Of a stretch of DNA of 39,499 bases, positions 1 to 39,499 are shown piece by piece. The translations under genes and the position numbers were made by a program. How positions within the stretch are numbered: position 1 is the stretch's first letter; every line of letters starts with the position of its first letter. This stretch comes from a virus. Where the stretch lies: the UHGV virus genome UHGV-0144131; one strand, given 5' to 3'. The notes below the pieces were generated by a model, which made no database searches, was not told where the DNA came from, and saw only the letters and a list, made by a program, of their open reading frames with translations.

Positions 1-49
1 TTAAGATTTTCCTATAAAATAATTAACACTCTACTTCCAGAGCAGAATA

Positions 50-518
<469 letters not shown>

Positions 519-1922
519 TTGAGAATGCCGCGCACTGTAACACATAATCCGGATAGCCCCAATAATGACGATGTTTTAGCCGCTTCTGAAAAATGGGACG
601 CCTGTAAACCCCCCTATACCAGCGCACACATGAAAATCTGTGTTGCTGCCGCCAAAATCATCCTCGCTGCTTCCGGCGTGGCTCGCCGTTCCAAATACGA
701 AAAAGAGAACTATCTCCGTATCGATTTCAGCAAAGCCGGTAAGGTTACATTTTACGCCGAGTTTCCAAAAAAGATGGGCCTCAAAGGTAAAAAGCTCGGC
801 GAGTGGCCGGAGCTCGCTATCCAGCTGGCGCGCGAAAAAGCACTAGGTATGGCTGACGGTGGACTGCGGGCAGAGTCCGTACATGCAGCGCTGGAAATGT
901 ACCGGGATGACCTCAAAGCCAAAGTAGCCCGTCAGAAGCTGAGCCCGGACAGTTTCACAACCTACGGGGTGCGTATCGACCGGATTAAATCAACGTTCGG
1001 CGAGCGCGAGGTGTTCAGCGACGTAACATACAGTCGGCTGGTGGAAGTGCTGGACGAGTGGATCGCCACTCGCTCGAACAATAACGCCCTGGAGTTGTTT
1101 GCCGAGCTCCGTCGGTTCTGGAAGTTCTGCGCACCTACTCTTTGCAACGGCCGCAATGTTGCCGCCAGTCTGCCAGATGATTATGTTTCCTCCCGCGTAC
1201 AGAAACCTACCCCCACACGGCTTTTTACCGATATTGAATCAATCGCCCGACTCTGGCTCAATGTTGCTGCCTGCACCTCTGTACACCAGAAGAATGCTGT
1301 TCGCTTCATGATCATCACTGGTGTTCGTCCGATTAATGTCCATAACCTGCGCTGGGACTACGTTCACGAGGAGGCTGGTGAAATTGTTTATCCGGAAGGG
1401 GTTATCGGCATGCGAGGGGCTATGAAAACACAAAAGGCTTTCCGCCTGCCGATAACGCCTGAGATCCGGCGGATTATCGACGAGCAGAAAGCCTGGCGTG
1501 ATTCAGTTCCTGAGTGCAACAGGGATTATGTATTTTTGCAGCCACGTGATCCAATGCAGCCATTTTCAAAACGATCACTGGATAAGCTGGTGAAAACATA
1601 CAGCCCGGACGGGGCTGTAAAAGGAATAAAACATGATGGGACTGTTAAAGGGAAAGACGGTGCATTTAATACGATGTGCCGTAAATTCCTTAAGAGCAAT
1701 GTTATTGCCTTGATGAAGGAAAGAGGCTATTCCCGCTCAGACCGAAGGGAAATCAGCCTCCTTTGCCTTCACCACTCCAGCAAGTCAGATGACCCGATGG
1801 CAGAACATTACGACTTTTCTGATGAGATTTTACAGGAAGAGATTGCGTTGAAGCGCGAAGCTTTCGAGGCTCACGAGCGGAGCATACTTGCGCAGGTGGC
1901 ATTGCTACGGCGGCGAGGTTAA
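519..1922 (+). CDS. int: Phage integrase, tyrosine recombinase family
   Basis: 467-aa ORF directly beside the host junction and convergent with a small Xis-like gene, as in prophage int-xis modules. The start may be internal. Tyrosine-recombinase family is inferred from position and size; catalytic motifs were not confidently located by eye. Confidence 0.8.
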   Translation: MRMPRTVTHNPDSPNNDDVLAASEKWDACKPPYTSAHMKICVAAAKIILAASGVARRSKYEKENYLRIDFSKAGKVTFYAEFPKKMGLKGKKLGEWPELAIQLAREKALGMADGGLRAESVHAALEMYRDDLKAKVARQKLSPDSFTTYGVRIDRIKSTFGEREVFSDVTYSRLVEVLDEWIATRSNNNALELFAELRRFWKFCAPTLCNGRNVAASLPDDYVSSRVQKPTPTRLFTDIESIARLWLNVAACTSVHQKNAVRFMIITGVRPINVHNLRWDYVHEEAGEIVYPEGVIGMRGAMKTQKAFRLPITPEIRRIIDEQKAWRDSVPECNRDYVFLQPRDPMQPFSKRSLDKLVKTYSPDGAVKGIKHDGTVKGKDGAFNTMCRKFLKSNVIALMKERGYSRSDRREISLLCLHHSSKSDDPMAEHYDFSDEILQEEIALKREAFEAHERSILAQVALLRRRG

Positions 1923-2119
1923 TACTGGCTGCGACATTTTTGAATAAAAGCGTCGACATTTCGGCGCTCATAACGAACTACTTTTGCACTGAAACGAATT
2001 GGTGCCAGGATAGCCCGATGACGATGCTTAATATTCCACTCACATAGCGTTTTCTGTGTAATACCTAACTTTTGGCATACTTCATCCGGGGTGAGTAAAT
2101 CGTCGGGTTTCTCGCTCAT
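1919..2119 (-). CDS. xis: AlpA/Xis-like excisionase or DNA-binding regulator
   Basis: 66-aa protein with a helix-turn-helix-like segment (LTPDEVCQKLGITQKTLCEW) and a basic C-terminus, resembling the AlpA family; lies next to int. Confidence 0.65.
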   Translation of the reverse strand: MSEKPDDLLTPDEVCQKLGITQKTLCEWNIKHRHRAILAPIRFSAKVVRYERRNVDAFIQKCRSQY

Positions 2120-3528
2120 GCTATACCTCTCTTTTTCATGGCATCGAGCAGGATGTCCTGCACTGTTCGTTTTGAGTTGCGCCGCTCCATCACCATTTCG
2201 TCCATAGTGTCGGCAGCAATAATGTGGTGAATAAATACCGGACGATTGTGTCCGGCCTGTATCTGCCTGGTGGGGCCGATACGTTCAATAATTTGCTGAT
2301 ATTGCTCCAGGTCCCACCAGTGTGAGAAAAATACCAGTATATTTCCGCCGTCCTGCATGTTCAGGCCGTGGCCCGCGCTGGCTGGGTGTGCAAAGAGAAC
2401 AGGAATCTTTCCGGAATTCCAGTCGCGCAGTGTCTGTGGATCCTGGTCGAGGTGACGACCGCGAGGGAATGCTTTAAGCAAGCGTTCAAGATCGTGTTTC
2501 CAGTGATAAGCAACCAGCACAGGTGCGCCAGCTGCTTCGGTCAGTATGCTGTCCAGCGCCTGTAGTTTGGTGTCATGCAGTTCTGACCAACTTCCGGTGT
2601 CGTCTGTGTATACTGCGCCACTGGCGATTTGAAGACACTTCAGTGTCTTTGCCGCGGCGTTCGGTGCTTCGATGCCTTCGCTATTCAGCTCGAGGAACAT
2701 TTCCTTTTCCATTTCACGATACTGCTGACGGGCCTTCGGGGGCATATCCACGCGGATTACGTTATGGATGGGGTCTTTGATATCGAACCAGTCGGCCGCA
2801 TCCAGCGAGAGGGTCACATCGGCTAATGCTCGCTGTATTTCACCCTGTGAGTGAGCAAAAGGTTCCAGTTTAGTCCAGCTCTGTCCCGGAAACTGTATCG
2901 AGTTGAACCAGCGTGAGGTAAACGCACCGTAAGTGCGCCCGAGACGTTGCCCCTGGTCCACAAACCACGCTTGTCCCCACAAATCTACCAGGCCGTTCGG
3001 TGCTGGCGTACCGGTGAGATTTATCCAGCGCCGGACATACTTATGCGCCACTTTGCCTAGTGCCGCAGCGCGCTTACCACCACCTCGTAGCCGGAAGGAT
3101 TTTAGCCGGGTGCTTTCATCTGGAATAACAGTACCGAACGGCCATCGTTCTCCCAATTCCTCAACCAGCCAGACAAGGTTATCGTAGTTGATGGTGAACA
3201 CGCTCGCGTTGCTGTTCGCCAGCGCCGTAGAGCGCGCTTTGGCGTTACCGATAATCGGCTGTACCTCAATATTACGCAGGTGCCCCCATTTAACAGCTTC
3301 ATCAGGCCAGGTGCTTGCTGCAACGCGTAGCGGCGCGAGGACCAGTGCGGGGCGTGTTTCTGCCCCTGCCATAAAGAGATCTTCCAGCGTAGTGAGCGTT
3401 GCCACGGTTTTACCCATTCCCATTCCTGCCCAAATATTGCAGCGGGAAATACCTATTTCGTGATTAATAATTAGTTCTTGGTATAACCGGGGGGTAAAAG
3501 ATATCATAACAAGAGATAACCTATACAC
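2116..3528 (-). CDS. SNF2-family DEAD/DEAH-box helicase
   Basis: 470 aa with a Walker A motif (GMGMGKT), a DExx box (VIPDESTRLK) and C-terminal helicase-like motifs. Start may be the internal Met at 3507. Confidence 0.8.
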   Translation of the reverse strand: MYRLSLVMISFTPRLYQELIINHEIGISRCNIWAGMGMGKTVATLTTLEDLFMAGAETRPALVLAPLRVAASTWPDEAVKWGHLRNIEVQPIIGNAKARSTALANSNASVFTINYDNLVWLVEELGERWPFGTVIPDESTRLKSFRLRGGGKRAAALGKVAHKYVRRWINLTGTPAPNGLVDLWGQAWFVDQGQRLGRTYGAFTSRWFNSIQFPGQSWTKLEPFAHSQGEIQRALADVTLSLDAADWFDIKDPIHNVIRVDMPPKARQQYREMEKEMFLELNSEGIEAPNAAAKTLKCLQIASGAVYTDDTGSWSELHDTKLQALDSILTEAAGAPVLVAYHWKHDLERLLKAFPRGRHLDQDPQTLRDWNSGKIPVLFAHPASAGHGLNMQDGGNILVFFSHWWDLEQYQQIIERIGPTRQIQAGHNRPVFIHHIIAADTMDEMVMERRNSKRTVQDILLDAMKKRGIA

Positions 3529-3549
3529 ATTCTGAGATTAGGGGTTAAA

Positions 3550-4170
3550 ATGGATATTTGGGAAAAAAGTAAAATTATTATATTTTTGCTTTTCGTTATT
3601 CCTGGTTTTATAAGTATGAAAGTTTATAGTGTTATTCATCCTAATACCGCTTTTGATACTTCTAAAGCGATTGTGGAAATTGTTTCTTATAGCTGTATAA
3701 ATTACGCAGTATGGTTTGCTCCTATATATTTTATAGAATCTGAGGGTGTATATCTCAAACATCCTGTTCTTTATTGTGCTTTATACTTGGTGATTTTATT
3801 CATTAGCCCAATATTGTTAACGATATTTTTCTCTTGGATGCGAACTTGGCGTTGGTTATGTAATTATATGCCACATCCTACCGGAAGAGCTTGGGATTAT
3901 TTCTTTGGGTTAAAAGTCCCCTGTTGGATGATTATTACGCTAAAAAATGGTAAAAAAATAGCAGGCAAGTTTGGGGCTAACTCATTTGCTTCCAGTGCAC
4001 CAGAGCCAGAGCAAATTTATCTTGAGGAACATTGGGTTCTAAACGATGATGGGGGATTTGAACGCCCTCGAGTTTCAACATTAGGAATATTAATTTTAGG
4101 TAACGATATAGAAAATTTAGAGTTTTTCCGTTTTGAACTACCAACATGCAATAATGGAGAAAGCAACTGA
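3550..4170 (+). CDS. AT-rich membrane protein of unknown function (accessory cargo)
   Basis: 206 aa; N-terminal half has hydrophobic helices (IIIFLLFVIPGFISMKVYSVI, LYCALYLVILFISPILLTIFFSW), C-terminal half is soluble. Visibly AT-rich and transcribed opposite to the surrounding operon. RBS AGGGG upstream of ATG. Confidence 0.6.
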   Translation: MDIWEKSKIIIFLLFVIPGFISMKVYSVIHPNTAFDTSKAIVEIVSYSCINYAVWFAPIYFIESEGVYLKHPVLYCALYLVILFISPILLTIFFSWMRTWRWLCNYMPHPTGRAWDYFFGLKVPCWMIITLKNGKKIAGKFGANSFASSAPEPEQIYLEEHWVLNDDGGFERPRVSTLGILILGNDIENLEFFRFELPTCNNGESN

Positions 4171-4313
4171 TGTCAGATACCAAAAGAAGTTATAAGGAAG
4201 ATGGATATACCCCTATTGAAAAAGGGTATCAGCCTAAAAATGACTTGGCTAATAATGGTTTTCAACCTTCGAAGCAAACTTCCCAGCCAGCTCCACCACC
4301 CAAAAAACCATAA
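4170..4313 (+). CDS. Small Lys/Pro-rich hypothetical protein, translationally coupled to the membrane protein
   Basis: 47-codon ORF (MSDTKRSYKEDGYTPIEKGYQPKNDLANNGFQPSKQTSQPAPPPKKP) whose ATG overlaps the upstream stop as TGATG. Too short for the supplied ORF track; hand-translated. Confidence 0.3.
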   Translation: MSDTKRSYKEDGYTPIEKGYQPKNDLANNGFQPSKQTSQPAPPPKKP

Positions 4314-4619
4314 CTAAGTATTGGGGGGAATAATTCCCCCCAGCTCTTTGCTATCCAGTACCACCACGGTAAAGCCCAGCTTTCGCAGACGTTCATGTGT
4401 GCGCAACTGGTCAGGTCGTGGTGGTTTGCCGGGGGATTTACATTCAACGAAAACGATGCGACCGCCGGGTAGCAGAACAATGCGATCCGGTACCGAGCGG
4501 CGACCGGGAGATACGAACTTAAAGGCAACCCCGCCAGCTTTTTTCACTTCAGCGACGAGATGCTTTTCGATAAGGCTTTCACGTTCATAGGCCATCATCC
4601 ACCGCCTTACGCTTTTCAC
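4314..4619 (-). CDS. VRR-NUC domain nuclease
   Basis: About 95-101 aa with a PD-(D/E)xK-like core (PDRIVLLPGGRIVFVECKSPGKPPRPDQL), typical of small phage VRR-NUC proteins. The likely start is an internal Met around 4598, which would remove the overlap with the next gene. Confidence 0.7.
   Translation of the reverse strand: MKSVRRWMMAYERESLIEKHLVAEVKKAGGVAFKFVSPGRRSVPDRIVLLPGGRIVFVECKSPGKPPRPDQLRTHERLRKLGFTVVVLDSKELGGIIPPNT
4322..4340. terminator. GC hairpin, candidate bidirectional terminator
   Basis: GGGGGGAATAATTCCCCCC is a perfect inverted repeat between the + strand cassette and the - strand VRR-NUC gene. Confidence 0.4.
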
Positions 4620-4806
4620 GCATGTTCTGCATCAGGCAAGAATCAGCCCGGCGCTCTCTCCAGTCCTGATTAAGTTCGTTACGTGATTCACGGTTTGCTT
4701 TGGCCCAGACCTTCGCCGCCCGGTCATACCCGCCGGACTGCTCAAGGCGCAAAGCCTCCTGTGCAGTCCGATAATAAAGCGGACTGTCCCGATATTTAAA
4801 TGACAT
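4585..4806 (-). CDS. Hypothetical phage protein
   Basis: ORF 4585..4836; I place the start at the internal Met (MSFKYRDSPLYY, 4806) because the longer start lies inside the 4821..4848 hairpin and a GAGG RBS precedes the internal ATG. Confidence 0.5.
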   Translation of the reverse strand: MSFKYRDSPLYYRTAQEALRLEQSGGYDRAAKVWAKANRESRNELNQDWRERRADSCLMQNMREKRKAVDDGL

Positions 4807-4820
4807 AGGGGTTACCTCAA

Positions 4821-4848
4821 ATAAATACCCCTGCATTTGCAGGGGTAT
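4821..4848. terminator. Perfect 13-bp-stem hairpin, candidate bidirectional terminator
   Basis: AAATACCCCTGCA-TT-TGCAGGGGTATTT lies immediately downstream of the TIR-like gene stop on the - strand. Confidence 0.5.
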
Positions 4849-4871
4849 TTACTTTTTAGAAAAATGATTGA

Positions 4872-5633
4872 TTAAGATGAAGCGTTCGCTATTTGAGCTT
4901 CATTAAATGTGAAACCGGCCTGTTTAAGGCGCTGGATTAAGCGAGGTACAGTTTCTCGAACATGATCATTAAAGTTGAGATAAAGAATACCCGCAGCATC
5001 AGAAGGCTGTTCAAGGTGTTGCTTCTGCAAGATGACCACGTTACTGCGGCCGAGTGATGATAACAACATCCCCATTTCTAGAACTACATTTTGACGAGCC
5101 CTGGGCAGGGCTGCTTCTTGACCGTCTCTTTTGGAGTATCCCACATCATCGGGAGTGAGAAGAACAATGCCGAAACGAGTCGCTGTCTGCCCTTGACCAA
5201 TTTCACGCTCCAGTTCTTCAATTATCGTAAGTCCAGTACCACCTGTATTCTGCAAAATAAAATGATCAGGTAACCCAAGCTTATGAAGAATGAGCTCAAG
5301 CTGCTCTTTTGCTGCATGGTCGTGACCGTGAACGATGAAAATCTTTTTGGCTGGCTCTTGAACCGGGGCTGGCTGAACTCGTTGAGCTGGCGCGTTACCC
5401 AAGTGTTCATTAATAATGGCTTCAACCTCTGGTTTTGCCGCTTGTGAGCCTTGAATCAAAATCGTTCCGGTGTGGTAAAGCGTTATGATGGCACCATTAC
5501 TTAAACGATAACAATCATGACCGGCTTTGTTTTCTTCTCCGGTAACATCAAATCCGGATTCGACTAAAAATTGACGAAAAGTTTCGACAGGGTGTGGGTA
5601 TTTGAGAGCCATTTCATTGAGATCCTGCATCAT
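4872..5633 (-). CDS. TIR-like nucleotide-binding domain protein with an N-terminal domain of unknown function
   Basis: 253 aa. The C-terminal ~150 aa begins KKIFIVHGHDHAAKEQLELILHKLGL...GIVLLTPDD, matching my recollection of the TIR-like family (COG4271/PF10137-type: hydrophobic strand + HG+D, conserved Gly, acidic patch). Tandem ATGATG start with AGGA RBS. Confidence 0.55.
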   Translation of the reverse strand: MMQDLNEMALKYPHPVETFRQFLVESGFDVTGEENKAGHDCYRLSNGAIITLYHTGTILIQGSQAAKPEVEAIINEHLGNAPAQRVQPAPVQEPAKKIFIVHGHDHAAKEQLELILHKLGLPDHFILQNTGGTGLTIIEELEREIGQGQTATRFGIVLLTPDDVGYSKRDGQEAALPRARQNVVLEMGMLLSSLGRSNVVILQKQHLEQPSDAAGILYLNFNDHVRETVPRLIQRLKQAGFTFNEAQIANASS

Positions 5634-5686
5634 TATTTTCCTATAAAATAAGCAATATTTAGCAAAGCAGCAATGACAGCGAGCAG

Positions 5687-7762
5687 CTAATCCTTACAGT
5701 AGTGGTACGCCTCAAAACCGCCAGCGTTCAGTGGGATATCGGGCGCCCATTCGGGGTTAGTGGAGAGAAGCGCGGAAAGCACTTTATCGTTGAAATCTTC
5801 TGTGTCAGGTGCTTCGGTGATCACCTCGTCGTGTACCGTCAACACAATGCTGTAACCGGCATCTTCGATAAGCGGCATGTTTCCGGCCAGAACGTCGCGG
5901 GCGGCCGCCTGGGTGACGTTCTCCACCAGCTTTCCGCCGTAGGTTTTGAGTCGTTGCCATTTACGCGAATAAGAGTTAACACCCATATAGGTGATATTCC
6001 CTTTTTCGATAACCGGAGACGGGTAGCATACAGCGCGTCCGGATGGTAGCTGTATGCGCAGCCACGCGCCATCACGTCGGATTTTAAGATAACCGCAATA
6101 CAATGTTTTTTGCGGTGTGGCGATTGCTGTGCGGACAGTGCGCTCCAGCTCGTACCAGAAATCGCAGGTCGCCGGGTGCGCCCTGCGCCACAGGCGCTTG
6201 AGCGAGTCACATGCGATGAATACACGCTCGGAAAGGCCAAAGGTCGACTTACGTTTAACCGATTCGTCGTACCAGCTTTTCGCCTCGCGGATAACATCGC
6301 GGGGAATGTTTGGCAGTGCGGCGTTCGCCAGCTCGTCGAGATCGAGACCGTAAACCAGAGCAAAAGTGATGAAAGCCGATACACCACCTCCATAACCCAG
6401 ACCGAGTTCCATGACTTTACCGATCTGACGCATGTGTTTATCAACATCATCTGGTGCAATATCGAAAGCTTTTGCATACGCCAGTTTATATAAGTCCGGA
6501 CCCGTTCCGGCGTCGTACTCTCTGAATGCATTCAGTTTCCATTCTTCTCCCGCCAGCCATGCCAGCATACGGCCTTCAATGTTTGACAAGTCACTTACCA
6601 CCAGTTTTTTGCCTGTTGGCGCGATAATGCAGCCACGTAACGCTGAACTGGTTAGTTCCATGATATTGTCAAACAGCAGGTCTGCACATCCGGCTTTCAG
6701 TGCTTCGATGCCTTCGTCTATTTGTTCCTGTTTTAGTGAAGGGCGGGGAAGGTTCTGGGGCTGGAATAGCCGTCCGGCCCAACGACCGGTACGTGACGCC
6801 CCGCAGAACTGTAGCGTACCGCGTAAGCGCCCGTCGTGGCTTACGCCTTTCATCAGTGCCTTGTATTTACTGGTGCTGGTAGTACTGGCTTGCAGGCGGA
6901 TAGCCAGCAGTTCTTTCACGGCAGATGGTAAATCGGGGTCGGCAATACGACGTTCCAGAGTACTGCGTTGCATGTCTGGTAGCTCCACACTGTAGGATTC
7001 AACAATGTGCTTAATCAACGCGTCCCGTTGTGTGGCTGCCTGCACTTCGCCATCAGTCATTTCCTGTGTACGCTTTGCCAGGCGCTTTTGCTCCTGGTCT
7101 ACCGCTTCGATCGCAGCGCGCGCGAGTTGCATGTCCATGCAGACGCCCCGGTCGTTGATCTGCTGATCACGATGCCAGAGCGCCAGCTCTGTCCCCTGAT
7201 AATTCCACTTCGGCAGACGTTTATAGACTTCGCGCATTGCCTCGATATCCAGTCCGGCGTAAGCAACAAAGCGCCGCCATTCTTCCGGGTGGGTTTTGCT
7301 GGTGGCACGGCGCAGTTTGCTGTTTTTCGGGCGGGGCTTACAGAACAGCTGGATCAGCGCTTTACCTTCTTTGTCCTTCGCTTTGTCTTGCGGGACGCCG
7401 AGTATTTCGCAGAGTTCCCCCAGAGACCCCGGGAGACCATGCGCCAGCGCCTGTACCATTGTGTCTCGCCAGCGTTTGGCACTACCTGCAACAACACATT
7501 GGGGAGTGTGCAGTAATGCATGGCGCAACATGGTGCGATCGAAATGGCTGTTGTGTGCATATATTAGTACGCTCTCATCGCTGAGAGCTGTCAGTAGTCG
7601 TGTCGGCAAGTTATAGTCTGTGGTTAAATCGTGTACGCTGACGGGGTCTTCGTCGATTGCCCATGCGAATAACATGATTTCGACTCCTTCTGCATAGACA
7701 TGGGTGCCGTTTTTTATTGGGATTTCGCTGAAAGTTTCGAGGTCTAACCAAAGTTTTTGCAT
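5687..7762 (-). CDS. Family-A DNA polymerase with 3'-5' exonuclease domain
   Basis: N-terminus has exo motifs ([16 protein letters not shown]); central and C-terminal parts have Pol A-like motifs ([15 protein letters not shown]). Start set at the ATG at 7762 ([11 protein letters not shown]); the longest ORF begins with TTG at 7804 inside the 7797..7813 hairpin. Confidence 0.85.
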
Positions 7763-7791
7763 CAAGTAAGGACCCGTTGGATTTAATAAAT

Positions 7792-7818
7792 AAAAAGCCG
7801 CCAAAATGGCGGCTTTTT
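7792..7818. terminator. Rho-independent, bidirectional terminator
   Basis: AAAAAGCCGCC-AAAAT-GGCGGCTTTTT: GC stem flanked by an A-run and a T-run, directly after the SIR2-like gene stop and before the polymerase start. Confidence 0.6.
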
Positions 7819-7838
7819 ATAACCGAAGTTAAGAATGC

Positions 7839-9341
7839 TTAATATGATAAATAATCATACAAGCATAAAAGTCGCCTGTATTGGGTATCAATTTTATGCC
7901 CTGGTTTTGTTAAATAATCTCGTAGTTGTTTCAATGAAATAGTATCGTTTAGTACGCAATACATAATCGTGTTAGCAACTTTATACTCTTTCGTTTCTTT
8001 TAGTATTTCATCAATAGACACAGCCTCACTCTTACATGTTTTAATTCGAGAAAGGTTACCAATGATTTTATCTAGCTGCCGTTTTCTGTATGTCTCGGTA
8101 TTTTCTAGTTCAGGGCAGATAGAACTAAAAGCGTATATTGGAAAGTGTTCGCTATTAGCTATGGTTTGCTTATTCAGTAATGCGATAAGCTGAGAGTTTG
8201 CTTCGTCAACTATTTTAAAATAGTTCTGTATCATTTCAGATTTTGTTTGATAAACATATTGTACGGTTCTTTCTGAACCAACAGCAATGACCATTTCATC
8301 ATTGCGAAGTTCATCTAAATTTTCTGTAATTTTAACCTTTATCTCACCACCACTTTTGATGGTACTCCAAACTTTTTGAACCTTTCTTATGTCCATTGCG
8401 GATACTGGCAAAACTAGTCCAGAGATGGCATCATATACAGCTTTGTAATTGTTTGTTTTTATTTTGTTTATTCTTATGATAGACATGCCTTCTATATCTA
8501 TGTCATGCTCCGTAATTTCAGTTGACATGCTGTCTTTTTCGTATTCAACCAAAAGGAAATTATCTTTTATCCTTTTTGCAAGTTCGGTATTTAAGTCAAC
8601 GTATGAGAATATGGTTTTTAATAAGTACTTAATGTTTTTATCGCTAATACTATACCCTATAAATATGATAGGGTTGTGTATGAATATTGAGAGTAATTGA
8701 GCGCGAATTAACTCATATTTATTGTCGAAGTTTGCGTAGTCTTCACCTGTGATAATTATGTTGTTAGGATCACTAACACAGCCATGTATTTTGTAAACTG
8801 AACCGTATGGGTTACTTAAAAGAATGTTGTTACCAATCAGTGGGTTAAATTCGAAGATATTCTCTACGAGTTGGTCGTAGTTTGTTGTAATGATGGAGCC
8901 TATGTTTTTTCTTGTTTTTATTAAGCTGTTTATTTCCTCCATCATTGACTCTTTTATCTTTAGGTCTTTAAGTATTGAAGTTAAATAAATTTTGAATCGA
9001 CTTAGTTTTTTTCCTTTTTTCATGTGCTCATAGAAAACATCATTGATGTCTTTGAACTTACCGTTACGGTCTTCTGCCAGCTTTTTATTAAAAATATCTT
9101 CAAGTTTTGTAGCTAAGATATCATATCGATAGTCGTCACCTTCTAGGCTTTCAGCTTTCAAATCGTAGTAAAACTCAGCATTACCGGTTAGTTCCATTGC
9201 GACACTCAAAAGAAGACCATCCCAGCTAAATGAGTTTTCTAGATACCGTAGGCTAAATCCTGTTCCAATGAATAGAACAGGGTGGTTTTTATAGTGACTT
9301 ACAAACTCTTGGATTTCCATACCGATTCTCAAAGTTGACAC
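7839..9341 (-). CDS. SIR2-like (SIR2_2 / ThsA-like) protein, candidate NAD+-consuming defence effector
   Basis: 500 aa. N-terminal ~280 aa carries motifs I associate with defence-type sirtuin domains: glycine-rich loop FIGTGFS, TTNYD, KIHG, then IFIGYSISD. C-terminal ~200 aa is unassigned. Strongly AT-rich; GTG start at 9341 with AGAGG RBS; own terminator at 7792..7818. Confidence 0.7.
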   Translation of the reverse strand: MSTLRIGMEIQEFVSHYKNHPVLFIGTGFSLRYLENSFSWDGLLLSVAMELTGNAEFYYDLKAESLEGDDYRYDILATKLEDIFNKKLAEDRNGKFKDINDVFYEHMKKGKKLSRFKIYLTSILKDLKIKESMMEEINSLIKTRKNIGSIITTNYDQLVENIFEFNPLIGNNILLSNPYGSVYKIHGCVSDPNNIIITGEDYANFDNKYELIRAQLLSIFIHNPIIFIGYSISDKNIKYLLKTIFSYVDLNTELAKRIKDNFLLVEYEKDSMSTEITEHDIDIEGMSIIRINKIKTNNYKAVYDAISGLVLPVSAMDIRKVQKVWSTIKSGGEIKVKITENLDELRNDEMVIAVGSERTVQYVYQTKSEMIQNYFKIVDEANSQLIALLNKQTIANSEHFPIYAFSSICPELENTETYRKRQLDKIIGNLSRIKTCKSEAVSIDEILKETKEYKVANTIMYCVLNDTISLKQLRDYLTKPGHKIDTQYRRLLCLYDYLSY

Positions 9342-9431
9342 GTAATACCTCTATAAAAACAAATAGCCGTAAAAATTCCAATAGCTTTTTGGATCTCGCC
9401 CGGCGTGTAACCGGGCGTCTATGAAGAAGGG

Positions 9432-9980
9432 TTAAATCAGTGCTTCAGCATCAGCACCTTCGCTGATATCGTCGAAATCGTCAGCGCTTGCCACTCCGCC
9501 GCCAGCGAATGCATCGCCGTCTCGCAGGAACTGGACTCCGCCGAGTGAGGCATTAATGCGTTTACCGAAATTATTGTCCTGTGCCCAGATATCGATAACG
9601 GCGTTTACATAGCACCCTGCATAGGGACGTCCATCAGCCTGAATTAGTGGCGAACGATCGCGATCAAGAACAGCTGGGCGCGCTTTGTTAGCAGCGTTCA
9701 GGAAGAAATTGCCGGGAAAGCCTTCATACTCTGCTTTTTCATCACCATCATGCAGGCACAGATTGAGTTTTTTCTCCAGCTGGTTATAAATGGACTCCCA
9801 CTTCTCCCCCCATTTTTCCTTCGCTACCTGCTTCATAGCTTTACGGATTTCTTCCAGTTGTGGGTGTTTGGGAGACATTAAAAATACTGCGGAGAAACGC
9901 GGATCGCCTTCGCCGTTTACAGTTTTAGCTTCAAACAGAGACGGGAAGGCCAGACGAACATTGTTCAGCTTCAGTTTCAT
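9432..9980 (-). CDS. ssDNA-binding protein, T7 gp2.5-like (DUF2815-type)
   Basis: 182 aa, N-terminus MKLKLNNVRLAFPSLFEA, acidic C-terminal tail ending DDFDDISEGADAEALI, characteristic of gp2.5-type SSBs. Confidence 0.65.
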   Translation of the reverse strand: MKLKLNNVRLAFPSLFEAKTVNGEGDPRFSAVFLMSPKHPQLEEIRKAMKQVAKEKWGEKWESIYNQLEKKLNLCLHDGDEKAEYEGFPGNFFLNAANKARPAVLDRDRSPLIQADGRPYAGCYVNAVIDIWAQDNNFGKRINASLGGVQFLRDGDAFAGGGVASADDFDDISEGADAEALI

Positions 9981-9995
9981 GGGGATTTCCTTAAA

Positions 9996-11297
9996 TCAGA
10001 TGAGGTCTGCGGTTAGCGTATCGTCGGATACGTCGTCGAAATCATTTACAGGGTTGATATTGAGTGCGGGGCGTGGGTCTGACTCGGGAACGATGGTGGG
10101 TTTACCATCAGCTCGTGTTATCAGTGCCTCGACTTTTGACCAACGGCGCGGACTGGCCTTTTTGATAAGTTTTTCGGCTTTTGTGGGACTAATAAGTTTA
10201 AAGTCGAATACTTCTTCAGTTTTGTACCTGAACTGGTCCTTCAGAAGTGCGCGAGCTGCCTCTTCGTCACTCCAGGCCCGGTTACCTTGTTTTCCTGTTA
10301 CCAGTTTAAACCCCGGTACCGGATGTCCGGCATTGAGTTCATTGTGAACCCGGTCCCGTACTGCCTTTAGCCAGGATTCAATAAAGTCGGCCTGGCTATA
10401 GATCTCTGCAAGCTGCTCAATGGTTAACAGAGGTACACGTGCGCTGGCATTGGTGATTATTTCGCTGACAGGCTTTGTCAGATCTTCAAAATCGCTGGCC
10501 GCTGTTTGTAAATGCTGCATTTTCTGGGCAGTGCAAATAGCTTTTGCTTTACAGAAGCGGCACTGTTTTTCTCCAGGTATGAAGTTTTCCAGTGGTAGTG
10601 TCTCAATGCCTTCGCATTCAGCAATATTGAGAACAAGGATCGCACTGGTTGCGGCCTCCAGCGCCCGTTTACCGAAAGACTGAAGTTCCTGTACGGTTAA
10701 CGACCATTCTGAAACGTGGTTGAGCCTTGGTTGGTGAATAAATAATCTTACAGTTTCAAAGTCATACAGCATGCTGAATTGTTCAAGCGCACCCAGAGCA
10801 TACAGTTGTAGTTGCTCATTTTGTTCTGCATCAATGCGGACGCCTTTGCCATATTTCAGGTCGTGGATTTGTAATTCGTTACCAGCGATGATTATGCCGT
10901 CGGCAGTTCCGAAAGATTCTTCCACACCCGTTATATGTGAGAAATCAACACGTTGTTCAACCAATAGTTCATTATTCTTTGCAAGAGTCCAGACCGTATC
11001 AACATACCGGCCGACGGCTTCGACCATTTCATCATCCACCTGTGGGCCAGATGTATCATCAGGATTTTCGCGAAGGGGGTATGAGCCGAGAAACATAGAA
11101 ACATTGCATCCGGCGTAGTGTTCCGGGTGGCTTTGCCTGTTTCGTAGAACTTTTTCAGCAAGCGCGTGCGCTGCAGTGCCCTCGATTGCAAAAGTTGTTT
11201 CTTTATCCGGTTGTGTGGCCTCCAGCGCCAGACTTCCTGGGCAGCGCATCCATCGATGCGCTGATGATGGAGAAAGTTGTGCATGAACGTCTGGCAT
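9996..11297 (-). CDS. PD-(D/E)xK Cas4/RecB-like nuclease (DUF2800-type)
   Basis: 433 aa. N-terminal [15 protein letters not shown] is a signature I recall for DUF2800; C-terminal Cys cluster ([12 protein letters not shown]) resembles the Fe-S module of Cas4/AddB nucleases. Confidence 0.65.
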
Positions 11298-11299
11298 GA

Positions 11300-12202
11300 T
11301 TAACCCTCCAGTGCTTTTTCAGCCAGGGTGATTACTTCAGCGAGATTTTCATCCGTTACTTCACCAAGTTTCCTGGCTCCCTGTTTTTCCAGAATTGCAA
11401 TAGCTTCTGCCCGGTAACCCCCTTTTGCTAACTGGAGGATCAACCCTTCAGCTTGTTTGCGTAGTGCCGCGAAATCAATTGTATGGTCATCTTTGGCGTC
11501 ATTATTCTGGCTGGAATTTGCTGCGTCTCTGCGTGCAAATTCTTCCTGCAGCTGAAGGTACTCAACACGGTTGATCTCGATATGGCCTTTTTTAAGCATC
11601 TCGTTCAACTTGCGTAAGGTGTGGAGTTCACTGGCTGCTGTGCCGGATACATTTTTGACGTAAAACGGCCCCGTGCGTTCTCCATCTTTGTTACTGGCCT
11701 TTTTCGGCTTAACTTCATCACGCCCATCTGCAGGTGCATCAAGTAGCTGCTCGGCAAAAGCACGTCGCTCGCCGATGGTTGGCAGGTCGTCCCAGAACTT
11801 AAGAATGTTACGGGACAGGTCCAGGAGAGCAGGTTTAAGCAGCGCCCTGGCTCGTTTGACGCCCTGTAATGCGCTGTCGAGAGCATCAATCTGAACTACT
11901 CGTTTATCGCCTTCAGCATCACGGTAGGCAACAGCACGTTGCAGCATGTCTTCTGTGATAGGGGTGGCTACCGGGTAGAAACCAGCCAGTGCGATAACGT
12001 CGCTGAACTCCAGATCATCCAGTGTCATTGCCGCTGACATGTTTTCAGCTTCAGTTGCTGTATCCCGACATTCCTGCACTCGTGAAATCGTGTCAGGATG
12101 CATAACAATGCCTGATGCCATTGTGCGGATAAGACGTTCAAGCAGCGCATTATGTTGTGCCAGAAGTTGATTATTAAGTTCTAGACTGGTTTCTAAACTC
12201 AT
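11300..12202 (-). CDS. Hypothetical early-operon protein
   Basis: 300-aa ORF co-oriented and tightly packed with the replication genes; no motif recognised. Confidence 0.55.
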
Positions 12203-12381
12203 ACTGTGGTCCTCGCTACAAGGAGAATGAAAGTGATGATCAGACCGAGCGCAGTGGCAACGGCCAGACCGGTCATCAAATCGAAGTTTTTACGGCGATA
12301 ACGGAGAACATCGCGCCCCGTCAGTCGATGGATGTGTTCAGGTTTCATCGGTTGTATTCCTTTTTTCATATCGGGGAGCAC
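12199..12381 (-). CDS. Small membrane protein
   Basis: 60 aa with one C-terminal transmembrane helix (LAVATALGLIITFILLVA); 4-nt overlap with the downstream gene. Confidence 0.45.
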   Translation of the reverse strand: MLPDMKKGIQPMKPEHIHRLTGRDVLRYRRKNFDLMTGLAVATALGLIITFILLVARTTV

Positions 12382-12464
12382 GCTGTTGCGAGTGCGCTTT
12401 CAGACATAAAAAAGCCCGTCACGTGAGGCGGGCAAAGACTACACACAGCAATTACATGGATGAT

Positions 12465-12659
12465 TCAGTTGGTATTGTGCGTACGTGGTACCACAAGGTT
12501 GAAGCGGACACGCCAGTGCGTTGCAATGGTATGCAGGAAAGCACCACATCCAGGGCAGTGCTCATAACATTCGTTGATTTGGTATCGTTTTGGCTTTGGT
12601 GTCAGAAGCTGTGTTTGGCAAGCAGGGCATTCACCTTTGAGCGGTTTATACGTTTTCAC
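12465..12659 (-). CDS. Small zinc-ribbon protein
   Basis: 64 aa with two CxxC pairs (CPAC..., CPGC); GTG start with AGGAAA RBS. Confidence 0.5.
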   Translation of the reverse strand: MKTYKPLKGECPACQTQLLTPKPKRYQINECYEHCPGCGAFLHTIATHWRVRFNLVVPRTHNTN

Positions 12660-12981
12660 GCCGTTTCCTCATTCAGTTCACTTTGGTGGTTCGGCGGCTT
12701 CGACTTGTATCAGTAGACAGTGCTTCGCCGCACCCCAAAGGGAACTTACTGACCCGTATTGCCGACATCCTGTCCCGCCACGGTCCCGACGCATGGTTTA
12801 GAGTCGCGCCGTTCGACTTGTGGCTAAAGATACAATTTGAGTTGTATTGTGTAAACCACAAATGTGGTATTTTGTGGGGTGTGAATACTACTTTATTGAT
12901 ATTTAAGTGAATTTAATTTGTAAGACTTTACAAATGGGGTAAGGGAGGCTGTTACGCCTCCCGATATTTACGGTGGGAATA

Positions 12982-13605
12982 CTAACGTTTACGGCGGTAA
13001 ATACGGTGTTCGATCATTACACCTATGATCTGTAAGTTCATATCTGCACTACGAAAAATAGGGTAATCAGGATTTAGGGGGATTAATTCAAAGTCGTCGA
13101 TGCCGATTCCTAATGGACGGTATTTTTTAAATGTAGCTTCGTGACCGTCGTTTTTGGCGACAACAAACTCCCCTGGTGCAGGACATAGATCAGGATCGAT
13201 GATAACAATGTCTCCTTCTTTAAACTCTGGTTGCATGCTGTCGCCATCGATACGTAATGCGAAGCATGTTTCTGGAATGTCAGAGTCTGCCAAAATATAT
13301 TCAAATTCCCCTGTCAGATCTGTTATGTCTCTTGCTTCTGTAAGCTCTCCTGCCTGAACGTAACTTAATATAGGTATGCGTCTGGTACTTATCTCCGCGA
13401 GAGGCATAATATTTTTACCGTTCAGTAGCCAGTCTGGGCTACATTTCAAGGCCTTAGCCAGATCCAGAAGATTGCGTGGCTTTCTGGTTCGTCCGCTTTC
13501 GATGGATTCTATGGATTGTTGGCTAACCCCTGCAGAATTCGCTACTTCCACTTGAGTCATTCCTAATTCCAAACGACGTGCTTTAAAACGGGCTGCGAGA
13601 GACAT
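12982..13605 (-). CDS. cI: CI-like repressor (XRE HTH + S24 LexA-like peptidase domain)
   Basis: N-terminal HTH (MTQVEVANSAGVSQQSIESIESG) and C-terminal S24-like domain with GDSM and a downstream Lys. Start set at the internal Met (MSLAARF, 13605) so the operator palindrome lies in the intergenic region. Confidence 0.85.
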   Translation of the reverse strand: MSLAARFKARRLELGMTQVEVANSAGVSQQSIESIESGRTRKPRNLLDLAKALKCSPDWLLNGKNIMPLAEISTRRIPILSYVQAGELTEARDITDLTGEFEYILADSDIPETCFALRIDGDSMQPEFKEGDIVIIDPDLCPAPGEFVVAKNDGHEATFKKYRPLGIGIDDFELIPLNPDYPIFRSADMNLQIIGVMIEHRIYRRKR

Positions 13606-13628
13606 GGGATTAGTCCTTCTGGGTTGTA

Positions 13629-13650
13629 TTAATGTGTATCCCCACATTAA
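13629..13650. promoter_or_regulatory. Candidate operator palindrome in the cI-cro intergenic region
   Basis: TTAATGTG-TATCCC-CACATTAA, a perfect 8-bp inverted repeat between the divergent repressor genes. Confidence 0.5.
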
Positions 13651-13668
13651 AAACAATTTTTGTTGTAT

Positions 13669-13698
13669 TTGACAAACCTCATTTGTTGTTGCTAAATA
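13669..13698 (+). promoter_or_regulatory. Candidate PR-like promoter for cro and the rightward operon
   Basis: TTGACA, 18-bp spacer, TAAATA, about 28 bp upstream of the cro start. Confidence 0.4.
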
Positions 13699-13725
13699 CC
13701 ACTAAAATTGTATGAGGTGAAAGCA

Positions 13726-13938
13726 ATGACCTTAGCGACCCGAGTAAAAGAACGACGTAAAGAACTCAAAATGACGCAAGTTACGTTGGCTGAGCTCACA
13801 GGAGTGAGCCAGCAGGCAATAAACAGAATTGAAAGTGGTGTTATTGCTCGGCCACGTTATCTTCTTGAAATGTCTATAGCATTGGATTGCGACCCTAATT
13901 GGCTGTTGTATGGCTCACAAAACGATAAAAAGGCTTAA
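13726..13938 (+). CDS. cro: Cro-like XRE-family HTH regulator
   Basis: About 70 aa HTH protein (MTQVTLAELTGVSQQAINRIESG) divergent from cI; start at 13726 chosen for the GAGGTGA RBS. Confidence 0.75.
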   Translation: MTLATRVKERRKELKMTQVTLAELTGVSQQAINRIESGVIARPRYLLEMSIALDCDPNWLLYGSQNDKKA

Positions 13939-13941
13939 CCC

Positions 13942-16134
13942 ATGTCCGATAGCAAACCATGGGGAGCTACGCCTGATGAGTGGTTTCATTTCGACCTGGT
14001 ATTGGGGAGAACTGATCATCTTCTCCCAGTTGTATGTAACCCCAGTGCGACCATATCCCCTGATAGTAAACTGAAAGCGTTGGGTAAGACGCCGAGTCGC
14101 TATAACCGGGACCGCCAGGTCACCGGTATTGCTCAATGGACCGGGCATGTTGTTACTGAGCATGATTTTGCCCGCTGGTCGAATGAACCGGATTATGGCA
14201 TCTGCGTGCGTACAGGCCATGGCTGGCTGGCGCTGGACTGTGATAGCGAAGATGAAGACATTCAGGCAGATATTCGCAAAACGCTTGTGCAACGTCTGGG
14301 TGAGTTGCCGCCGCGACGCTGGCGAGCAAACAGTAATAAGTGTCTGTATCTGCTGGCCGTTGATGGTGATTTCCGTAAGCGTATCCATCGCCTGGCGGGG
14401 GATATGGGCATTATCGAGTTGCTGGCGAACGGGCAGCAGTTCGTTGCCTGCGGTACGCACAGCAGCGGCGCGCGTATTGAATGGGACGGCGGTTTGCCGG
14501 ATGAACCTCCGGCTATTACTGGTGAGCAGCTTGAAACGCTGTGGCAGCGCCTGGCTGAACAACTCCCTGTGTCGGTAACCACCGAAGCGGGCAACACGAA
14601 GATGCGCGACCGATCAGCATTCACGCCCGGCGCGACGGATGATACAGCTGAATATCTTGATGCCAATGGCTGGACGCTGCTGGATGGCGCAAATGGTGAA
14701 CGATATATCCGCTGTCCGTTTGAAGACGGCCACAGTAGCGGGGGCGATCCAACAAGCACAGTTTATTTTCCTGCGGGAACCGCGGGCTTTGAGCAGGGGC
14801 ATTTTAAATGCCTGCATGCCAGTTGTGCGCATCGTGATGACGGAGATTTCCTTAATGCCATCGGGATCCGCAACGACGATTTCGAAGATCTGACCAGCAC
14901 CGAAGTGGCGGAACCTTTACCGCTGCCTGCTTTCGAGCGTGATAAATGGGGGCGTATCGAGGCAACAATCAGCAACGCAGCCAAAGCAGTAGTACGCCCT
15001 GATTTTGTGGACATCGATATTCGCTTTGACCAGTTCCGCGACGAAATCATGTTTGCCCCTGCAGGATCCGGACAATGGCGGGCATTCACTGATGCGGATT
15101 ATGCGCGCCTACGCATCACGATGGAAAAGCGGGGATTTAAACCTGTTGGTCGTGAACTTATTCGCGATGTGGTGTTACTTGCAGCCGATGAACAACCATT
15201 CGATTCAGCGATCACCTGGCTGAACGGACTGGAGTGGGATGGCGTGCCGCGCATCGAATGTTTCTACCATACGCACTTCGGTACCGCCGACACGCCTTAT
15301 ACCCGTGCGGTGTCTATGTACATGTGGACCGCGTTGGCGGGGCGAGTACTGGAGCCAGGCATCAAAGCGGATATGGTGCCGATCCTCGTTGGTCCGCAGG
15401 GCTGCGGTAAGTCTTCCGGAGTGGAGGCACTGAGCCCTGATCCTGCGTTTTTTACTGAAATCTCTTTTGCCGAAAAAGACGATGATCTCGCTCGAAAAAT
15501 GCGTGGTCGGCTGGTGGCAGAGATTGGTGAACTGCGCGGACTTAATACCAAAGAGCTGGAGTCAATCAAAGCGTTTGTGACGCGTACTCACGAAAACTGG
15601 ATCCCGAAATACCGGGAGTTCGCCACCCAGTTTCCTCGTCGCCTGGTGTTCGTTGGTACCACTAATGAGGACGAATTCCTTGCGGACAAGACTGGTAACC
15701 GTCGCTGGCTCCCCGTGGAAGTGTCGAAAGTCGACGTGAAAGCGATAAAAAGAGATCTCCTTTTACTTTGGGCTGAGGCTCGTGAGGTGTTTCAGCGTCT
15801 GGGGGGTATCCAGTTCCGTGAGGCTGAACAACTGGCAGCGAGTGTCCATGAACAGTACACCATCAAGGATGCTTGGCTTGAAACGGTAGAGAAATGGCTC
15901 GACACGCCAGACCTGATGACTAATGAACTTCCGCGAAATTGCGAATTTTTACGCGCAAGTGATGTTTTGCGTGATGCGATTGGGCTAAATCCTGACCGCA
16001 TCGGAAAACGCGAAGAAATGCGAATTAGTAATGTTTTGCAAAATTGCGGGTATAAGCGTGCCCAAAGGCGAATTGGGGGGAAAATGACTCGAATTTTTGA
16101 GGCGGTGTCCCAACCTGTACCAACCTCAAAATAG
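13942..16134 (+). CDS. Replication primase-helicase (prim-pol-like N-terminus, VirE/D5-like P-loop NTPase C-terminus)
   Basis: 730 aa with Walker A (VGPQGCGKSS) and Walker B-like (LVFVGTTNEDEF) motifs in the C-terminal half; first gene after cro, the usual place for the replication initiator. Confidence 0.8.
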   Translation: MSDSKPWGATPDEWFHFDLVLGRTDHLLPVVCNPSATISPDSKLKALGKTPSRYNRDRQVTGIAQWTGHVVTEHDFARWSNEPDYGICVRTGHGWLALDCDSEDEDIQADIRKTLVQRLGELPPRRWRANSNKCLYLLAVDGDFRKRIHRLAGDMGIIELLANGQQFVACGTHSSGARIEWDGGLPDEPPAITGEQLETLWQRLAEQLPVSVTTEAGNTKMRDRSAFTPGATDDTAEYLDANGWTLLDGANGERYIRCPFEDGHSSGGDPTSTVYFPAGTAGFEQGHFKCLHASCAHRDDGDFLNAIGIRNDDFEDLTSTEVAEPLPLPAFERDKWGRIEATISNAAKAVVRPDFVDIDIRFDQFRDEIMFAPAGSGQWRAFTDADYARLRITMEKRGFKPVGRELIRDVVLLAADEQPFDSAITWLNGLEWDGVPRIECFYHTHFGTADTPYTRAVSMYMWTALAGRVLEPGIKADMVPILVGPQGCGKSSGVEALSPDPAFFTEISFAEKDDDLARKMRGRLVAEIGELRGLNTKELESIKAFVTRTHENWIPKYREFATQFPRRLVFVGTTNEDEFLADKTGNRRWLPVEVSKVDVKAIKRDLLLLWAEAREVFQRLGGIQFREAEQLAASVHEQYTIKDAWLETVEKWLDTPDLMTNELPRNCEFLRASDVLRDAIGLNPDRIGKREEMRISNVLQNCGYKRAQRRIGGKMTRIFEAVSQPVPTSK

Positions 16135-16289
16135 AGGTTGGTACATTTTAACTAATTGAATTTAAAGGCCAGTACCAACTGTACCATCTGTACCAACCTA
16201 ATTACTAAGAACCCCATATATATATATAAGTCGCTTGGGGAAAAGGTTTGAAAAGAGCTGGTACAGGTGGGTACAGGTTGGTACAGGCC
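16113..16289. repeat. Iteron cluster flanking an AT-rich tract; candidate replication origin
   Basis: At least 8 copies of a GTACC-core motif in both orientations (ACCTGTACCAACC, GGTTGGTACA, CAGTACCAACTGTACCATCTGTACCAACC, CTGGTACAGGTGGGTACAGGTTGGTACAGG) around (AT)n at 16216..16229, directly after the primase-helicase gene. Confidence 0.5.
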
Positions 16290-16415
16290 GAACAAGGAAT
16301 TTTTTGCACATAACAGCGTGTAATAAGCGAATCGGAACTGCGTTATCCACACCCACGGATAAACAAACGTGGTTCTCAGAAAATTTTTTCGTAGCAAAAC
16401 GTAGAGGTCAGAGCT

Positions 16416-16850
16416 ATGCGTAGTATTCAACAGGTTTTAGAGCGCTGGGGTGGCTGGGCTGCCAATAGCAACACCACAGTGAGCTGGGCTCCAATAGCGG
16501 CGGGATTTAAAGGGCTGGTAGTCAGCAGCTCGCCTGGCAGGCTGAGTTGCTGTGACGACGATGGCCTGATTATCGATGCTTGCGTCTGTCGACTGCAGCA
16601 GGTCCGTAAGCCTGAGGAACTGGACGTCATTATGCTGTACTACGTCTACGGGTTAAGCAAACGTGAGATAGGGCGGCGGCGTCGCTGTTCTGAAGGATTT
16701 ATCCGCCAGCAGTTGCAGGTAGCTGAGGGATTCATTGAGGGGTGTCTCTGCATGCTGGGTGTGAGCCTTCAGATGGATCCTGAGGTCGAAATTCAAAGGG
16801 ATGAAAAAAGTATTAGTGCGCTACGCAAAAACTGCGCTACGCTGGTATGA
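16416..16850 (+). CDS. Q-like late-gene antitermination protein
   Basis: 144 aa beginning MRSIQQVLERWGGWAA with a Cys-rich centre (CCDDD...C.C), matching my recollection of lambdoid Q-family proteins; sits just upstream of the lysis cassette. Confidence 0.75.
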   Translation: MRSIQQVLERWGGWAANSNTTVSWAPIAAGFKGLVVSSSPGRLSCCDDDGLIIDACVCRLQQVRKPEELDVIMLYYVYGLSKREIGRRRRCSEGFIRQQLQVAEGFIEGCLCMLGVSLQMDPEVEIQRDEKSISALRKNCATLV

Positions 16851-17129
16851 GTTGAATTTCTGACCTCAACGAAGAGCTCCAAATCATTGGGGCTTTTTTA
16901 ATGCTTTATTCTCAGTAAAAGTTAATAAAACAGGGTTTTCGTCGCGAAAAAACGCTATGCAGTTTTTGCCCTTTTTTATGCACCTTTTATTCACTCGAAT
17001 TTCGCCATTCTGGACCACTTAAGTTGATTAAATAGGCCTTTCATCGCAAATCTATTGCGAGCGGTGATCGTGTGGTTCCTATAACGTACATTATGTTAAA
17101 TAACTTCCTTTTTTAACAAATTTAACAAG

Positions 17130-17152
17130 GTTCGCTATGGCGAACTTTTTTT
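17130..17152 (+). terminator. Rho-independent terminator in the late leader (tR'-like)
   Basis: GTTCGC-TATG-GCGAAC followed by seven T, between Q and the holin. Confidence 0.55.
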
Positions 17153-17253
17153 GTATTCAGGGCCCACCGAAGGACGGCTCATAACCCAATCCTACGGGCG
17201 TATACGCAGGGCCCGCCTTTCAACAACACCCCGTAATGGCGGAGGTGGGAAGT

Positions 17254-17595
17254 ATGAAAATGCACAATGCTCCTCATTCCTGGCCTGACTTACTGGAACT
17301 CTTACAAAGTTGGTGGCGTGGAGATACGCCGTTGGGCGCAGTGGTTATGTCAATTGTTATGGCTGGCTTGCGCATTGCCTATTTTGGCGGTGGCGGCGGC
17401 TGGAAACGAAAAACGCTTGAGATTTTGCTCTGTGGTGCTCTGACGCTGACTTTTGCATCCGCTCTTGAGTATGTCGGATGGCCTAAATCGCTTTCTGTTG
17501 CCATTGGTGGTGGTGTTGGGCTGATCGGTGTCGATGCTATTCGTGGGGCTGCAATGCGAGTAATCGGTAACAAGTTTGGTGGCTCTAAGGAGTAA
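17254..17595 (+). CDS. Holin with dual-start motif
   Basis: Hydrophobic helices (AVVMSIVMAGLRIAYF, LEILLCGALTLTFASALEYV, SVAIGGGVGLIGV); GGAGG RBS before an MKM start as in lambda S105/S107. The longest ORF starts at 17236. Confidence 0.7.
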   Translation: MKMHNAPHSWPDLLELLQSWWRGDTPLGAVVMSIVMAGLRIAYFGGGGGWKRKTLEILLCGALTLTFASALEYVGWPKSLSVAIGGGVGLIGVDAIRGAAMRVIGNKFGGSKE

Positions 17596-17598
17596 TTC

Positions 17599-18075
17599 AT
17601 GCAGACACTAAATTCCCAACGTAAAGCTTTCCTGGATATGGTGGCATGGTCAGAAGGAACGGATAACGGGCGACAACCGACACGTAATCACGGTTATGAC
17701 GTTATCGTCGGAGGTGAGTTGTTCACTGATTACTCCGATCACCCTCGCAAACTTGTCACGCTAAACCCGAAGCTTAAATCAACAGCCGCAGGCCGGTATC
17801 AGCTTCTTTCACGCTGGTGGGATGCCTACCGCAAGCAGCTTGGCCTGAAAGATTTTTCGCCAGAAAGTCAGGACGCTGTGGCGCTGCAGCAGATTAAAGA
17901 GCGTGGCGCTTTACCGATGATTGACCGTGGCGATATTCGTCAGGCAATCGACCGTTGCAGCAATATCTGGGCGTCGTTACCTGGTGCAGGTTACGGTCAG
18001 TATGAACATAAAATCGGTGACCTGATTTCCAGGTTTAAAGATGCTGGTGGGGTGGTAAATGAAGCTGACTTATAA
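17599..18075 (+). CDS. R: Endolysin, lambda R-type lytic transglycosylase
   Basis: 158 aa, near-colinear with lambda R as I recall it (QRKAFLDMVAWSEGTDNGRQPTRNHGYDVIVGGELFTDYSDHPRKLVTLNPKLKSTAAGRYQLLSRWWDAYRKQLGLKDFSP...). Confidence 0.9.
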   Translation: MQTLNSQRKAFLDMVAWSEGTDNGRQPTRNHGYDVIVGGELFTDYSDHPRKLVTLNPKLKSTAAGRYQLLSRWWDAYRKQLGLKDFSPESQDAVALQQIKERGALPMIDRGDIRQAIDRCSNIWASLPGAGYGQYEHKIGDLISRFKDAGGVVNEADL

Positions 18076-18583
18076 GATTGTCATCGCGGCATTTTTCTTC
18101 TCTGTCTTTGGGGCGCTCGTCTGGTCTGCAAACCATTACCACAGCAAGTATCAGGCAGAAAAGTTGCGGGCTGATAAAGCGGAAGGTGAAGCTGAATATC
18201 AAGGGAAAGTGATAGCTAATCAGGCATTAAACTTCAATCGTTTTAACCAGATAGCAGAAAACGCAAGCCGATTAAATTCTCTGGTCGACATCGGTCACGA
18301 GAAGACAGTCATCAAATACCGTGAGGTTCTGCTCCGTGAAAAGAACTGTGATTTCCCTGTTCCTGTTGATATTGCTGTCGGGTTGCTCAACTACGCGAAC
18401 CGTTTACGCGCCAGCGCATTGCACGCCGATTCCGGGGACATTGACTCAGCCGGTGATCGTGCCACTACCACCAGAACGTTGACATATTGCCAGGCTGTTC
18501 TGTGGATTAACCCACTGTTGGCAGCCATCGAGAAGGCGAATAACCAGTTGGCTGGTGTCCGACAAATAGAACAGTCCCGGTAA
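18059..18583 (+). CDS. Rz: Rz-like inner-membrane spanin
   Basis: 174 aa, N-terminal TM helix (IVIAAFFFSVFGALVWSA), coiled-coil body, directly after the endolysin. Confidence 0.75.
   Translation: MKLTYKIVIAAFFFSVFGALVWSANHYHSKYQAEKLRADKAEGEAEYQGKVIANQALNFNRFNQIAENASRLNSLVDIGHEKTVIKYREVLLREKNCDFPVPVDIAVGLLNYANRLRASALHADSGDIDSAGDRATTTRTLTYCQAVLWINPLLAAIEKANNQLAGVRQIEQSR
18336..18482 (+). CDS. Rz1: Rz1-like outer-membrane lipoprotein spanin embedded in Rz
   Basis: Hand-translated alternate frame inside Rz: VKRTVISLFLLILLSGCSTTRTVYAPAHCTPIPGTLTQPVIVPLPPER, with signal peptide, lipobox LLSGC and a Pro-rich mature part. GTG start, possibly the earlier GTG at 18321. Confidence 0.65.
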   Translation: MKRTVISLFLLILLSGCSTTRTVYAPAHCTPIPGTLTQPVIVPLPPER

Positions 18584-18644
18584 TAGCATTACAGAAGCTC
18601 TTCCAGGAGGGGCTTCGATAATGACCTGATAACTGGAAAATAAA

Positions 18645-19217
18645 ATGACTAAGAAGCTGAAAGCAAAACACGAGGTGTTTTGTCGCGAGTTTCTTGTCGA
18701 TCTGAATGCTACACAAGCAGCTATTCGCGCAGGCTACGTCTCCAGGCGAGCACATGTTACGGGGGCTGAACTATACGGTAAACCTGAGATACGCGCCCGT
18801 ATTAACGAGCTAAAGCAGGAGCGTATTGATCAACTGGGCATTGATGCGAATTATGTGCTGATGCGACTGGTTGAGATCGACAGGCTCGATGTGGCTGACA
18901 TCCTGGAGGACGATTTAAGTATTAAGCCTCTGTCTGCGTGGCCGGAATCGTGGCGTCGGTACCTGAGTGGATTTAACCTCGCTGAAATGTTTGAGGGGCG
19001 AGGAGATGACAGAGAAATGGTCGGGATCCTTAAAAAGATTAAGTGGCCTGATAAGGTTAAAAACCTTGAGTTGCTTGGGCGTCATGTTTCTGTTCAGGCG
19101 TTTAAAGACAACGTCAAAAATGAAGTGACTGGCGCTGATGGAGGACCAGTCAGAACAGAAATTACCAACTTAACGCCGGAGCAGGCTGCAGAGGCGTATA
19201 GAAAAATGATGGGCTAA
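18645..19217 (+). CDS. Terminase small subunit
   Basis: 190 aa immediately upstream of the large terminase; N-terminal region ([23 protein letters not shown]) resembles small-terminase DNA-binding domains. Confidence 0.75.
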
Positions 19218-19219
19218 GT

Positions 19220-20842
19220 ATGCCGTTACCATTCCCCTTCGATTTTAAACATCCTGATTACCAGATGGTTTTTGAATGGCGGATGGAACGCCTACAGCGC
19301 ATTCGCCAGAATCCTGAAATATTGCCCGTGTTGAAGCAGTTTTACCGAACCAATCCGGCTCAGTTCATCATCGACTGGGGCATGACAACGGACCCGCGTA
19401 ATATTGATTATGGCCTGCCGGTGACCATTCCGTTTTTACTCTTCCCTAAGCAGGAGGAGTGGATCCACTGGATTATGGAACGCTGGAGCAATCGGGAGAA
19501 TGGTATTACCGAAAAATCCCGTGAAGTGGGGCTCAGTTGGACCGCGATCGGACTGGCCTGCTCGCTTTGTCTCTTCAACAAAGAAATGGTTATCGGTTTC
19601 GGCTCCCGTAAAGAGGAATACGTCGACAGCACCGGTGACCCGAAAGCATTGTTCTGGAAGGCGCGCAAGTTCGTGGAAACACTACCTGTAGAGTTTCGCG
19701 GTTCGTGGAGCGAGAAGAAGCACGCGCCATATATGCGTGTTGAGTTTCCTGAAACTGGTGCCGTTATCAAAGGCGAGGCTGGCGATAATATTGGTCGTGG
19801 TGACCGTACCACGCTTTATCTGGTTGATGAGGCTGCATTCCTTCAGCGTCCTCTGCTGATTGATGCGGCGTTGTCACAAACGACGCGTTGCCGTATTGAC
19901 CTGAGTTCAGTTAACGGCATGGCGAACCCGTTCGCTCAGAAGCGTCATGGCGGGAAGATACCGGTATTCACATTCCACTGGCGGGATGATCCTCGCAAGG
20001 ATGAAGAGTGGTATCGCAGGGAATGCGAGAAAATCGATAATCCGGTGGTGGTGGCACAGGAACTTGATCTGAACTACAGCGCATCAGCGGAAGGCGTCCT
20101 GATTCCATCCGAATGGGTACAGGCTGCCGTTGATGCGCATATCAAACTGGGTATCCAGCCAACAGGCAAACGACTTGGCGCGATGGATGTCGCCGACGAA
20201 GGCAGGGACAAAAATGCCTTTTCCACCCGTCATGGCTTCCTCCTGGAAAATGTGCGGGAATGGTCCGGTGTGGGCAGCGACATTTATCAGTCCGTCGAGA
20301 AGGTCTTCGGCTTTTGCGAACAGGACGATCTTGAAGAGTTTCGCTTTGACGAGGACGGGCTGGGCGCTGGCGTTCGCGGCGATGCACGCGCTATCAACGA
20401 ACTGCGTAACGCTGCGCGTCGACCGTCAATACTTGCCACACCGTTTCGAGGTAGTGGCGCGGTATTTGATCCGGATGATGAAGCTGTTCGCGGGGACAAC
20501 GGGCAAGCAGCACGTCTGAACAAGGACTTCTTCGCTAACGCCAAAGCCCAGAGCTGGTGGCGGTTACGTAAACTTTTTCAGAATACCTGGCGCGCCGTGG
20601 TTGAAGGTATGGCTTACAACCCGGACGAAATCATCTCAATCAGCAGTAGCATGGCACTCAAAGATAAACTCATCATCGAGCTTTCGCAGCCGACCTATTC
20701 CATTAATGGTGTGGGAAAAATCGTTATTGATAAACAGCCTGATGGAACCCGATCGCCAAACCTTGCCGACTCGGTGATGATCAACTATGCCCCAATGAAT
20801 TCAGCCCTGAACATCTGGGAGCTGCTAGGGAGACAGGCCTGA
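19220..20842 (+). CDS. Terminase large subunit
   Basis: 540 aa; ATPase-like N-terminal half with a Walker B-like LYLVDEAAF, nuclease-like C-terminal half; precedes the portal. Confidence 0.85.
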
Positions 20843-22308
20843 TGGCACGAAACAAACAAGCCCTGCGGCGAACTGCGCAGGCCACAGCTGATGGTTATGA
20901 GAATTTTATTGCCCGCGTAGGGATGCAGACACCTAACCAGCACTCAGCATCCACCTACCGGGCTAATTTCACCAGTCGTAACCGCATGCTGGTGGAATGG
21001 TCCTATCGTTCGTCCTGGATCATCGGCGAAGCGGTCGATGCTATCCCAGATGATATGACCCGCAAAGGCATTCGCATCACTTCGGAAATTGATGCAAAAG
21101 ATCGCGGCATTCTCGAATCACAACTGGATGAGTTGCAAATCTGGGATGCGCTGAATGACGTGCTGAAATGGTCGCGCCTCTATGGCGGTGCGGTTGGCTT
21201 CATCATGATTGAGGGGCAGGCACCAATGACCCCGCTGCGGCTCGAAACCATTGGAGAAGGCAAGTTTAAGGGCATTCTCCCGCTCGACCGCTGGATGATT
21301 AACCCGGTGATGACCCGCCGCATTAAAGAGATGGGGCCGGATCTCGGCAAACCTGAGTTTTACGATGTGGTGACCACTGCCACGGGCATTCCAGCCTGGC
21401 GCATCCATCACAGCCGCCTGATTCGCTTCGACGGGGTGACGCTGCCATTCCAGCAGAAGATGACCGAAAACGAATGGGGAATGTCGGTTGTAGAGCGTAT
21501 CTGGGATCGGCTTACTGCGTTCGACAGCGCCACTGTCGGCGCGGCGCAGCTGGTCTACAAAGCGCATTTGCGTACCTACAGCGTGGAGAAGCTACGCGAG
21601 CTTATCGCACTTGGTGGTCCTGCGTATGAAGCGCTGCTGAAGAACATCGACCTGATCCGCCAGTTCCAGAGCAATGAAGGCATGACGCTCATGGACTCGC
21701 GGGATAAGTTCGAAACCCACCAGTACAGCTTCAGCGGTCTGGATGACATTCTTTCGCAGTTCGCTGAGCAGATCAGCGGTGCCGTTGGTATCCCGCTGGT
21801 GCGACTGTTCGGTCAATCCCCGAAAGGCTTCTCTACTGGTGACGCAGACCTCGCCAACTATTACGACCGGGTGAGCTCATTGCAGGAACGCCGCTTACGG
21901 ATGCCGATGCGTCGGATACTGGACATCATGCATCGTTCGGAGCTTGGCAAGCCGCTGCCGGACGATTTCACGTTTGAGTTTAACCCGCTATGGCAAATGT
22001 CTGACGTTGACCGCTCAACGGTGGCCGTAAACACCACCACCGCGATCAGTACGGCGCTGGGTGATGGTCTGATGACACTGAAAGCCGCTATGACTGATTT
22101 GCGCGAAAATTCTGACGTAACCGGCATCGGGGCGTCCATTACCGACGAGGACATAGAGAATGCCGAAGACGAAGCGCCGCCAGGCATCGGCGAACTTGGC
22201 GACAAACCTCCAGAGTCGCCAGGCGGAAATCCGATATCGAACGAGCCTACGGCAGATAGCGCGGGCGGTCGGGGATATCGTAAATGGTCGCTACGATGGT
22301 TCAAATGA
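20842..22308 (+). CDS. Portal protein
   Basis: 488 aa following the terminase with an acidic C-terminus; assigned by size and position. Confidence 0.75.
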   Translation: MARNKQALRRTAQATADGYENFIARVGMQTPNQHSASTYRANFTSRNRMLVEWSYRSSWIIGEAVDAIPDDMTRKGIRITSEIDAKDRGILESQLDELQIWDALNDVLKWSRLYGGAVGFIMIEGQAPMTPLRLETIGEGKFKGILPLDRWMINPVMTRRIKEMGPDLGKPEFYDVVTTATGIPAWRIHHSRLIRFDGVTLPFQQKMTENEWGMSVVERIWDRLTAFDSATVGAAQLVYKAHLRTYSVEKLRELIALGGPAYEALLKNIDLIRQFQSNEGMTLMDSRDKFETHQYSFSGLDDILSQFAEQISGAVGIPLVRLFGQSPKGFSTGDADLANYYDRVSSLQERRLRMPMRRILDIMHRSELGKPLPDDFTFEFNPLWQMSDVDRSTVAVNTTTAISTALGDGLMTLKAAMTDLRENSDVTGIGASITDEDIENAEDEAPPGIGELGDKPPESPGGNPISNEPTADSAGGRGYRKWSLRWFK

Positions 22309-22933
22309 CAGTGTCACCGAAATAATGGATGCGCTGGAGCGCTACAGCGAAATCATCACCCCCTGGGCGACGAAGGTTGCTGAGAACTTTACCGCAGACA
22401 TAGCGCGCCAGAATGAAAAGCAGTGGCGTCAGCACAGCCGGAACATCAGTGCAGAGCTGCGCAATATGGTTGACCGCGCCCCGGTAGGCCAGGTGATGAA
22501 ATCCATCGTTGCCGAGCAGATTAAGTACATCAAATCGCTCCCTCTTGAGGCCGCCGATCGGGTGTATGACATTCAGAACAAAGCCATCGAGGCCGTTGTG
22601 ACTGGTGGCCGCGCTGAGCCATTCGCGAAAGAGATAGCTGCGTCCGGTGACGTGTCACGCTCACGAGCGAACCTTATCGCCCGTACTGAACTTGGACGTG
22701 CAACCGGCGCGCTCGATCAGGCGCGTGCGCTGTCAATCGGCTCGAATGGTTATATCTGGCGTACAGCCGAAGATGGCGACGTCCGGCATTCTCATCGGGA
22801 GATGGAAGGTAAGTTTGTCGAATGGGGAAAACCTCCAACGCTTGATGGCATGACCGGTCACGCTGGCGAGCTCCCGAATTGTCGCTGTTATAAAGAAATC
22901 GTTTTTCCCAACCCTCATTCTTATCTCGCCTGA
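22160..22933 (+). CDS. Head morphogenesis protein (Mu F / SPP1 gp7-like)
   Basis: C-terminal region (RHSHREMEGKFVEWGKPPT...PNCRCY) recalls the Mu F-like family. The longest ORF overlaps the portal by 149 nt; the real start may be the ATG at 22325. Confidence 0.65.
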   Translation: MPKTKRRQASANLATNLQSRQAEIRYRTSLRQIARAVGDIVNGRYDGSNDSVTEIMDALERYSEIITPWATKVAENFTADIARQNEKQWRQHSRNISAELRNMVDRAPVGQVMKSIVAEQIKYIKSLPLEAADRVYDIQNKAIEAVVTGGRAEPFAKEIAASGDVSRSRANLIARTELGRATGALDQARALSIGSNGYIWRTAEDGDVRHSHREMEGKFVEWGKPPTLDGMTGHAGELPNCRCYKEIVFPNPHSYLA

Positions 22934-22947
22934 ATCGCAGGTAAACC

Positions 22948-24168
22948 ATGAAATATTTTTTCAATACCCGGCTGGGGGAAACCCGCTATCAGCTGGCTGA
23001 CGGCTCGCTGCTGTGCAAAGACGTGCCGATAGGTCGAACGGGTAAGCAGCTCTACGGCGCTGCCGATCTGCCAAACCTCAAACCCGACAAGCTCGGTGAG
23101 ATAGTCGTAACGCGTTCTCCTGAGCAGGTATTCCATCCGGCCACGCTCGCCTCATTCGAAGGGATGAGCATCACGATCCTGCATCCTGAAGATGAAAACG
23201 GGAATGTGCGGCTGGTAAATCCCGAGAACTGGAAAGAGCTTGCGGTCGGGCACCTCCAGAATGTCCGGCGCGGGACGGGTGAGCAGTCTGATTTGATGCT
23301 GGCTGACCTTATCGTCAAAGACGAAAACGCCATTCAGCTTATCGAAGATGGCCTGCGTGAAGTATCGTGCGGCTATGACGCGGAGTACGAGCAGACCGAG
23401 CCAGGTAAAGCCGAGCAGGTCTATATTACCGGAAACCATGTGGCTCTTGTCCCCAAAGGCAGAGCCGGAAATCGTTGTGCAATTGGAGACAGAGACACAA
23501 TGGCAAATCAAAAGAAAAACTGGTGGAACCGCATGCGTGCAGCCATCAAGACAGGAGATGCCGACACCATGAACGAACTGGTGGAGTCGGCTCCCGCATC
23601 GGTTACAGGAGATGATGGGGATTTGCCGCAGGGCGTTAATCTCAACATCAACCTGTCCCCGCAGCAACCACTACCGGACAAAGCACCAGAGATGGGTGGA
23701 GATCCAACCGGCGACAGTGATGATGACCTCAAAACATTACTGAAAGCCCTGCTGGCTAAGCTGGAAGGAAATGCGACGGGCGATAACGACAATAAGCCTG
23801 ACGATAATCCGACCGGTGACGGCGAGGACGATGAAGAGGAAACCACGATTACTGGTGACTCAGCCTGGCGTGCCGAAGTTATCGTTCCGGGTATCGATCT
23901 GAGCCGTAAGATGAAACCGACCGCGTTCAAACGCGAGGTTCTGGCTTCTGCTGACAAAACGCTGGTTCGCCAGATAGTCGGTGATGCGGATATCCGCAAA
24001 TTACCGAAACAATCGGTCAACATGGCGTTTAATGCCGTGTCAGAGATTGCCAAAGGGCGAAACACCCGTACCACCATGGGCGATGCACAACGCCAAAATA
24101 TGGGCATGACCAGCATCGCTTCCCTGAACAAACAAAACGCCGAATTCTGGTCTAACCGCAAAGGATAA
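22948..24168 (+). CDS. Putative prohead scaffold/protease-like protein (DUF2213-like)
   Basis: 406 aa with a highly acidic, low-complexity central segment and helical C-terminus; position between morphogenesis protein and capsid fits a scaffold. Confidence 0.45.
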   Translation: MKYFFNTRLGETRYQLADGSLLCKDVPIGRTGKQLYGAADLPNLKPDKLGEIVVTRSPEQVFHPATLASFEGMSITILHPEDENGNVRLVNPENWKELAVGHLQNVRRGTGEQSDLMLADLIVKDENAIQLIEDGLREVSCGYDAEYEQTEPGKAEQVYITGNHVALVPKGRAGNRCAIGDRDTMANQKKNWWNRMRAAIKTGDADTMNELVESAPASVTGDDGDLPQGVNLNINLSPQQPLPDKAPEMGGDPTGDSDDDLKTLLKALLAKLEGNATGDNDNKPDDNPTGDGEDDEEETTITGDSAWRAEVIVPGIDLSRKMKPTAFKREVLASADKTLVRQIVGDADIRKLPKQSVNMAFNAVSEIAKGRNTRTTMGDAQRQNMGMTSIASLNKQNAEFWSNRKG

Positions 24169-24172
24169 TCCA

Positions 24173-24676
24173 ATGACTGCATATCTGTACCGGATGCCTG
24201 TTGGCATTGCCGGGGCTATCTCTCGCCCGCAGGACTTAACCGTCGAACCGGTGGTCCTTAAATCCGATAACGCCTTTGCTGCCTATGGGCTGGCTGGTAA
24301 ATACGATGCTGACGGTTTTTTCGTACCGCTGGCAGATGGTGATACCGCAGACAAGGTGAAGGGGATCTATGTGCGCCCTTATCCGACCACGTCGCAGCCG
24401 GACATGGTTCGCCAGGTGGGGAGTGGCAAGAACTTCCCGGGCGACGCCATGAAGCGTGGCTACGTGACCGTTAATCTCGGTTCTGATTTTGATGCCAGCA
24501 CCATCAAAAAAGGCGACCCGGTATACGTTGTCGTCTCCACTGATGGATCCATCAAAGTGCCGCTGGGTGGATTCATGGCCACGTCAGTCAGTGGCAAAAA
24601 CGTGGTGCTGACCAACGCTGAATTCACAGGTGCCGGTGATGCTAACGGCAATGCAGAAATTTCCTGGAAGATTTAA
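24173..24676 (+). CDS. Putative head structural or decoration protein
   Basis: 167 aa immediately upstream of the major capsid candidate; no motif recognised. Confidence 0.45.
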   Translation: MTAYLYRMPVGIAGAISRPQDLTVEPVVLKSDNAFAAYGLAGKYDADGFFVPLADGDTADKVKGIYVRPYPTTSQPDMVRQVGSGKNFPGDAMKRGYVTVNLGSDFDASTIKKGDPVYVVVSTDGSIKVPLGGFMATSVSGKNVVLTNAEFTGAGDANGNAEISWKI

Positions 24677-24687
24677 GGAACAGACGA

Positions 24688-25629
24688 ATGATTACTTTTG
24701 ATCAGGCAACCGTTGACAGCTCTGGTGCCTTTCTCATCGGGGAGCTGGAGCGACTCGACCAGACGCTGAACCTGCCACTGGTGGGGTACACCTGGACCCG
24801 CGATATTCAGTTGCGTGAAGATGTCTCCATCGCAGATGACATTTCCAGCTGGACGAATACCAGCTTCGCCGCTGCGGGTACTGGCGCAAATCCGAATGGC
24901 AAAAACTGGGTAGGCAAAGACTCAACCGCTATTGCTGGCGTGAACGTGGATATCGGCAAATCCGGTAACCCGCTGAACCTGTGGGGGATGGAGCTTGGCT
25001 GGACGGTCATAGAATTGCAGGCTGCTCAGCAGGTCGGACGCCCGATTGATACGCAGAAGTATGACGGGATGCAACTGAAATGGCAGATGGATAACGATGA
25101 ACAGGTGTATGTTGGCGATTCCGCATTAAACCTGAAAGGCCTTGTTACCCTGAACGGTGTTCCTGTCAACAACGCTGCCAAAACGTGGGCAACCTCAACA
25201 CCGGACGAAATCCGCGCAAGCATTAACCAGGTGCTGTCTGATGCGTGGGCCGCTTCCGGTTACTCTGTGGTTCCGCGTGATTTGCTGATCCCGCCTGAGC
25301 AGTTTGCTCTGTTGTCCAGCATCATCGTTTCATCTGCTGGTAACCAGTCCCTGTTGACGTACCTTCAGACCAACACCATCAGCTATCACCAGAACGGTGT
25401 TCCGCTGAATATCCGCGCGGTTAAATGGCTGAAAGGCCGTGGTGTGGGGGATAAGGATCGCATGGTTGCGTACACCAACGATAAAAAATACGTCCGCTAC
25501 CCGCTGGTTCCGCTTCAGAGCGTGCCGGTGCAGTATCGCGGTCTGTATCAGATCGTCACTTACTACGGCAAGCTGGGTGCGGTTGAGCCAGTGTATAAAG
25601 AAACTCTGTCCTATGTGGACGGTATCTGA
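24688..25629 (+). CDS. Major capsid protein
   Basis: 313 aa in the expected position, followed by a short hairpin at 25641..25654, a common arrangement after the highly expressed capsid gene. Confidence 0.65.
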   Translation: MITFDQATVDSSGAFLIGELERLDQTLNLPLVGYTWTRDIQLREDVSIADDISSWTNTSFAAAGTGANPNGKNWVGKDSTAIAGVNVDIGKSGNPLNLWGMELGWTVIELQAAQQVGRPIDTQKYDGMQLKWQMDNDEQVYVGDSALNLKGLVTLNGVPVNNAAKTWATSTPDEIRASINQVLSDAWAASGYSVVPRDLLIPPEQFALLSSIIVSSAGNQSLLTYLQTNTISYHQNGVPLNIRAVKWLKGRGVGDKDRMVAYTNDKKYVRYPLVPLQSVPVQYRGLYQIVTYYGKLGAVEPVYKETLSYVDGI

Positions 25630-25640
25630 TAACCAGAATG

Positions 25641-25654
25641 GCCCCGAAAGGGGC
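25641..25654 (+). terminator. Short hairpin after the capsid gene, possible attenuator
   Basis: GCCCC-GAAA-GGGGC stem-loop with no strong T-run. Confidence 0.3.
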
Positions 25655-25669
25655 CTGAAGGAAACTGAA

Positions 25670-26038
25670 ATGGCGAAAGAAAAGCTGGTTACCATCCATG
25701 TTCACACCCCGTTTACGCTGACGCTCGGCGATCAGTCAAAACAGGAGTTTGGCCGGGGACGACATAACGTACCGGAAGAAGTCGCGTCGCACTGGTTCAC
25801 CCAGGCGCACTCTGAGTTTTCCGAAAGCGTGATTAGCGACACCGATGATCTGCAACCCATTATCGACGGCCTGCAAGCGCAGATTGCCGACAAAGATAAG
25901 CTGATTGCCGATCTGCGAGAAGCGCTGCTCAAGCTGCAAGAGCAGAACGACAGTCTGCAAGCGCAGATTGCTGCCGCCCAGACTGGCGGTAATGGGGCGA
26001 AAGATGCCAAAGAATCAAAGCCTGCCAGCGGTAAGTGA
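25670..26038 (+). CDS. Hypothetical head-associated protein with coiled-coil C-terminus
   Basis: Start at the internal Met (MAKEKLV) with AGGAAA RBS; the longer ORF from 25439 would overlap the capsid gene. Confidence 0.5.
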
Positions 26039-26411
26039 TTTTCGGCGCGACTTTCCACAGTTTGCTGACCCTGCCAAATATCCCGAAGCACAAATCCAGT
26101 TTCGTCTGAATCTGGCTGATGTGCTGCTGAGCGAAAACGTCACCGGCAAAGAGTTGTTTCCGTACTTTGCCGAGTTGTTCGTGGCTCACTACATGACGCT
26201 ATGGGCGGCAGACAGCCGGGCAATGCTGGTTGGCGGCCCGGGCGGTTCAACCAATGGTGTTCAATCCTCTAAGTCTGTTGACAAGGTAAGCGTCAGCTAT
26301 GACACCAGCGCGACGCTGAATCCTGATGCAGGTTTCTGGAATAACACCCGATATGGCGCTGAATTTTATCAGTTGATCACGATGTTTGGTGCAGGCGGTC
26401 GCCAGCTATGA
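26004..26411 (+). CDS. Putative head-tail connector protein (DUF4054-like)
   Basis: About 135 aa; start uncertain (ORF from 25905, in-frame Met at 25992 and 26004). Confidence 0.45.
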
Positions 26412-26962
26412 GCTTCAAAAGCGGTGTAACAACGAGGGTGGATAACGCTCAGGCCATTCTGGATGCGCTCAGGTCGCTAACCAAAAAGGATGTGCTGGTC
26501 GGCATCCCTTCGGAAGACAGCGAGCGTGAAGATGTTCCGTTTGGTAATGCCGGGATCGGCTATGTCAACGAATACGGCTCACCAGCGCAAAACATCCCCC
26601 CACGCCCGCACCTGACCCCCGGCGTTAAATCGGTAGAGGGACAGACAGTGCCGCAGCTCAAAGCAGCGGCGCAGGCTGCGCTTGATGGTAATGCGTCGGG
26701 TGCGGAAAGAGCGCTCAACCGTGCCGGAACGCTGGCCGCTAATGGCGTCAGGCGTTACATGACTATTACCGGCTTTACGCCGCTTGCTGACAGCACTGTT
26801 GAAGCCCGCGCACGTCGAGGTCGCAAAGGGGCAAAAGCGGAACTTGCGCGGCGCGCTGCTGGTGAGTCTCCTGGAACCGATCTGGTGAAACCGCTAATCG
26901 ACACCGGGCAATATCGCAGAGCGATTACCCATGTTGTGAGGGATAAAAATGCCGACTCTTGA
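26408..26962 (+). CDS. Hypothetical virion protein (neck/head completion region)
   Basis: 184-aa ORF, 4-nt overlaps with neighbours in the co-oriented structural block. Confidence 0.5.
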
Positions 26963-27338
26963 TGTAACAGATGTGCTTTTTGACCCCGATTTTTGCGACT
27001 TCAATTTGTGGGTAACACGCCGAGTGCAAACGGTGGATGAGGACGGGATCGGCAGCGACAGCGAAGTTAAAAAGCAGTTTGCCGGAGTCGTAACTGTTGA
27101 TCGCTCTCTGGAAAACCGCCGTATGCAGGCAGGGCAGGTGATCAGCGGTGCAATTCTGATTGTGACGACTGAGAGACTGACGCAGGGACAGACTGGCCGT
27201 GATGCCGATATCGTGACGTATCAGGGCCGTGATTATCGTGTGACTTTCGTCGACCCGTATACAGCTTATGGGTCCGGATTCGTTCAGGCGCATTGTGAGT
27301 TGCTGCCGTTTGATGGGGGAATTCCGGTTGAGCAATAA
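26949..27338 (+). CDS. Hypothetical virion protein (neck/tail completion region)
   Basis: 129-aa ORF in the structural block. Confidence 0.5.
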   Translation: MPTLDVTDVLFDPDFCDFNLWVTRRVQTVDEDGIGSDSEVKKQFAGVVTVDRSLENRRMQAGQVISGAILIVTTERLTQGQTGRDADIVTYQGRDYRVTFVDPYTAYGSGFVQAHCELLPFDGGIPVEQ

Positions 27339-27876
27339 CACCAGCACAGAGCGCGGATGGCTGATACCAACCAGTGGCGATCCGGATTATGACGAAGCGC
27401 TCGACAGGCTGTTAAGCCAGTGGATGCGTAACGTTTCCGGTCTGTCTGCCGGGATGGTTCGCCCGCGCTGGCAGAAAGAGCAGCCGCCACTGCTACCGGT
27501 TGAAACGAACTGGTGTGCGTTTGGGGTTATCGGATGGTCAGGTGATGACAGTCCGGCATTCACCAGACAGACCGATGATGGCTCTCAGCTCTGGCGGCAT
27601 GAAACGATTGAGTGTATGGCTTCGTTTTATGGTCCGGCGGGGATGGTGTATGCGTCCCGGTTTCGTGACGGTATATCTGTACCGCAGAACAACGCAGCAC
27701 TGAATGCGCTGGGGCTGTCTCTTGGCGATTACACAGGTCTGACTCCCTTCCCTGAACTTATTAATCAGCAATGGGTCCGTCGCTACGATATGACGGTGCG
27801 TCTGCGCCGGAAGGTTGTGCGCGAGTACGGTATTAAATCGCTGGTGGAAGCACCAGTCATCTTTTTCGGAGATTAA
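27313..27876 (+). CDS. Hypothetical virion protein (possible tail terminator)
   Basis: ORF 27268..27876; start likely ATG 27313 or TTG 27328, which has a GGGGGA RBS. Confidence 0.45.
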   Translation: MGEFRLSNNTSTERGWLIPTSGDPDYDEALDRLLSQWMRNVSGLSAGMVRPRWQKEQPPLLPVETNWCAFGVIGWSGDDSPAFTRQTDDGSQLWRHETIECMASFYGPAGMVYASRFRDGISVPQNNAALNALGLSLGDYTGLTPFPELINQQWVRRYDMTVRLRRKVVREYGIKSLVEAPVIFFGD

Positions 27877-27879
27877 GCT

Positions 27880-29025
27880 ATGGCACAGGGCTTGCCTGTA
27901 TCAAACGTTGTTAATGTTGATGTGATCATGTCGCCGCGTGCAGCATCAGGGCGAAATTTTGGTGCATTACTCATTCTCGGCCCGTCCACAATCATTCCGG
28001 TAAGTGAGCGCATTCGTCGTTATTCTGCCGCGGAAGATATTGGAAAAGATTTTGGCGTGGAATCACCAGAATATAAAGCTGCGCAGGTGTTTTTCTCACA
28101 ATCACCGAAACCTCAGGAGGTTTTTGTTGGTCGTTGGGTGAAAACGAAGGGAGACAGCGAACAGGCCACGCCTGAGACGCTGGAGCAGGCTGTGAATGCC
28201 ATGCTTGATTATACTTCATGGTATGGGCTGGGGATTGCAGACGATGCAGATATTCCGGATGCAGACTGGCTGAAAGTGGCTGCGGCGATCGAATCCTCTT
28301 CTGTAAGCCGTATTCTGGCGATTACGACAAGCGATGAGAAATGCCTGCAGACTGCATCCAGCGATGATTTGGCATCAAAACTGAAAACCGCCGGATATTC
28401 ACGCAGTTTTATTCAGTATTCATCGGGTAATAAATACGCTGCGTTATCTGCATTTGGCCGGGCATTCACGGTTAATTTCAATGGCAGTAATACCGCGATT
28501 ACGCTCAAGTTTAAGCAGGAGCCGGGTGTCGGGTATGAAACACTGACAGTCAGCCAGGCATCGGCACTTGATGCAAAAAACTGCAATGTGTTCGTGTACT
28601 ACCAGAATGATACAGCTATCCTCCAGCAGGGAGTGATGGCTAACGGCGATTTCTTTGATGAACGCCACGGCCTGGACTGGTTACAGAATTATGTGCAGAC
28701 CAACCTCTATAACCTGCTTTATACCAGCACCACGAAGGTTCCCCAGACTGAAGCCGGTATTACCCGACTGTTATCAAATGTTGAAAAATCACTGGATCAG
28801 GCCGTTCAGAATGGACTGATTGCTCCGGGCGTATGGAACGGGGGCGACCTTGGTCAGTTGTCATCAGGTGACACACTGCCCAAAGGTTATTACGTATACG
28901 CCCAGCCGCTGGATGAACAGGCACAATCAGAACGTGAAGCCCGTAAGGCTCCGGTGATTCAGGCTGCAATAAAACTTGCAGGCGCGGTTCATTACGCTGA
29001 CGTACAGATTAACGTTGTTCGCTAA
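27880..29025 (+). CDS. Tail sheath protein (DUF3383-like)
   Basis: 381 aa, first of the canonical contractile-tail order sheath, tube, chaperone, tape measure. Confidence 0.6.
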
Positions 29026-29035
29026 GGGGAAGTGA

Positions 29036-29476
29036 ATGTCTACCTATTCTTTTATGGATGTCACTGCGACGCTGACCGGGCCGACCGGTTCGATTGACCT
29101 CGGGTACGGTTCTGCAAGTTCTGAAGAGGGGATTGTGGTTGCGATGGGCGGTCCTAAAAACACCATGACCATCGGTTCTGATGGCGAAGTGATGCACAGT
29201 CTCCATGCAGATAAAAGCGGGACGATTACCGTTAACCTTCTGAAGACATCACCGACAAATAAAAAATTGTCGCTGGCGTATAACGCACAGAGCCAGTCTT
29301 CTGCCACATGGGGGAATAACGTTATTGTGATCCGAAACAAGGTCAGCGGCGACATCATCACGGCACGTAGTGTTGCGTTCCAGAAACAACCGGATAATGC
29401 CAACGCTAAAACCGGTAATACGATGCCGTGGGTGTTTGACTGCGGCAAGATTGACCAGGTTCTCGGGGAGTTTTAA
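29036..29476 (+). CDS. Tail tube protein
   Basis: 146 aa between the sheath and the chaperone. Confidence 0.6.
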   Translation: MSTYSFMDVTATLTGPTGSIDLGYGSASSEEGIVVAMGGPKNTMTIGSDGEVMHSLHADKSGTITVNLLKTSPTNKKLSLAYNAQSQSSATWGNNVIVIRNKVSGDIITARSVAFQKQPDNANAKTGNTMPWVFDCGKIDQVLGEF

Positions 29477-29479
29477 TAC

Positions 29480-29932
29480 ATGGAATTCGAAATCAAAGGC
29501 GTGAAATATCGCGCGGCAAAACTCAGCGTTTTTGACCAGCTGAAAGTGACCCGCAAACTTCTGCCGGTACTGGCGGGAATGATGTCAGATTTCGGGAGCA
29601 TTCGCTCCCGTTTGCCTGCTGACGGCAAAATCGAAACCGTGAAATTCGAGCAGTTAAAACCGGTGTTTGAAACCATGCTCCCGCGTATCGCTGAGGAGCT
29701 GTCTTCCCTGACCGAAGATGACACCGAAGCGATTATTCATCCCTGTCTTGCGGTGGTGTCGCGGCGTCATATGGACGGATGGGTGCCGGTATTTACCAAG
29801 GGCGAACTGATGTTTGATGATATTGACCTGCTGGTCATGCTGCAGCTGGTGGCGCGGGTGGTCGCCGATTCGCTGGGAAATTTTTTGCCTACACCCCTTA
29901 CCAGCACGACGCAGAGCCTGCAACAGGGCTGA
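29480..29932 (+). CDS. Tail assembly chaperone (frame-0 product, G-like)
   Basis: 150 aa directly upstream of the tape measure; contains a slippery heptamer near its 3' end. Confidence 0.65.
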   Translation: MEFEIKGVKYRAAKLSVFDQLKVTRKLLPVLAGMMSDFGSIRSRLPADGKIETVKFEQLKPVFETMLPRIAEELSSLTEDDTEAIIHPCLAVVSRRHMDGWVPVFTKGELMFDDIDLLVMLQLVARVVADSLGNFLPTPLTSTTQSLQQG

Positions 29933-30120
29933 CGTTTAACAGCCTGCCGGACGGGCTGTCCTACCTTCTCAATCCGGTTGACGCCGGGTTAATTCCTTAT
30001 ACAGCACTTAAAGATGGCTCTGTCGATTTGTACGACATTGCTCTCTTGAATGACCATCTGGCGGTAAAAGCGGATAACCAGCGGCGCATTGAGAAATGGA
30101 GAGAGGATAATGAACGCTGA
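29878..30120 (+). other. Programmed -1 frameshift site and extension ORF (GT-like product)
   Basis: Canonical heptamer A_AAT_TTT at 29878..29884 in frame 0; the -1 frame is open from there to a TGA at 30118..30120 (hand-translated, no stops), overlapping the tape-measure start. Confidence 0.6.
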
Positions 30121-32098
30121 AACTATTAAAGATTTCCTCGTCTCGCTTGGCTTCAGTGTGGATGATGCAGGAGCGAAAAAGTTCGGTTCTGTCCTCGCCG
30201 GTACAACTGCAAATGTCATCAAAATGGGGCTGGCCGTCGAAGGAACTGCACTGTCCGTGGTGGCCTTCACGGCTAAGATCGCCTCCGGTCTGGATAATCT
30301 TTACTGGGCGTCACAGCGCACCGGCGCGACGGTCCATGGAATTCAGTCTATTGGCTATGCGGTTTCGCAGGTTGGCGGCAGTGCAGACGCTGCGCGCTCT
30401 TCTCTGGAAAGCCTCTCCCGGTTTATTCGTAACAATCCCGGTGCAGAGGGATTTCTGAATCGCCTGGGGGTACAGACACGGGATGCCAGCGGTAACATGC
30501 GTGACATGGCCTCTATTTTTACAGGTGTAGGCCAGAAGCTCAGCGGCATGCCGTATTACCGGGCTAACCAGTATGCGCAGATGCTGGGCATTGACGAAAA
30601 TACCCTTATGGCGATGCGCCGGGGTGTGGGTGGCTTCTCCGGGCAGTACAGCGCAATGGCGAAAGCTATCGGCTTCAATGCTGACGAGGCGGCCAGAAGC
30701 TCCAACAAATTTATGACCTCCCTGCGCGAGTTCGGCGCGATGGCAGGCATGGCCCGTGACAAAATCGGCTCTAATCTTGCTGGTGGTCTGGCGGGTTCGC
30801 TGGACACACTGCGCCGCCACATCCTCGATAACTTCCCGCGCATCGAGCAGACCCTGACGAAAGCCATAAAAGGCATTCTGGCGCTCGGAGACATCATCGG
30901 GCGGCTGTTCTTCAGGCTAATTGAGGGAACATCCAGCCTTATCACCTGGTGGCAATCGCTGGATAAGCAAACGCGGGAGCTCATCTCGCTGTTTGGCGCG
31001 CTGACGATTGCGCTGCGCATTCTGAACAGTACGTTCTGGATGTCGCCGATTGGCCTCATTACCGCGCTGGCGGCGGGGATTGCCCTTCTGTGGGAGGACT
31101 ATCAGACCTGGAAGGAAGGCGGCGATAGCCTGATTGACTGGGGCAAGTGGAAGCCGGAGGTCGATGCCGCGCTGAAGATGGTTCGTGACCTGAAAGGGTC
31201 TGTTAATGAACTGGTGAAAGCGCTGGCGAAACTGCTCAATATTGACCCCAAATCATGGTCCCTGAAGTGGGATTTCAGCAACTTCATCGACCAGATGGGC
31301 GAATTCAGCAAAATGCTGAACATGATCGCCGACCTGCTCAACGCTATCAAAGATGGCCGCTGGGCTGATGCCGTCAGCATCGGCAAACAGATACTTAATC
31401 AGGGCAGCGAAAATCCGTCAGCGATGCCGATGGTTACAGACAGCGCTAACAGTACTGCCGACTGGATTAAAGAGCACTGGGGATTCGATCCCCGCAGTGT
31501 GGGCCGGACGGTACGCGGCTGGTTTGGTGATGATGAGCCGGAACAATATGCACAGGCTACGAAACGAGGAGAACGGAATAACAATCCGGGAAACCTTAAT
31601 TTTGCTGGTCAGGCAGGGGCTTCTCTTGAACGCCCGGGCGGGCGATTTGCCAGATTTGAAACTGCTTTTGATGGATTACGGGCTCTTGCTCGTCAGTTAA
31701 TGCTGTACGCCGGACGGGGAATAAACAGTGTGGAGAAAATTATCTCTACCTGGGCACCTGCGTCTGATAATAACAACACAACTGCGTATATCAGGGCTGT
31801 ATCGCAACGACTGGGAGTGGATCCCCGGGCTGCCCTGAATATGAGCGATCCGCAAACCATGTCAGCATTGATGAGCAGCATTATCCAGCATGAGAATGGA
31901 AGAAATATCTATTCTCGAGAGCTGATTAATAAGGCTGCCGTGGCGGGAATTAGTGGCAAAATGACAGAGGTTAACCAGCAAAATACCTACCACATTTACG
32001 GTGGTGGAGATCCGCACGCTGTCGGTAATGAGGTTGCACGTCGGCAACAGTCTGCAAATGCTCAGGTCATGCGAAGTAATCAGGTGAGGGTGGGTTAG
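30110..32098 (+). CDS. Tail tape measure protein
   Basis: About 660 aa, helical, Ala/Gly-rich. Start at ATG 30110 with GGAGAGAGG RBS; the longest ORF starts with TTG at 30089. Confidence 0.7.
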   Translation: MNAETIKDFLVSLGFSVDDAGAKKFGSVLAGTTANVIKMGLAVEGTALSVVAFTAKIASGLDNLYWASQRTGATVHGIQSIGYAVSQVGGSADAARSSLESLSRFIRNNPGAEGFLNRLGVQTRDASGNMRDMASIFTGVGQKLSGMPYYRANQYAQMLGIDENTLMAMRRGVGGFSGQYSAMAKAIGFNADEAARSSNKFMTSLREFGAMAGMARDKIGSNLAGGLAGSLDTLRRHILDNFPRIEQTLTKAIKGILALGDIIGRLFFRLIEGTSSLITWWQSLDKQTRELISLFGALTIALRILNSTFWMSPIGLITALAAGIALLWEDYQTWKEGGDSLIDWGKWKPEVDAALKMVRDLKGSVNELVKALAKLLNIDPKSWSLKWDFSNFIDQMGEFSKMLNMIADLLNAIKDGRWADAVSIGKQILNQGSENPSAMPMVTDSANSTADWIKEHWGFDPRSVGRTVRGWFGDDEPEQYAQATKRGERNNNPGNLNFAGQAGASLERPGGRFARFETAFDGLRALARQLMLYAGRGINSVEKIISTWAPASDNNNTTAYIRAVSQRLGVDPRAALNMSDPQTMSALMSSIIQHENGRNIYSRELINKAAVAGISGKMTEVNQQNTYHIYGGGDPHAVGNEVARRQQSANAQVMRSNQVRVG

Positions 32099-32685
32099 TG
32101 GATATTCTCTCTACACTTTTTCATCAGCAGAGCAGAAAAATAGGAATGATTGTTCCCAGTGTTGTTATTTCAGAGAAGCATACAGATATGCTTGAAATAA
32201 CAGAGCATCCGGTAGAGGTTGGGGCCGCTGTCGCTGATCATGCCTATAAAAAACCGTCAGAAGTGGTGATGGAGGTTGGTTTCGCCGGTGGCGGCGCATT
32301 GCTGGATTTTGCCAGTAATCTGACGGCTACCAGCCTGCTCGGCCTGAGTCCTCAGCAGACGTATCAGGAGCTACTGGATCTGCAGGAAAGCCGTATCCCC
32401 TTCGATGTGGTAACCGGTAAACGACTGTACAGCAACATGTTGATCCGGGCGCTGGAAGTGACGACGGACAAGACAACCGAAAACGTCCTGTCCGCCGTCC
32501 TCACCCTGAGGGAGGTCCTTATCTCCCGGACGCAGCAGATTACCGTCGCGGATAAAACCAACATGAAGGAAGGGGCCAGCACGTCGGCGGTACAGAACAG
32601 CGGCAACAAAACCACCAAGCCTCCAGATACTTCACTGCTGAAAAGCATCACGGGTAACGTGGCGTCATTACTGGGGGGCGGCTAA
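32098..32685 (+). CDS. Putative tail/baseplate assembly protein
   Basis: 195 aa, GTG start overlapping the tape-measure stop. Confidence 0.5.
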   Translation: MDILSTLFHQQSRKIGMIVPSVVISEKHTDMLEITEHPVEVGAAVADHAYKKPSEVVMEVGFAGGGALLDFASNLTATSLLGLSPQQTYQELLDLQESRIPFDVVTGKRLYSNMLIRALEVTTDKTTENVLSAVLTLREVLISRTQQITVADKTNMKEGASTSAVQNSGNKTTKPPDTSLLKSITGNVASLLGGG

Positions 32686-32987
32686 TGACAATTCAGGAAA
32701 TTCCGCTGACAGCGGACAACCAGCAGTTCAGCATCGTCCTGGGTGGTGTCACCTGGCGGATTAGCATCATATGGCGCGATCTGTACTGGATTATGGACCT
32801 GCAGAACGACAGAGGGGAGCCGGTAATCTCCGGTATTCCTCTCGTCACTGGTGCTGACCTGCTGGCGCAGTACGCCTGTATGGGACTTGGTTTTAAGCTG
32901 GTGGTGGTCTGCGATGACAACACACAGGATTATCCCACGAAAACTGATCTGGGCGGCCTCAGTCATTTACTGGTATCAACGGAGTAA
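32685..32987 (+). CDS. Hypothetical tail protein
   Basis: 100-aa ORF with 1-nt overlap to the upstream gene. Confidence 0.5.
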   Translation: MTIQEIPLTADNQQFSIVLGGVTWRISIIWRDLYWIMDLQNDRGEPVISGIPLVTGADLLAQYACMGLGFKLVVVCDDNTQDYPTKTDLGGLSHLLVSTE

Positions 32988-32989
32988 GC

Positions 32990-34057
32990 ATGTCACAGAA
33001 CTGGATGAGACATTTCGAGCTGCAGCTTGTGGACGGGAACGGTCAGGGAATTGAGCTAAGTGATTTCAAAGTCACCTTTACGATCGACTGGTTCAACATC
33101 AGCAGCGCGTCCCGGGTAGGGACTATCAAAATTTATAACCTCTCGGCAGATACTGTGAACCGAATCACCGGGCAGGAATTTTCGAAAGTGCGTCTGATTG
33201 CCGGTTACGACGGTATCGCGCCGGAGGTGTCAGCAAGCGACGTAGGGACCGTGCGGGAAGTTGACGCGGCGGACGTGGGCCAGAGAGATGGCCGCAACTA
33301 CGGACTGATTTTCAGCGGTGAAATTCGCTACTCGGTCACAGGAAAAGACAGTCCGGTTGATTCCTACGTCCTGATTCAGGCAGCAGATACTGATCTGGCT
33401 TTTGCCACCAGTATAACCTCACAGACGCTGGCTGCCGGTTACACGGTCGCTGATGTGAACCGTGCGCTGATGAAAGACTTCGAAGCCAAAGGTGCGACCG
33501 AAGGCCTGACGCCTGAAATGCCTGCTACTGTATTCCCCCGGGGGCGGGTGCTCTTTGGCATGACGCGGCATCTAATGGATAACGTAGCCGGGCAATGTGG
33601 CGCAACATGGCAATTCGTGGATGGTCAGCGCCAGATGGTGGTGAATAATGAATATGTTCACGAAGCGATTGTGCTCAACAGCGCTACCGGGCTTATTGGC
33701 ATGCCGCAGCAGACCATCGGCAACGGCGTAAACGTCCGCGCGCTTATTAATCCGAACATCCGGGTTAATGGGCTCATTCAACTGGATCAGGCTTCCGTAT
33801 ATCGCACCGCGTTGTCGAACAACGATATCGCTATGGCTGGTGGGCAGATCACCGACCAGAACACGGACGGAAATATTACGCTAAGCGGCACCATATCGCA
33901 GCCTGCCAGCATCGCAACGGATGGCGTTTATATTGTGCGCGGGATTATGTACACTGGCGACACAAGGGGCCAGGCGTGGTACATGGATATGATGTGCGAA
34001 GCGCGCGGTGCGGCGGATCTTCGTTCGGCGTCGTCTTTACAGCGTGAGGTAGGATAG
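32990..34057 (+). CDS. Putative baseplate hub protein
   Basis: 355 aa between tape measure and baseplate V/W/J; assigned by position and size. Confidence 0.45.
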   Translation: MSQNWMRHFELQLVDGNGQGIELSDFKVTFTIDWFNISSASRVGTIKIYNLSADTVNRITGQEFSKVRLIAGYDGIAPEVSASDVGTVREVDAADVGQRDGRNYGLIFSGEIRYSVTGKDSPVDSYVLIQAADTDLAFATSITSQTLAAGYTVADVNRALMKDFEAKGATEGLTPEMPATVFPRGRVLFGMTRHLMDNVAGQCGATWQFVDGQRQMVVNNEYVHEAIVLNSATGLIGMPQQTIGNGVNVRALINPNIRVNGLIQLDQASVYRTALSNNDIAMAGGQITDQNTDGNITLSGTISQPASIATDGVYIVRGIMYTGDTRGQAWYMDMMCEARGAADLRSASSLQREVG

Positions 34058-34410
34058 TGAAAAAGTGGATTGTTATTGGACTCTGTTTCCTTCCGGGGTT
34101 CGCATTTGCTGCGAATCCTGGCGGTGTCACGCTTCAGTGTGGTGGCTACAAATTAGAGTTGATTCCTGATTCATTGTTCAGGATTAATGGTGAGACAGTT
34201 ACCTCCCAGAAAATCAAAACGCTCGGCAACGGTAATGGAATGAAGGCGGATATGGGGCTTATGCCAGCCAAAGACGGTAACAATTACGGTTTCGAGTTCA
34301 TTCGCCGTCCGGGTACCGAAACGCGTTTCTTGAATGTCCAACTACTGCAGAACAGCATGGATGCGCCGAGAATCATAGGTTCGTTTCCTTGTAAGAAGGT
34401 TGACGATTAA
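34057..34410 (+). CDS. Small secreted (periplasmic) protein, accessory gene in the tail module
   Basis: 117 aa with a signal peptide (MKKWIVIGLCFLPGFAFA, AxA cleavage motif); GTG start; no resemblance to tail components. Confidence 0.5.
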   Translation: MKKWIVIGLCFLPGFAFAANPGGVTLQCGGYKLELIPDSLFRINGETVTSQKIKTLGNGNGMKADMGLMPAKDGNNYGFEFIRRPGTETRFLNVQLLQNSMDAPRIIGSFPCKKVDD

Positions 34411-34416
34411 TACAAT

Positions 34417-34947
34417 ATGTGCAATCAAAGGAATGAGGCTGTTGGCCTTGAAGTAGATACGATTTTGTCGTACTCGAGAGACAGGTATGAAGAAGTTAAG
34501 ACAACATACAGGCGGTTAGAGGACAAAGCTAATTTTCTTCTTGCTGTGCTTGGTGTTGAGATTTCTGCATTATTAGCCGTTTTTGGGTCCTTTGAGCTGG
34601 GACAACAGTTAAAGACTAGTCTATCCGCAAGATTGTCTCTATTGTGTCTATGTTCATGTTTTGTATGTTTGGTTTTTTGTTTTTATTATTTATGGAAATG
34701 TTGGGAACTTAGAAATATTCCCAAAATGCCTGTGCATCGAACACCTGAACAACATGAATTTCTTCTGAGGGGTAGTAGAGATGACACAGTCAGATTTCAT
34801 TTGATAATGTATGGTAGGGCTATTGATAGAATCGAGAAAATCCATAAAGAAAAATCAGCGTTTGTAAATGAGTTGTTTCGATGGATGGTTATGTCATTTG
34901 TATTTTTTATTATTTCTGTAACGTGCATGTTAATAAGTAAGGTTTGA
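34417..34947 (+). CDS. AT-rich two-helix membrane protein, accessory gene in the tail module
   Basis: 176 aa with hydrophobic helices (FLLAVLGVEISALLAVFG, LSLLCLCSCFVCLVFCFYYLW, WMVMSFVFFIISVTCMLI) and a charged N-terminal helix; visibly lower G+C than the flanking tail genes. Confidence 0.6.
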   Translation: MCNQRNEAVGLEVDTILSYSRDRYEEVKTTYRRLEDKANFLLAVLGVEISALLAVFGSFELGQQLKTSLSARLSLLCLCSCFVCLVFCFYYLWKCWELRNIPKMPVHRTPEQHEFLLRGSRDDTVRFHLIMYGRAIDRIEKIHKEKSAFVNELFRWMVMSFVFFIISVTCMLISKV

Positions 34948-34949
34948 AT

Positions 34950-35123
34950 ATGTCCTGTCCAGAAGACCAAAATGAACCACAACCTAAACCAAGTGAGCCT
35001 GAGGTCTCTTTCCTAGATAACTATGAGCAAGAGATTATGGCTAGAGTACCTTTCGGGGATATCGAAATTATGACGGAAAGCTATCACGACAAGCCTTCAA
35101 CTTTTCCCAAGAAAGATAGTTAG
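34950..35123 (+). CDS. Small acidic hypothetical protein
   Basis: 57-codon hand-translated ORF (MSCPEDQNEPQPKPSEPEVSFLDNYEQEIMARVPFGDIEIMTESYHDKPSTFPKKDS) starting 3 nt after the membrane-protein stop. Confidence 0.3.
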   Translation: MSCPEDQNEPQPKPSEPEVSFLDNYEQEIMARVPFGDIEIMTESYHDKPSTFPKKDS

Positions 35124-35143
35124 TGAAGTTCTTATAAATCAAA

Positions 35144-35166
35144 CCCGCCACCAGGCGGGTTTTTTG
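35144..35166 (+). terminator. Rho-independent terminator closing the accessory cassette
   Basis: CCCGCC-ACCA-GGCGGG followed by six T. Confidence 0.7.
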
Positions 35167-35184
35167 CTTTCTGGAGCCTACTAA

Positions 35185-35937
35185 ATGGCCGTATCTGACC
35201 AGACCCGCAGCGGCGACCTTGCCGAAACATTCAAATCTGAACGGGAAACAACAAAGAACCAGATCCGTGTCGCCTTGCCTGGCATTATTCAGTCATTCGA
35301 TCCTGATGCGGTGACGGCAGTTGTGCAGCCTGCTATCCGTTCGGTTGAAAAGGATAATGACGGCAACCGCATTACCCAAAATTACCCGCTGTTGGTGGAT
35401 GTGCCGGTGATATTTCCGCGCGGCGGCGGCTGCACGTTAACTTTCCCGGTGGAAGCCGGCGATGAATGCCTGGTGATTTTTGCCGATCGCTGCATCGATT
35501 TCTGGTGGCAGAACGGCGGGATACAGGAGCCGGTTGATGACAGAATGCATGATTTATCGGATGCGTTTTGTATTGTCGGTCCCCAGTCGCAGGCAAGGAA
35601 GATTAGCGGTATTAATACCAGTGCCACACAGTTGCGTAGTGACGATGGCAGCACCTATTTTGAGCTTAATCCTGATACCGGGAAAATTAAAATTGTCGCT
35701 CCGGGTGGTCTTGATGTGGTTACCCCTCTGGCTGATTTTTCTGAGAAAGTAACCATTCATGGCCTGTTAACCTGGTTGGGGGGCATGGTGGGGTCTGTGG
35801 TTTCTGGTGTGGCTTCAAAAATCACTGGTGCTGTTGAGTTTTTGGGGAGCGTGAAGGCTAACGGCAAGCCAATCGATGATACGCACACTCATGGTGGTGT
35901 TCAGCGCGGCGGAAGCAATACTGATGGGGTAAACTGA
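35185..35937 (+). CDS. Baseplate assembly protein V (spike/hub, gpV-like)
   Basis: 250 aa with a Gly-rich C-terminus (HTHGGVQRGGSNT) typical of gpV-like proteins. Confidence 0.7.
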   Translation: MAVSDQTRSGDLAETFKSERETTKNQIRVALPGIIQSFDPDAVTAVVQPAIRSVEKDNDGNRITQNYPLLVDVPVIFPRGGGCTLTFPVEAGDECLVIFADRCIDFWWQNGGIQEPVDDRMHDLSDAFCIVGPQSQARKISGINTSATQLRSDDGSTYFELNPDTGKIKIVAPGGLDVVTPLADFSEKVTIHGLLTWLGGMVGSVVSGVASKITGAVEFLGSVKANGKPIDDTHTHGGVQRGGSNTDGVN

Positions 35938-36290
35938 TGCGATACAGACGTGAAGACGCCGATGGCGATTACACCTTTGGCAGCGGTGATGACACCTGGC
36001 TGATTAACTCGCCTGAGGCCGTAGCACAGGCTGTGAAAACGCGATTCGAATTGTGGTATGGGCAATGGTTTCTCGACACCACCGAAGGGACTCCGTGGAT
36101 CCAGTCTGTGCTCGGTAAGCAGAAGCCGGAAACCTACAACCTGGCGATCCGTAAGCGCATCCTCGAAACGCGGGGCGTTAAATCAATCCTCTCTTTCAAT
36201 ACGACAGTGGATACCACGACCCGACGTGTCATGTTTTCCGCTGAAATCGACACTCTTTATGGAATAACGACTGTTACATCGGAGGCGTAA
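35937..36290 (+). CDS. Baseplate protein W (gp25-like)
   Basis: 117 aa, the size and position of GPW/gp25-family wedge proteins; TGATG-coupled to V. Confidence 0.75.
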   Translation: MRYRREDADGDYTFGSGDDTWLINSPEAVAQAVKTRFELWYGQWFLDTTEGTPWIQSVLGKQKPETYNLAIRKRILETRGVKSILSFNTTVDTTTRRVMFSAEIDTLYGITTVTSEA

Positions 36291-37489
36291 TGGCTCTGAA
36301 CCTTGATTCTCTCGGTTTATCTGCAAAGGTAACCGCGGAGGGGATCAGTGCGCCTGATTATCAGACGATACTCAGCACCCTGATTAGCTATTTTCAGCAG
36401 ATTTATGGTAGTGATGCCTACCTCGAACCGGATAGTAAAGACGGCCAGATGGTGGCTCTGATGGCGCTGGCGATTCATGATGCCAATAATACTGCGATAA
36501 CTGTCTACAACTGTTTTTCACCGGCAACCGGCTATGGGGCCGCACTGACCAGTAACGTGAAAATAAATGGTATTTCACGTAAAGGCGCGACGAATTCTAC
36601 GGTTGATTTGCTTCTTACAGGAACTGCCGGAACAACCATCATTAATGGCAGCGTGAAAGACAGTAATAATGTGATATGGCGTTTGCCTGCTTCAGTGGTG
36701 GTCGGCGTGGATGGTACAGTGATGGTGACCGCAACATGTTCCGTCAGTGGTGCAGTGGCGGCGCTGGCTGGAACTATCACTGAAATTAATACGCCAACCC
36801 GTGGCTGGGTTTCGGTAACTAATCCTGCTGCGGCTACTGTAGGCACTCCGGCAGAAACTGACGCTGAGTTACGTATCCGCCAGTCGCAAAGTGTTGCGTT
36901 GCCATCAATAACCCCATTTGAAGCACTGGATGGTGCTGTTTCTAATGTTACCGGTGTAACCCGCCACAAACTCTATGAAAACGATAATGGTTCGGAGGAC
37001 GGTAACGGGTTACCGCCACACTCTGTTGCTGTAATTGTGGATGGCGGTGATGTGACGGATATTGCTCAGGCTATCAGAGGGAATAAAGGCCAGGGAACAG
37101 CCACTCACGGTACAACATCCGTTACGGTTCCGGATAAATACGGCAATCCCCATGTAATCAAATTTTCGCGTTCCAGTGATGTGCCTGTTTATGCCCGGAT
37201 TAAATTAAAAGTTTTTACGGGTTATACCTCACAGATAGGGCAGCAGATCCAGCAGGCTATTTCCGACTATATCAATAGTCTGATGATTGGTGATTCGGTC
37301 CTTTTAAGTCGCATTTACTCACCGGCGAATCTTGGCGTGGTGAGTGGCGGGAATGCACGCTATTACGATATTCAGGAACTGACGATTGGGAAATCCCCGG
37401 GGGCTTTGTCGTCATCAAACATTGATATCAGATACAACGAATCTGCGTCCTGTACCCCGGAAAATATCGTTATAACGGTGGAGTCATGA
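36290..37489 (+). CDS. Baseplate J-like protein
   Basis: 399 aa following W; TAATG-coupled. Confidence 0.75.
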   Translation: MALNLDSLGLSAKVTAEGISAPDYQTILSTLISYFQQIYGSDAYLEPDSKDGQMVALMALAIHDANNTAITVYNCFSPATGYGAALTSNVKINGISRKGATNSTVDLLLTGTAGTTIINGSVKDSNNVIWRLPASVVVGVDGTVMVTATCSVSGAVAALAGTITEINTPTRGWVSVTNPAAATVGTPAETDAELRIRQSQSVALPSITPFEALDGAVSNVTGVTRHKLYENDNGSEDGNGLPPHSVAVIVDGGDVTDIAQAIRGNKGQGTATHGTTSVTVPDKYGNPHVIKFSRSSDVPVYARIKLKVFTGYTSQIGQQIQQAISDYINSLMIGDSVLLSRIYSPANLGVVSGGNARYYDIQELTIGKSPGALSSSNIDIRYNESASCTPENIVITVES

Positions 37490-38166
37490 GCAAATACACC
37501 GAACTAATCACGAACTACCACGCCACCAAACCTAAATTTCTTGCACATGTTGATCTGATGACCCGGCCGCTTATTGATGTTGCGGCTGCCACCAGAGGGC
37601 TGATTACTGCATTTGATATTGACTCTGCGGTTGGTGTGCAACTTGACATTCTGGGATTGTGGATCGGACGTAGCCGTGTTGTCAGCCAGCCTATTTCAGG
37701 TGTCTATTTCAGCTGGGATACCGACGGGCTTGGATATGATCAGGGTGTATGGCAGGGGCCATACGATCCTGATTCCGGATACATGTACCTCAGCGATGAA
37801 ACTTATCGTGTCATCCTTAAAGCGAAGATTGCGATTAATAACTGGGACGGACGGAATGATTCGCTTCCGGCAATTCTTGACGCGGCAACAGCAGGATCCG
37901 GACTGCGAATGCAGATAGTCGATAACCAGGACATGACGATATCGGTCTGGGTCTTTCCTGATACTGATATTTCAGATGTATCGCGTGAGTTAATTGCGGC
38001 AATTAAACAGGGGTATCTCACAGTAAAAGCCGCCGGGGTATGGGCGGGTGGCATTGAAACACCTTCGGTGGAAACCCCATCGGAAGGCTCAAAATTTTTT
38101 GGTTTTGATATGGATAACGAATTCATCAGTGGTTTTGATGTAGGAGCATGGGGAGTATTACTCTGA
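37486..38166 (+). CDS. Tail protein I-like (DUF2612-like)
   Basis: 226 aa following J, as in the P2/Mu-type order V-W-J-I-fibre. Confidence 0.6.
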
Positions 38167-38855
38167 TGGCGAAAAATGACTTTAAAGCGTTTGCAACGGA
38201 TCGAAATGCCAATGTTATATCGCAGGAGGAATGGGAAGCGTTGCCCGCGCTTTTATCTGGATTTACAGCAGGGAAAGCCTCCAGTGCGCAAGTCAATAAG
38301 GTTATTCGGCAGGCCAGCTTTATTGCTGCAGCTCTGGCCCAGTTTGTAAGTGATAAAACGCAACGGGATGTGCTTGATAATGGTGATCTGCCCGGTTTTG
38401 TTGAATTGCTGGGATCGGGGTTTGCTGTTGAATACCTGAGCCGCAAGAATCCGTTTGGCGATATCAAATCGGATGGCACGGTGAAAACGGCTCTCGAAAA
38501 CCTTGGTTTGGGAGAAGCGGCTAAAAGGAATGTAGGGACAGGGGCGAATCAGATACCTGATATGGGTAGCTTCACGCTTTCTGTTTCAGGTACTGGATAT
38601 CAAAAATTACCATCAGGTTTTATTCTTCAGTGGGGCTCAATCGGCGCACCAGGCATTGCACAGGATGTAGTAACCCATTTCCCGATTGCATTTCCAAACA
38701 GATGTCTGCGTGTTTTGGTCTCACAAGACTACACACCAGATAGCGGGGCTGTTGGTTATATTGCCTGTGCAGGTTTTAGTCCCGACCCAGTTAAATTTAT
38801 ATCCAGAGCCAGTACTCCTGGCCTCGGCGCTTCATTTTTAGCGTTAGGCTGTTAA
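38166..38855 (+). CDS. Tail fibre protein containing an invertase crossover site
   Basis: Start at [12 protein letters not shown] (38166, TGATG-coupled; longest ORF from 38148). Contains the hix/gix-like site at 38491..38516 and is followed by a tail-fibre-assembly gene. Confidence 0.7.
38491..38516. promoter_or_regulatory. Hin/Gin/Cin/Pin-family DNA invertase crossover site
   Basis: CTCTCGAAAACC-TT-GGTTTGGGAGAA: 12-2-12 imperfect palindrome; its reverse complement matches hixL as I recall it (TTCTTGAAAACCAAGGTTTTTGATAA) at 20 of 26 positions. Confidence 0.55.
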
Positions 38856-38876
38856 TTTAGCTATATGGAGTGAAAA

Positions 38877-39317
38877 ATGAATTACATATATTCCGCGACT
38901 ACAAACTCTTTCTATCCGCTGGAGATGAAAGAGGATTACACTCAAGCTGACTCATGGCCAGATGATGCTGTTGAAGTTGATGAGCAAGTGTATATTGAGT
39001 TTTCCGGATTACCGCCGAAAGGAAAAATCCGTATCGCTGGAGAAAATGGTTTTCCTGCATGGTCTGAAATTCCACCACCAACACATGAGGAACAGATTGC
39101 TGCAGCCGAACTGGAAAAGCAGCAACTGATTAATCAGGCCAACGATTATATGAACAGTAAACAATGGCCTGGTAAAGCGGCTATTGGTCGTCTGAAAGGT
39201 GAGGAACTGGCGCAATATAATTTGTGGCTGGATTATCTGGACGCACTGGAACTGGTCGATACTTCCGGTGCGCCAGATATTGAATGGCCTACGCCTCCGG
39301 CAGTTCAGGCCAGATGA
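38877..39317 (+). CDS. Tail fibre assembly protein (Tfa)
   Basis: 146 aa starting MNYIYSATTNSFYP and ending ...DTSGAPDIEWPTPPAV, both typical of enterobacterial Tfa chaperones. Confidence 0.8.
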   Translation: MNYIYSATTNSFYPLEMKEDYTQADSWPDDAVEVDEQVYIEFSGLPPKGKIRIAGENGFPAWSEIPPPTHEEQIAAAELEKQQLINQANDYMNSKQWPGKAAIGRLKGEELAQYNLWLDYLDALELVDTSGAPDIEWPTPPAVQAR

Positions 39318-39499
39318 CGTCCGGCGCTGTGCTGGTATCTGTTGCCGTCACCGCGTCAATGTAATCCAGCACAGCGTTAAGTCGGGTGTTTTCTGGCTGC
39401 GTCAGCTTCCGCCCAGCCTGTAATTTCAGTTGAATCAGACTGATGGAAGCCATTGCAGCATCAATCAGCGACTGGCGCTGTGCTTCTGCCGCTTCTACT
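39289..39499 (-). CDS. Second tail fibre assembly gene, inverted orientation, 3' part only
   Basis: Hand-translation of the - strand gives ...LKLQAGRKLTQPENTRLNAVLDYIDAVTATDTSTAPDVIWPELPEA*, a Tfa-type C-terminus; its 3' end overlaps the + strand Tfa by about 29 nt. Continues beyond the window. Confidence 0.65.
   Translation of the reverse strand, partial: VEAAEAQRQSLIDAAMASISLIQLKLQAGRKLTQPENTRLNAVLDYIDAVTATDTSTAPDVIWPELPEA

What the first reader, a model, noticed from the sequence alone, without database searches (positions are those of the whole stretch)
3529..4340. Opposite-strand AT-rich cassette: membrane protein plus coupled Lys/Pro-rich micro-ORF
A 206-aa protein with N-terminal transmembrane helices and a soluble C-terminal domain is transcribed against the surrounding leftward operon. 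A 47-codon ORF is translationally coupled to it (TGATG) and a GC hairpin follows at 4322..4340. Anti-sense orientation, low G+C and a membrane-effector-like architecture suggest superinfection exclusion, abortive infection or a toxin/antitoxin-like pair.
Basis: partly seen in the sequence, partly recalled or inferred. Interest (0 to 1): 0.55.

Follow-up and report, generated by a model that had tools for sequence, protein, structure and literature searches.

The report
Membrane Sm-like protein plus microprotein moron
The cassette is a real two-gene accessory module carried by a prophage: a membrane protein with an Hfq/Sm-like cytoplasmic domain and a tiny proline-rich partner found beside it across bacteria, archaea, phages and plasmids, and it sits where sister prophages carry a known anti-phage gene, so it is an untested candidate defence or toxin-antitoxin system.

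Summary
ORF 3550..4170 (+, 206 aa) is a Pfam DUF6338 protein. ORF 4170..4313 (+, 47 aa) overlaps its stop codon (TGATG). Both are AT-rich and antisense to the prophage early operon.

New findings:
2. The micro-ORF is a real gene (13-18 synonymous against 2-6 non-synonymous codon changes, in its own frame only). It belongs to an apparently undescribed microprotein family: two or three GYxP repeats and a PP(K/G)(K/D)x C-terminus. This family follows DUF6338 in 153 of 154 loci examined, including archaea, plasmids and viral contigs. The one exception is cut by an IS element.
3. Tail charge covaries with complementary charges in the Sm-like domain (D167, I128), which suggests direct binding.
4. 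No third gene is conserved. The pair sits in moron positions of four unrelated prophage types.
5. The same SNF2|VRR-NUC slot holds BstA, a validated abortive-infection gene, in sister E. coli prophages.

Function is inferred, not shown. The most likely reading is a conflict module in which the microprotein regulates a membrane-acting Sm-ring oligomer. No match to any PADLOC system.

The parts
3478..3507 (+). Sigma-70-like promoter candidate (TTGGTA-18-TATCAT). It overlaps the start of the divergent SNF2 gene.
   Evidence: It matches 9 of 12 positions, and the number of such sites in the region is not above chance, so it is only a candidate.
3540..3544 (+). Shine-Dalgarno sequence (AGGGG), 5 nt before the DUF6338 ATG.
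   Evidence: Read directly from the sequence.
3550..4170 (+). DUF6338 gene (206 aa, stop codon included).
   Evidence: Pfam PF19865, E 1.2e-35, 123 bits against a cutoff of 26.5. RefSeq WP_021544535.1 is annotated 'DUF6338 family protein'.
3556..3840 (+). Three transmembrane helices (aa 3-29, 37-64, 72-97) with N-out/C-in topology. TM2 carries the invariant polar motif Y47-S48-C49-x-N51-Y52.
   Evidence: AF2 model, helices H3-29, H37-64, H72-97. Across 83 homologues, K+R averages 3.4 after TM3, while the N-terminus and loop 2 are net acidic. Invariant columns are listed.
3889..4131 (+). Cytoplasmic Sm/LSm/Hfq-fold domain (aa 114-194: one helix and five bent strands). It is preceded by the invariant PHPxGRxWDYFF linker.
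4156..4159 (+). GGAG Shine-Dalgarno of the micro-ORF. Salmonella and Klebsiella alleles have GGAGG here.
   Evidence: Alignment A1.
4170..4313 (+). Microprotein gene (47 aa): MSDTKRSYKEDGYTPIEKGYQPKNDLANNGFQPSKQTSQPAPPPKKP. It has GYTP (4203-4214), GYQP (4224-4235), GFQP (4257-4268) and the C-terminal PPPKKP (4293-4310).
   Evidence: Purifying selection acts in this frame only. Homologous micro-ORFs follow DUF6338 in 82 of 83 genomes and 71 of 71 further loci. Related peptides were detected by mass spectrometry in P. stutzeri (PMC10433244).
4321..4343 (+). GC-rich hairpin (terminator-like, weak T-tract). It lies inside the 3' end of the converging VRR-NUC gene, and the right-hand cassette boundary falls within it.
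   Evidence: Homology with cassette-free prophages begins at about 4330.
2116..3507 (-). Left flank: SNF2-family helicase of the prophage early operon. It is not part of the module.
   Evidence: Pfam SNF2-rel_dom. Homology with cassette-free relatives ends at its start codon.
4314..4595 (-). Right flank: VRR-NUC/PDDEXK nuclease gene. It is not part of the module.

Best explanation
The cassette is a self-contained, horizontally mobile two-gene accessory module (a moron) inserted into a hypervariable defence slot of a roughly 40-kb prophage at yfhL.

Gene 1 (DUF6338) encodes an inner-membrane protein. It has three TM helices (N-terminus out, C-terminus in) and a cytoplasmic Sm/LSm-fold domain. 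Because Sm folds assemble into hexameric or heptameric rings, I infer that it forms a ring-shaped oligomer whose TM bundle can perturb or gate the membrane. This is the same layout as the MscS core, but without detectable homology.

Gene 2 is translationally coupled. It encodes an intrinsically disordered microprotein with three G-Y/F-x-P repeats and a C-terminal PPPKKP tail. I infer that this tail docks, with charge complementarity, on the Sm-like domain, and that the microprotein controls (most likely restrains) the membrane protein.

The most likely biological role is inter-element conflict. The lysogen would express the pair, and infection or loss of the labile microprotein would release a membrane-damaging activity, giving abortive infection or exclusion.

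Shown: gene reality, family membership, fold, topology signal, obligate pairing, mobility and slot variability.
Inferred: oligomerisation, binding, the direction of regulation, and any defence phenotype.
For: Family and fold:
- DUF6338 assignment.
- Positive-inside signal: K+R averages 3.4 after TM3.

Obligate pairing:
- A GYxP/PP-tail micro-ORF follows DUF6338 in 82 of 83 non-redundant genomes spanning many phyla and including two MAG contigs labelled archaeal. The exception is truncated by an IS21 element.
- The same holds in 71 of 71 viral-contig, plasmid and phage-plasmid loci, often as 2-3 tandem copies.
- PP is near-invariant at positions -5 and -4 from the C-terminus (80 and 78 of 83).
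- Selection acts in the micro-ORF frame only.
- P. stutzeri peptides ending APPPPKK, encoded beside a DUF6338 gene, were detected by MS at 44-114 PSMs.

Binding:
- The DUF6338 column with the highest mutual information with tail charge is D167. It is D/E in 46 of 49 basic-tail pairs and K/R in 18 of 28 acidic-tail pairs.
- Next is I128, which is K/R in 24 of 28 acidic-tail pairs and never in basic-tail pairs.
- The nine top columns all lie in the Sm-like domain or immediately after its last strand (residue 195).
- Identity within and between tail classes is similar (0.54 against 0.51), and the tail class switches about 15 times on a TM-domain tree.

Accessory and conflict context:
- The cassette is in 3 of 5426 E. 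coli genomes.
- No third gene is conserved. Neighbours include integrases, AbiEii, SIR2, ThsB-TIR, Abi_2, nSTAND3, KAP NTPase, SLATT and type I RM genes.
- The pair sits antisense in four unrelated prophage types.
- The identical slot holds BstA in two sister prophages (PADLOC E 1e-110 and 1e-115). BstA is a validated Abi protein (PMC8585504).
- PDC-S35 (TIR) and PDC-S25 (SIR2) candidate defence genes occupy the neighbouring slots of this prophage.
Against: - There is no functional datum for any DUF6338 protein. The literature holds one incidental mention.
- Neither protein matches PADLOC, PHROGs or NCBIfam.
- Guilt by location is weak evidence. The same slot also holds a Dcm methylase and Rha/Arc regulators.
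- Oligomeric state, pore formation and toxicity are untested.
- AF2 on a natural DUF6338-microprotein fusion left the tail disordered (pLDDT below 50 for residues 199-244), with only a slight rise at the last six residues.
- The covariation is not corrected rigorously for phylogeny.
- In most non-enterobacterial genomes the pair is co-oriented with its neighbours (58 of 78 upstream) and may be constitutively expressed, as in P. stutzeri. That also fits a housekeeping role.
Confidence: 0.45

Rival explanations
1. The pair is a toxin-antitoxin / addiction module. DUF6338 would be a membrane toxin and the disordered, protease-labile microprotein its protein antitoxin. The module would stabilise prophages and plasmids rather than defend against phages.
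For: - It is a compact, translationally coupled two-gene unit with no conserved third gene.
- It occurs on small mobilisable plasmids, 10.5 kb in Acinetobacter and 16 kb in Fluviibacter, the latter next to a MazF TA pair.
- In P. stutzeri the microproteins were abundant while the DUF6338 protein was undetected, as expected if an antitoxin is in excess.
- The only locus lacking an intact microprotein is an IS insertion.
- Charge covariation suggests direct binding.
Against: - No toxicity data exist.
- The membrane protein may have gone undetected for technical reasons.
- TA and abortive-infection functions are not mutually exclusive, so this overlaps the best explanation.
- The gene order, with the toxin first, is the less common arrangement.
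Confidence: 0.2
2. The pair is a classical superinfection-exclusion system. The prophage inner-membrane protein would block DNA injection of incoming phages, as Sie/Imm-type proteins do.
For: It is a prophage-encoded inner-membrane protein in a moron position, antisense to lytic genes, and so plausibly expressed in the lysogen.
Against: - The same pair occurs on plasmids, in contigs labelled archaeal (Methanosarcinales, Heimdallarchaeota MAGs) and in chromosomal islands without phage genes.
- The conserved bulk of the protein and its obligate partner are cytoplasmic.
- This model does not explain why a cytoplasmic GYxP microprotein is needed.
Confidence: 0.1
3. The pair has a function unrelated to conflict. 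It could be a physiological membrane device, such as a small stress-gated channel or a membrane-tethered Sm ring that binds RNA. Alternatively the microproteins could be cargo or precursors that DUF6338 recognises by their C-terminal tail and exports.
For: - The architecture matches the MscS core (3 TM helices, then an Sm-like beta domain).
- Sm rings classically bind RNA.
- In P. stutzeri the microproteins were well detected under both conditions tested, aerobic and oxygen-limited.
- Tandem micro-ORF paralogues with variable N-terminal parts and a conserved tail resemble multi-precursor peptide loci.
- The authors of PMC10433244 note that DUF6338 is found in biosynthetic gene clusters.
- Co-orientation with neighbours is common.
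Against: - Distribution is extremely patchy (3 of 5426 E. coli genomes).
- Neighbourhoods are hypervariable and enriched in mobile-element and defence genes.
- No conserved modifying enzyme or ATPase lies nearby.
- The microproteins have no signal peptide, no Cys/Ser/Thr pattern, and are only 11% hydrophobic.
- There is no sequence homology to MscS (Pfam gives no hit; hhalign probability is 1%).
Confidence: 0.17
4. The micro-ORF acts mainly through its translation. The PPP/PPG motif, fixed five codons before the stop, would stall ribosomes depending on EF-P or translation status. That would sense translational stress or control the downstream hairpin and read-through. The peptide itself would be incidental.
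For: - PP is near-invariant at -5/-4 from the stop codon, followed by K or G. From general knowledge, PPP and PPG are strong EF-P-dependent stalling motifs.
- In the window the hairpin starts 8 nt after the stop codon.
Against: - The GYxP repeats far from the stop codon are also conserved.
- The peptides accumulate to high PSM counts.
- Tail charge covaries with the partner protein's surface.
- The hairpin arrangement is specific to this prophage family.
Confidence: 0.05

Closest known systems
Pfam DUF6338 (PF19865), including the P. stutzeri locus Pstu14405_RS12030 with SEP1/SEP5/SEP2 (PMC10433244)
   Same: - The 206-aa protein is a full-length member.
- In P. stutzeri the DUF6338 gene is likewise followed by small proline-rich ORFs ending in APPPPKK / PPPPKR / PPPPPKKGG. 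These were detected by mass spectrometry.
   Different: - The family has no assigned function or described fold.
- The P. stutzeri authors considered the three peptides non-conserved, possibly de novo genes.
- Here the partner is shown to be a conserved family. The P. stutzeri copies have lost the GYxP repeats but keep the tail.
Hfq / Sm / LSm ring proteins
   Same: - From my own knowledge (Santiago-Frangos et al., eLife 2017), Hfq's disordered acidic C-terminal tip docks on basic rim patches of its own Sm ring. That is a cis analogue of the trans tail docking proposed here.
   Different: - The domain is fused to three TM helices and so is membrane-tethered.
- Sequence identity is only 10-22%.
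- RNA binding, Sm1/Sm2 motifs and ring formation were not tested.
- The partner here is a separate microprotein.
MscS-family mechanosensitive channels
   Same: The domain order and topology match: N-out, three TM helices, then a cytoplasmic Sm-like beta domain. In MscS this forms a heptameric ring under the pore.
   Different: - There is no C-terminal alpha/beta domain.
- DUF6338 has an obligate microprotein partner.
Membrane effectors of abortive-infection systems built as N-terminal TM helices plus a small C-terminal beta-barrel sensor (for example CBASS Cap15), and prophage morons such as BstA, RexAB and Sie proteins
   Same: - It is a small TM protein with a cytoplasmic beta-rich ligand-binding domain.
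- It is carried in variable slots of prophages.
- BstA occupies exactly this slot in sister prophages.
   Different: - No sequence match to any PADLOC model.
- No cyclase or other signal generator is present.
- The presumed ligand is a genetically coupled microprotein.
- The phenotype is untested.

Membership tests
Pfam DUF6338 (PF19865) | Full-length HMM match above the gathering score. | tested here: met
   E 1.2e-35, 123.4 bits against a cutoff of 26.5. Residues 8-193 match profile positions 7-200 of 205.
GYxP-repeat / PP-tail microprotein partner family (defined here; includes P. stutzeri SEP1/2/5) | A small hydrophilic ORF immediately after or overlapping the DUF6338 stop codon, with PP at positions -5 and -4 from the C-terminus followed by K/G, K/D, x. 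| tested here: met
   The window peptide ends ...APPPKKP and starts at the DUF6338 stop codon. PP at -5/-4 is found in 80 and 78 of 83 partners.
GYxP-repeat / PP-tail microprotein partner family | Two to three G-[YWFH]-x-P repeats. | tested here: met
   The window peptide has GYTP, GYQP and GFQP. Of 83 partners, 55 have three repeats and 22 have two.
Sm/LSm/Hfq fold | An N-terminal helix followed by a five-stranded, strongly bent beta sheet that superposes on solved Sm proteins. | tested here: met
   [not shown]
Sm/LSm/Hfq fold | Assembly into hexameric or heptameric rings, and RNA binding. | not testable with these tools
   Only monomer prediction was available.
MscS-family channel | Sequence homology to the MS_channel TM3 / beta-domain core (PF00924). 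| tested here: not met
   No Pfam hit at E <= 0.1. hhalign probability is 1%.
MscS-family channel | Three TM helices, N-out/C-in, followed by a cytoplasmic Sm-like beta domain. | tested here: met
   AF2 helices and strands and charge distribution. This is architectural resemblance only.
MscS-family channel | A C-terminal alpha/beta domain that closes the cytoplasmic vestibule. | tested here: not met
   The protein ends about 12 residues after the Sm-like domain.
Known or candidate anti-phage systems (PADLOC-DB v2) | An HMM match of either protein to a system component. | tested here: not met
   No family at E <= 1 for either ORF. The neighbouring TIR and SIR2 genes match PDC-S35 and PDC-S25.
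Prophage moron | Present or absent among otherwise collinear related prophages, with deviant base composition and independent orientation. | tested here: met
   The cassette is in 3 of 31 related E. coli prophages, and eight alternative cargoes occupy the same slot. G+C is 0.30-0.39 against 0.55. It is antisense to both flanks.
Prophage moron | Its own promoter and terminator. | tested here: inconclusive
   Promoter-like sites are not above chance. A hairpin is present but has a weak T-tract and lies inside VRR-NUC.
Toxin-antitoxin module | Two adjacent co-transcribed genes whose products interact. | tested here: inconclusive
   Adjacency and coupling are shown. Interaction is supported only by charge covariation. 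AF2 of a natural fusion was uninformative.
Toxin-antitoxin module | Toxicity of one product, neutralised by the other. | not testable with these tools
   This needs expression experiments.

The most novel reading that the evidence does not exclude
DUF6338 and its GYxP/PP-tail microprotein form a previously unrecognised, pan-prokaryotic class of mobile conflict system. A membrane-anchored Sm ring would be gated in trans by a disordered microprotein 'tail', which breaks or permeabilises the membrane on infection or on loss of the element. The partner peptides, mostly unannotated and reported as de novo genes in P. stutzeri, would then be among the most widespread overlooked microprotein families. 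About 2600 clusters at 50% identity of the DUF6338 partner exist.
Probability: 0.3. Interest if true: 0.8.

Novelty: new variant of a known kind. Interest (0 to 1): 0.62.

Why it matters
If the inference holds, three things follow.

1. A domain of unknown function with thousands of members in bacteria, archaea, phages and plasmids gains a fold (a membrane-tethered Sm ring), an obligate partner and a testable mechanism.
2. A microprotein family that annotation pipelines mostly miss is shown to be conserved across phyla. One proteomics study classed these peptides as lineage-specific de novo genes, so this is a cautionary case for 'orphan' small ORFs.
3. The SNF2|VRR-NUC slot of a common enterobacterial prophage family becomes a defined defence hotspot, with BstA in sister phages, that can be mined for further systems.

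The predicted charge-swap contact (D167/I128 against the KK or DE tail) gives an immediate and inexpensive experiment.

Tried and rejected
- PHROGs, PADLOC and NCBIfam scans of both proteins gave nothing. Pfam scans of several microproteins at E <= 10 also gave nothing.
- A profile search of PDB sequences gave no hit.
- A search for a conserved third gene found none. Pfam scans of 78 upstream and 79 downstream neighbours, and all-against-all clustering of 552 neighbours, showed only integrases (6 loci) and the SNF2 helicase of one prophage family recurring.
- Homology to MscS was rejected.
- An RiPP-like reading was considered and set aside. There are no conserved modifying enzymes and no Cys/Ser/Thr pattern.
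- AF2 of a natural DUF6338-microprotein fusion (P0146), run to see the tail dock, left the tail disordered and is inconclusive.
- The afdb50 fold library was unavailable.
- The BFVD viral library gave one uncharacterised siphovirus protein (E 1e-4).
- Literature searches for DUF6338, PF19865, GYQP and Sm-like with transmembrane and anti-phage found one incidental paper. The GYQP hits were all SARS-CoV-2 spike.
- Megablast against 50,697 phage records found no match to the cassette DNA. tblastn found one phage-plasmid, Klebsiella pJN2-26.
- The promoter scan was not above chance.
Full report
**1. Observation.**
The window carries, on the + strand, a 206-codon ORF (3550..4170) preceded by AGGGG. 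A 47-codon ORF (4170..4313) follows, and its ATG shares a base with the upstream TGA. G+C falls to 0.30-0.39 across the cassette, against 0.53-0.56 in the flanks. Both flanking genes are on the minus strand: an SNF2-family helicase (2116..3507 by the RefSeq start) and a VRR-NUC nuclease (4314..4595). A 10-pair GC hairpin lies at 4321..4343. It sits inside the last codons of the converging VRR-NUC gene and has a poor T-tract. Promoter-like hexamers at 3478..3507 are not more frequent than in shuffled sequence.

**2. Setting.**
The window is a roughly 40-kb prophage integrated beside yfhL. It carries an integrase, an AlpA-like excisionase, SNF2, VRR-NUC, an ANR/PerC-like regulator, family-A DNA polymerase, DUF2815/DUF2800, a VapE primase-helicase, a LexA-family repressor, Q, a lysis cassette, terminase, and head and contractile-tail genes.
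- The cassette DNA occurs at 100% identity in only 3 of 5426 complete E. coli genomes. Another 28 genomes match only the VRR-NUC side.
- Homology with cassette-free relatives stops at the SNF2 start codon and inside the hairpin.
- In the relatives inspected, the same slot holds seven other cargoes:
  - a 166-aa plus 71-aa pair;
  - a 243-aa ORF;
  - a 236-aa ORF;
  - a 106-aa ORF plus Dcm;
  - Rha/Arc regulators;
  - a 309-aa protein plus Dcm;
  - a 310-aa protein.
- The 309- and 310-aa proteins match PADLOC BstA at E 2.5e-110 and 1.4e-115. BstA is an experimentally validated prophage abortive-infection protein (PMC8585504).
- Two further low-G+C insertions in this prophage match the PADLOC candidates PDC-S35 (TIR, 4872..5633) and PDC-S25 (SIR2, 7839..9341).

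The slot is thus a defence hotspot in a prophage whose early region is studded with defence cargo.

**3. The large protein.**
- It is a full-length member of Pfam DUF6338 (E 1.2e-35). PHROGs, PADLOC, NCBIfam and PDB sequence searches are negative.
- The family is large. A profile search found 2593 representatives at 50% identity with E <= 1e-3.
- It is taxonomically very broad, at 40-50% identity to the E. coli protein. It covers many proteobacterial classes, Bacteroidales, Chloroflexota, Nitrospirota, Synergistaceae, and MAG contigs labelled Methanosarcinales and Heimdallarchaeota.
- An AF2 model (pLDDT 76) shows three TM helices (3-29, 37-64, 72-97). An invariant PHPxGRxWDYFF linker follows, and then a helix plus five-strand domain (114-194).
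- Charge statistics over 83 homologues place the segment after TM3 in the cytoplasm (K+R 3.4) and the N-terminus and loop 2 outside.
- TM2 is only moderately hydrophobic and carries an invariant polar YSCxNY motif.

**4. The micro-ORF.**
- Among the E. coli, Salmonella, K. aerogenes and K. pneumoniae alleles, 8-18 codons differ synonymously and 2-6 non-synonymously (13-16 against 4-6 for the window allele). In the two alternative frames nearly all changes are non-synonymous.
- In 82 of 83 non-redundant genomic loci, a small hydrophilic ORF follows or overlaps the DUF6338 stop codon. Its features are:
  - median length 56 aa;
  - composition P 18%, K 12%, G 10%, Q 8%, and 11% hydrophobic residues;
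  - two or three G-[YWFH]-x-P repeats, mostly GYQP;
  - a C-terminus with PP fixed at positions -5 and -4, followed by KKP/KKK or G(D/K)E.
- The single exception is truncated by an IS21 element.
- All 71 further loci with enough downstream sequence have one to three tandem copies. These loci are IMG/VR viral contigs, plasmids, the phage-plasmid pJN2-26 and metagenome contigs.
- A Sphingomonas plasmid homologue at 24% identity still has a GYQP partner.
- No Pfam or NCBIfam model covers these peptides.
- The one paper that mentions DUF6338 reports three MS-detected proline-rich peptides encoded next to a P. stutzeri DUF6338 gene and calls them non-conserved, possibly de novo. Their sequences end in APPPPKK, PPPPKRDSK and PPPPPKKGG, which is the same tail (PMC10433244). 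This gives indirect experimental support that such partners are translated and abundant.

**5. Evidence for a physical link.**
I classed the partners by tail charge: 49 basic, 28 acidic, 6 other.
- The DUF6338 alignment column with the highest mutual information is residue 167. It is D/E in 46 of 49 basic-tail pairs, K/R in 18 of 28 acidic-tail pairs, and neutral in 6 more.
- Next is residue 128. It is I/V/L (once T) in the 49 basic-tail pairs, never K/R, and is K/R in 24 of 28 acidic-tail pairs. Residues 174, 175, 195, 189, 188, 136 and 142 follow. Positions 100 and 193 gain Arg with acidic tails (R in 17 and 15 of 28).
- The nine best columns all lie in the Sm-like domain or immediately after its last strand (residue 195).
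- Mean identity within and between tail classes is similar (0.54 against 0.51).
- On an NJ tree built from the TM half only, the tail class changes about 15 times.
- This is the pattern expected for an electrostatic contact between the tail and the Sm-like domain. The test is not fully phylogeny-aware and is suggestive only.
- AF2 on a rare natural in-frame fusion (P0146) left the tail disordered.

**6. Mobility and neighbourhood.**
- No third gene is conserved.
- Immediate neighbours include integrases, AbiEii, SIR2_2, ThsB-TIR, Abi_2, nSTAND3, KAP NTPase, AAA_13/15/21, MmeI-type methylase, a nucleotidyltransferase-SLATT pair and a type I restriction enzyme.
- The pair is inserted antisense in four unrelated prophage backbones:
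  - the SNF2/PolA family, in E. coli, Salmonella, K. aerogenes, Morganella and Serratia, with different integrases;
  - lambdoid prophages, between DinI and the replication genes, once next to a KAP NTPase;
  - the end of a P2-like element;
  - between baseplate genes gpW and gpV of a Pseudomonas-type myovirus prophage.
- It also sits on small mobilisable plasmids.

**7. Interpretation.**
*Shown:*
- Both genes are real.
- They form an obligate, mobile pair.
- The large protein combines three TM helices with an Sm fold.
- The pair occupies accessory and defence slots.

*Inferred:*
- The protein forms rings.
- The microprotein tail binds the Sm-like domain.
- The pair acts in conflict.

I favour a model in which the microprotein restrains a membrane-perturbing oligomer, and infection or loss of the labile peptide releases it (abortive infection or exclusion). 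Confidence is about 0.45.

Rivals are a pure addiction/TA role (0.2), a non-conflict channel, RNA or export role (0.17), Sie-type injection block (0.1) and a translation-stalling sensor (0.05).

**8. Novelty.**
The DUF is catalogued but uncharacterised. As far as the searchable literature and family libraries show, the following are not described:
- the Sm-like fold;
- the conserved microprotein partner;
- the charge covariation;
- the hotspot context.

I rate the finding a new variant of a known kind, namely small membrane-effector modules carried as prophage morons. The interest score is 0.62.

Noticed in passing
window 34417..35123 (+): A second low-G+C island (0.36-0.37 against about 0.54) sits inside the tail/baseplate module. 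It holds a 176-aa ORF with several hydrophobic helices (34417..34947) and a 59-aa acidic ORF that overlaps it by 4 nt (34944..35123). These lie between a signal-peptide ORF (34057..34410) and the spike gene. RefSeq annotates nothing here, and Pfam has no hit. It may be another membrane-protein-plus-small-partner moron.
   Followed up: partly
window 4872..5633 (-) and 7839..9341 (-): A TIR-domain gene matches PADLOC candidate PDC-S35 (E 2e-109), and a SIR2-like gene matches PDC-S25 (E 4e-158). Both are low-G+C insertions in the replication module. Sister prophages carry DUF4406, BRO-N, Nmad5 or other genes at these slots, so the early region has at least three cargo hotspots.
   Followed up: partly
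L003 4055..4984 and L178 2558..3490 (E. coli DEC5E and CAU16175): In sister prophages, the slot occupied here by DUF6338 carries a BstA homologue (PADLOC E 1e-110 and 1e-115), once together with a Dcm methyltransferase.
   Followed up: yes
L002 5262..5974 (E. coli A34): The same slot holds a different + strand pair: a 166-aa protein (weak hit to the UNC-50 membrane family, E 2e-4) with a 71-aa ORF overlapping its end. This is another membrane-protein-plus-small-ORF arrangement of unknown function.
   Followed up: no
PMC10433244, Table S5 (P. stutzeri CP036186.1 2666728-2667116): SEP1, SEP5 and SEP2 were reported as non-conserved, possibly de novo small proteins. They share the C-terminal APPPPKK-type tail of the DUF6338 partner family and lie next to a DUF6338 gene. 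They are probably divergent members rather than de novo genes.
   Followed up: partly
L039 6590..8260: This is the only genomic locus without an intact partner. The micro-ORF (METKMPDKKR...) is cut after 20 codons by an IS21-family transposase insertion.
   Followed up: yes
L174 1079..3082 (Mesorhizobium plasmid NZ_CP088154.1): A distant DUF6338 homologue lies directly downstream of, and co-oriented with, a nucleotidyltransferase gene and a SLATT-domain gene. This is a pairing typical of conflict systems, and no GYxP partner was detected there.
   Followed up: no
L013 6623..6937, L168 10119..10430, and many IMG/VR loci (L139, L155-L164): The microprotein gene is often duplicated in tandem, two or three copies with divergent N-terminal parts and a conserved PPPKKP/PPPKNP tail. 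Several DUF6338 ORFs also run out of frame across the start of the micro-ORF, by up to 163 nt.
   Followed up: partly

Follow-up and report, generated by a model that had tools for sequence, protein, structure and literature searches.

A TIR-domain protein with an RNase HIII-type N-terminal fold is encoded by an optional cassette of an Escherichia coli prophage

What is the function of a small gene, encoding a protein with a TIR-like C-terminal half, that lies behind the DNA polymerase gene in the replication operon of a temperate phage? The locus is found within the 39,499 nt virus genome UHGV-0144131, the whole of which is here termed the window, and had been picked out in an earlier note made from the sequence alone. 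The features of the locus are as follows:

4872..5633, minus strand: complete gene for the TBP-like/TIR protein, 253 aa, with its stop codon at 4872-4874
5634..5686, minus strand: 53 bp spacer from the polymerase stop codon to the TIR start codon, with the ribosome-binding site AGGAAA within it
5687..7762/7804, minus strand: family-A DNA polymerase gene
4821..4851, no strand assigned: palindromic hairpin with a GC core flanked by A/T runs, terminator-like on both strands (palindrome scan and folding)
4820..5687, minus strand: accessory insert (prophage 'moron') relative to related yfhL-site prophages without it (blastn breakpoints in L002, L003 and L004)

An accessory insert in the replication operon

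The gene begins 53 bp past the end of the polymerase gene, in agreement with its original description as downstream of the polymerase, and the tandem ATGATG start reported at the same time is present, with AGGAAA situated 5 nt upstream of the first ATG. The identical protein in RefSeq is WP_021563492.1, annotated as 'TIR domain-containing protein'; the peptide quoted in the earlier note, KKIFIVHGHDHAAKEQLELILHKLGL...GIVLLTPDD, corresponds to residues 96-163. The neighbouring genes encode the polymerase, an ANR regulator and a VRR-NUC protein, and the TIR gene has the same orientation as the polymerase within a DUF2800/DUF2815/PolA/VRR-NUC/SNF2 replication module. Its GC content is about 44-49%, as against 54-57% for the polymerase gene.

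Homology to prophages lacking the TIR gene stops at 4814-4819 and restarts at 5672-5688 in blastn comparisons. Hence the interval first delimited, 4821..5686, is almost exactly the segment absent from these relatives, and its interpretation as a discrete cassette inside the replication operon is borne out. The hairpin lies 21 nt past the TIR stop codon and 15 nt before the start codon of the ANR regulator (4806), inside the segment missing from the TIR-less prophages, and therefore belongs to the inserted cassette. A palindrome scan found 13 pairs around a 4-nt loop at 4822..4851, and the RNA of the coding strand folds with a free energy of -26.7 kcal/mol (z = -6.2), which none of 200 shuffled sequences equalled. 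The palindrome described as a perfect 13-bp stem at 4821..4848 is thus real; a 13+2+13 hairpin, however, could not form for steric reasons, and the effective structure has a 4-nt loop on a stem of 12-16 bp. The remaining two alleles of the cassette each end with their own hairpin and T-run. As in prophage morons, therefore, the cassette has a terminator of its own, formed by the hairpin at 4821-4851.

A scan of the 53 bp spacer for promoters revealed no convincing sigma-70 promoter and no match to the consensus; the nearest minus-strand match, at 5808..5781, is a weak one (9/12) within the polymerase gene, and the scan as a whole returned no more sites than chance alone would give. That the gene shares the orientation of the lytic replication operon around it, and has no convincing promoter to itself, counts against the defensive role favoured below, and means that expression in the lysogen is only putative. 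The position directly downstream of the polymerase, in the same orientation and the same module, would also suit an accessory of replication or nucleotide metabolism in the lytic cycle of the prophage, in which the N-terminal domain might, for example, direct the protein to RNA primers or R-loops and the TIR-like domain process a nucleotide. We consider this improbable, as the cassette has its own terminator and a deviating GC content.

Distribution of the gene and its family

The host prophage is temperate and myovirus-like, and is integrated beside yfhL in E. coli, with the slot for the TIR gene situated in the early-left (replication) operon. The gene was detected in 47 of 5426 E. coli genomes, 10 of which have this allele and 37 a second allele, and it occupies the same slot in all five of the carriers inspected; where it is missing, the slot contains either nothing or a small hypothetical gene. 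A gene that comes and goes at one fixed slot, the prophages being otherwise collinear, behaves as a prophage moron. The induced phages vB_EcoM-689R2, -611R5 and -606R2 carry at this position a gene of 71.5% identity, which could be taken to favour a part in the lytic cycle; however, the flanking module was matched in 159 E. coli genomes, as against 47 with the TIR gene, and most of the 159 thus lack the gene yet keep the module intact.

The family as a whole comprises over 3300 homologues when clustered at 90%. Homologues in Vibrio lie within an integron-like array of small cassettes on the same strand, others adjoin integrase genes together with mrr and pemK genes, and another shares its island with DUF4062, a reverse transcriptase and toxin-antitoxin genes. 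The occurrence of the family outside phages, in integron-like arrays and defence islands with no polymerase gene, again argues against a replication accessory. It also bears on whether the protein might be a phage factor for counter-defence or manipulation of the host, for instance by using up NAD-derived immune signals or by reprogramming the host cell. The gene is certainly phage-borne, and viral TIR domains are rare, with a role described as enigmatic (PMC9503650); yet most members of the family are chromosomal, or found on non-phage elements beside defence genes, no activity other than that of a cell-killing NADase is known for the clade to which the TIR domain belongs, and the review in question prefers to see phage TIR proteins as limiting superinfection (PMC9503650). 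We therefore regard counter-defence as very improbable.

No conserved partner gene accompanies the family. A search of Pfam for an antitoxin- or regulator-like ORF recurring upstream or downstream gave nothing consistent, and in an all-against-all comparison of the flanks of six contexts the TIR gene was the only shared element; the one exception, Klebsiella L022, represents the same prophage module in a decayed state. Elsewhere in the window, a 176-aa membrane ORF (34417..34947) was considered as a SLATT-type partner and rejected, Pfam having provided no support.

A TIR domain of the Cap12/PycTIR clade

Two features were assigned within the C-terminal part of the protein:

4875..5348, minus strand: C-terminal TIR domain of the Cap12/PycTIR clade, residues ~96-253, a predicted NADase effector
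5076..5078, minus strand: codon of Glu186, the predicted catalytic glutamate in the motif RQNVVLEMG (alignment and conservation)

Residues 97-222 match PF10137, the CAP12/Pycsar effector TIR domain, over profile positions 1-118 of 119 (E 5.8e-31), with a score of 107.4 bits against a gathering cutoff of 24.7. The proposal of a PF10137-type domain in the C-terminal half is therefore supported. The wider suggestion of a TIR of the kind used in Thoeris, CBASS and Pycsar holds in that PF10137 represents the CBASS and Pycsar effector clade, but not for the ThsB clade of Thoeris. A profile of the family matches the solved Cap12/TIR-STING structures 9lmq and 7un8 and the PycTIR structure 8jsj over a region spanning the catalytic motif, and the top Foldseek matches to a model of the full-length protein are the TIR-STING chains of 9lmq; the TIR half of this model is of moderate confidence only (pLDDT 52-87). 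Many residues of the domain are invariant over 40 homologues. Glu186, in the conserved NVV-x-E-x-G motif, is one of these (40/40), and in the family profile match it aligns with the glutamate of NVVFEFG in 9lmq, which is E86 of that chain. In ElSTING, E86 is the catalytic residue, and the E86A mutant is dead (PMC12421889). The enzymes of this clade are NADases that are switched on by head-to-tail assembly of their TIR domains (PMC12421889; bioRxiv 2026.04.30.722052). Judged by these correspondences, the TIR domain is likely to be an NAD-destroying enzyme, and its activity would presumably be switched on through oligomerisation; the possession of the catalytic motif of NADase TIRs is a further point against an accessory of replication.

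The protein shares with CBASS Cap12 and bacterial TIR-STING (7un8, 9lmq) the PF10137 clade, the motif NVV[FL]E.G with its catalytic glutamate, and an architecture of one sensor domain and one TIR domain in a single polypeptide; the ligand-driven filament that creates a composite NADase site in those proteins is here a prediction. It differs in having an N-terminal TBP-like sensor, rather than a C-terminal STING domain, and in lacking both a CD-NTase gene and a cyclic-nucleotide step. Membership of CBASS was rejected on finding no CD-NTase gene among the neighbours, and scores of 32 bits against a cutoff of 450 for the NCBIfam Cap12 equivalogs. The likeness to the Pycsar effector PycTIR (8jsj) consists of a PF10137 TIR effector preceded by an N-terminal sensor domain, with the PADLOC PycTIR model matching the TIR half. 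However, this match covers residues 66-233 only (E 3.8e-10) and not the N-terminal domain, which is not the sensor domain of PycTIR, and no pyrimidine cyclase gene (PycC) lies nearby and no cyclase is present in the operon; hence Pycsar was likewise rejected.

By sequence, the protein is already catalogued as a candidate defence family: the PADLOC model PDC-S35 (PDLC05003) matches residues 11-253 over profile positions 3-245 of 245 (E 1.7e-109), that is, over its full length. PDC-S35 was defined from its embedding in loci for BREX, DISARM or type I RM, and its authors presented the PDC families as candidates, released for later functional study. The present gene is thus a member of a catalogued family, the difference being that the catalogue entry is a prediction from genomic embedding, with a description that includes no mechanism, N-domain assignment or pattern of effector swapping. 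The term 'PDC-S35' was found in no paper in the literature searched, and TIR is not mentioned in the DefensePredictor preprint.

An independent SIR2 gene in the same operon

The operon contains a second gene predicted to target NAD:

7839..9341: SIR2-family gene, 2.2 kb from the TIR gene and in the same operon

The earlier note had proposed a link between the two. In a Thoeris-like arrangement, the TIR gene would be the signal-generating half of a two-gene system and the SIR2 protein the NAD-depleting effector. Beyond their proximity, there is a weak match of the SIR2 domain to ThsA models (E 3.6e-18), and both genes are low-GC inserts on either side of the polymerase gene. Nevertheless, they occupy different variable slots with the polymerase gene between them, and they occur independently: SIR2 is present in just 5 of the 5426 genomes, only three of which also have the TIR gene, and there are prophages with either gene in the absence of the other. 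In strain 23CRST009 the SIR2 gene has been broken by IS1, whilst the TIR gene is intact. Furthermore, the TIR domain falls into the Cap12/PycTIR effector clade and no ThsB model matches it; the ThsA matches are confined to the SIR2 core, with no SLOG match seen. Hence Thoeris (a ThsB TIR with a ThsA SIR2-SLOG protein) was rejected, the proposed link between the two genes is not upheld by their distribution, and we consider a Thoeris-like pairing hardly credible. The locus instead documents a temperate phage in whose replication operon two NAD-targeting genes, TIR and SIR2, are carried independently of each other in variable slots.

The N-terminal domain resembles that of RNase HIII

The remainder of the protein is divided between a folded domain and a linker:

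5394..5609, minus strand: N-terminal domain, residues ~9-80, a putative sensor with the topology beta-alpha-beta4-alpha and an RNase HIII N-domain-type TBP-like fold
5349..5393, minus strand: Pro/Gln/Ala-rich linker, residues ~81-95 (pLDDT <50 at residues 81-92)

An N-terminal domain of about 100 aa had been thought unrecognisable. It in fact consists of around 80 aa with an RNase HIII-type TBP-like fold, followed by the linker of about 15 aa, which is predicted to be disordered and varies in length and sequence over the family, its alignment columns being gap-rich and unconserved. The structure model of the domain is confident, and its fold and topology (beta-alpha-beta meander-alpha) are the same as those of the RNase HIII N-domain, DUF3378. 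The best structural matches are to this domain (4py5, 3vn5, 2d0a), a monopartite TBP-like fold, and among the top fold matches those of highest sequence identity are RNase H3. The two differ in that the domain is here joined to a TIR domain, instead of an RNase H catalytic domain, and that the sequence match is below the Pfam threshold (PF11858, DUF3378: 15.5-17.7 bits against a cutoff of 27). Subthreshold matches to DUF3378 are rare in the family, being found in 4/22 and 3/150 members; those to DUF3378, RnlA_toxin, rnhC and 3vn5 are independent and fall on the same stretch of the domain. A Foldseek search of the viral structures in BFVD with the N-domain gave nothing significant, the best E-value being 0.015. 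The fourth-ranked entry of that search is an RNase LS-like protein (E 0.048).

The conserved motif of the domain is Y53-x-T55-G56-T57-x3-Q61-G62, in which Y/F53, T55, T57, Q61 and G62 are the best-conserved positions; it aligns to the Aae sequence YYYKTGSLLIQGK, and aromatic-x-[ST]-G-[KST]-x3-Q-G appears to be common to both families, lying at the hybrid-binding surface of the RNase. The five residues are spaced as are Tyr43, Ser45, Ser47 and Gly52 (Bst Gln54) of RNase H3, a correspondence of motif spacing only. A PDB query with the 22-residue Aae motif returned 3vn5 alone, so the mapping of residues onto RNase H3 rests on this spacing. These RNase H3 residues touch the hybrid, and the isolated N-domain of RNase H3 binds RNA/DNA hybrids only (PMC4132731).

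The net charge of the N-domain is -6 in this copy, against a family median of -0.5, which is unusual for a nucleic-acid binder, and nucleic-acid binding is here putative. There is a lesser but appreciable chance that the protein is the same defensive TIR NADase with an N-domain that reads a phage protein or small molecule, or that only autoinhibits or dimerises the TIR, in which case the likeness to RNase HIII would be one of fold. An acidic to neutral domain fits such a role, as do the subthreshold nature of the DUF3378 and RnlA_toxin matches and the variety of ligands served by TBP-like and helix-grip folds, including the TBP domains of DNA glycosylases that make no contact with DNA (PMC3597702). 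Conversely, the fold matches to RNase H3, and the coincidence in spacing between the most conserved residues and those contacting the hybrid, point towards nucleic acid, with which the related TBP-like domains of RnlA are also linked (PMC3710099). RnlA (RNase LS) is the toxin of the RnlAB anti-phage toxin-antitoxin system, with a HEPN RNase as effector under the control of the antitoxin RnlB, whereas no antitoxin-like partner is conserved here.

A profile of the N-domain recovered 921 cluster representatives, among which are fusions of the domain with TIR, with a 7-TM region (P0204) and with a dCTP-deaminase-like segment (P0207, P0261 and P0190) that matches the PADLOC dCTP-deaminase defence model (E 1e-46 to 4e-29). 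The suggestion that the domain could be a sensor is thereby indirectly supported, because the same domain is joined to other kinds of effector, in keeping with a sensor whose effectors are interchangeable. Its resemblance to the domain with which a replication-associated RNase H binds its substrate would also suit an accessory of replication, but its attachment elsewhere to membrane and dCTP-deaminase-type toxic effectors would not.

A model for the TBP-like/TIR protein

We think it probable that the gene encodes a stand-alone, single-protein anti-phage module, effecting abortive infection or superinfection exclusion, which is an optional cassette of the E. coli yfhL prophage. The protein would comprise a putative sensor N-domain, a flexible linker and a C-terminal Cap12/PycTIR TIR domain with an intact E186, and in the uninfected lysogen, assuming expression, it would be inactive as a monomer or dimer. 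On infection, the N-domain might bind a cue, most likely an RNA-containing double-stranded nucleic acid, such as RNA/DNA hybrids arising from phage replication or transcription. Copies aligned along this polymeric ligand could then bring their TIR domains together head-to-tail, generating a composite active site, and the hydrolysis of NAD+ would leave a cell no longer able to support phage growth.

An analogue may be seen in SPARTA, a short prokaryotic Argonaute with TIR-APAZ, in which a TIR NADase oligomerises upon recognition of an RNA/DNA heteroduplex and abortive infection follows. SPARTA differs in being a two-protein pAgo complex with a guide RNA and a TIR of another clade, and no Argonaute gene is present here. 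By a bolder extension, which we consider unlikely, the ~75-aa TBP-like domain would be a general bacterial innate-immune sensor of RNA/DNA hybrids or other intermediates of phage replication and transcription, any fused effector (TIR NADase, 7-TM or dCTP-deaminase-type) being activated by alignment along a polymer, with RnlA a distant relative. Were this true, it would constitute a one-protein nucleic-acid pattern-recognition receptor that requires no Argonaute, cyclase or second messenger. In a further variant of this reading, the target of the TIR domain might be the bound nucleic acid itself, instead of free NAD+.

TIR NADases of the Cap12/PycTIR type have so far been understood as effectors activated by cyclic-nucleotide second messengers. 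Here, a widespread family of TIR proteins has no cyclase, and instead a small domain that resembles the only known TBP-type reader of RNA/DNA hybrids. If the N-domain is the trigger, these proteins would be minimal sensor-effectors directly detecting a nucleic-acid intermediate of infection, with a sensor that has apparently been reused with other killing modules. Hence this gene of 253 codons offers a directly testable case for what single-gene abortive-infection proteins sense.

A TIR gene in a variable slot of an E. coli prophage

The interval that the earlier note described as a discrete TIR-like cassette contains a single open reading frame, the product of which is named 'TIR domain-containing protein' in RefSeq (WP_021563492.1). 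Between the stop of a family-A DNA polymerase (Pfam DNA_pol_A) and the start of this gene lie 53 bp, with AGGAAA placed 5 nt 5' of the first ATG; a promoter scan found no convincing promoter in this spacer. Both the tandem ATGATG start and the 13-pair hairpin reported previously are present:

4872..5633, minus strand: TIR gene, 253 aa
4821..4851: palindrome found by scanning, 13 pairs with a 4-nt loop, 21 nt past the end of the TIR gene

As RNA of the coding strand, the palindrome folds at -26.7 kcal/mol (z = -6.2), a value equalled by none of 200 shuffled sequences. The prophage that makes up the window is integrated beside yfhL in E. coli, and is found at 99.9% identity in three complete genomes.

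Sequences flanking the gene, from the polymerase and an ANR regulator, were matched in 159 of 5426 complete E. coli genomes. A TIR gene is present in 47: in ten it is the window allele, at 89-100% DNA identity, and in 37 a second allele, the TIR half of which is 76% identical as DNA and the protein approximately 71% identical. It occupies the slot between the polymerase and regulator genes in all five genomes inspected for position, and the induced E. coli phages vB_EcoM-689R2, -611R5 and -606R2 have the second allele at the same place. Elsewhere the slot is empty, the polymerase stop abutting the regulator start, or contains non-coding DNA or a small hypothetical gene; in one genome it holds both TIR and BRO-N genes. 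Relative to TIR-less prophages, homology is lost at 4814-4819 and regained at 5672-5688, reproducing the limits originally proposed (4821-5686). The gene has a lower GC content than that of the polymerase, and a separate hairpin and T-run, differing in sequence, follow each of the three alleles. These features show that the TIR gene behaves as an accessory cassette.

When called mechanically, the open reading frame of the adjacent ANR/PerC-family regulator (4585..4836, minus strand) opens within the hairpin, with its ATG at 4836; RefSeq instead starts the gene at 4806, at an ATG with a GAGG ribosome-binding site. Starting at 4806 leaves the hairpin only 15 nt upstream of the gene, and any termination there would reduce expression of the downstream ANR, VRR-NUC and SNF2 genes.

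Other cargo and the SIR2 gene

Further variable sequences are found in the window:

3550..4313, plus strand: DUF6338-family membrane protein (206 aa, E = 1.2e-35) plus a 47-aa open reading frame, 32-37% GC
4321..4343: second strong terminator-like hairpin, 10 pairs (6 G-C), where the DUF6338 cassette (plus strand) meets VRR-NUC (minus strand)
34057..34947, plus strand: two small open reading frames within the baseplate gene cluster, a 117-aa lipoprotein-like product and a 176-aa product with several hydrophobic helices

The first, on the opposite strand to the TIR gene, fills a third variable slot, with the SNF2 helicase gene on one side and VRR-NUC on the other, where related prophages have a Dcm methyltransferase or other hypothetical genes; it may be a further accessory or defence cassette. 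The baseplate locus is another variable cargo slot, which in strain TUM1880 contains other genes, including a YafO-family toxin; the two products encoded here had no significant match in Pfam, SLATT included.

A second variable slot, on the opposite side of the polymerase from the TIR gene and bounded by DUF2815, contains a SIR2-family gene (7839..9341, minus strand; 500 aa), a low-GC insert (31-37%, against approximately 55% in its neighbours) that matches the PADLOC candidate family PDC-S25 over its full length (E = 4e-158). The earlier note suggested a phage challenge with the TIR gene and this one together. Its match to ThsA models is limited to the SIR2 core, the last ~250 aa carry no assigned domain, and only three of the five complete E. 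coli genomes (of 5426) that have it also have the TIR gene; prophages with either gene alone exist, and in strain 23CRST009 the SIR2 gene is broken by IS1 whilst the TIR gene is intact. The separate slots and independent occurrence make a Thoeris-like pairing unlikely, and it is the least probable of the readings considered.

A TIR domain with a conserved glutamate

The C-terminal half had been described as TIR-like, and this assignment holds: PF10137, the Pfam family of CAP12/Pycsar effector TIR domains, is matched over residues 97-222 with 107 bits (cutoff 24.7; E = 5.8e-31). The peptide originally quoted spans residues 96-163. A profile of 40 homologues, compared with solved proteins, matched TIR-STING/Cap12 (9lmq, 7un8) and PycTIR (8jsj), all over the catalytic region. 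In the profile alignment, E186 (RQNVVLEMG, codon 5076-5078) corresponds to the glutamate of NVVFEFG in 9lmq, counted as residue 86; the E86A mutant of ElSTING serves as a catalytically dead control (PMC12421889). This residue is invariant in all 40 homologues, and conservation of the TIR half is very strong, with the motifs FxVHGHD, EQLEL, GLTIIE, FGIVLxTPDD, RxRQNVVxExGML and PSD. TIR-STING chains were also the top Foldseek matches of the full-length model, the TIR half of which is of only moderate confidence. The C-terminal half is thus shown to be a Cap12/PycTIR-clade TIR domain retaining the catalytic glutamate.

An RNase HIII-type N-terminal domain

The N-terminal domain, previously considered unrecognisable, proves to be a TBP-like domain of the RNase HIII type, joined to the TIR domain by a linker predicted to be disordered. 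AlphaFold2 gave a pLDDT of approximately 87-95 over residues 10-80, both within the full-length model and for the domain alone, with the element order beta-alpha-beta4-alpha. DUF3378, which is the RNase HIII N-domain in Pfam, and the NCBIfam model rnhC both match the window protein, and residues 38-59 of 3vn5 match the domain profile; RnlA_toxin and DUF3378 were matched by six and four of 22 family N-domains respectively, and recur among 150 distant representatives, every one of these matches being under curated thresholds.

The most conserved positions are Y/F53, T55, G56, T57, Q61 and G62. In Ta-RNase H3, Tyr43 stacks on a deoxyribose, Ser45 and Ser47 contact the DNA phosphate, and the Gly52 amide contacts a 2'-OH, a role equally fulfilled by Gln54 of the Bst enzyme; the isolated domain binds RNA/DNA hybrids, but neither dsDNA nor dsRNA (PMC4132731). 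Both motifs share the offsets +2, +4 and +9, and on this basis the conserved positions would map onto the hybrid-contacting residues. One point against a nucleic acid ligand is the charge of the domain, -6 in the window copy and approximately neutral across the family; that it binds some other kind of ligand is a possibility to which we assign a minor share of the probability.

Searched exhaustively at E <= 1e-3, a profile of only the N-domain found 921 cluster representatives, many of them fragments; in the longer ones the C-terminal parts differ. Among the best 150, 24 have the PF10137 TIR domain. In others the domain is followed by seven membrane helices (P0204), by a match to positions 119-298 of the 630 in the PADLOC dCTP-deaminase defence model (P0207, P0261 and P0190; E = 1e-46 to 4e-29) or by a tandem duplicate of itself (P0159), three architectures that appear to be undescribed, and it also precedes several C-termini of no assigned family. 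In single-protein defence systems, the sensor is usually marked by this pattern, a common N-terminal domain joined to swappable toxic C-terminal parts. The domain is therefore shown to behave as a module on which effectors are swapped, in keeping with the sensor role suggested by the earlier note. TBP-like domains are likewise found on RnlA-family HEPN toxins (PMC3710099) and bacterial Schlafen nucleases (PMC13056530).

A defence candidate family

The two-domain architecture of approximately 250 aa had 3311 matches, mostly with over 90% query coverage and around 50% identity, from Proteobacteria, Acidobacteria and metagenomes. The whole protein belongs to the PADLOC 'phage defence candidate' family PDC-S35 (E = 1.7e-109); such families, recognised by their embedding in loci of BREX, DISARM or type I RM, were published as candidates awaiting test (bioRxiv 10.1101/2024.01.29.577857). 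None of the papers searched contains the term 'PDC-S35'.

Homologues lie within a long integron-like run of short same-strand genes in Vibrio parahaemolyticus (judged from gene layout only) and next to a serine recombinase in Ralstonia. A further homologue adjoins an integrase, with genes for Mrr and PemK, and one more lies in an island that also contains DUF4062, a reverse transcriptase and toxin-antitoxin modules of ParDE/YoeB. When the flanks were compared all against all, no neighbouring gene was conserved across these contexts; hence the TIR protein appears to work alone, with no partner gene.

In Klebsiella sp. Ap-873 (L022, 3500..11500), a 72%-identical homologue lies amid decayed fragments of the polymerase, ANR and VRR-NUC module, adjoining a P4-like element (Psu, Ogr/Delta and integrase) that bears an AAA_15/AAA_21 ATPase gene pair. 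Here the TIR gene has outlasted the surrounding prophage.

Proposed function

Activation in the Cap12/PycTIR clade occurs through ligand-driven head-to-tail assembly (PMC12421889; bioRxiv 2026.04.30.722052). From this established behaviour and the hybrid binding of the RNase H3 N-domain, we propose that during infection the N-domain would bind a polymeric cue, of which an RNA/DNA hybrid is the foremost, if tentative, candidate. The TIR domains so aligned would form composite active sites, and the resulting NAD+ depletion would abort the infection. For the prophage this would represent superinfection exclusion through kin selection, as previously suggested for phage-borne TIRs (PMC9503650).

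Overall, the gene probably encodes a defence NADase, and the earlier interpretation was essentially right. A pro-phage role in replication or nucleotide metabolism seems unlikely, and it is more improbable still that the gene is a counter-defence factor. The candidate family to which it belongs was already catalogued, though uncharacterised; what is new is that the N-domain has been assigned, that it carries a hybrid-reader-like motif and recurs with other effectors, that the limits of the cassette are placed exactly, and that the gene occurs independently of SIR2. We read the protein as a probable second-messenger-independent Cap12-type TIR effector with a putative TBP-like sensor.

Follow-up and report, generated by a model that had tools for sequence, protein, structure and literature searches.

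The occurrence of a SIR2-family gene and a TIR-like gene on one strand of the same prophage raises the question of whether the two form a split Thoeris-like pair or represent two independent systems. In type I Thoeris, ThsA is a SIR2-SLOG protein whose C-terminal SLOG domain (Pfam STALD) binds a signal made by the TIR protein ThsB. The initial annotation of this DNA had offered both possibilities; that of two independent, separately acquired systems is upheld by the present analysis, whereas the split signalling-effector arrangement is not.

The prophage and its exchangeable cassettes

The window, i.e., the whole 39,499-nt stretch of DNA that was analysed, is 100% identical to sequence of E. 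coli strain ECONIH2 and is an E. coli prophage of a temperate phage whose integration site adjoins yfhL. A distance of 2,205 nt separates the SIR2 and TIR-like ORFs and holds a single gene, that of a family-A DNA polymerase (DNA_pol_A, Pfam E = 4.2e-14), the start of which is placed at 7762 by RefSeq and at 7804 by the ORF call (Table 1). ORFs and Pfam domains, all three domain matches being far stronger than chance, agree with the arrangement first described, in which same-strand SIR2 and TIR-like genes bracket the polymerase gene at a distance of about 2.2 kb and the SIR2 protein has the size of a ThsA (493–500 aa). The differing base composition was likewise confirmed, with GC contents of 0.333 for the SIR2 gene, 0.451 for the TIR-like gene and about 0.53 for the polymerase gene and backbone. 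The polymerase gene itself is part of the backbone and of neither cassette; of 5,426 complete E. coli genomes, 159 have it, whether or not the flanking genes are present.

Table 1. Features of the SIR2/polymerase/TIR-like region; nucleotide positions are those of the window.
Feature	Position	Strand	Remarks
TIR cassette	4815–5671		about 0.86 kb; blastn breakpoints against L003, L007, L008, L118 and L131
Palindromic hairpin	4822–4851		perfect, 13 bp; 3′ of the TIR gene, overlaps the ANR start
TIR-like gene	4872–5633	-	253-aa ORF (ORF call)
TIR-like protein, N-terminal alpha-beta4-alpha domain	residues 1–80		nt 5394–5633
TIR-like protein, Pro/Gln/Ala-rich linker	residues 81–96		
TIR-like protein, Cap12/PycTIR-type TIR domain	residues 97–253		nt 4875–5345
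Family-A DNA polymerase gene	5687–7804	-	705-aa ORF; prophage replication module
SIR2 cassette	7745–9397		about 1.65 kb; blastn breakpoints against L004–L009
SIR2-family gene	7839–9341	-	500-aa ORF (ORF call)
SIR2 protein, SIR2 NADase domain	about residues 8–310		
SIR2 protein, conserved segment	residues 313–363		low model confidence
SIR2 protein, C-terminal domain	residues 367–500		all-helical, more variable; structure model

Each flanking gene lies in a cassette of its own, with borders defined by comparison with related prophages. Related prophages without SIR2 contain nothing homologous to the SIR2 cassette, the slot of which, between the polymerase gene and a DUF2815 ssDNA-binding-protein gene, carries other cargo elsewhere: a 630-nt hypothetical gene on the plus strand, Nmad5 with a hypothetical gene, antA, or DUF4145. 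The TIR cassette occupies a slot of variable content between the polymerase and ANR genes, and in related prophages without this cassette the polymerase gene is followed immediately by ANR. Hotspots in the replication module comprise the SNF2/VRR-NUC, ANR/polymerase and polymerase/ssDNA-binding-protein gene intervals. In other prophages, the slots hold Nmad5, SAM methyltransferases and a cytosine methyltransferase, and also antirepressor-type cargo.

The separate terminators that had been assigned to the two genes could not be substantiated, as terminator-like sites occur only at chance frequency (8 observed in a scan of 3400–10100, against 7.0 ± 2.6 in shuffles). The sole strong terminator-like site in this interval is the hairpin downstream of the TIR-like gene, possibly a terminator or a cassette-border element. 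In the 34–76 nt that separate the SIR2 stop codon (7839) from the start of the polymerase gene, the scan detected none.

Domains and conserved residues of the two proteins

The SIR2 protein matches SIR2_2 (PF13289; E = 1.7e-22, 80.5 bits against a cut-off of 24.5) and, over residues 4–500 and model positions 4–514 of 517, the PADLOC HMM of PDC-S25 (PDLC04968; 4.1e-158). Its 500-aa ORF opens at a GTG (9341), and an alternative ATG at 9320 corresponds to M8; the 493-aa product is the likelier one because the family consensus begins at M8. Residues G26/G28, N154 (codon 8880–8882) and H186 (codon 8784–8786) are invariant, the latter two in 60 homologues. The two catalytic residues that characterise SIR2-type defence NADases, Asn in a TTNYD motif and His in a KxHG motif, are present, and NADase activity is predicted from these residues. 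In a profile alignment, residues 101–276 of BcThsA (6lhx) align with the SIR2 protein, and N154 falls, by position count, on BcThsA N112, which we take to be the catalytic asparagine. The structure model is of moderate confidence (pLDDT 77), with the segment 313–363 outside its confident part, and its best Foldseek matches are SIR2 domains only, namely those of DSR2, ThsA and KomC. By analogy with DSR2, the helical C-terminal domain probably recognises a phage product.

The TIR-like protein matches CAP12-PCTIR_TIR (PF10137; E = 5.8e-31, 107.4 bits against a cut-off of 24.7) and, over residues 11–253 and model positions 3–245 of 245, PDC-S35 (PDLC05003; 1.7e-109). Its residues R180/N182/E186/D212, invariant in 56 homologues, align with R78/N80/E84/D110 of SfSTING, the four residues that build the NAD+ site of that protein (PMC9402430). 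Their conservation implies that the TIR-like protein, too, may be activated by oligomerisation. The N-terminal domain, a putative sensor-like domain of the protein's own, has a TBP-like fold in a structure model of moderate confidence (pLDDT 72) and shows similarity to the RNase HIII/RnlA duplex-binding domain. The location of such a domain beside a Cap12-type NADase suggests a direct nucleic-acid trigger, and it is conceivable, if doubtful, that PDC-S35 is by virtue of this N-terminus a nucleic-acid-duplex-sensing TIR NADase. Column conservation follows one pattern in both proteins: the catalytic domains hold (79% in each), while the putative sensor domains vary (46% in the N-terminus of the TIR-like protein and about 52% in the C-terminal domain of the SIR2 protein).

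Independent occurrence of the two genes

Of the 159 complete E. coli genomes that have the polymerase module, five carry SIR2, 10 carry TIR allele 1 and 37 carry TIR allele 2. SIR2 and TIR occur together in three near-identical prophages and in a fourth that pairs SIR2 with allele 2; a single genome carries SIR2 but no TIR at all, and all four combinations of presence and absence are observed. The polymerase module exists with neither gene in most of these prophages, a point that the initial annotation had proposed to check. As TIR presence in E. coli was counted by two DNA alleles, very divergent alleles may have been missed. The raw 2 × 2 table gives a nominal association between SIR2 and TIR (Fisher p = 0.027), which is lost (p = 0.20) only after the three near-identical prophages are collapsed.

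Viral contigs and more distant homologues follow the same line. Two IMG/VR contigs (L118 and L131) match the window at ~99% over 5672–10100 and encode a SIR2 protein of 100% identity, the reading frame being split in two in L131; the TIR cassette is absent from both. SIR2 was found in its slot with a full backbone in 11 IMG/VR contigs, and TIR in two of the 11; SIR2 was found in two of 39 viral TIR+PolA contigs, and in either count both contigs belong to the lineage of the window. No TIR lies within 10 kb of SIR2 in any of 80 species-representative SIR2 loci, and every neighbour family recurs in at most seven of the 80. An Aeromonas SIR2 homologue is solitary and flanked by housekeeping genes, a Vibrio TIR homologue is a single cassette in an array of apparently integron type, and the TIR homologues of Ralstonia and others are located in islands. 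Both families are mostly found outside phages, in defence or mobile islands near restriction-modification genes, within cas operons, or alone. Separate cassette borders, differing GC content, free assortment in related prophages and solitary homologues bear out the independent acquisition first suggested, and the independent occurrence of the two genes in related prophages is the outcome that had been named in advance as contradicting a split pair.

Alternative readings and comparison with known systems

The best explanation of the locus as a whole (probability about 0.8) is that two self-contained accessory cassettes (morons), unrelated to each other, occupy separate variable slots on either side of the polymerase gene, each likely carrying an abortive-infection gene. 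Each gene would most likely act as a one-protein abortive-infection defence, in which destruction of NAD+ shields the lysogen from other phages. In the SIR2 protein, a sirtuin-type NADase core would be joined to a helical C-terminal sensor of greater variability, and in the TIR-like protein a variable RNase HIII/RnlA-like N-terminus to a Cap12-type TIR NADase. Trigger-induced oligomerisation is proposed to switch on the latter NADase because the TIR-like active site needs a second subunit. That both are NAD+-depleting anti-phage genes appears reasonably likely.

That the two genes are independent of one another and do not constitute Thoeris is highly probable. In a split circuit, an ADP-ribose-derived signal from the TIR-like protein would activate the SIR2 protein across the polymerase gene upon infection. 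Such a circuit is suggested by type I Thoeris domains encoded on the same strand in a single early/replication gene block, by a SIR2 domain distantly related to that of ThsA (PADLOC ThsA1 3.6e-18; PDB ThsA 4e-9), by the raw excess of TIR alleles (some allele in four of the five E. coli SIR2 prophages), and by the conserved SIR2 segment 313–363, to which no function has been assigned. It is nevertheless extremely unlikely. The ThsA1 match covers only model positions 85–270 of 478, i.e., the SIR2 part, and SIR2 residues 316–500 give no STALD/SLOG match at E ≤ 10, against 8.4e-78 for a true ThsA (L279:4407–5861) on the same model; nor was a Macro receptor domain found in the SIR2 protein, the C-terminal domain of which is all-helical. 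The TIR-like protein belongs to PF10137 (Cap12/PycTIR clade) rather than to a ThsB-type family (PF08937 or PF13676), and PF10137 TIRs form a clade apart from ThsB TIRs (10.64898/2026.04.30.722052). Moreover, a 2.1-kb backbone gene and independent cassette borders separate the two genes, each is mostly found without the other, and their association disappears once clonal copies are collapsed, whereas the real Thoeris of L279 has contiguous thsB-thsB-thsA genes. Given the missing STALD domain, the type of TIR and the lack of adjacency and co-inheritance, type I Thoeris was dropped as an identification. It is just as improbable that a lineage-specific cross-talk exists in which an NAD+-derived product of the TIR is read by segment 313–363 instead of a SLOG domain. 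If true, two genes that otherwise act autonomously would here form a Thoeris-like circuit with a receptor of novel type; a nucleic-acid-duplex-sensing PDC-S35 is the more likely novelty.

A role of one or both genes in the phage's own replication or nucleotide metabolism, instead of defence, is unlikely. Nucleoside 2-deoxyribosyltransferase or nucleotide glycohydrolase activity is conceivable for the TIR-like fold, as is a counter-defence function of the genes, and both genes lie within the replication module, in slots that elsewhere carry Nmad5 and methyltransferases. The slots also hold antirepressor-type cargo, however, so that a replication role cannot be read from position alone; none of the four residues that form the NAD+ site in SfSTING varies, members of both families are found chiefly outside phages (in islands, cas operons, a cassette array and housekeeping surroundings), and in most of the 159 E. 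coli prophages the polymerase module functions with neither gene present. Decaying, non-functional cargo, a very unlikely reading, would fit the interruption of SIR2 by IS1 in strain 23CRST009, the split frame in L131 and the visible degradation of the prophage in some Klebsiella relatives. Against it, both ORFs of the window are intact and of full length relative to their families, which hold 50–60% identity across phyla with many invariant residues, indicating strong purifying selection.

Two self-contained cassettes also agree with the catalogued status of the proteins. PDC-S25 and PDC-S35 are single-gene PADLOC phage defence candidates, from a set of 145 predicted by "guilt-by-embedding" (Payne et al. 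bioRxiv 10.1101/2024.01.29.577857). The matches found here are full-length, the homologues lie within or beside defence loci, and there is no difference in kind, the polymerase-flanking prophage slots being an additional context. Both families gain testable models, with catalytic residues, putative sensor domains, natural knock-outs and single-gene controls; useful leads are the hotspots on either side of the polymerase gene and the RNase-HIII-like sensor domain of the TIR-like protein.

Type I Thoeris has in common with this locus a SIR2 NADase with the same catalytic Asn and His, a TIR fold and a logic of abortive infection that centres on NAD+, but has a SLOG/STALD receptor, a ThsB-type TIR and adjacent, co-occurring genes; unlike ThsB, the TIR-like protein is fused to its own N-terminal domain. 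A tempting misannotation is thereby removed, as SIR2 plus TIR does not equal Thoeris, and no new signalling architecture is revealed. DSR2 is about 1,000 aa long; its N-terminal SIR2 NADase is followed by an extended helical C-terminus that binds the phage tail tube. The SIR2 protein has the same order of parts in one polypeptide, SIR2 NADase first and helical region last, and the top Foldseek matches of its SIR2 domain are to DSR2. Identity with DSR2 fails, however, on the length of 500 aa, an alignment limited to the SIR2 domain (TMq 0.31–0.34) and the lack of a DSR2 HMM match in PADLOC, where only a weak, partial Dsr1 match (3.7e-05) was obtained.

Cap12 (TIR-STING, CBASS) and PycTIR (Pycsar) are the best sequence and structure matches of the TIR-like protein, which shares their TIR subfamily with a PF10137 score above the gathering score and conserves all four SfSTING residues. 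It differs in carrying its TBP-like domain in the sensor position, with neither a STING nor a cyclic-nucleotide-binding domain. Membership of CBASS or Pycsar was rejected on this ground, on an NCBIfam Cap12 score of 32 bits against a cut-off of 450, and on the lack of a partner, no CD-NTase or pyrimidine cyclase gene being annotated within ±20 kb. ICEBs1 encodes SpbK, a TIR NADase that works as a single protein and is switched on by a phage portal protein; its TIR subfamily and its N-terminal domain differ from those of PDC-S35. In P2 and P4, hotspots at fixed sites of the temperate-phage backbone hold exchangeable anti-phage cargo, SIR2 and TIR proteins among it (Rousset et al. 2022, PMC9122126). 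The prophages described here likewise have fixed backbone positions with exchangeable cargo, but belong to another phage family and have several hotspots within the replication module. This E. coli/Enterobacteriaceae prophage family, which is widespread, offers three or more slots for exchangeable cargo that could be mined for new defence and counter-defence genes, as the P2/P4 hotspots were.

Gene organisation and variable slots

A temperate phage of E. coli, integrated next to yfhL, makes up the window, and the ECONIH2 chromosome is identical (100%) to positions 3400–9500. The domain calls are secure for both the SIR2 protein (SIR2_2, E 1.7e-22) and the TIR-like protein (CAP12-PCTIR_TIR, E 5.8e-31). 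As the initial annotation had it, the two genes lie on the same strand 2,205 nt apart with the polymerase gene alone in between, and they differ in base composition (GC 0.333 for SIR2 and 0.451 for TIR-like, in a backbone of about 0.53). The separate terminators that it also described were not borne out, as the number of terminator-like sites is no different from that expected by chance (8 vs. 7.0 ± 2.6). The sole convincing hairpin in the terminator scan is a perfect 13-bp palindrome downstream of the TIR-like gene. This palindrome, TAAATACCCCTGCA/TTTG/CAGGGGTATTTA, marks the distal border of the TIR cassette and extends over the start codon of ANR; it may serve as a terminator in both directions, or else as an element for recombination or of the border itself.

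Positions of genes and associated features in the window
Feature	Position	Strand	Remarks
Integrase, HTH regulator	upstream of 2116	-	
SNF2-type helicase	2116–3528	-	
DUF6338	3550–4170	+	low GC (0.34)
VRR-NUC	4314–4619	-	
ANR-family regulator	4585–4836	-	
Palindrome	4822–4851		
TIR cassette (0.86 kb)	~4815 to ~5672		breaks in homology to TIR-less relatives
TIR-like protein, 253 aa	4872–5633	-	PDC-S35 member
Family-A DNA polymerase	5687–7804	-	RefSeq start 7762
SIR2 cassette (1.65 kb)	~7744 to ~9398		breaks in homology to SIR2-less relatives
SIR2 protein, 500 aa	7839–9341	-	PDC-S25 member; ATG 9320 likely the true start, giving 493 aa
SIR2 residues 313–363	8253–8405	-	
DUF2815/Enc34-type ssDNA-binding protein	9432–9980	-	
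DUF2800 PD-(D/E)XK nuclease	9996–11297	-	

Each gene is thus bounded as a separate cassette, SIR2 in the slot between the polymerase and ssDNA-binding-protein genes and TIR-like in that between the ANR and polymerase genes. In relatives, the slots contain a 630-nt hypothetical gene on the opposite strand, Nmad5 with a hypothetical gene, antA or BRO-N antirepressor-type genes, DUF4145, a 204-nt hypothetical gene, or nothing. The gaps on the two sides of the polymerase gene vary in size independently, which, together with these variable contents, marks the slots as exchangeable cargo hotspots. In the window, DUF6338 fills a third slot, located between the SNF2 and VRR-NUC genes, where other prophages carry a cytosine methyltransferase, hypothetical or other genes. 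The DUF6338 gene encodes a membrane protein on the strand opposite to its neighbours. The gene is found at this position in the Klebsiella relatives as well, and E. coli STEC383 has a more divergent DUF6338 gene there. The protein has no PADLOC, PHROG or NCBIfam matches, and the cassette may be a further defence-type moron.

Two families of single-gene defence candidates

Over their full lengths, the SIR2 and TIR-like proteins are members of the PADLOC-DB families PDC-S25 (4.1e-158) and PDC-S35 (1.7e-109), respectively, where “S” denotes single-gene phage defence candidates (PDCs). The PDCs are 145 candidate systems predicted from their embedding in BREX, DISARM or type I restriction-modification loci (10.1101/2024.01.29.577857). 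PHROGs and NCBIfam gave a functional name for neither protein, and no functional study turned up in the literature under the PDC-S25 and PDC-S35 names, the RefSeq protein accessions or DUF6338.

PDC-S25 proteins are about 495–500 aa long and keep 52–60% identity from Enterobacteria to Firmicutes and Bacteroidota. Their invariant residues include the Rossmann glycines G26 and G28, H186 of a KIHG motif, and N154 of a TTNYD motif, which equals N112 of BcThsA by position count on the profile alignment range (6lhx, residues 101–276). N112 is the catalytic asparagine of BcThsA. The AlphaFold model (pLDDT 77) has three parts, with a predicted SIR2 domain to about residue 310 and a predicted all-helical C-terminal domain at residues 367–500. 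The segment at residues 313–363 is among the most conserved of the family and has a pLDDT below 50; it contains a LPVSAMDIRKVQ motif with 75% column conservation, and may fold only upon oligomerisation or ligand binding. Conservation is lowest in the last 100 residues (~52% vs. 79% in the catalytic core), a pattern expected of a specificity domain. Foldseek matches in the PDB are confined to the SIR2 domains of DSR2, ThsA and KomC, with a TMq of ~0.3.

PDC-S35 proteins comprise about 250 aa and share ~50% identity across phyla. The C-terminal domain (residues 97–253) matches PF10137 alone among TIR models, and a ThsB-type identity was rejected. Its R180, N182, E186 and D212 align with R78, N80, E84 and D110 of the TIR-STING (Cap12) reference SfSTING, and all four are invariant in 56 homologues. 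In SfSTING, E84 is catalytic and D110 is trans-acting (PMC9402430). Residues 1–80 are modelled with confidence as an alpha-beta4-alpha domain (pLDDT ~90), for which a profile search of PDB sequences returned sub-threshold matches only (RNase HIII, E 0.14; LsoA, E 0.61). Column conservation across the family is 46% in this N-terminal domain vs. 79% in the TIR domain, and the two E. coli alleles are 47% and 89% identical over the same domains.

Distribution of the two genes

The polymerase module was found in 159 of 5,426 complete E. coli genomes. Among these, SIR2 is present in five, the TIR allele of the window in 10 and a second TIR allele (72% protein identity) in 37. Both genes are carried by the three near-identical prophages of ECONIH2, TUM1880 and 23CRST009, and by Rb-50, in which SIR2 accompanies allele 2. 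Strain 21KM1392 has SIR2 without any TIR, STEC383 has a TIR only, 43 genomes have a TIR without SIR2, and the module exists without either gene, as the initial annotation suggested checking, in 111. The excess co-occurrence that it also raised is apparent in the raw two-by-two table (Fisher p = 0.027) and is lost when the three clonal prophages are counted once (p = 0.20).

In IMG/VR, SIR2 occupies its slot with the full backbone in 11 contigs, two of which, both of the window lineage, carry the TIR; SIR2 is likewise found in two of 39 contigs with TIR and polymerase. The IMG/VR loci L118 and L131 encode a SIR2 with 100% protein identity and share ~99% DNA identity with the window over the polymerase–SIR2 stretch; there the polymerase gene is followed directly by the ANR gene, the TIR cassette being missing. 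In Klebsiella relatives SIR2 occupies the same slot and the TIR is absent. A Serratia relative has the TIR, its other slot being filled by DUF4145. None of the deposited phage genomes has both genes. This independent presence in relatives, together with the separate cassettes, supports two independently acquired systems. In 23CRST009 (NZ_AP045766.1, 1201036–1203315), SIR2 is broken by IS1 in a prophage otherwise equal to the window, with an intact TIR, and in L131 (9992–11501) the SIR2 reading frame is in two pieces; both are natural SIR2 knock-outs.

Outside the phage family, no TIR was found within 10 kb of SIR2 at 80 species-representative loci, 52 of which have at least 3 kb of flank on both sides. 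Neighbour clustering in the 80 genomes found no conserved partner, each family occurring at no more than seven loci. The recurrent neighbours are recombinases, methyltransferases, integrases, and restriction-modification or helicase genes. In Aeromonas, SIR2 is a lone gene flanked by thrC and housekeeping genes. In Clostridia (L014–L017, Firmicutes contigs, 1–7494), the homologue lies inside an island with a recombinase, and a 993-aa reverse-transcriptase protein, which may represent DRT-type defence, and a HATPase_c_4 protein are encoded a few genes upstream, separated from it by KilA-N and recombinase-fragment genes.

TIR homologues likewise had no conserved partner, their only recurrent neighbours, confined to a single group of related contigs, being cas4 and cas1. 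These two genes themselves were identified in L279 alone. In several related metagenome contigs (L260, L270, L271, L273 and L302), the PDC-S35 homologue has the flanking neighbour families of L279. Locus L279 (869–12049) is the single apparent SIR2 and TIR co-occurrence outside the prophage, and was rejected as such, its SIR2 being a genuine Thoeris ThsA unrelated to PDC-S25. It holds a type I-C CRISPR-Cas operon in which a complete Thoeris, with contiguous thsB-thsB-thsA genes, is inserted between cas3 and cas5, and in which the PDC-S35 homologue is embedded separately, flanked by cas4 and cas1. Elsewhere, TIR homologues are also found in small islands bearing an integrase or recombinase. In Vibrio parahaemolyticus (L027–L030), the homologue (6001–6762) belongs to a long series of small, unrelated genes, all on one strand, that resembles a superintegron cassette array, a setting consistent with self-sufficient single-gene function.

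Candidate functions and alternatives

In type I Thoeris, 3'cADPR made by the ThsB TIR binds the SLOG domain of ThsA and activates its SIR2 NADase (10.64898/2025.12.03.692087). Three defining features were tested and none was found. Residues 316–500 of the SIR2 protein gave no Pfam match to STALD/SLOG even at E ≤ 10 (the genuine ThsA of L279, as positive control, scores 8.4e-78 with the STALD model), and the PADLOC ThsA model aligned with the SIR2 part only. With no receptor domain, a TIR that is not of the ThsB type, and genes neither adjacent nor co-inherited, the split Thoeris pair first proposed is not supported, and Thoeris-like cross-talk between the two proteins has a very slight chance of being correct. 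It is unlikely that the genes serve phage nucleotide metabolism or counter-defence; such a role would draw on the kinship of the TIR fold to N-deoxyribosyltransferases and on the nucleotide-modification genes that also occupy the slots. That the genes are decaying cargo, as the IS1 disruption might suggest, is very unlikely given the intact reading frames of both in the window and the strong constraint on both families.

Both genes probably encode self-sufficient sensor-effectors that would abort infection via NAD+ depletion, and their expression from the prophage would exclude competing phages. PDC-S25 may be a small DSR2-like protein, in which recognition of a phage product by the variable helical C-terminus would set the SIR2 NADase free. 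PDC-S35 may act in the manner of Cap12 or of SpbK, a single TIR NADase switched on by a phage portal protein (PMC11984713). Its variable, TBP-like N-terminal domain would be the site of trigger binding, perhaps of a nucleic-acid duplex, and oligomerisation would then complete a composite TIR active site with E186 from one subunit and D212 from the other.

As both families were already catalogued as candidates and prophage cargo hotspots are known, the novelty is modest. Of most use are the map of the hotspots and the concrete, testable models of PDC-S25 and PDC-S35. The slots themselves resemble the cargo hotspots reported for P2 and P4 (PMC9122126).

What the first reader, a model, noticed from the sequence alone, without database searches (positions are those of the whole stretch)
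7792..9400. AT-rich SIR2-like gene with its own terminator, inserted between SSB and DNA polymerase
The 500-aa product has an N-terminal sirtuin-like domain (FIGTGFS, TTNYD, KIHG) and an unassigned C-terminal ~200 aa, the size and layout of Thoeris ThsA (SIR2 plus a ligand-binding domain). It is far more AT-rich than the flanking replication genes, starts at a GTG with a good RBS, and ends in a strong bidirectional terminator (7792..7818). SIR2_2 domains are NAD+-depleting effectors in Thoeris, DSR and SIR2-HerA systems, so this looks like a prophage-borne defence or abortive-infection gene; the C-terminal domain may be an uncharacterised sensor.
Basis: partly seen in the sequence, partly recalled or inferred. 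Interest (0 to 1): 0.8.

Follow-up and report, generated by a model that had tools for sequence, protein, structure and literature searches.

The report
Standalone SIR2 defence-candidate cassette in prophage
A self-contained, AT-rich gene cassette in a variable slot of an E. coli prophage encodes a SIR2-type NAD+-cleaving enzyme fused to a helical domain found only in this family; it is very probably an anti-phage suicide switch, belongs to a family already catalogued (PADLOC PDC-S25), and I found no published test of it.

Summary
A 500-aa ORF (7839-9341, minus strand; 33% GC against 51% in its flanks) lies between the Enc34-type SSB and the family A DNA polymerase of an E. coli prophage. It is followed by a strong bidirectional terminator (7792-7818). 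It has a SIR2_2 domain with intact GxG, Asn and His motifs. Its fold is closest to the filament-forming NADases KomC, ThsA, Avs5 and FAM118B.

The ThsA analogy fails beyond the SIR2 domain. The C-terminus is not SLOG, Macro, STAND or CARF. It consists of a very conserved, poorly modelled stretch (311-365) and an all-alpha domain (366-500) with a fast-evolving tip. This module occurs only in this family.

No partner gene co-occurs, and the nearby TIR gene is independent. Leader, ORF and terminator move as one unit. The cassette is found in the same slot of diverged phages, in the P2 gpA-gpQ defence hotspot, nested in type I RM operons and next to STAND or MmeI-type genes.

It matches PADLOC candidate PDC-S25 full-length, a class the authors call untested. 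A 33%-identical relative was not among the systems validated on an eight-phage panel.

Verdict: a real, selected, standalone SIR2 defence candidate with a novel sensor-like module. It is already catalogued; the mechanism is inferred.

The parts
7839..9341 (-). ORF of the SIR2-family protein (500 aa from GTG 9341; 493 aa if translation starts at ATG 9320 = Met8; stop codon 7839-7841)
   Evidence: identical to RefSeq WP_248698582.1 'SIR2 family protein' in E. coli ECONIH2; full-length PADLOC PDC-S25 hit E=4e-158; phrog_2695 E=1e-154 from residue 8; purifying selection, dN/dS 0.02-0.06 in close pairs
8412..9320 (-). SIR2 (SIR2_2) catalytic domain, aa 8-310. It holds the GxG NAD-binding motif (9252-9272), the catalytic Asn in TTNYD (8874-8888) and the catalytic His in KIHG (8781-8792). 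The His loop (aa 166-188) has low model confidence.
8247..8411 (-). Middle segment, aa 311-365 (LPVSAMDIRKVQ...SGGEIKV...AVGS). It is as conserved as the catalytic core (lower column entropy, lowest dN) but is modelled with pLDDT below 50. Proposed role: regulatory or assembly element.
7842..8246 (-). C-terminal all-alpha domain, aa 366-500, confidently modelled. It contains a fast-evolving segment, aa 411-485 (nt 7887-8111), and a conserved YRxLLCxYD tail. Proposed sensor.
9342..9396 (-). Leader that travels with the gene: about 55-60 nt conserved even in P2-type contexts, including Shine-Dalgarno-like AGAGG (before the GTG) and GAGAA (before Met8). A promoter here is presumed, not shown.
   Evidence: no sigma-70 consensus match
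7792..7818 (.). Bidirectional intrinsic terminator, 20 nt after the stop codon and about 30 nt before the polA ATG (7762). It is the downstream edge of the cassette.
   Evidence: An equivalent hairpin with a different stem sequence follows the stop codon in WIN, L010, L018, L022 and L028 of the 8 loci aligned (GCCGCC/GGCGGC, ACCGCC/GGCGGT, CCGTC/GACGG, GCCAC/GTGGC, GCGCAA/TTGCGC), read by eye from the alignment and not individually folded.
9397..9417 (-). GC-rich hairpin just after the SSB stop codon, with no T-tract. Homology with prophages carrying other cargo resumes here, so it is the upstream junction of the slot and part of the backbone, not of the cassette.

Best explanation
The region is a mobile one-gene cassette (leader, ORF, terminator) sitting in the accessory-gene slot between the SSB and polA genes of a temperate E. 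coli phage. It encodes a standalone anti-phage protein of the candidate family PADLOC PDC-S25.

Proposed mechanism:
(1) The protein is made at a low level in the lysogen. This is inferred.
(2) It rests in an inactive state, with the catalytic His loop not in its active conformation. This is inferred from the low-confidence loop and from the closest structural relatives.
(3) A component of an infecting foreign phage is recognised directly by the family-specific C-terminal part: the fast-evolving all-alpha tip, with the ultra-conserved 311-365 segment relaying the signal. The trigger is most likely a protein, by analogy with DSR2. This is inferred.
(4) Recognition drives higher-order assembly of the SIR2 domains, as in KomC, ThsA, Avs5 and FAM118B. 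This is inferred.
(5) The assembled enzyme hydrolyses NAD+ through the conserved Asn154 and His186. NAD+ is depleted and the infection aborts. The residues are shown; the activity is inferred.

Shown here: the SIR2_2 domain with intact catalytic motifs; a fold in the NADase-effector clade; purifying selection; single-gene architecture with no conserved partner; cassette mobility; and repeated placement in defence or mobile contexts. Not shown: any phage protection, NADase activity, the trigger, the oligomeric state, or expression in the lysogen.
For: - Domain and catalytic residues.
- Family: full-length match to PADLOC PDC-S25. PDCs were derived from genes embedded in BREX, DISARM or type I RM loci.
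- Independent context found here: L120 has the gene between HsdS and HsdR; recurrent neighbours in 80 species genomes are integrases, resolvases, a relaxase, a C5 methylase, type I RM subunits and a PLD-SNF2 helicase. An 83%-identical copy lies between P2-type portal and gpA genes, the defence hotspot defined by Rousset et al. (PMC9122126). Other copies lie next to a STAND NTPase and an MmeI-type RM gene, and next to an RT plus ATPase.
- No conserved partner across 40 phage or genome loci or 80 species genomes.
- Cassette: leader and terminator are conserved across unrelated contexts. The gene is AT-rich relative to its flanks in all 35 viral loci.
- Slot variability: 5 of 159 backbone carriers have it; the others have Nmad5, AntA/B, BRO-N or hypothetical genes.
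- Selection: dN/dS 0.02-0.06 in SIR2 and 0.07-0.23 in aa 411-485. Identity is 27% against 65%.
- The C-terminal module is unique to the family.
- One of five E. coli copies is knocked out by IS1, which is compatible with a fitness cost.
Against: - I found no experimental evidence for this family. The PADLOC authors call the PDCs untested.
- A distant relative (pFR88, single-gene SIR2 from the P4 hotspot; 33% identical over the SIR2 domain; PDC-S25 profile E=4e-85) was cloned by Rousset et al. It is listed only among 'additional tested systems', not among those giving robust protection against eight coliphages.
- No sigma-70-like promoter was detected in the leader, and the gene is co-oriented with the early replication operon. 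Expression in the lysogen is therefore unproven.
- The other occupants of this slot (antirepressors, Nmad5) are phage accessory genes, not known defences, so the slot itself is not diagnostic.
- dN/dS in the variable tip is well below 1, so faster evolution may be relaxed constraint rather than an arms race.
- The two most conserved non-core stretches are the worst-modelled, so structural inference about regulation is weak.
Confidence: 0.6

Rival explanations
1. Thoeris-like two-component system: the TIR protein encoded on the other side of polA (4872-5633) makes a nucleotide signal on infection, and this signal binds the C-terminus of the SIR2 protein and activates it, as ThsB activates ThsA.
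For: SIR2 and TIR genes lie 2.2 kb apart on the same strand in the same operon-like block. The SIR2 domain is ThsA-like by profile (E=3.6e-18) and by fold.
Against: The TIR gene is part of the prophage backbone in relatives that lack the SIR2 gene (IAI1, phage vB_EcoM-606R2). It is absent from several loci with 98-100% identical SIR2 (L016, L017, L030) and from the Klebsiella and all other contexts. The TIR is of the CAP12/Pycsar effector type and matches its own single-gene candidate family, PDC-S35. The SIR2 C-terminus is all-alpha, not SLOG.
Confidence: 0.04
2. A phage-serving function expressed with the early replication genes during this phage's own lytic growth. Possibilities include exclusion of co-infecting phages only during induction, host takeover by remodelling NAD+ metabolism, or a counter-defence. 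In this reading it is not a lysogen-expressed host defence.
For: The gene is co-oriented with, and sits inside, the early/replication operon, and no consensus promoter of its own was found. It is kept in the same slot in 14 of 35 viral contigs, across backbones whose SSB is only 55-59% identical, which suggests a long association with this replication module. Other cargo in the slot are phage accessory genes.
Against: The same cassette, with its own conserved leader and terminator, occurs in P2 hotspots, in type I RM operons, next to STAND or MmeI genes and on non-phage mobile elements in many phyla. None of the 80 species-genome loci has the SSB/PolA neighbours. Depleting NAD+ would harm the phage's own replication. 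Only 5 of 159 backbone carriers need it.
Confidence: 0.12
3. A protein- or nucleic-acid-modifying sirtuin (deacylase or ADP-ribosyltransferase) that consumes NAD+ stoichiometrically to modify a specific target, rather than a bulk NADase. It could still be defensive.
Confidence: 0.1
4. The trigger is a nucleic-acid structure (as reported for DSR1 or short pAgo-SIR2 systems) or a small molecule, rather than a phage protein. The effector logic stays the same but the sensor differs.
For: The 311-365 segment is more conserved than expected for a protein-protein arms-race surface, which suggests an invariant ligand. ≥52% identity across many phyla fits recognition of something universal.
Against: No known nucleic-acid-binding or nucleotide-binding domain was detected. 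The variable helical tip resembles protein-recognition repeats in class only.
Confidence: 0.14

Closest known systems
PADLOC phage defence candidate PDC-S25 (Payne et al., bioRxiv 10.1101/2024.01.29.577857) / PHROG phrog_2695
   Same: Full-length profile match (PDLC04968 E=4e-158, residues 4-500 on profile positions 4-514 of 517; phrog_2695 E=1e-154). Single-gene architecture. Here also found embedded in a type I RM operon.
   Different: Nothing structural: this is a member. The family is only a bioinformatic candidate ('untested'), and its PHROG function is 'unknown'.
Thoeris ThsA (SIR2-SLOG NADase activated by the ThsB-made signal gcADPR)
   Different: There is no SLOG/STALD domain; the C-terminus is all-alpha and unrelated. 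There is no co-occurring TIR (ThsB) gene.
DSR2 (defence-associated sirtuin 2; standalone SIR2 with an alpha-solenoid C-terminal domain that binds phage tail tube protein)
   Same: A single polypeptide with an N-terminal SIR2 and an all-helical C-terminal region, and no partner gene. It gives the top Foldseek hits (E=1.6e-7, SIR2 part only). This is the closest analogy for how the protein may work.
   Different: DSR2 is about 1,000 aa, with a MID domain and a long solenoid (PMC11850899 abstract). Here only about 135 helical residues are present, with no detectable sequence or specific fold similarity. The PADLOC Dsr hit is marginal and covers SIR2 only.
Kongming KomC (SIR2-only NADase, helical filaments, activated through KomA/KomB and dITP)
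   Different: KomC is 264 aa with no C-terminal module and works in a three-gene system. No KomA/B-like neighbours occur here.
Avs5 (SIR2-STAND) and SIR2-HerA (Nezha)
   Different: There is no NTPase domain in this protein and no HerA partner.
pFR88 single-gene SIR2 from the P4 satellite hotspot (Rousset et al. 2022, PMC9122126, Table S2B)
   Same: A standalone SIR2_2 gene in a phage/satellite hotspot. It hits the PDC-S25 profile (E=4e-85) and is 33% identical over aa 20-308.
   Different: The similarity covers only the SIR2 domain (profile positions 10-342), and the stored sequence is truncated at 399 aa. It was not among the systems validated on the eight-phage panel.

Membership tests
Pfam SIR2_2 (PF13289) / defence-type SIR2 NADase domain | Profile HMM match above the gathering threshold | tested here: met
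   80.5 bits against a cutoff of 24.5, E=1.7e-22, aa 149-246
Pfam SIR2_2 (PF13289) / defence-type SIR2 NADase domain | Catalytic Asn and His and the N-terminal GxG NAD-binding motif are conserved | tested here: met
   N154, H186, G26, G28 and S30 are invariant in 42 homologues and align with ThsA TTNYD / YKMHG. That these ThsA residues (N112, H152) are catalytic comes from my own knowledge of the ThsA literature.
Pfam SIR2_2 (PF13289) / defence-type SIR2 NADase domain | NAD+ hydrolase activity | not testable with these tools
   Needs an enzyme assay
PADLOC PDC-S25 | Full-length match to the family HMM, single-gene system | tested here: met
   PDLC04968 E=4.1e-158, 4-500 against 4-514 of 517; PDLC04967 E=3.6e-56; no conserved neighbour
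PADLOC PDC-S25 | Occurs embedded in or next to known defence systems (the criterion that defined PDCs) | tested here: met
   L120: HsdM-HsdS-[SIR2]-HsdR. Also next to a STAND NTPase, an MmeI-type RM gene and a C5 methylase, and in the P2 gpA-gpQ hotspot.
PADLOC PDC-S25 | Confers phage resistance | not testable with these tools
   The authors call the PDCs untested. A distant relative, pFR88, was not validated.
Thoeris ThsA | SIR2 (or other) effector domain homologous to ThsA | tested here: met
Thoeris ThsA | C-terminal SLOG (STALD) signal-binding domain | tested here: not met
Thoeris ThsA | Adjacent, co-occurring ThsB (TIR) gene | tested here: not met
   The TIR gene 2.2 kb away is a backbone gene present without SIR2 and absent from many SIR2 carriers. 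No conserved neighbour.
DSR2 | About 1,000-aa protein: SIR2 + MID + long alpha-solenoid C-terminal domain | tested here: not met
   This protein is 500 aa. Only the SIR2 part aligns (TM-score about 0.5 to SIR2-only chains). The C-terminal module has no relatives outside its own family.
DSR2 | Activated by direct binding of a phage structural protein | not testable with these tools
   Proposed by analogy only
SIR2-HerA / Avs5 / Kongming | Obligate partner (HerA; KomA/KomB) or a fused STAND NTPase | tested here: not met
   No conserved neighbours in 120 loci. No NTPase domain.
Classical sirtuin deacylases (Pfam SIR2, PF02146) | Match to the classical SIR2 profile and a Cys4 zinc-ribbon module | tested here: not met

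The most novel reading that the evidence does not exclude
The ultra-conserved, unmodellable 311-365 segment and the family-specific helical domain together form a new kind of compact one-protein sensor. This sensor recognises a widely conserved infection cue, which would explain ≥52% identity from Enterobacteria to Bacteroidota, Campylobacterota and CPR bacteria. It switches a ThsA/KomC-type SIR2 into an active filament without any second-messenger synthase. In effect it would be a 'signal-free Thoeris effector' whose trigger and gating principle are not those of any characterised SIR2 system.
Probability: 0.2. Interest if true: 0.7.

Novelty: new variant of a known kind. Interest (0 to 1): 0.4.

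Why it matters
SIR2 NADases are one of the most reused effectors of prokaryotic immunity. They have animal relatives (FAM118B and SAMD9 appear among the structural hits). How each variant senses infection is the open question.

This family is compact (about 500 aa) and needs no partner gene. It is unusually well conserved across phyla and carries a sensor-like module seen nowhere else. That makes it a convenient system for finding a new trigger and gating principle.

For E. coli and Klebsiella genomics, the work identifies a concrete hotspot (SSB|PolA of Enc34-type temperate phages) where phage-versus-phage weapons and other accessory genes are exchanged. The practical caveat is that the family is already listed in PADLOC, so the finding is a well-supported candidate for testing rather than a discovery.

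Tried and rejected
- Thoeris pairing with the neighbouring TIR gene: rejected on co-occurrence.
- The C-terminal module as a swappable sensor fused to other effectors: the exhaustive profile search found it only in this architecture.
- Standalone ~135-aa C-terminal proteins (possible decoys): the one I could inspect is the second half of a split gene (344-aa SIR2_2 ORF plus 137-aa ORF, L013). The others were not checked.
- Positive selection on the variable tip: dS is saturated in most pairs. Close pairs give dN/dS of 0.07-0.23, which is elevated but below 1, so the result is inconclusive.
- Own promoter: the consensus scan found none in the leader. My eye-reading of TTGGAA...TATAGA has poor spacing, so I make no claim.
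- Literature: I found no experimental test of PDC-S25. The Sir2 homologue of Vassallo et al. is the two-gene PD-T7-2.
- The AFDB50 fold library was unavailable.
- The automatic terminator scan missed the 7792-7818 hairpin. Direct folding confirmed it.

Full report
**1. The observation**

The window contains a 500-aa ORF on the minus strand at 7839-9341. It starts at GTG, 6 nt after AGAGG. Its GC content is 0.333, against 0.511 for the flanking replication genes and 0.498 for the whole window. Twenty nucleotides after the stop codon lies AAAAAGCCGCC-ATTTT-GGCGGCTTTTT (7792-7818). This folds at about -20 kcal/mol on either strand (z about -6.5; none of 200 shuffles folds as well) and is flanked by A- and T-runs, so it is a bidirectional intrinsic terminator. 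The automatic scan missed it. The neighbours are an Enc34-type ssDNA-binding protein (9432-9980), a DUF2800 PD-(D/E)XK nuclease, a family A DNA polymerase (true start probably ATG 7762) and, beyond the polymerase, a TIR protein.

**2. What the window is, and that the gene is an insertion**

The window is a temperate phage integrated beside yfhL. It is identical in E. coli ECONIH2, where RefSeq annotates the gene as 'SIR2 family protein'. Of 5,426 complete E. coli genomes, 159 carry the polA/SSB backbone at 95-99% identity, but only 5 carry this gene. In the other genomes the same slot holds one of:
- a 209-aa hypothetical gene on the opposite strand (phrog_10579);
- Nmad5;
- a hypothetical gene plus Nmad5;
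- an AntA/B antirepressor;
- a BRO-N protein.

Homology with those relatives resumes exactly at a GC-rich hairpin after the SSB stop codon (9397-9417). The SSB|PolA junction is therefore a cargo slot.

**3. The cassette**

I aligned the two ends of the gene from unrelated contexts: this prophage, Klebsiella, two P2-like phages and more distant phages. About 55-60 nt of leader are conserved. Five of the eight aligned loci (WIN, L010, L018, L022, L028) show a terminator hairpin just after the stop codon whose stem sequence differs but still pairs; I read these by eye from the alignment and did not fold them individually. Leader, ORF and terminator therefore move as one unit.

In the SSB|PolA lineage a 7-codon N-terminal extension (MSTLRIG) is kept, with synonymous changes at Thr3. 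Its start codon is ATG in relatives and GTG here. In the P2-context copies that position is an in-frame stop. Most distant homologues and the PHROG profile begin at Met8. Met8 (ATG 9320, preceded by GAGAA) is thus the family-wide start, and the GTG start is plausible only for this lineage. No sigma-70 consensus promoter was detected in the leader, so expression in the lysogen is unproven.

**4. The protein**

Pfam SIR2_2 matches aa 149-246 (E=1.7e-22). G26, G28, S30, N154 and H186 are invariant in 42 homologues and align with the ThsA motifs. An AlphaFold model built on that alignment (pTM 0.76) shows three parts:
- a SIR2 Rossmann fold up to about aa 310;
- a stretch, aa 311-365, with pLDDT below 50;
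- a confident all-alpha domain, aa 366-500.

**5. The C-terminal half**

An exhaustive profile search of 1.84 billion representative proteins found the module in only 189 proteins. All full-length hits are 497-542 aa, with the module at about 290-500. A recurring set of ~135-aa hits starts at the conserved Met-Met at residues 370-371. The one I could inspect is the second half of a split gene.

Conservation is uneven:

| Region (aa) | Median identity to the query |
|---|---|
| SIR2 domain | 65% |
| 311-365 | 65% |
| 366-500 | 43% |
| 411-485 | 27% |

. In close pairs, dN/dS is 0.02-0.06 in SIR2 and 0.07-0.23 in 411-485, and dN is lowest in 311-365. The gene is therefore under purifying selection. 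Its C-terminal tip evolves faster, but positive selection is not demonstrated.

**6. No partner gene**

I clustered the flanking ORFs of 40 phage or genome loci and, separately, of 80 species-representative genomes. No neighbour accompanies the gene outside the Enc34-type replication module. The TIR gene downstream of polA is of the CAP12/Pycsar TIR type and matches its own PADLOC single-gene candidate, PDC-S35. It is present in relatives without SIR2. It is absent from several loci with 98-100% identical SIR2 and from the Klebsiella prophage remnant that carries a 71%-identical copy in the same slot. The Thoeris-like reading is rejected.

**7. Context elsewhere**

- IMG/VR holds 35 viral contigs with the family. 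Fourteen have it in the same SSB|PolA slot, even where the SSB is only 55-59% identical. The gene is AT-poorer... i.e. lower in GC than its flanks in every locus.
- An 83%-identical copy lies between a P2-type portal gene and gpA. This is the P2 defence hotspot of Rousset et al. (PMC9122126).
- Other copies lie next to a STAND NTPase, an MmeI-type RM gene, and a reverse transcriptase plus ATPase.
- Among species-representative genomes, 141 of about 185,600 carry it. It stays ≥52% identical over its full length from Enterobacteria to Bacillota, Bacteroidota, Campylobacterota, Deferribacterota, Thermotogota and a CPR genome.
- Recurrent neighbours there are integrases, resolvases, a relaxase, a C5 methylase, type I RM subunits and a PLD-SNF2 helicase. 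In L120 the gene is nested between HsdS and HsdR.

**8. What is already known**

The protein matches PADLOC PDC-S25 over its full length (E=4e-158) and PHROG 2695, 'unknown function'. PDC systems are 145 candidates derived from genes embedded in BREX, DISARM or type I RM loci, and the authors explicitly call them untested. The only text mention of PDC-S25 I found is a strain inventory.

Rousset et al. cloned a single-gene SIR2 from the P4 hotspot (pFR88). It hits the PDC-S25 profile (E=4e-85) and is 33% identical to this protein across the SIR2 domain. It appears only in the table of additional tested systems, not among those that protected against the eight-phage panel. The Sir2 homologue in Vassallo et al. 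is part of the two-gene PD-T7-2 system.

**9. Interpretation**

The best-supported reading is a standalone SIR2 NADase defence protein carried as a mobile cassette. By analogy with DSR2, the family-specific C-terminal part would sense an infection cue directly. By analogy with its closest structural relatives, activation would involve higher-order assembly and NAD+ depletion. Only the domain identity, catalytic residues, selection, architecture, mobility and context are shown here. Activity, trigger, oligomeric state and expression are inferred.

Rival readings are given with their evidence in the rival-explanations section. They are an early-lytic, phage-serving role; a target-modifying sirtuin; and a nucleic-acid or small-molecule trigger. 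One of the five E. coli copies is disrupted by IS1 after about codon 52 (target duplication at window 9179-9187). This is an anecdote compatible with a fitness cost.

**10. Verdict**

The ThsA-layout analogy is wrong beyond the SIR2 domain, and the family is already catalogued as an untested candidate. It is a new variant of a known kind (SIR2-effector single-protein defence) with a sensor-like module that has no characterised relative. Interest is moderate.

Noticed in passing
window 4872-5633 (-): A 253-aa protein with a CAP12/Pycsar-type TIR domain (Pfam E=6e-31). It matches PADLOC candidate PDC-S35 full-length (E=2e-109) and phrog_16442. It is part of the prophage backbone in most relatives and is independent of the SIR2 gene, so it is a second untested defence candidate in the same replication operon.
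   Followed up: partly
window 3550-4170 (+): A DUF6338 protein in an AT-rich pocket (GC about 0.33), on the opposite strand between the helicase and the VRR-NUC gene. A different 798-bp ORF occupies this place in E. coli IAI1, so this is a second variable cargo slot. It has no PADLOC hit.
   Followed up: partly
window 9179-9187; locus L049 (E. coli 23CRST009, NZ_AP045766.1): In one of the five E. coli genomes that carry the gene, an IS1 element is inserted inside the ORF after about codon 52 (9-bp target duplication). This separates the GxG NAD-binding motif from the rest of the protein, so the gene is probably inactivated there.
   Followed up: yes
window 7763-9431 slot; loci L001, L003 and hits H36-H91: The SSB|PolA slot of this prophage family carries at least six alternative cargos in E. 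coli: a 209-aa hypothetical on the opposite strand (phrog_10579, no PADLOC hit), Nmad5, a hypothetical plus Nmad5, AntA/B antirepressor, BRO-N, and SIR2. None of the non-SIR2 cargos was characterised here.
   Followed up: partly
window 7762-7818: The strong terminator sits only about 30 nt upstream of the polA start codon, inside what looks like one early operon. How polA is transcribed past it (read-through, antitermination by the phage's Q-like protein, or a separate promoter) is unexplained.
   Followed up: no
window 8247-8411 (aa 311-365) and 8778-8846 (aa 166-188): The two most conserved stretches outside the Rossmann core are the two regions AlphaFold models worst (pLDDT below 50), although the alignment is deep enough to model the variable C-terminal domain at pLDDT about 90. 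This suggests conformational switching or an oligomer-dependent structure.
   Followed up: partly
loci L009-L012 (Klebsiella): A 71%-identical copy sits in the same SSB|PolA slot of a decayed prophage remnant between a PBP5-like gene and sbcB. It is very widespread in Klebsiella (the index lists the exact protein in 668 blocks of the collection). The defence candidate seems to be retained while the structural genes decay.
   Followed up: partly
window 34417-34947 (+): Another AT-rich pocket (GC 0.36) within the late/tail region contains a 176-aa ORF. It was not examined further.
   Followed up: no

Follow-up and report, generated by a model that had tools for sequence, protein, structure and literature searches.

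Primase-helicase gene and the repeats at its 3′ end

The window analysed here, a stretch of 39,499 nucleotides, represents an APSE-like E. coli prophage. It contains a gene encoding a 730-residue primase-helicase, accompanied by an array of short repeats at its 3′ end (Table 1). The protein matches the primase and helicase families of PHROG, and Pfam search revealed a Prim-Pol (AEP) domain (residues 53-185; PF09250, E-value of 1.6e-10) followed by a VapE/D5-type helicase domain (residues 427-639; PF05272 VapE, E-value of 2e-60). The helicase domain has SaPI1 Rep1 as a homologue, as residues 393-657 match the Rep1-DNA structure (PDB 7PDS) with a phmmer E-value of 8e-34. Neither NCBIfam search of the primase-helicase nor Pfam search of its last 90 residues (641-730) gave a match, and no P4 structure was obtained among the sequence matches in the PDB.

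Two AF2 models predicted a C-terminal winged helix at residues ~640-721 with a topology of H-S-H-H-S-S; the model of the C-terminal domain has a pLDDT of 85.8 and a pTM of 0.74. The residues 714-721 correspond to strand S3, which is the second one in the wing hairpin and has block-mean pLDDT values of 76-94. Structural similarity search of the two models against the PDB using Foldseek returned generic winged-helix domains throughout, all of them weak matches with a best E-value of 0.03, and none was the C-terminal domain of a SaPI Rep or the origin-binding domain of another initiator.

A scan of the whole 39,499-base window for the unit TGTACCAAC(C) at no more than one mismatch gave 13 matches, nine of which fall within 16106-16285, whereas the remaining four are isolated and lie outside. 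If the 13 matches were evenly spread, 0.06 would be expected per 180 bp, giving a Poisson probability of ~2e-17 for at least nine. The array extends from 29 nt before the end of the stop codon (16134) to 151 nt past it, and is ordered as two direct copies and an inverted copy around the stop codon, three direct copies, a spacer of ~57 bp and three inverted copies. Both the left array and the right array point at the AT tract between them, and the same opposed orientation is found in relatives. An earlier note had described at least eight GTACC-core repeats in both orientations directly downstream of the primase-helicase gene; the number and the orientations hold, but the unit is a 9-10 bp sequence, T-G-x-x-x-C-x-A-C-C, rather than the GTACC core alone, and although most of the array is indeed downstream, with six of the nine copies intergenic, the first two copies (16106-16125, + strand) lie within the last nine codons of the ORF. 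The three tandem GGTACAGG units that it listed are also present, at 16260-67, 16270-77 and 16280-87, with starts shifted by one base.

Table 1. Coordinates of the features at the primase-helicase locus
Feature	Position	Strand	Remarks
Primase-helicase gene (proposed initiator), 730 aa	13942-16134	+	Pfam, PHROG and PDB matches
Codons 715-719 (M-T-R-I-F)	16084-16098	+	in wing-hairpin strand S3 (aa 714-721); putative determinant of repeat specificity
Repeat copy, degenerate (TGTCCCAAC)	16106-16114	+	
Repeat copy TGTACCAACC	16116-16125	+	
Perfect 12-bp inverted repeat TGTACCAACCTC / GAGGTTGGTACA	16116-16127 / 16134-16145	.	head-to-head repeat pair
Inverted repeat copy	16136-16145	-	
Left array, three direct repeats AGTACCAAC, TGTACCATC, TGTACCAACC	16171-16179, 16180-16188, 16189-16198	+	9-bp spacing
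Spacer between arrays	16199-16255	.	GC ~0.33-0.37 (60-bp windows); holds proposed unwinding element
(AT)6.5 tract ATATATATATATA, proposed melting site	16216-16228	.	sole run of (AT)n with n of at least 4 in the window
Right array, three direct repeats TGTACCAGCT, TGTACCCACC, TGTACCAACC	16256-16265, 16266-16275, 16276-16285	-	10-bp spacing

The alternating AT tract flanked by repeats, which the earlier note had pointed out, was recovered. By nearest-neighbour free energy, the least stable 16-bp and 30-bp segments of the 39.5 kb start or end with this tract. At the end of the gene, the 12-bp inverted repeat encloses a 6-nt loop that contains the primase-helicase stop codon TAG (16132-16134), and the + strand transcript carries here a terminator-like hairpin (12-bp stem and 6-nt loop) followed by TTTT (16146-16149).

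The two ORFs predicted over the repeats had been regarded as probable artefacts, and we also consider them as such: they have no Pfam or PHROG match, no PGAP CDS is annotated at the equivalent position of E. coli prophages, and the KOr019 prophage, although near-identical, does not preserve their reading frames. Elsewhere, the window carries genes for a holin, an endolysin and the small and large terminases, in addition to ~20 kb of further + strand ORFs. An Rfam scan of the whole window found no match. The global GC skew turns near the divergent cI/cro promoters; as it tracks the direction of transcription, it is uninformative for the position of an origin. A single perfect DnaA box, TTATCCACA, is present in the window at 16343-16351, 58 bp to the right of the arrays. 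It is shared by only 19 of 121 related regions and is therefore outside the conserved module.

Conservation of the layout and covariation with the predicted wing strand

Comparison with 118 distinct related loci from E. coli, Yersinia, Hamiltonella APSE, Xenorhabdus and others revealed that the layout with two opposed arrays is kept in 110 of them, among which more than 14 different repeat sequences occur. For instance, YeP4, APSE-1 and E. coli KOr019 share the layout and have the repeats AGACAACC, GTAACAACC and GGAACCACC, respectively. The left array keeps its 9-bp spacing in 189 of 194 intervals. The gap between the arrays has a median length of 60 nt, is 68% AT and, in 94 of 110 regions, holds an alternating AT run that is 8 nt or longer. 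Between the window and KOr019, the spacer is ~90% conserved despite the differences in the flanking repeats. The inverted pair around the stop codon, found in 110 of 118 regions, is a putative third conserved binding element. On the protein side, the recognition helix is conserved across the repeat types, which is unusual for a main reader.

Across the related loci, the repeat type tracks the primase-helicase residues 715-719. The primase-helicases of the window and KOr019 are 98% identical up to residue 714 and diverge from residue 715, and their repeats differ as well. An unbiased mutual-information scan of all 730 columns against the repeat class gave the highest values for residues 715 and 716. 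Moreover, three minimal pairs, MTRIF/TGTACCAACC versus MTRIW/TGTACCCACC, QQR[IV]F/TAGACAACC versus QQRVW/TAGACCACC, and KMRIF/TGTCCCAACC versus KQRIW/TGTCCCCACC, each combine Phe719 with A and Trp719 with C at repeat position 7. Within the subfamily that has a conserved recognition helix, position 7 is A in all three Phe classes and C in all 11 Trp classes. As a universal rule this correspondence was rejected, for it fails in APSE (VCRVW, GTAACAACC) and L185 (QIRAW, AAGACAACC).

As the codons 715-719 are only 10-20 nt away from the first repeat, linkage contributes to this covariation. Nevertheless, linkage as the sole cause is made less likely by the minimal pairs, by the compositional pattern and by the fact that one repeat class retains the peptide MTRIF despite many synonymous codon changes. 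Judging from these comparisons of sequences, the wing β-strand (residues 714-721) appears to read the variable positions of the repeat, in such a way that residue 719, as Phe or Trp, appears to pair with A or C at position 7, and residues 715-717 with positions 3-5.

It is quite possible, although we put it forward tentatively, that the wing strand reads the repeats by a simple modular code, and that diversifying selection has thereby produced 14 or more initiator/origin pairs that are orthogonal to each other. In such a code, Phe or Tyr at residue 719 would specify A at position 7 and Trp would specify C, whereas residues 715-717 would set positions 3-5, with M/V-T-R for TAC, K-x-R for TCC, K-x-K for GAA, V-x-K/R for TAA, L-M-K for TTA and Q-x-R for AGA. 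The orthogonal pairs would have arisen among otherwise near-identical prophages, possibly so as to escape being titrated or hijacked by prophages and satellites resident in the host.

A candidate replication origin of the SaPI/PICI type

The tested SaPI origins consist of 6-12 iterons directly downstream of rep with an AT-rich centre, where at least two iterons on each side run in opposite directions, and Rep binds to them through its C-terminal winged helix (PMC9371898). The pri-rep-ori of E. coli PICI was functionally tested, with the origin directly 3′ of rep and likewise made up of opposed iteron sets around an AT-rich centre (PMC6092414), and in both SaPI and PICI the initiator and origin form cognate pairs (PMC9371898, PMC6092414). 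The present region resembles them in that the proposed origin is directly 3′ of the initiator gene and has opposed sets of iterons flanking an AT-rich centre. In addition, the putative initiator has an SF3/D5-VapE-type helicase homologous to SaPI1 Rep1, and a primase is joined to it, similar to SaPI5 PriRep5. The cognate pairs of SaPI/PICI have a computed counterpart in the covariation of repeat type with the predicted C-terminus of the initiator. For the winged helix that reads the iterons in SaPI, AF2 predicts a candidate counterpart, with weak structural matches to generic winged-helix domains. However, the repeats in the window are 9-10 bp compared to 5-6 nt, and they adopt a fixed 3 + 3 arrangement with an extra inverted pair over the stop codon. 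In contrast to PICI, which are satellites without virion genes of their own that depend on a helper phage, the host of this region is a complete temperate phage of ~35-40 kb that possesses lysis, terminase and structural genes. Given these virion genes of its own, we rejected PICI as the class of the element, in favour of a phage with a PICI-type origin.

Other replicons are less similar. In phage P4, the α protein combines a primase, a helicase and a C-terminal winged-helix origin-binding domain in one polypeptide and acts on short repeats of the TGTTCACC type; the repeats form two separated clusters, ori and crr, which are several kb apart and both needed, the crr adjoining the α gene. The primase of α is of a different type from the Prim-Pol in the window. 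An ori/crr system was rejected, as 16106-16285 is the only repeat cluster, with no second, crr-like one found at no more than one mismatch in the window. The λ origin, located in the early rightward operon, likewise has short repeats for a phage initiator that adjoin an AT-rich unwinding region, but λ O is not a helicase and requires P and the host DnaB, whereas the initiator proposed here is a helicase-primase, and its arrays are opposed around the AT tract. A λ-type origin, in which the iterons are inside the initiator gene, was thus rejected on account of the six intergenic copies and of the helicase and primase domains of the initiator itself.

The papillomavirus E1 and SV40 large T antigen are SF3 helicase-initiators that bind to short inverted repeats adjoining an AT-rich element, and are thought to assemble as two hexamers (PMC7581432). 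Compared to the window, these eukaryotic viral proteins have a DNA-binding domain of another fold that is N-terminal to the helicase, and lack a primase fusion. Iteron plasmids (RepA, π, RepE and TrfA) also use winged-helix initiators on repeated sites, with inverted repeats as extra sites, but their iterons are 17-22 bp long and share one orientation, the unwinding element is located at one end, and host DnaA boxes and DnaB loading are required, whereas the DnaA box of the window is not conserved. An iteron plasmid origin was rejected in view of the opposed arrays of short units and the rarity of that box.

Altogether, 16106-16285 is very probably the replication origin of the phage, with the upstream-adjacent primase-helicase as its initiator. 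The earlier proposal of a candidate origin thus gains support from computation, namely from the domains, the SaPI/PICI-like layout, the conservation and the covariation. The sequence comparisons further support a SaPI/PICI-type organization, with a putative self-loading helicase and adjacent iterons, here in a complete temperate phage. By analogy, we infer that binding, melting and replication take place at this region. Similar to SaPI Rep, the C-terminal winged helix would bind to the 9-10 bp repeats, and the inward-pointing triplets would position helicase subunits, probably as two hexamers, so that they flank the (AT)6.5 tract. The tract would then melt and the SF3-type helicase would self-load, after which the fused Prim-Pol would prime and the polymerase module of the left operon of the phage would extend.

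An unlikely alternative is that the repeats bind the primase-helicase or another factor for regulation instead of origin firing, for example as a roadblock or terminator that gates the read-through from the early operon into the gene of the antiterminator Q, or as a titration site of the initiator. The region does sit between the early operon and Q, and the inverted pair at the stop codon fits the pattern of an intrinsic terminator in this window; iteron plasmids, too, use inverted repeats for autoregulation. However, the T-run that follows the hairpin is found in only 59 of 109 related regions and is missing from the GGAACC and AGACCACC types, a roadblock could do without two opposed triplets that flank a conserved (AT)n tract, and the homologous SaPI/PICI systems organized in this way are tested origins. 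A regulatory role could exist alongside the origin function, and the inverted pair may double as a transcription terminator in this window. As the whole explanation, a terminator was rejected because the T-run is not conserved. It is hardly credible that the region is an intrinsic terminator accompanied by short repeats that arose by chance or are selfish, with no function of their own: a hairpin of the terminator type exists in the window, but the clustering of the repeats is far beyond chance, the layout persists although the repeat sequence turns over, and between near-identical phages the same positions have changed in every copy.

Repeats in two orientations are typical of dimeric regulators, which would suit operators for another phage regulator, such as cI, Cro, Q or another DNA-binding protein; the earlier note had named binding sites of a different regulator as a refutation of its proposal. 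This reading is highly unlikely in view of the combinations of genes and repeats among the relatives. In phages with the GGAACC repeat, cI and Cro remain 99-100% identical to those of the window (L010 and L012), Q 99% (L003 and L007), the left-operon ORFs (9432-12202 in the window) 98-100%, and a 705-residue left-operon ORF (5687-7804) 98% (L008), whereas L004 has repeats identical to the window with a Q of only 44% identity. For each gene across 5.7-19.2 kb, some phage with the other repeat type has a counterpart of at least 97% identity. These discordant combinations, which cover the genes up to ~10 kb away in both directions, led us to reject cI, Cro, Q and the left-operon proteins as the reader of the repeats; moreover, the cI-cro intergenic region (13657-13707) holds zero copies. 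Packaging (pac/cos), attachment (attP arm sites) and partition sites also have arrays of short repeats around AT-rich cores, but such an identity is extremely improbable for this region. It is 2.4 kb from the terminase genes and adjoins a replication gene, no gene for partition or otherwise was found in the interval from the primase-helicase gene to Q, and the covariation is with the tail of the primase-helicase. In addition, it is not attP, as it is intact in the middle of integrated prophages and also in YeP4 and APSE-1, whose deposited genomes are those of complete phages (35-36.5 kb).

Implications for APSE-like phages and their relatives

Our literature search found no earlier description of an origin for APSE-like phages, one APSE genomics paper having merely run a generic origin-prediction program. 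The region at 16106-16285 provides a concrete and testable candidate for these APSE-like (Sendosyvirus-like) temperate phages, which include phages of aphid symbionts and common prophages of E. coli, Yersinia, Xenorhabdus and Pectobacterium. The organization of such origins had been described as unique to the PICI satellites (PMC6092414), and the present comparison suggests that it is also present in full phages with a homologous helicase. If the modular code holds true, the PICI-type origin would be a phage replicon type rather than a satellite-specific one, from which the satellites may have drawn.

The series of repeat and wing-strand variants, including the minimal pairs that differ by a single residue and a single base, constitutes a data set for deriving a protein-DNA recognition rule, and could yield orthogonal replicons. 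At the level of annotation, the ORFs assigned across such regions, for example P4 of APSE-1, are flagged as probable artefacts.

Repeat arrays and AT tract beside the primase-helicase gene

The window is a temperate prophage, the DNA of which is also carried at 97-99.9% identity by many E. coli chromosomes, where PGAP labels only a "VapE domain-containing protein" and an "antiterminator Q"; remoter relatives are the Yersinia phages YeP4-6 and the Hamiltonella APSE phages. A search with TGTACCAAC at no more than one mismatch revealed 13 matches in 39.5 kb, nine of which cluster inside 16106-16285 (Poisson probability ~2e-17). The two leftmost direct copies and the following inverted copy form a perfect 12-bp palindrome with the stop codon in its 6-nt loop, and two arrays on opposite strands then flank the tract ATATATATATATA. 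No other tract of this kind occurs in the window, and the 16-bp and 30-bp segments of lowest stability in all 39.5 kb both contain it. As the clustered copies, the layout and the unique, least stable AT tract were confirmed, the repeats and AT tract described in the earlier note are real, except that the start was off by one base and the gene already contains the first copies. The reading of 16106-16285 as a candidate replication origin is likewise well supported by computation, and we consider it likely.

Features in and around the proposed origin
Feature	Position	Strand	Detail
cI-like repressor	12982-13656	minus	
Cro-like gene	13708-13938		
Primase-helicase	13942-16134		730 aa
Direct repeat copies	16106, 16116		two copies
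Inverted repeat copy	16136-16145		
Predicted ORF	16152-16430	minus	
Predicted ORF	16156-16251		
Left array	16171-16198		three direct copies, 9-bp spacing
Predicted ORF	16198-16356	minus	
Spacer between arrays			57 bp
Alternating AT tract	16216-16228		within spacer
Predicted ORF	16235-16423		
Right array	16256-16285	opposite	three copies, 10-bp spacing
Q antiterminator	16416-16850		

The four ORFs predicted across the array have neither PGAP annotation nor conservation in the near-identical prophage of E. coli KOr019, and the two searched, 16152-16430 and 16235-16423, gave no family matches; they are best treated as artefacts, as had been supposed. The APSE-1 gene P4 (L002 3123-3344), the product of which is annotated as hypothetical, overlaps both the right array and the (AT)n tract of the APSE-1 counterpart, and is probably a mis-annotation or artefact as well. 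The only perfect DnaA-box consensus of the window, TTATCCACA, sits at 16343-16351, 58 bp to the right of the right array. Of 121 related regions, only 19 have a perfect box, all of them with the same Q-upstream segment; it is due either to chance or to an addition specific to E. coli.

Layout and repeat turnover across related loci

We compared 190 loci holding the 3' end of the gene, from IMG/VR and GTDB genomes, which yielded 118 distinct origin regions. At least two plus-strand copies followed by at least two minus-strand copies are present in 110 of the 118, and the inverted pair at the stop codon also in 110 of 118. The inter-array gap has a median of 60 nt and is 68% AT, and in 94/110 regions it includes 8 nt or more of alternating AT. 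Of 194 left-array intervals 189 measure 9 bp, while those of the right array measure 10 or 9 bp, mostly 10, an asymmetry conserved in the window and 110 related regions.

The same place and layout are occupied by other repeats in YeP4 (AGACAACC), APSE-1 (GTAACAACC) and the KOr019 prophage (GGAACCACC), the last differing from the window at three positions in each copy. Altogether there are more than 14 repeat classes, each a variant of T-G-x-x-x-C-x-A-C-C; such a kept architecture with turnover of sequence is to be expected if initiator and iterons co-evolve. Between two near-identical prophages, the inter-array AT spacer is ~90% identical (window 16199-16255 against L003 3600-3655). In the right array of this pair the outer two copies share the positions at which they are altered, and divergence extends to the middle copy. 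The change of right-array copies around a conserved spacer is concerted, and is not explained by a single cassette swap.

Covariation of the repeats with a predicted wing strand

The primase-helicase has an N-terminal Prim-Pol domain (PF09250) and a central VapE/D5-type helicase (PF05272); the sole solved structure related by sequence is the SaPI1 Rep1-DNA complex (7PDS, E 8e-34). Two AlphaFold2 models, one of aa 561-730 and one of aa 638-730, revealed a confident winged-helix topology (domain model pLDDT 85.8, pTM 0.74), with a predicted recognition helix at aa 689-701, a strand S2 at aa 704-711 followed by a G-G turn, and a strand S3 at aa 714-721. Foldseek matches were weak (best E 0.03) and all to winged-helix domains, none of them that of the SaPI Rep C-terminus; this fold class is plausible for the C-terminal domain.

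The window and KOr019 proteins are 98% identical through residue 714 and divergent from 715 to the end. Across all loci, the repeat class follows the five residues after a conserved G-K (715-719), which lie within the predicted S3 and so should make up the second of the two strands in the wing hairpin.

Residues 715-719 and the accompanying repeat
Residues	Repeat
MTRIF, VTRIF, MTRVF	TGTACCAACC
MTRIW	TGTACCCACC
KMRIF	TGTCCCAACC
KQRIW	TGTCCCCACC
QQR[IV]F	TAGACAACC
QQRVW, QIRVW	TAGACCACC
K[CSR]K[VLI]W	TGGAACCACC
V[LQCS][KR]VW	TGTAACCACC
LMKVW	TGTTACCACC
GCKVW	TGCAACCACC
MTKAW	TGTAGCCACC

In three pairs the sole differences are F or W in the protein and, correspondingly, A or C at repeat position 7. 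Within the subfamily with a conserved recognition helix, position 7 is A in 3/3 F classes and C in 11/11 W classes (exact probability 1/364, with classes treated as independent units). When 87 distinct full-length proteins were scanned without bias for mutual information, residues 715 and 716 came out at the top of 730 columns, followed by tail residues encoded by the repeat DNA itself and then by 707-708 in the facing strand. In the TGTACCAACC class the peptide is constant despite many synonymous codon changes, including five different arginine codons, a pattern that points to selection on the peptide and away from a recent co-transfer. Of most interest as a by-product is the apparent match of wing-strand residues to repeat bases, from which sharp and cheap experimental predictions follow.

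Known origin types, rival readings and neighbouring genes

In the staphylococcal satellites SaPI, Rep serves as initiator and as a helicase that loads itself, and its C-terminal winged helix binds iterons of 5-6 nt; 6-12 of these directly follow rep and surround an AT-rich centre, with two or more per side and the two sides oppositely oriented, and loading of two hexamers is thought likely (PMC9371898; PMC7581432). The E. coli PICIs are similarly organised, with pri-rep-ori function tested (PMC6092414). All sequence-level features of this origin type were found at the window locus, the C-terminal winged helix as a prediction. The locus differs in sitting in a complete phage, and also in that its repeats are longer, their 3 + 3 arrangement is fixed and an additional inverted pair straddles the stop codon. 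Origins of the lambda, P4 and plasmid iteron types were rejected, as each has a defining feature that is missing here.

The earlier note's alternative, that a different regulator binds the repeats, fails for cI, Cro and Q, whose operators are ruled out by discordant combinations of protein and repeat. Among phages with GGAACC repeats, cI and Cro are 99-100% identical to those of the window in two (L010, L012) and Q is 99% identical in two others (L003, L007), whereas L004 has repeats identical to the window and a Q of just 44% identity. Left-operon ORFs (window 9432-12202) are also 98-100% identical in GGAACC-repeat phages, as is a 705-aa one (5687-7804) at 98% in L008, and none of these compared proteins covaries with repeat class. 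Binding of the initiator itself may, less probably, be purely regulatory or titrating. The hairpin at 16116-16145 with its trailing TTTT fits the pattern of a transcription terminator, but only 59/109 relatives have the T-run, so termination may be at most an added local role and not the conserved one. An attP site is ruled out because the region is unbroken in integrated prophages and in deposited complete phage genomes.

Holin and endolysin genes also lie near the proposed origin. Directly after it, alignments break at a mosaic junction in the Q region (16462-16889), and a differing Q allele (44% identity) occurs in phages elsewhere 95-100% identical to the window. The Q leader (16300-16415) is near-identical between the window and KOr019, though the repeats just before it differ; Rfam gave no match for it, and its plus strand no strong match to a sigma-70 promoter. 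Between Q and the holin gene, a hairpin at 17127-17148 (9-bp stem, then TTTTTTG) is a candidate terminator overridden by Q. In the left operon, a 500-aa ORF (7839-9341, minus), shared with few relatives only (L004, L008, L030), sits in the kilobase where GC is lowest in the window (GC 0.33 in 8001-9000) and looks like inserted cargo.

Follow-up and report, generated by a model that had tools for sequence, protein, structure and literature searches.

A tail-operon slot with replaceable cargo in a SEN34-like prophage of Escherichia coli, and a candidate two-gene membrane module within it

What are three small open reading frames doing between the baseplate hub and spike genes of a tail operon? 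The question is raised by UHGV virus genome UHGV-0144131, the whole 39,499-nucleotide stretch of which is referred to here as the window. The initial annotation, made from the letters alone, read the three as one accessory cassette closed by a terminator, with products unlike any virion component and perhaps a lysogenic-conversion, exclusion or anti-defence function. Two of these points have held up well. No resemblance to a virion protein was seen, and the region is accessory rather than structural: the second and third genes (ORF2 and ORF3) occur in just seven of 83 related loci and in eight of 5426 complete E. coli genomes. A function of the kind suggested is also plausible. However, the three genes and the terminator are not one insert, and this changes which of them need to be explained together.

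The hub-spike slot and the limits of its cargo

The host element is a SEN34-like lambdoid myovirus prophage of E. coli with a Pam3/E217-type baseplate, identical to the ECONIH2 prophage in RefSeq. The slot was correctly placed by the initial annotation. Its left backbone is the gene for an E217 gp41-like hub (32990..34057; PF22759 E217_GP41, 6.5e-5; NF047561, 2.6e-47), which is 96-100% identical across 80 IMG/VR loci, and its right backbone is the spike gene (35185..35937; PF18352, 4.5e-44; Apex motif). The genes and the terminator discussed here lie on the plus strand. ORF1 (34057..34410) begins with a GTG that overlaps the hub stop codon, ORF2 (34417..34947) starts 6 nt past the ORF1 stop, and ORF3 (34950..35123) follows. 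An intrinsic terminator (35141..35172) comes shortly before the ribosome-binding site of the spike gene.

Comparison with relatives that lack the insert had been proposed as the way to define its boundaries, and it gives sharp ones. In blastn alignments against 13 loci with other cargo, the left junction falls at 34397..34411, at the conserved 3' end of ORF1. The right junction, at which homology restarts, falls at 35126..35142 in 12 of the 13 (in L004 homology restarts only at 35172); here numerous E. coli genomes that carry other cargo have a 59-nt match at 89.8% identity. These breakpoints leave ORF2 and ORF3 alone as the swappable part, at about 34412-35140. Composition draws a similar line. 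The region does deviate from its flanks, as first noticed, but the GC trough is limited to ORF2 (0.36) and ORF3 (0.42) and leaves out ORF1; the flanks have 0.52-0.55.

The terminator (AAACCCGCC-ACCA-GGCGGGTTT followed by a T-run) was likewise rightly called strong. It has a 9-bp stem (35141-35162), the 66-nt region folds with a z-score of -4.0, and sub-threshold Rfam matches are to this hairpin itself. It does not belong to the insert, however. Hairpin and T-run recur in 79 of 83 loci irrespective of what the slot carries; the loop differs between loci while the stem stays intact, and the element is part of the phage backbone.

Between these flanks the related loci are anything but uniform. 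At least 18 architectures occur among the 83, and the cargo position itself holds at least 12 cargo types, of which ORF2 plus ORF3 is one. With conserved flanks and sharp junctions around many unrelated cargo sets, the slot behaves as an accessory hotspot. Other residents include a YafO toxin pair (PF13957, 4e-17), HEPN-like pairs (HEPN_IX, a weak match at 0.009) and DUF2335 membrane proteins. One abundant type combines a variable TPR-like protein with a HEPN-like partner, and the remaining cargos match no known family. Among cargos related to known defence genes, YafO is the clear case, whereas the HEPN_IX and PycTM-like (1e-4) matches are weak. In these other loci the slot holds cargo of a sort typical for defence or addiction.

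The ORF2/ORF3 pair is a rare resident. It is absent from 76 of the 83 loci, which is not what a tail structural component conserved in all relatives would look like, and it is found in eight of the 195 E. coli genomes with any query match. A tblastn search with ORF2 found the pair in none of 50,697 phage records, and a search of 72,556 plasmids gave no match. Close homologues of both genes are widespread in Salmonella, where 1249 assembly-collection blocks list them. A literature search on STY1065/STY2022 or on a hub-spike hotspot returned nothing relevant.

ORF1 is a different matter. It encodes, as first described, a 117-aa protein with a signal peptide (residues 1-18, MKK...AFA/AN), to which can be added two invariant cysteines and a small all-beta barrel. 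It is present in 80 of the 83 loci and in all isolated relatives, has 389 homologues across Enterobacterales, and 17 of its 19 matches in phage records span at least 80% of its length. Its median identity is 72%, against at least 95.6% for the neighbouring genes. ORF1 is therefore a fixed yet hypervariable resident of the locus. Does this make it a conserved tail gene, the finding that the initial annotation named as evidence against its own reading? Conservation in related phages goes half of the way, but the Sec signal peptide and the cysteine pair argue that ORF1 is exported and is not a tail component.

Could all three genes still act together, as a single envelope-acting lysogenic-conversion cassette? 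An exported ORF1 beside a membrane-bound ORF2 would suit such a role, as would the hypervariability of ORF1, which is expected of a protein that interacts with host or phage, and the three share flanking structural genes and one downstream terminator. However, presence in 80 of 83 loci for ORF1 against only seven for the other two genes means that they are genetically uncoupled. ORF1 alleles at 93-99% identity to that of the window are linked with at least nine unrelated cargos, and both the GC trough and the recombination junction leave ORF1 outside the insert. The single three-gene cassette is largely refuted by these distributions and now seems very improbable.

ORF2, ORF3 and their relatives

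Although ORF2 and ORF3 define the cargo, the RefSeq annotations of ECONIH2 and IAI1 have no CDS between ORF1 and the spike gene, which is the one point in favour of regarding them as chance open reading frames in AT-rich junk DNA. Every other indication runs the other way. Against the Salmonella copy, dN/dS is 0.105 for ORF2 (dS 0.42, dN 0.044) and 0.187 for ORF3 (dS 1.08, dN 0.20). ORF2 has full-length homologues down to about 20% identity, with 41 representatives at E<1e-3, and matches phrog_18554 at 5e-60. Its AF2 model is a confident one (pLDDT 81), and the ORF next to it has a conserved motif in the wider family (see below). These data refute the idea that ORF2 and ORF3 are non-genes, which hardly retains any credibility, and judging from their substitution patterns both are real genes under purifying selection. 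No family was assigned to ORF1, ORF2 or ORF3 by Pfam and NCBIfam scans.

ORF2 was described at first as an AT-rich two-helix membrane protein of 176 aa. Size, composition and membrane location stand, whereas the number of helices does not: Kyte-Doolittle (KD) hydropathy gives three hydrophobic helices, at about 37-62, 67-96 and 148-176. The AF2 model has helices at 7-58, 69-97, 110-118 and 121-175. ORF2 is predicted to be a three-helix inner-membrane protein with a cytoplasmic helical hairpin, and its C-terminus is predicted to be periplasmic.

ORF3 is a 57-aa, proline-rich protein with the core VPFGDIEIMTESY. An AAGG Shine-Dalgarno sequence lies 7 nt upstream of its ATG, and an alternative TTG start at 34944 would give 59 aa. 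The acidic character attributed to it is borne out by a pI of 4.25 and a net charge of -8.4.

One clue to the role of ORF3 is that such a partner is nearly always there. In 11 of 12 contexts the ORF2-family gene is directly followed by a small ORF, including contexts where identity has fallen to about 20%, and these partner ORFs have a common P-x-x-x-L-x-V-x-T-E-S core. Homologues of ORF2 at 41-52% identity occupy the same slot, each with a 56-57-aa partner. At about 20-25% identity the relatives are found in other mobile contexts (a Tn7-like cargo end, a prophage with RelA_SpoT and Panacea genes, a UvrD/DUF4760 neighbourhood), and there too a small ORF that overlaps the gene and encodes the T-E-S core is retained. 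One family member, P0048, has an ordinary chromosomal setting and no small partner. Three others (P0030, P0033 and P0039) are possible fusions of the ORF2-ORF3 type, although a periplasmic ORF2 C-terminus is awkward for apparent C-terminal fusions because the fused peptide has no signal sequence. Perhaps, then, ORF3 acts as a regulator or antitoxin of ORF2.

PycTM-like similarity, expression and possible functions

What kind of membrane protein is ORF2? The initial annotation compared it with SLATT proteins, in architecture only. The hunch pointed to the right class of protein, in that weak matches to the membrane effector PycTM were obtained, but no SLATT model was matched. The proposed profile search came back empty for SLATT in Pfam at E<=10 and in PADLOC, relatives included, and an RT-associated SLATT model gave chance matches from reversed controls only. 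With no SLATT match in these searches and three hydrophobic helices, not two, ORF2 does not qualify as a SLATT domain protein.

The PycTM matches are faint but recurrent. ORF2 matches a PADLOC PycTM model at 2.6e-4, a value to be read in the light of chance E-values near 0.005 that are possible with TM-rich models. Matches were obtained for 11 of 42 family members (ORF2 and ten of 41 relatives; best 2.2e-5) and for none of ten reversed-sequence controls. In P0027 the alignment runs end to end, with residues 9-162 corresponding to positions 8-157 of the 160 in the model. Precomputed matches to PF18967, also faint, exist for four 90%-identical Salmonella homologues and for P0027. The current Pfam scan did not match this family with ORF2, P0002 or P0006 even at E<=10, NCBIfam gave no PycTM-type match for ORF2, and PADLOC matched no experimentally validated defence system. 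The similarity between ORF2 and PycTM is thus repeated and apparently non-compositional, and may reflect a distant relationship. The adjacent pyrimidine cyclase gene (PycC) that would mark a Pycsar system is missing: no cyclase adjoins any of the 12 family members examined, and none is found in the prophage annotation.

The reading that we favour, tentatively and at a little less than even confidence, is that ORF2 and ORF3 are moron genes and together form a membrane module that needs no cyclase and serves in abortive infection, exclusion or addiction. Its setting would have three layers. ORF1, a periplasmic beta-barrel protein, would hold the first position and diversify rapidly. Modules of one or two genes would be swapped by recombination that uses the conserved 3' end of ORF1 on one side and the terminator, likewise conserved, on the other. 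The backbone terminator would halt transcription in the lysogen before the essential spike gene, and Q-antiterminated late transcription would pass it. Indeed, the RefSeq annotation of the identical ECONIH2 prophage places a Q-family antiterminator gene at 16416..16850 (plus strand), and its product could be expected to carry late transcription through the slot terminator. Within the module, expressed in the lysogen, ORF2 would be a membrane-damaging effector with no need of a cyclase. ORF3 would restrain or gate it by binding the cytoplasmic helical hairpin. Were this balance upset, for example because an infecting rival phage stops host expression or because the prophage is lost, ORF2 would depolarise the membrane, with abortive infection, exclusion or post-segregational killing as the outcome.

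One aspect that bears on this reading is when the genes are expressed. Promoter scans of the window upstream of ORF1 and ORF2, and of two other cargo types, gave no more matches than shuffled sequence. Because no promoter rises above chance, and only 6 nt separate ORF2 from ORF1, the pair may be expressed from the late operon only. In that case a role in the lytic cycle would fit at least as well as lysogen defence. What if ORF2 and ORF3 modulate the membrane of the infected cell for the benefit of the phage? They could set lysis timing in the manner of a holin and antiholin, exclude secondary infections late, or neutralise a membrane-acting defence effector of the host by forming mixed oligomers. 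Such a decoy or poison-subunit role is conceivable because ORF2 resembles a class of host defence effector. The position of both genes inside the late tail operon, in a phage that encodes a Q antiterminator, also fits a lytic role. However, the phage already has a complete lysis cassette, made up of a lambda-family holin, a GH24 endolysin and a downstream ORF. Most relatives (76 of 83) do without the module, and distant relatives are found in mobile elements other than phages, for instance at the Tn7-like cargo end. In addition, conservation of a terminator directly before an essential late gene makes more sense if there is upstream transcription without antitermination. A helper of the lytic cycle is therefore an unlikely, though not negligible, explanation.

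A second possibility is that ORF2 is a membrane toxin and ORF3 a labile antitoxin, as in SpoIISA/SpoIISB, and that the pair stabilises the prophage or its remnant with no dedicated anti-phage role. The gene order is suggestive: a membrane protein gene comes first, and an acidic 57-aa peptide, tightly coupled, second. ORF3 also evolves the faster of the two, the YafO toxin pair is a neighbouring cargo type in the same slot, and in Salmonella the module persists in two degraded remnants of prophages (L096 and L100). Nothing significant came out of a PDB sequence-profile search, although SpoIISA (PDB entry 3o6q) was the second-best match at a non-significant E of 0.17 over 40 residues; a SpoIISAB-like type II toxin-antitoxin system by homology can be set aside at this level. 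Searches of Pfam, NCBIfam, PADLOC and the PDB likewise found no significant homology to a known toxin or antitoxin family, and the wider family includes several partners that are basic, not acidic. Pure addiction accordingly has about one chance in five of being right. It overlaps with the favoured module reading and does not exclude it, because many toxin-antitoxin systems act as abortive-infection systems.

A bolder version of the favoured reading can be stated, and it is rather doubtful. ORF2 and ORF3 would make up an anti-phage system of a new kind with two components, in which an effector descended from PycTM has lost its cyclase and second messenger and is run directly by a short T-E-S peptide. 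SEN34-like prophages would then have, between hub and spike, a defence hotspot that had escaped description. Its dozen other cargo types, the pair of TPR-like and HEPN-like proteins among them, would represent additional systems yet to be recognised, and ORF1 would be an envelope-level exclusion factor. Should the favoured reading itself be right, a Pycsar-type membrane effector would be able to work without a cyclase, gated by a peptide, with consequences for ideas on the rewiring of immune effectors that depend on signalling, and two conserved genes that RefSeq leaves unannotated in E. coli genomes would have been flagged. Should it be wrong, what is left is an ordinary moron of unassigned function.

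Comparison with known systems

PycTM is reported to kill through membrane disruption by pore formation (PMC11224242). The ORF2 family resembles it (PF18967; PADLOC PDLC02363-5) in size (about 155-180 aa), in a weak collinear similarity from the N-terminal through the C-terminal helix, and in being carried by mobile elements. Unlike PycTM, ORF2 has no neighbouring PycC, scores under the Pfam and NCBIfam thresholds and belongs to a family paired with a small T-E-S peptide that is foreign to Pycsar. With SLATT proteins (Pfam SLATT_1-6) it has in common the general idea of a small helical membrane suicide effector in conflict systems, but neither ORF2 nor its relatives match a SLATT model. In the SpoIISA/SpoIISB system of Bacillus, the gene for a three-TM membrane toxin is followed by one for a hydrophilic partner of about 56 aa, the small antitoxin. 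Architecture and gene order are thus shared with ORF2 and ORF3. However, the sequence similarity is not significant, and a helical hairpin is predicted for the cytoplasmic portion of ORF2, whereas the cytoplasmic domain of SpoIISA has another fold.

Morons offer the next comparison (for the concept, Juhala et al., 2000). Known morons confer superinfection exclusion or defence. Tab (Pseudomonas JBD26), encoded as a moron in a late operon, protects against phages (PMC10884400), and the reference list of that paper includes HK97 gp15, a moron-encoded superinfection exclusion protein. Like these, ORF2 and ORF3 are extra genes of deviant composition between conserved late genes, followed by a terminator, and their presence is patchy, close relatives lacking them at the same site. 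For a promoter of their own there are only consensus-level matches, as frequent in shuffled sequence. They differ in that the terminator is conserved backbone common to all cargos and did not arrive with each moron, and the site is a multi-allelic hotspot, not a single insertion.

In this last respect the slot recalls the hotspots that Rousset et al. (2022, PMC9122126) described in P2-like prophages and P4 satellites, in which conserved flanks also surround highly variable cargos of one to two genes, including toxin-antitoxin-like and defence-like ones. The differences are that the present slot belongs to a SEN34-like lambdoid myovirus, that it lies in the tail/baseplate operon between hub and spike, and that nearly all of its cargos are uncharacterised and known from sequence alone. 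If it is indeed a defence hotspot, a new site inside a tail operon would join, after P2 and P4, the short list of places to mine for anti-phage genes. With exact recombination anchors on both sides, one in the ORF1 3' end and one in the conserved terminator, the slot could easily be harvested automatically from hundreds of Enterobacterales prophages.

The slot between the baseplate hub and the spike

The window is an E. coli prophage whose region from ORF1 to the terminator is 100% identical in ECONIH2 and MS20659 and 99.6% identical in IAI1. It is assigned to the SEN34-like group, in which a contractile tail is paired with lambdoid regulation (PMC5261728). The gene order runs from the tape measure (with an SLT domain) through a Dit-like protein (32098-32685), a Pam3-gp18-like plug (32685-32987) and the baseplate hub (32990-34057) to ORF1, ORF2 and ORF3, followed by the spike (35185-35937), the sheath initiator and baseplate J. 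Inspection of ORF calls and start sites confirmed the three ORFs of the initial annotation. ORF1 (34057-34410) has a GTG start overlapping the hub stop codon, ORF2 (34417-34947) starts 6 nt past the ORF1 stop and the likeliest start of ORF3 (57 aa, pI 4.25) is the ATG at 34950, which has an AAGG Shine-Dalgarno ahead of it. The terminator also holds up, with a GC-rich 9-bp stem (35141-35162), a T-run and a folding z-score of -4.0 for the surrounding 66 nt. A GC drop to 0.345-0.38 is confined to ORF2 and ORF3. Further along, tail-fibre assembly genes in opposite orientations adjoin a pinE-type recombinase (38877-39453 and past the window end; 24904-26874 in the related locus L095). This indicates that the host-range segment there is invertible and that the window end cuts through it.

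The initial annotation treated the three ORFs and the terminator as a single inserted cassette (34057-35166), an idea that comparison with related loci refutes. Eighty loci were drawn from IMG/VR by their hub protein (96-100% identity), annotated phages and genomes were added, and the 83 loci with both hub and spike were compared. Hub and spike lie 683 to 1864 nt apart, and at least 18 arrangements of genes occur between them. In 80 of the 83 loci the first of these genes is an ORF1 homologue, the remaining three having a different signal-peptide protein or a lipoprotein in its place, whereas ORF2 and ORF3 are the cargo in only seven. The hairpin and T-run are kept in 79, with an unchanged stem and a variable loop (ACCA, ACCC, ACTT, ATTC or TTCG). 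At the DNA level, many E. coli genomes have ORF1 at about 95% identity; of 5426 genomes, only 8 have ORF2 and ORF3.

The junctions were mapped by pairwise blastn of the window against 13 loci with other cargo, plus L057 as a fourteenth. Homology ceases at the end of ORF1 (34397-34411) and returns at the start of the terminator stem (35126-35142) in 12 of the 13, the exception being L004, where it returns at 35172. L057 carries a diverged ORF2/ORF3 pair and is alignable throughout. These junctions and the retention of the hairpin establish that only ORF2 and ORF3 (about 34412-35140) are exchanged as cargo, and that ORF1 and the terminator are phage backbone. In other words, there is an insert relative to related prophages, but it does not extend to ORF1 or the terminator. 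ORF1 alleles 93-99% identical to the window copy are seen with at least nine different cargos, so cargo exchange is independent of ORF1. The recombination anchors are presumably the strongly conserved 3' half of ORF1 on one side and the terminator and spike leader on the other.

The commonest cargo (34/83 loci; L007 1836-2995, also L008, L011, L021, L022, L024, L030, L045 and others) is a TPR-like protein of 243-266 aa followed by a 142-aa protein. The first is highly variable, falling into at least three unrelated clusters with apparently similar C-terminal ends by sequence inspection, and the second is conserved and has a weak HEPN_IX match (E 0.009). Such a pair resembles a sensor that varies, coupled to an effector that does not. 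Other cargos are a 192-aa protein with a YafO-family toxin (PF13957, 4e-17; 12/83), a DUF2335 membrane protein (4/83, three with ORF1 and one with another signal-peptide protein) and several singletons, and ten loci have almost nothing. Three of the hairpin-less loci (L004, L043 and L072) keep ORF1 and have an opposite-strand 94-aa Cys-rich, zinc-ribbon-like ORF in place of plus-strand cargo. The fourth is phage YP3 (L002), which has a fourth, related-looking TPR-like protein of 266 aa, its partner being absent.

ORF1, the resident of the slot

ORF1 has a classical signal peptide (MKKWIVIGLCFLPGFAFA, ending before AN). Its 389 homologues (about 110-117 aa) are distributed across Enterobacterales and include proteins of isolated temperate phages of the group (SEN34, Mulock, GZ7, YP3 and vB_EcoM phages). 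All have a signal peptide, invariant C28 and C112 and strong conservation over the C-terminal half, and none of the 389 has a Pfam domain. Median identity to the window copy among the related loci is 72%, versus at least 95.6% for every neighbouring structural gene. The signal peptide, group-wide presence and low identity point to a fixed but fast-diversifying exported accessory protein that would be no part of the virion. The initial annotation had set homologues serving as conserved essential tail genes in related phages, or a place in purified virions, against an accessory role. Conserved homologues of ORF1 do exist in related phages, but its signal peptide and invariant cysteine pair speak for export and against a tail part. 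An envelope-level exclusion role is plausible.

ORF1 is the sole low-identity gene in the tail/baseplate block (30089-37489), and most of its variation falls within the signal peptide and the ~25 residues that follow it in the mature protein. A role as inhibitor of the SLT domain of its own phage found no support, as ORF1 does not co-vary with the tape-measure SLT domain.

ORF2 and ORF3 as genes and as a pair

The RefSeq records of ECONIH2 and IAI1 have no CDS for ORF2 or ORF3 (34417-35123). There is nevertheless a strong case from comparative sequence data that both are real genes. One reason is purifying selection. Comparison with the Salmonella copy gives a dN/dS of 0.105 for ORF2 (dS 0.42) and 0.187 for ORF3 (dS 1.08), which is on a par with or below the ratios for hub and spike. 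Another is conservation in Salmonella, where ORF2 nucleotide identity is 90% versus 71-79% in the flanks, with ORF3 evolving faster than ORF2. The Salmonella protein, also 90% identical, occurs in 1249 blocks of the assembly collection and is flanked by an ORF1 homologue and the spike in the five loci inspected, including prophage remnants. A third is that homologues with 41-52% identity to ORF2 (P0014, P0016, P0017 of L057, and P0019) lie between an ORF1-type gene or the hub and the spike, each with a 56-57-aa ORF after it.

Nucleotide identity between the window and the Salmonella locus L098 peaks at 85-97% over 34314-34947, which spans the 3' end of ORF1 and all of ORF2. It is about 75% across ORF3 and 50-65% over the 5' portion of ORF1. 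Such a peak may mark a patch exchanged by recombination, or else ORF2 may be under exceptionally strong constraint that extends to synonymous positions. In the Salmonella remnants L096 and L100 (1-4000), an integrase/RecT region abuts a truncated or missing hub, and ORF1, ORF2, ORF3 and baseplate genes are still present.

The ORF2 family is small, with only 41 representatives at E<1e-3 in an exhaustive profile search. Seven remote members were inspected, with about 20% identity (P0023, P0025, P0026, P0027, P0036, P0048 and the L084 copy, at 25%). Six have a small hydrophilic ORF of 38-65 aa directly after or overlapping the ORF2 homologue, one small partner having been missed by the gene finder; P0048 is the only one without. 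On alignment the small ORFs share the core P-[FP]-x-x-[LV]-x-[VYI]-x-T-E-S, then a Pro/Lys-rich tail, and in the window ORF3 this core reads VPFGDIEIMTESYHDKP. ORF2 and ORF3 thus form a conserved pair. The neighbourhoods of remote members are mobile or conflict-type. One lies at the cargo end of a Tn7-like element, another in a prophage that also carries RelA_SpoT and Panacea genes, and a third beside DUF4760 and a UvrD-like helicase.

Three longer metagenomic proteins (P0030, P0033 and P0039) have C-terminal extensions of 40-80 aa beyond the last TM helix, within which lie a Met and a motif resembling T-E-S (ALESY, YLES, YVTEG). Perhaps the partner peptide is fused at the C-terminus here, the alternatives being read-through or gene-calling artefacts. 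Fusions, if real, conflict with a periplasmic ORF2 C-terminus.

Likeness to PycTM and possible function

ORF2 was initially annotated as a two-helix membrane protein, but the AF2 model (pLDDT 81) and hydropathy give three TM helices. In the model, an extended N-terminal helix continues into TM1 and is followed by TM2, a Lys/Arg-rich cytoplasmic helical hairpin and, as the fourth element, a long helix whose end forms TM3. Structure searches with the model were uninformative, and a PDB sequence search found no solved relative. The sole recurring sequence signal is PycTM (PF18967), the membrane effector of Pycsar. ORF2 matches three PADLOC PycTM models (2.6e-4 to 1.5e-3), and in the family as a whole 11 of 42 members match them (best 2.2e-5); P0027 aligns to PycTM over its whole length, and several members have faint precomputed PF18967 matches. 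None of ten reversed control sequences matched PycTM at E<=0.1, and their chance matches to an unrelated TM model (0.005-0.04) mark the noise level. PycTM is absent from the results of current Pfam and NCBIfam scans. It is therefore rather likely that ORF2 is a distant relative of PycTM, as distinct from a demonstrated member.

PycTM is reported to kill infected cells by membrane disruption (PMC11224242), and late-operon morons can confer defence or exclusion, an example being Tab of JBD26 (PMC10884400, whose reference list includes HK97 gp15). The best-supported reading is that ORF2 would be a membrane-damaging effector gated by ORF3, the two forming an abortive-infection, exclusion or addiction module. 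It draws on the conserved gene pairing, the faster evolution of the small partner and the other cargos in the slot; ORF2 toxicity, ORF3 binding, expression in lysogens and any effect on phages are inferences. A unit transcribed in the lysogen without antitermination would fit the placement of the conserved terminator, which lies just ahead of the essential late gene for the spike, and the presence of a Q antiterminator gene (16416-16850) in the phage. However, promoter scans of the window and two other cargo types showed no promoter for the slot genes above the level of shuffled sequence, so a role of ORF2 and ORF3 purely in the lytic cycle stays a serious rival.

The prophage also has candidate defence genes elsewhere. 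In the early region, a DNA polymerase gene (5687-7804, minus strand) is flanked by genes for a SIR2-family protein (7839-9341, minus strand; PADLOC PDC-S25, 4e-158, with weaker ThsA matches) and a TIR-domain protein (4872-5633, minus strand; PDC-S35, 2e-109, with weaker PycTIR and TIR-effector matches). The two genes may form a split version of a Thoeris-like system, or each may be a candidate defence locus by itself.

In the literature searched, we found no description of a hotspot inside the SEN34-like baseplate operon, of a hypervariable exported slot resident such as ORF1, or of a cyclase-less PycTM-like protein with a T-E-S-motif peptide partner. The hotspot, ORF1 and the ORF2/ORF3 module are all easily testable. 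ORF2 is certainly not part of a Pycsar system, as the prophage has no cyclase and none adjoins any of the 12 family members that were inspected. The hotspot principle is already known from P2/P4 (PMC9122126), and morons and PycTM-type effectors are both already known kinds.

Follow-up and report, generated by a model that had tools for sequence, protein, structure and literature searches.

A probable Pin-type inversion switch in the tail-fibre module of a temperate myovirus-like Escherichia coli prophage

The best-matching described counterpart of the locus reported here is the Pin-inverted P segment of e14, a defective prophage of Escherichia coli K-12 (Plasterk and van de Putte 1985, as cited in PMC4272514). 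The genes of the e14 module are ordered stfP-tfaP-tfaE-stfE-pinE, and the boundaries of the segment have been placed at the repeats TTGGTTTGGGAGAAGG/CCTTCTCCCAAACCAA (Kirigo et al. 2025, PMC12529663). Both orientations between the e14 sites coexist in clonal cultures (PMC4272514). Inversion reaches about 30% in the wild type and rises when PinE or PinQ is overproduced; the inversion driven by either enzyme runs between the TTGGTTTGGGAGAAGG repeats, and in K-12 strains mutated in pinE, or in both pinE and pinQ, the segment stays in a single orientation (PMC12529663). Other well-described members of the group are Hin/hix of Salmonella flagellar phase variation, Cin/cix of the P1 C segment and Min/mix of plasmid p15B, which have in common with the present locus the recombinase family, the 26-bp sites of 12-2-12 form and an AA/TT core. 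However, Hin flips a promoter and not a coding cassette, and Min acts on six sites and multiple segments, whereas two sites are present here. The Gin/G segment of phage Mu (S-U / S'-U') resembles our locus in its crossover within the fibre gene, its two convergent cassettes of fibre C-terminus plus chaperone and its invertase gene just outside the segment, and the catalytic and Fis-contact residues of Gin are also those found here. In contrast, the gix sites agree with ours at only 17–18 of 26 positions and have a GA/TC core instead of TT/AA, and the G segment is about 3 kb long, serves much longer fibres and sits in an unrelated phage backbone.

We analysed a stretch of 39,499 nucleotides (UHGV virus genome UHGV-0144131), called the window below. 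The tail-fibre genes at its end, which belong to a temperate E. coli prophage of myovirus-like type, very probably include a Pin-type inversion switch (Din family: Hin/Gin/Cin/Pin) that would alternate receptor specificity. The switch itself is the known Pin/P-segment system; what is different is the carrier prophage and the fibre and Tfa cargo. A first-pass annotation, made from the letters of the window, had read the region as an invertible tail-fibre locus, and the present analysis supports that reading. The features within the window are the following.

37486–38166, plus strand: baseplate wedge gene, DUF2612 / Phage_Wedge1 (Pfam PF11041, E 3.8e-47; RefSeq annotation of the identical sequence)
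38166–38855, plus strand: tail-fibre gene, form A, 229 aa (open reading frame; RefSeq 'gp53-like domain-containing protein')
38166–38502, plus strand: constant N-terminal part of the fibre, unmoved by inversion (in-silico inversion and translation)
38491–38516, no strand: crossover site pixL, 12-2-12, encoding (A)LENLGLGE (26/26 to published pixL; inversion breakpoints of relatives inside it)
38503–38504, no strand: core dinucleotide TT, in codon 113 of the fibre coding sequence (matched by inverted pixR)
38503–39499, no strand: stretch of the invertible segment inside the window (core-to-core mapping with assembly L001, see below)
38505–38855, plus strand: variable C-terminal cassette A of the fibre (departs from form B at residue 118; Gp53-like_C)
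38877–39317, plus strand: TfaA, tail-fibre assembly chaperone of 146 aa, cognate to cassette A (Caudo_TAP, E 8e-38)
39289–39499, minus strand: 3' end of TfaB, last 70 codons of a convergent chaperone gene (Caudo_TAP, E 1e-27)

The 26-mer at 38491–38516, CTCTCGAAAACCTTGGTTTGGGAGAA, has the form typical of Din-family sites, namely two imperfect inverted half-sites of 12 bp around a 2-bp core, and differs at one position from the degenerate Hin/Gin-type 12-2-12 consensus TTNTCNNAAACCNNGGTTTNNGANAA. With up to three mismatches allowed, it is the single match to this consensus in the 39.5-kb window; the chance rate is 0.04 matches per window, one match being found in 4 of 100 shuffled sequences. 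Comparison with the reference site sequences of the Din family (PMC3241671, Table 3) showed that the reverse complement of the 26-mer is the published pixL (26/26), and it is also identical to the site in the e14 region of K-12 MG1655. The other sites are more distant: mix 21/26 (mixQ''R'), hixL 20/26, cixL and cixR 20/26 each, and gix 18/26. The first-pass annotation had called the site hix/gix-like on the strength of 20 matching positions. That count was reproduced against the published hixL and the assignment to the Din-family crossover sites stands; the label is refined, as the site is base for base the published pixL of e14 Pin, which makes this a known system. The site had been placed about 108 codons into the fibre gene, and it indeed begins at the second base of codon 109 (coding sequence starting at 38166). 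By its position, the core TT at 38503–38504 would be where the staggered cut and the strand exchange take place.

The genes around pixL are arranged as in a fibre module. The wedge gene lies directly upstream of the fibre gene, its stop codon overlapping the fibre start (TGATG), and the C-terminal part of fibre A, residues 147–229, is a Gp53-like_C domain (Pfam, E 6e-15). Cassette A is presumed to be the receptor-binding part of the fibre. Both chaperone genes named by the first-pass annotation, one downstream of the fibre gene and the 3' end of a second in convergent orientation, encode Caudo_TAP proteins (38877–39317 on the plus strand and 39289–39499 on the minus strand), and the 3' ends of TfaA and TfaB overlap by 29 bp.

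The remainder of the module lies past the end of the window and was placed from E. coli assemblies. Assembly L001 (E. coli 23CRST009) is 100% identical to the final 3.5 kb of the window and 99.97% identical to it overall, with an extra IS1; the last 6,334 bp of the window align with assembly L015 (GCA_012061005.1) with 0 mismatches. Judging from these assemblies, identical over 3.5 to 6.3 kb, pixR and pin most probably follow the window in its own genome as well. The positions in L001 are as follows.

L001 11290–11883, minus strand: TfaB in full, 197 aa (assembly identical to the window end)
L001 12402–12427, inverted relative to pixL: pixR, the second 26-mer, TTCTCCCAAACCAACGTTTATGAAAA (26/26 to published pixR; also identical to the K-12 MG1655 e14-region site)
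L001 from 12452, minus strand: leader open reading frame of 189 aa in form A, with the layout MPFARYFCIFIN-VGLGE-cassette (divergent from pin, its ATG and that of pin 29 bp apart)

TfaB is followed, on the minus strand, by a fibre C-terminal cassette (cassette B), which RefSeq describes as 'phage tail protein, incomplete, missing N-terminus'. The core of pixR reads AA on the plus strand and TT once aligned in inverted orientation, the same core as that of pixL. The second inverted site predicted downstream is therefore this pixR, about 1.9 kb away with the same core dinucleotide; it is also present in L015. The two sites form the arms of a 25-nt inverted repeat separated by 1,872 nt, they contain the repeats TTGGTTTGGGAGAAGG/CCTTCTCCCAAACCAA, and two consensus matches occurred in none of 200 shuffles of L001. 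From core to core the whole segment measures 1,912 bp (L001 10504–12415), its end corresponding to virtual window position 40414. The predicted invertase gene was likewise found past the window: 54 bp beyond pixR lies an intact 184-aa serine invertase gene, annotated pinE. The eight independent assemblies examined that encode the exact fibre-A protein all carry pixL at 26/26 and pixR at 25–26/26. A multi-site Min-like shufflon was considered and rejected, since a scan of 19.5 kb that allowed three mismatches showed just two sites.

The likeness to e14 is close in several respects: both pix sites match at 26/26, the invertase is 95.7% identical, and the order is the same, with fibre N-terminus, pixL, C-terminal cassette plus Tfa, convergent Tfa plus C-terminal cassette, pixR and pin. 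The 29-bp overlap of the tfa 3' ends and a short-leader open reading frame on the pin side are also common to both. In contrast, the StfP N-terminus is unrelated to that of our fibre, the alignment starting only at residue 92, and the cargo has diverged at the amino acid level (37% identity for fibre A/StfP, 60% for TfaA/TfaP, 63% for TfaB/TfaE and 43% for cassette B/StfE). The segment is 1,912 bp long here versus 1,797 bp in e14, and the DUF2612 wedge protein has YmfQ (DUF2313) as its counterpart in e14. We also considered whether the carrier might be e14 itself, a defective lambdoid element that occupies the icd site (ymfQ-...-pinE-mcrA). This was rejected: the prophage lies between yfhL and yfhH, has another baseplate family, is without mcrA and carries cargo of 37–63% identity.

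Inversion of the segment in silico at both cores fused the fixed N-terminus in frame to cassette B, giving a 289-aa fibre (form B) with TfaB directly downstream. The pixL-side junction reads ...GGTTTGGGAGAAGCGGCTAAAAGG in form A and is predicted to read ...GGTTTGGGAGAAGGTGCTCCAGCT in form B. Translation showed that residues 1–117 are common to the two forms; the shared stretch extends to residue 117 since GLGE is encoded by the right half-site in either form. The crossover thus lies inside the fibre open reading frame, there are two in-frame C-termini and each has its own Tfa, as in the Mu G, P1 C and e14 P modules. The likeness to these modules had been proposed from gene order, and the in-frame alternative fibres and the two Caudo_TAP genes bear it out.

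Both orientations were found in E. coli genomes. Complete genomes covering at least 80% of the module in one place comprised 12 in the A form and 10 in the B form. The two sublines of BH100 are A and BH100N is B; RIVM_C036204 and C040753 are A, and RIVM_C029670 and C040348 are B at a common chromosomal position. The 6,966-bp regions of BH100 and BH100N are identical except for a perfect 1,816-bp reverse complement, and the same holds for RIVM_C036204 and RIVM_C029670. In these relatives, pixL has C and pixR has G at position 12 of the 26-mer, and this difference is unaffected by the flip; the G/A difference at position 25, in contrast, travels with the segment. The exchange therefore fell within the 12 bp that hold the core. 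The cargo of the window itself, at 99.2% identity, is present in 09A19CPO009, which gives a single gap-free colinear match to the in-silico flipped form, whereas its alignment with the A form falls into three pieces broken at the repeats. Inversion had been predicted from the window; near-identical strains that differ in orientation and break within the 26-bp sites agree with that prediction. By extension from these relatives, the segment would also switch in the window's own strain.

In a different explanation, the likeness of the site is a by-product of encoding the fibre peptide ALENLGLGE and the inversions in relatives arise through general homologous recombination between short inverted repeats. 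In its favour, pixL does lie in coding sequence and its motif is common to StfP. However, the shared inverted repeat is only about 20 bp long, too short for efficient RecA recombination. Furthermore, (i) the left arm of pixR is outside any fibre domain and is nevertheless part of a 12-2-12 site, (ii) both sites match experimentally defined pix sites at 26/26 and adjoin the Pin gene, and (iii) the K-12 pinE and pinE pinQ mutants are locked (PMC12529663). On the structure of the sites, the shortness of the repeat and the e14 genetics, this explanation was rejected, and we grant it next to no probability.

The invertase has the features of a Din-family enzyme, a class of small serine recombinases of about 185–190 aa with the active-site serine near the N-terminus and an HTH at the C-terminus. 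Pin has a Resolvase domain (PF00239, E 9e-52) and an HTH_7 domain (PF02796, E 4e-14), is 95.7% identical to K-12 PinE and 77% identical to Mu Gin at the protein level, and aligns end to end over residues 1–181 with the Gin structures 3UJ3 and 4M6F (E 1e-93). The catalytic Ser9 sits within MLIGYVRVSTNDQ and its context is kept. Aligned with Gin, Pin also keeps the basic helix-B residues K46/K47/R50 and the motif Q150-x-x-R-L (Q150-A-G-R-L), which we take to be K47/R48/K51 and Q151/R154/L155 in the numbering of the Fis/enhancer-contact residues of Hin. Such residues are uniquely conserved in Fis/enhancer-dependent invertases (McLean et al. 2013, PMC3798978).

The enhancer was sought in the 5' part of pin. 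The pin and gin genes share G-N13-C 15-mers centred at nucleotides 29 and 78 of pin, 49 bp apart; the two Fis sites of an enhancer are spaced by 48 bp. With a strict Fis-like pattern, one match was common to pin and gin, at nucleotide 78, and the third-codon-position identity between the two genes in 15-codon bins had no clear peak (11/15 in bin 1 and 4/15 in bin 2). A scan for sigma-70 promoters and terminators covering the whole module returned 5 promoter-like sites versus 5.1 expected, none of them upstream of pin.

These results would suit a frozen relic, in which the Pin sites and the cassettes were inherited and the segment is fixed here, through a silent pin or faulty enhancer/Fis contacts, with only fibre A being made. 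The promoter scan is at chance level for pin, the enhancer search yielded candidates without a confirmed element, and five of the eight assemblies with an identical fibre-A protein have a shortened pin of 58 or 104 aa, a fused one of 234 aa or none called, pin being broken in 09A19CPO009 as well. This decay in 5/8 relatives indicates that the switch is easily lost. However, pin is full length in L001, L011 and L015, which are identical to the window end, with all checked catalytic and Fis-contact residues kept; the sites match functional pix sites at 26/26; the segment has flipped recently in relatives whose pin is nearly identical; and other Pin paralogues are able to act in trans (PMC12529663). 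We therefore regard a fixed segment as very unlikely and retain a working Pin-type switch as the preferred reading.

The following mechanism is proposed for this switch, its cleavage chemistry and Fis dependence being carried over from studies of Hin and Gin. The late operon would be read through the baseplate genes into the fibre gene, of which the first ~113 codons are fixed. The two sites pixL and pixR enclose two convergent cassettes, in each of which a fibre C-terminus is paired with a Tfa chaperone of its own. Pin dimers on pixL and pixR would synapse and, as for Hin and Gin, an enhancer bound by Fis within the 5' end of pin would assemble the invertasome. Ser9 would then cleave at the central TT through a phosphoserine link with a 2-nt stagger, and a 180-degree rotation of subunits followed by religation would leave the segment inverted. 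The N-terminus would thereby be joined either to the 112-aa Gp53-like C-terminus (A, 229 aa) or to the 172-aa alternative (B, 289 aa), the matching chaperone being brought downstream of the fibre in each orientation. A population of lysogens would release virions of two receptor specificities; after the example of Mu G and P1 C, the two fibres probably confer different host ranges.

The leader open reading frame on the pin side raises the question of whether host range is the main selected role. It is laid out as K-12 stfE, with a 12-aa leader that is nearly the same, and gene callers annotated 189-aa leader open reading frames in several assemblies, e.g. L011, L013, L015 and L016. In e14, the chimera StfE2 is reported to block T2 adsorption and to cause T2 exclusion (PMC12529663). 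The main role could accordingly be bacterial defence, the off-side cassette acting as a free receptor-binding protein that blocks the adsorption of other phages, but we consider this unlikely. Genes for integrase, terminase, head, sheath, baseplate and lysis are all there and the prophage appears complete, so that the classical host-range role has a working virion to act on. In addition, most of the leader overlaps pixR and its conservation is therefore not independent evidence, and the sigma-70 scan of the module detected no promoter above chance. Defence and host-range roles are not exclusive. As a tentative proposal to which we attach a low probability, the cassette that is 'off' for the virion may be produced, with expression from between pixR and pin, as a fusion to the 12-aa leader and shield the lysogen from other phages as a free receptor-binding protein. 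If this were the case, the switch would toggle host range and superinfection exclusion together and, with PinQ-like paralogues flipping the segment in trans, it could explain the perfect pix sites of relatives in which pin has decayed.

For the preferred reading, that of a Pin-type switch between two virion fibres, the carrier is of some practical interest. It is a myovirus-like prophage of about 42 kb, flanked by yfhL and yfhH; a tyrosine integrase lies at its left end, and the modules for replication, lysis, terminase, head, sheath and baseplate all appear complete. The e14-type Pin switch is thus carried by a prophage that looks complete, unlike the defective e14, and this prophage family would be a convenient natural system for studying the host-range role of P-type cassettes and the defence claim for the off-side chimera. 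What RefSeq lists in this family as an incomplete fibre pseudogene is most probably no pseudogene but the second cassette of a functional switch. Strains that look different at the locus may differ only in switch state. Beyond correct annotation, the finding matters little.

Some variation at the locus was seen outside the pairs of near-identical strains. In the GenBank phages vB_EcoM-606R2, -611R5 and -683R1, which belong to this family, homology to the window is lost at 38517 and picks up again at another place in the record; a flipped segment or a different cassette would give this pattern. It has long been held that horizontal exchange, too, has its boundaries at sites of this type (Sandmeier 1994, as cited in PMC3241671), and the cassette variation among the fibre-A relatives fits that view. 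Some of these relatives carry a Collar-domain cassette of 171–172 aa together with a 200-aa Tfa.

The cassette that faces away from the tail-fibre gene carries an open reading frame of its own, located here both on L001, the E. coli 23CRST009 locus, and in window numbering continued past the window end by means of that locus:

L001 11883-12452 (virtual window 39882-40451), minus strand: away-facing cassette ORF, 189 aa, with its own ATG

This ORF opens with a 12-aa leader, MPFARYFCIFIN, and is divergent from the serine-invertase gene pin, from which it is separated by a 29-bp spacer. Together, ORF and leader mirror the layout of stfE (MPFACYFFIFIN), the fibre-cassette gene of the K-12 e14 switch. 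RefSeq annotates the away-facing cassette as a pseudogene in form A, the orientation found in the window; in strains with form B, it is called a CDS. The cassette is not promoterless-looking junk. The likeness to e14 extends to the chaperone genes: the TfaA and TfaB genes are convergent and their 3' ends overlap by 29 bp (window 39289-39317), exactly as do those of e14 tfaP and tfaE. The conserved C-termini of both Tfa proteins give rise to an 18-nt inverted repeat within the tfa genes (L001 11228-11245 and 11354-11371), which is not a recombination site.

In five GenBank phage or prophage records (H21-H24 and H27), the constant region is matched up to window 38517, or the match begins at 38497, so that homology to database records stops precisely at pixL, the crossover site inside the fibre gene. 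The break in these records reflects either the opposite switch state or swapped cassettes.

Among relatives with perfect pix sites, pin is often decayed, being truncated to 58 or 104 aa, fused into a 234-aa product or without a call:

L012-L014, L016 and L017, at about 7240-8020: decayed pin
L010, 5982-6686: decayed pin

In 09A19CPO009, whose prophage is located near torT, pin is kept only over its first ~106 nt, beyond which a gene for an 'XF1762 family protein' takes its place. Loci with a decayed pin may be frozen, or other Pin paralogues may flip them in trans.

Gene content also varies next to the spike gene:

34057-35123: slot flanked by the baseplate genes and the spike gene, partly without RefSeq annotation
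34417-34947, plus strand: predicted membrane ORF within the slot, 176 aa, with weak PycTM-like matches (E 2.6e-4) and no Pfam match

The slot is occupied by other genes in relatives L012-L014, L017 and L018 and so has the appearance of a variable moron site.

A TIR gene and a SIR2_2 gene, with a polymerase gene between them, both lie in the prophage early region:

4872-5633, minus strand: TIR protein, 253 aa (PADLOC candidate system PDC-S35, E 1.7e-109; Pfam CAP12-PCTIR_TIR)
5687-7804, minus strand: family-A DNA polymerase gene
7839-9341, minus strand: SIR2_2 protein, 500 aa (PDC-S25, E 4e-158; weaker ThsA-like matches also)

The TIR and SIR2_2 genes are likely to be anti-phage defence cargo borne by the prophage. 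In strain 23CRST009, the SIR2-family gene has an IS1 inserted at its 5' end (window ~9180; 10408-11177 of comparison locus L007); this IS1 is absent from the window, which is 99.97% identical to 23CRST009 and thus stems from another strain.
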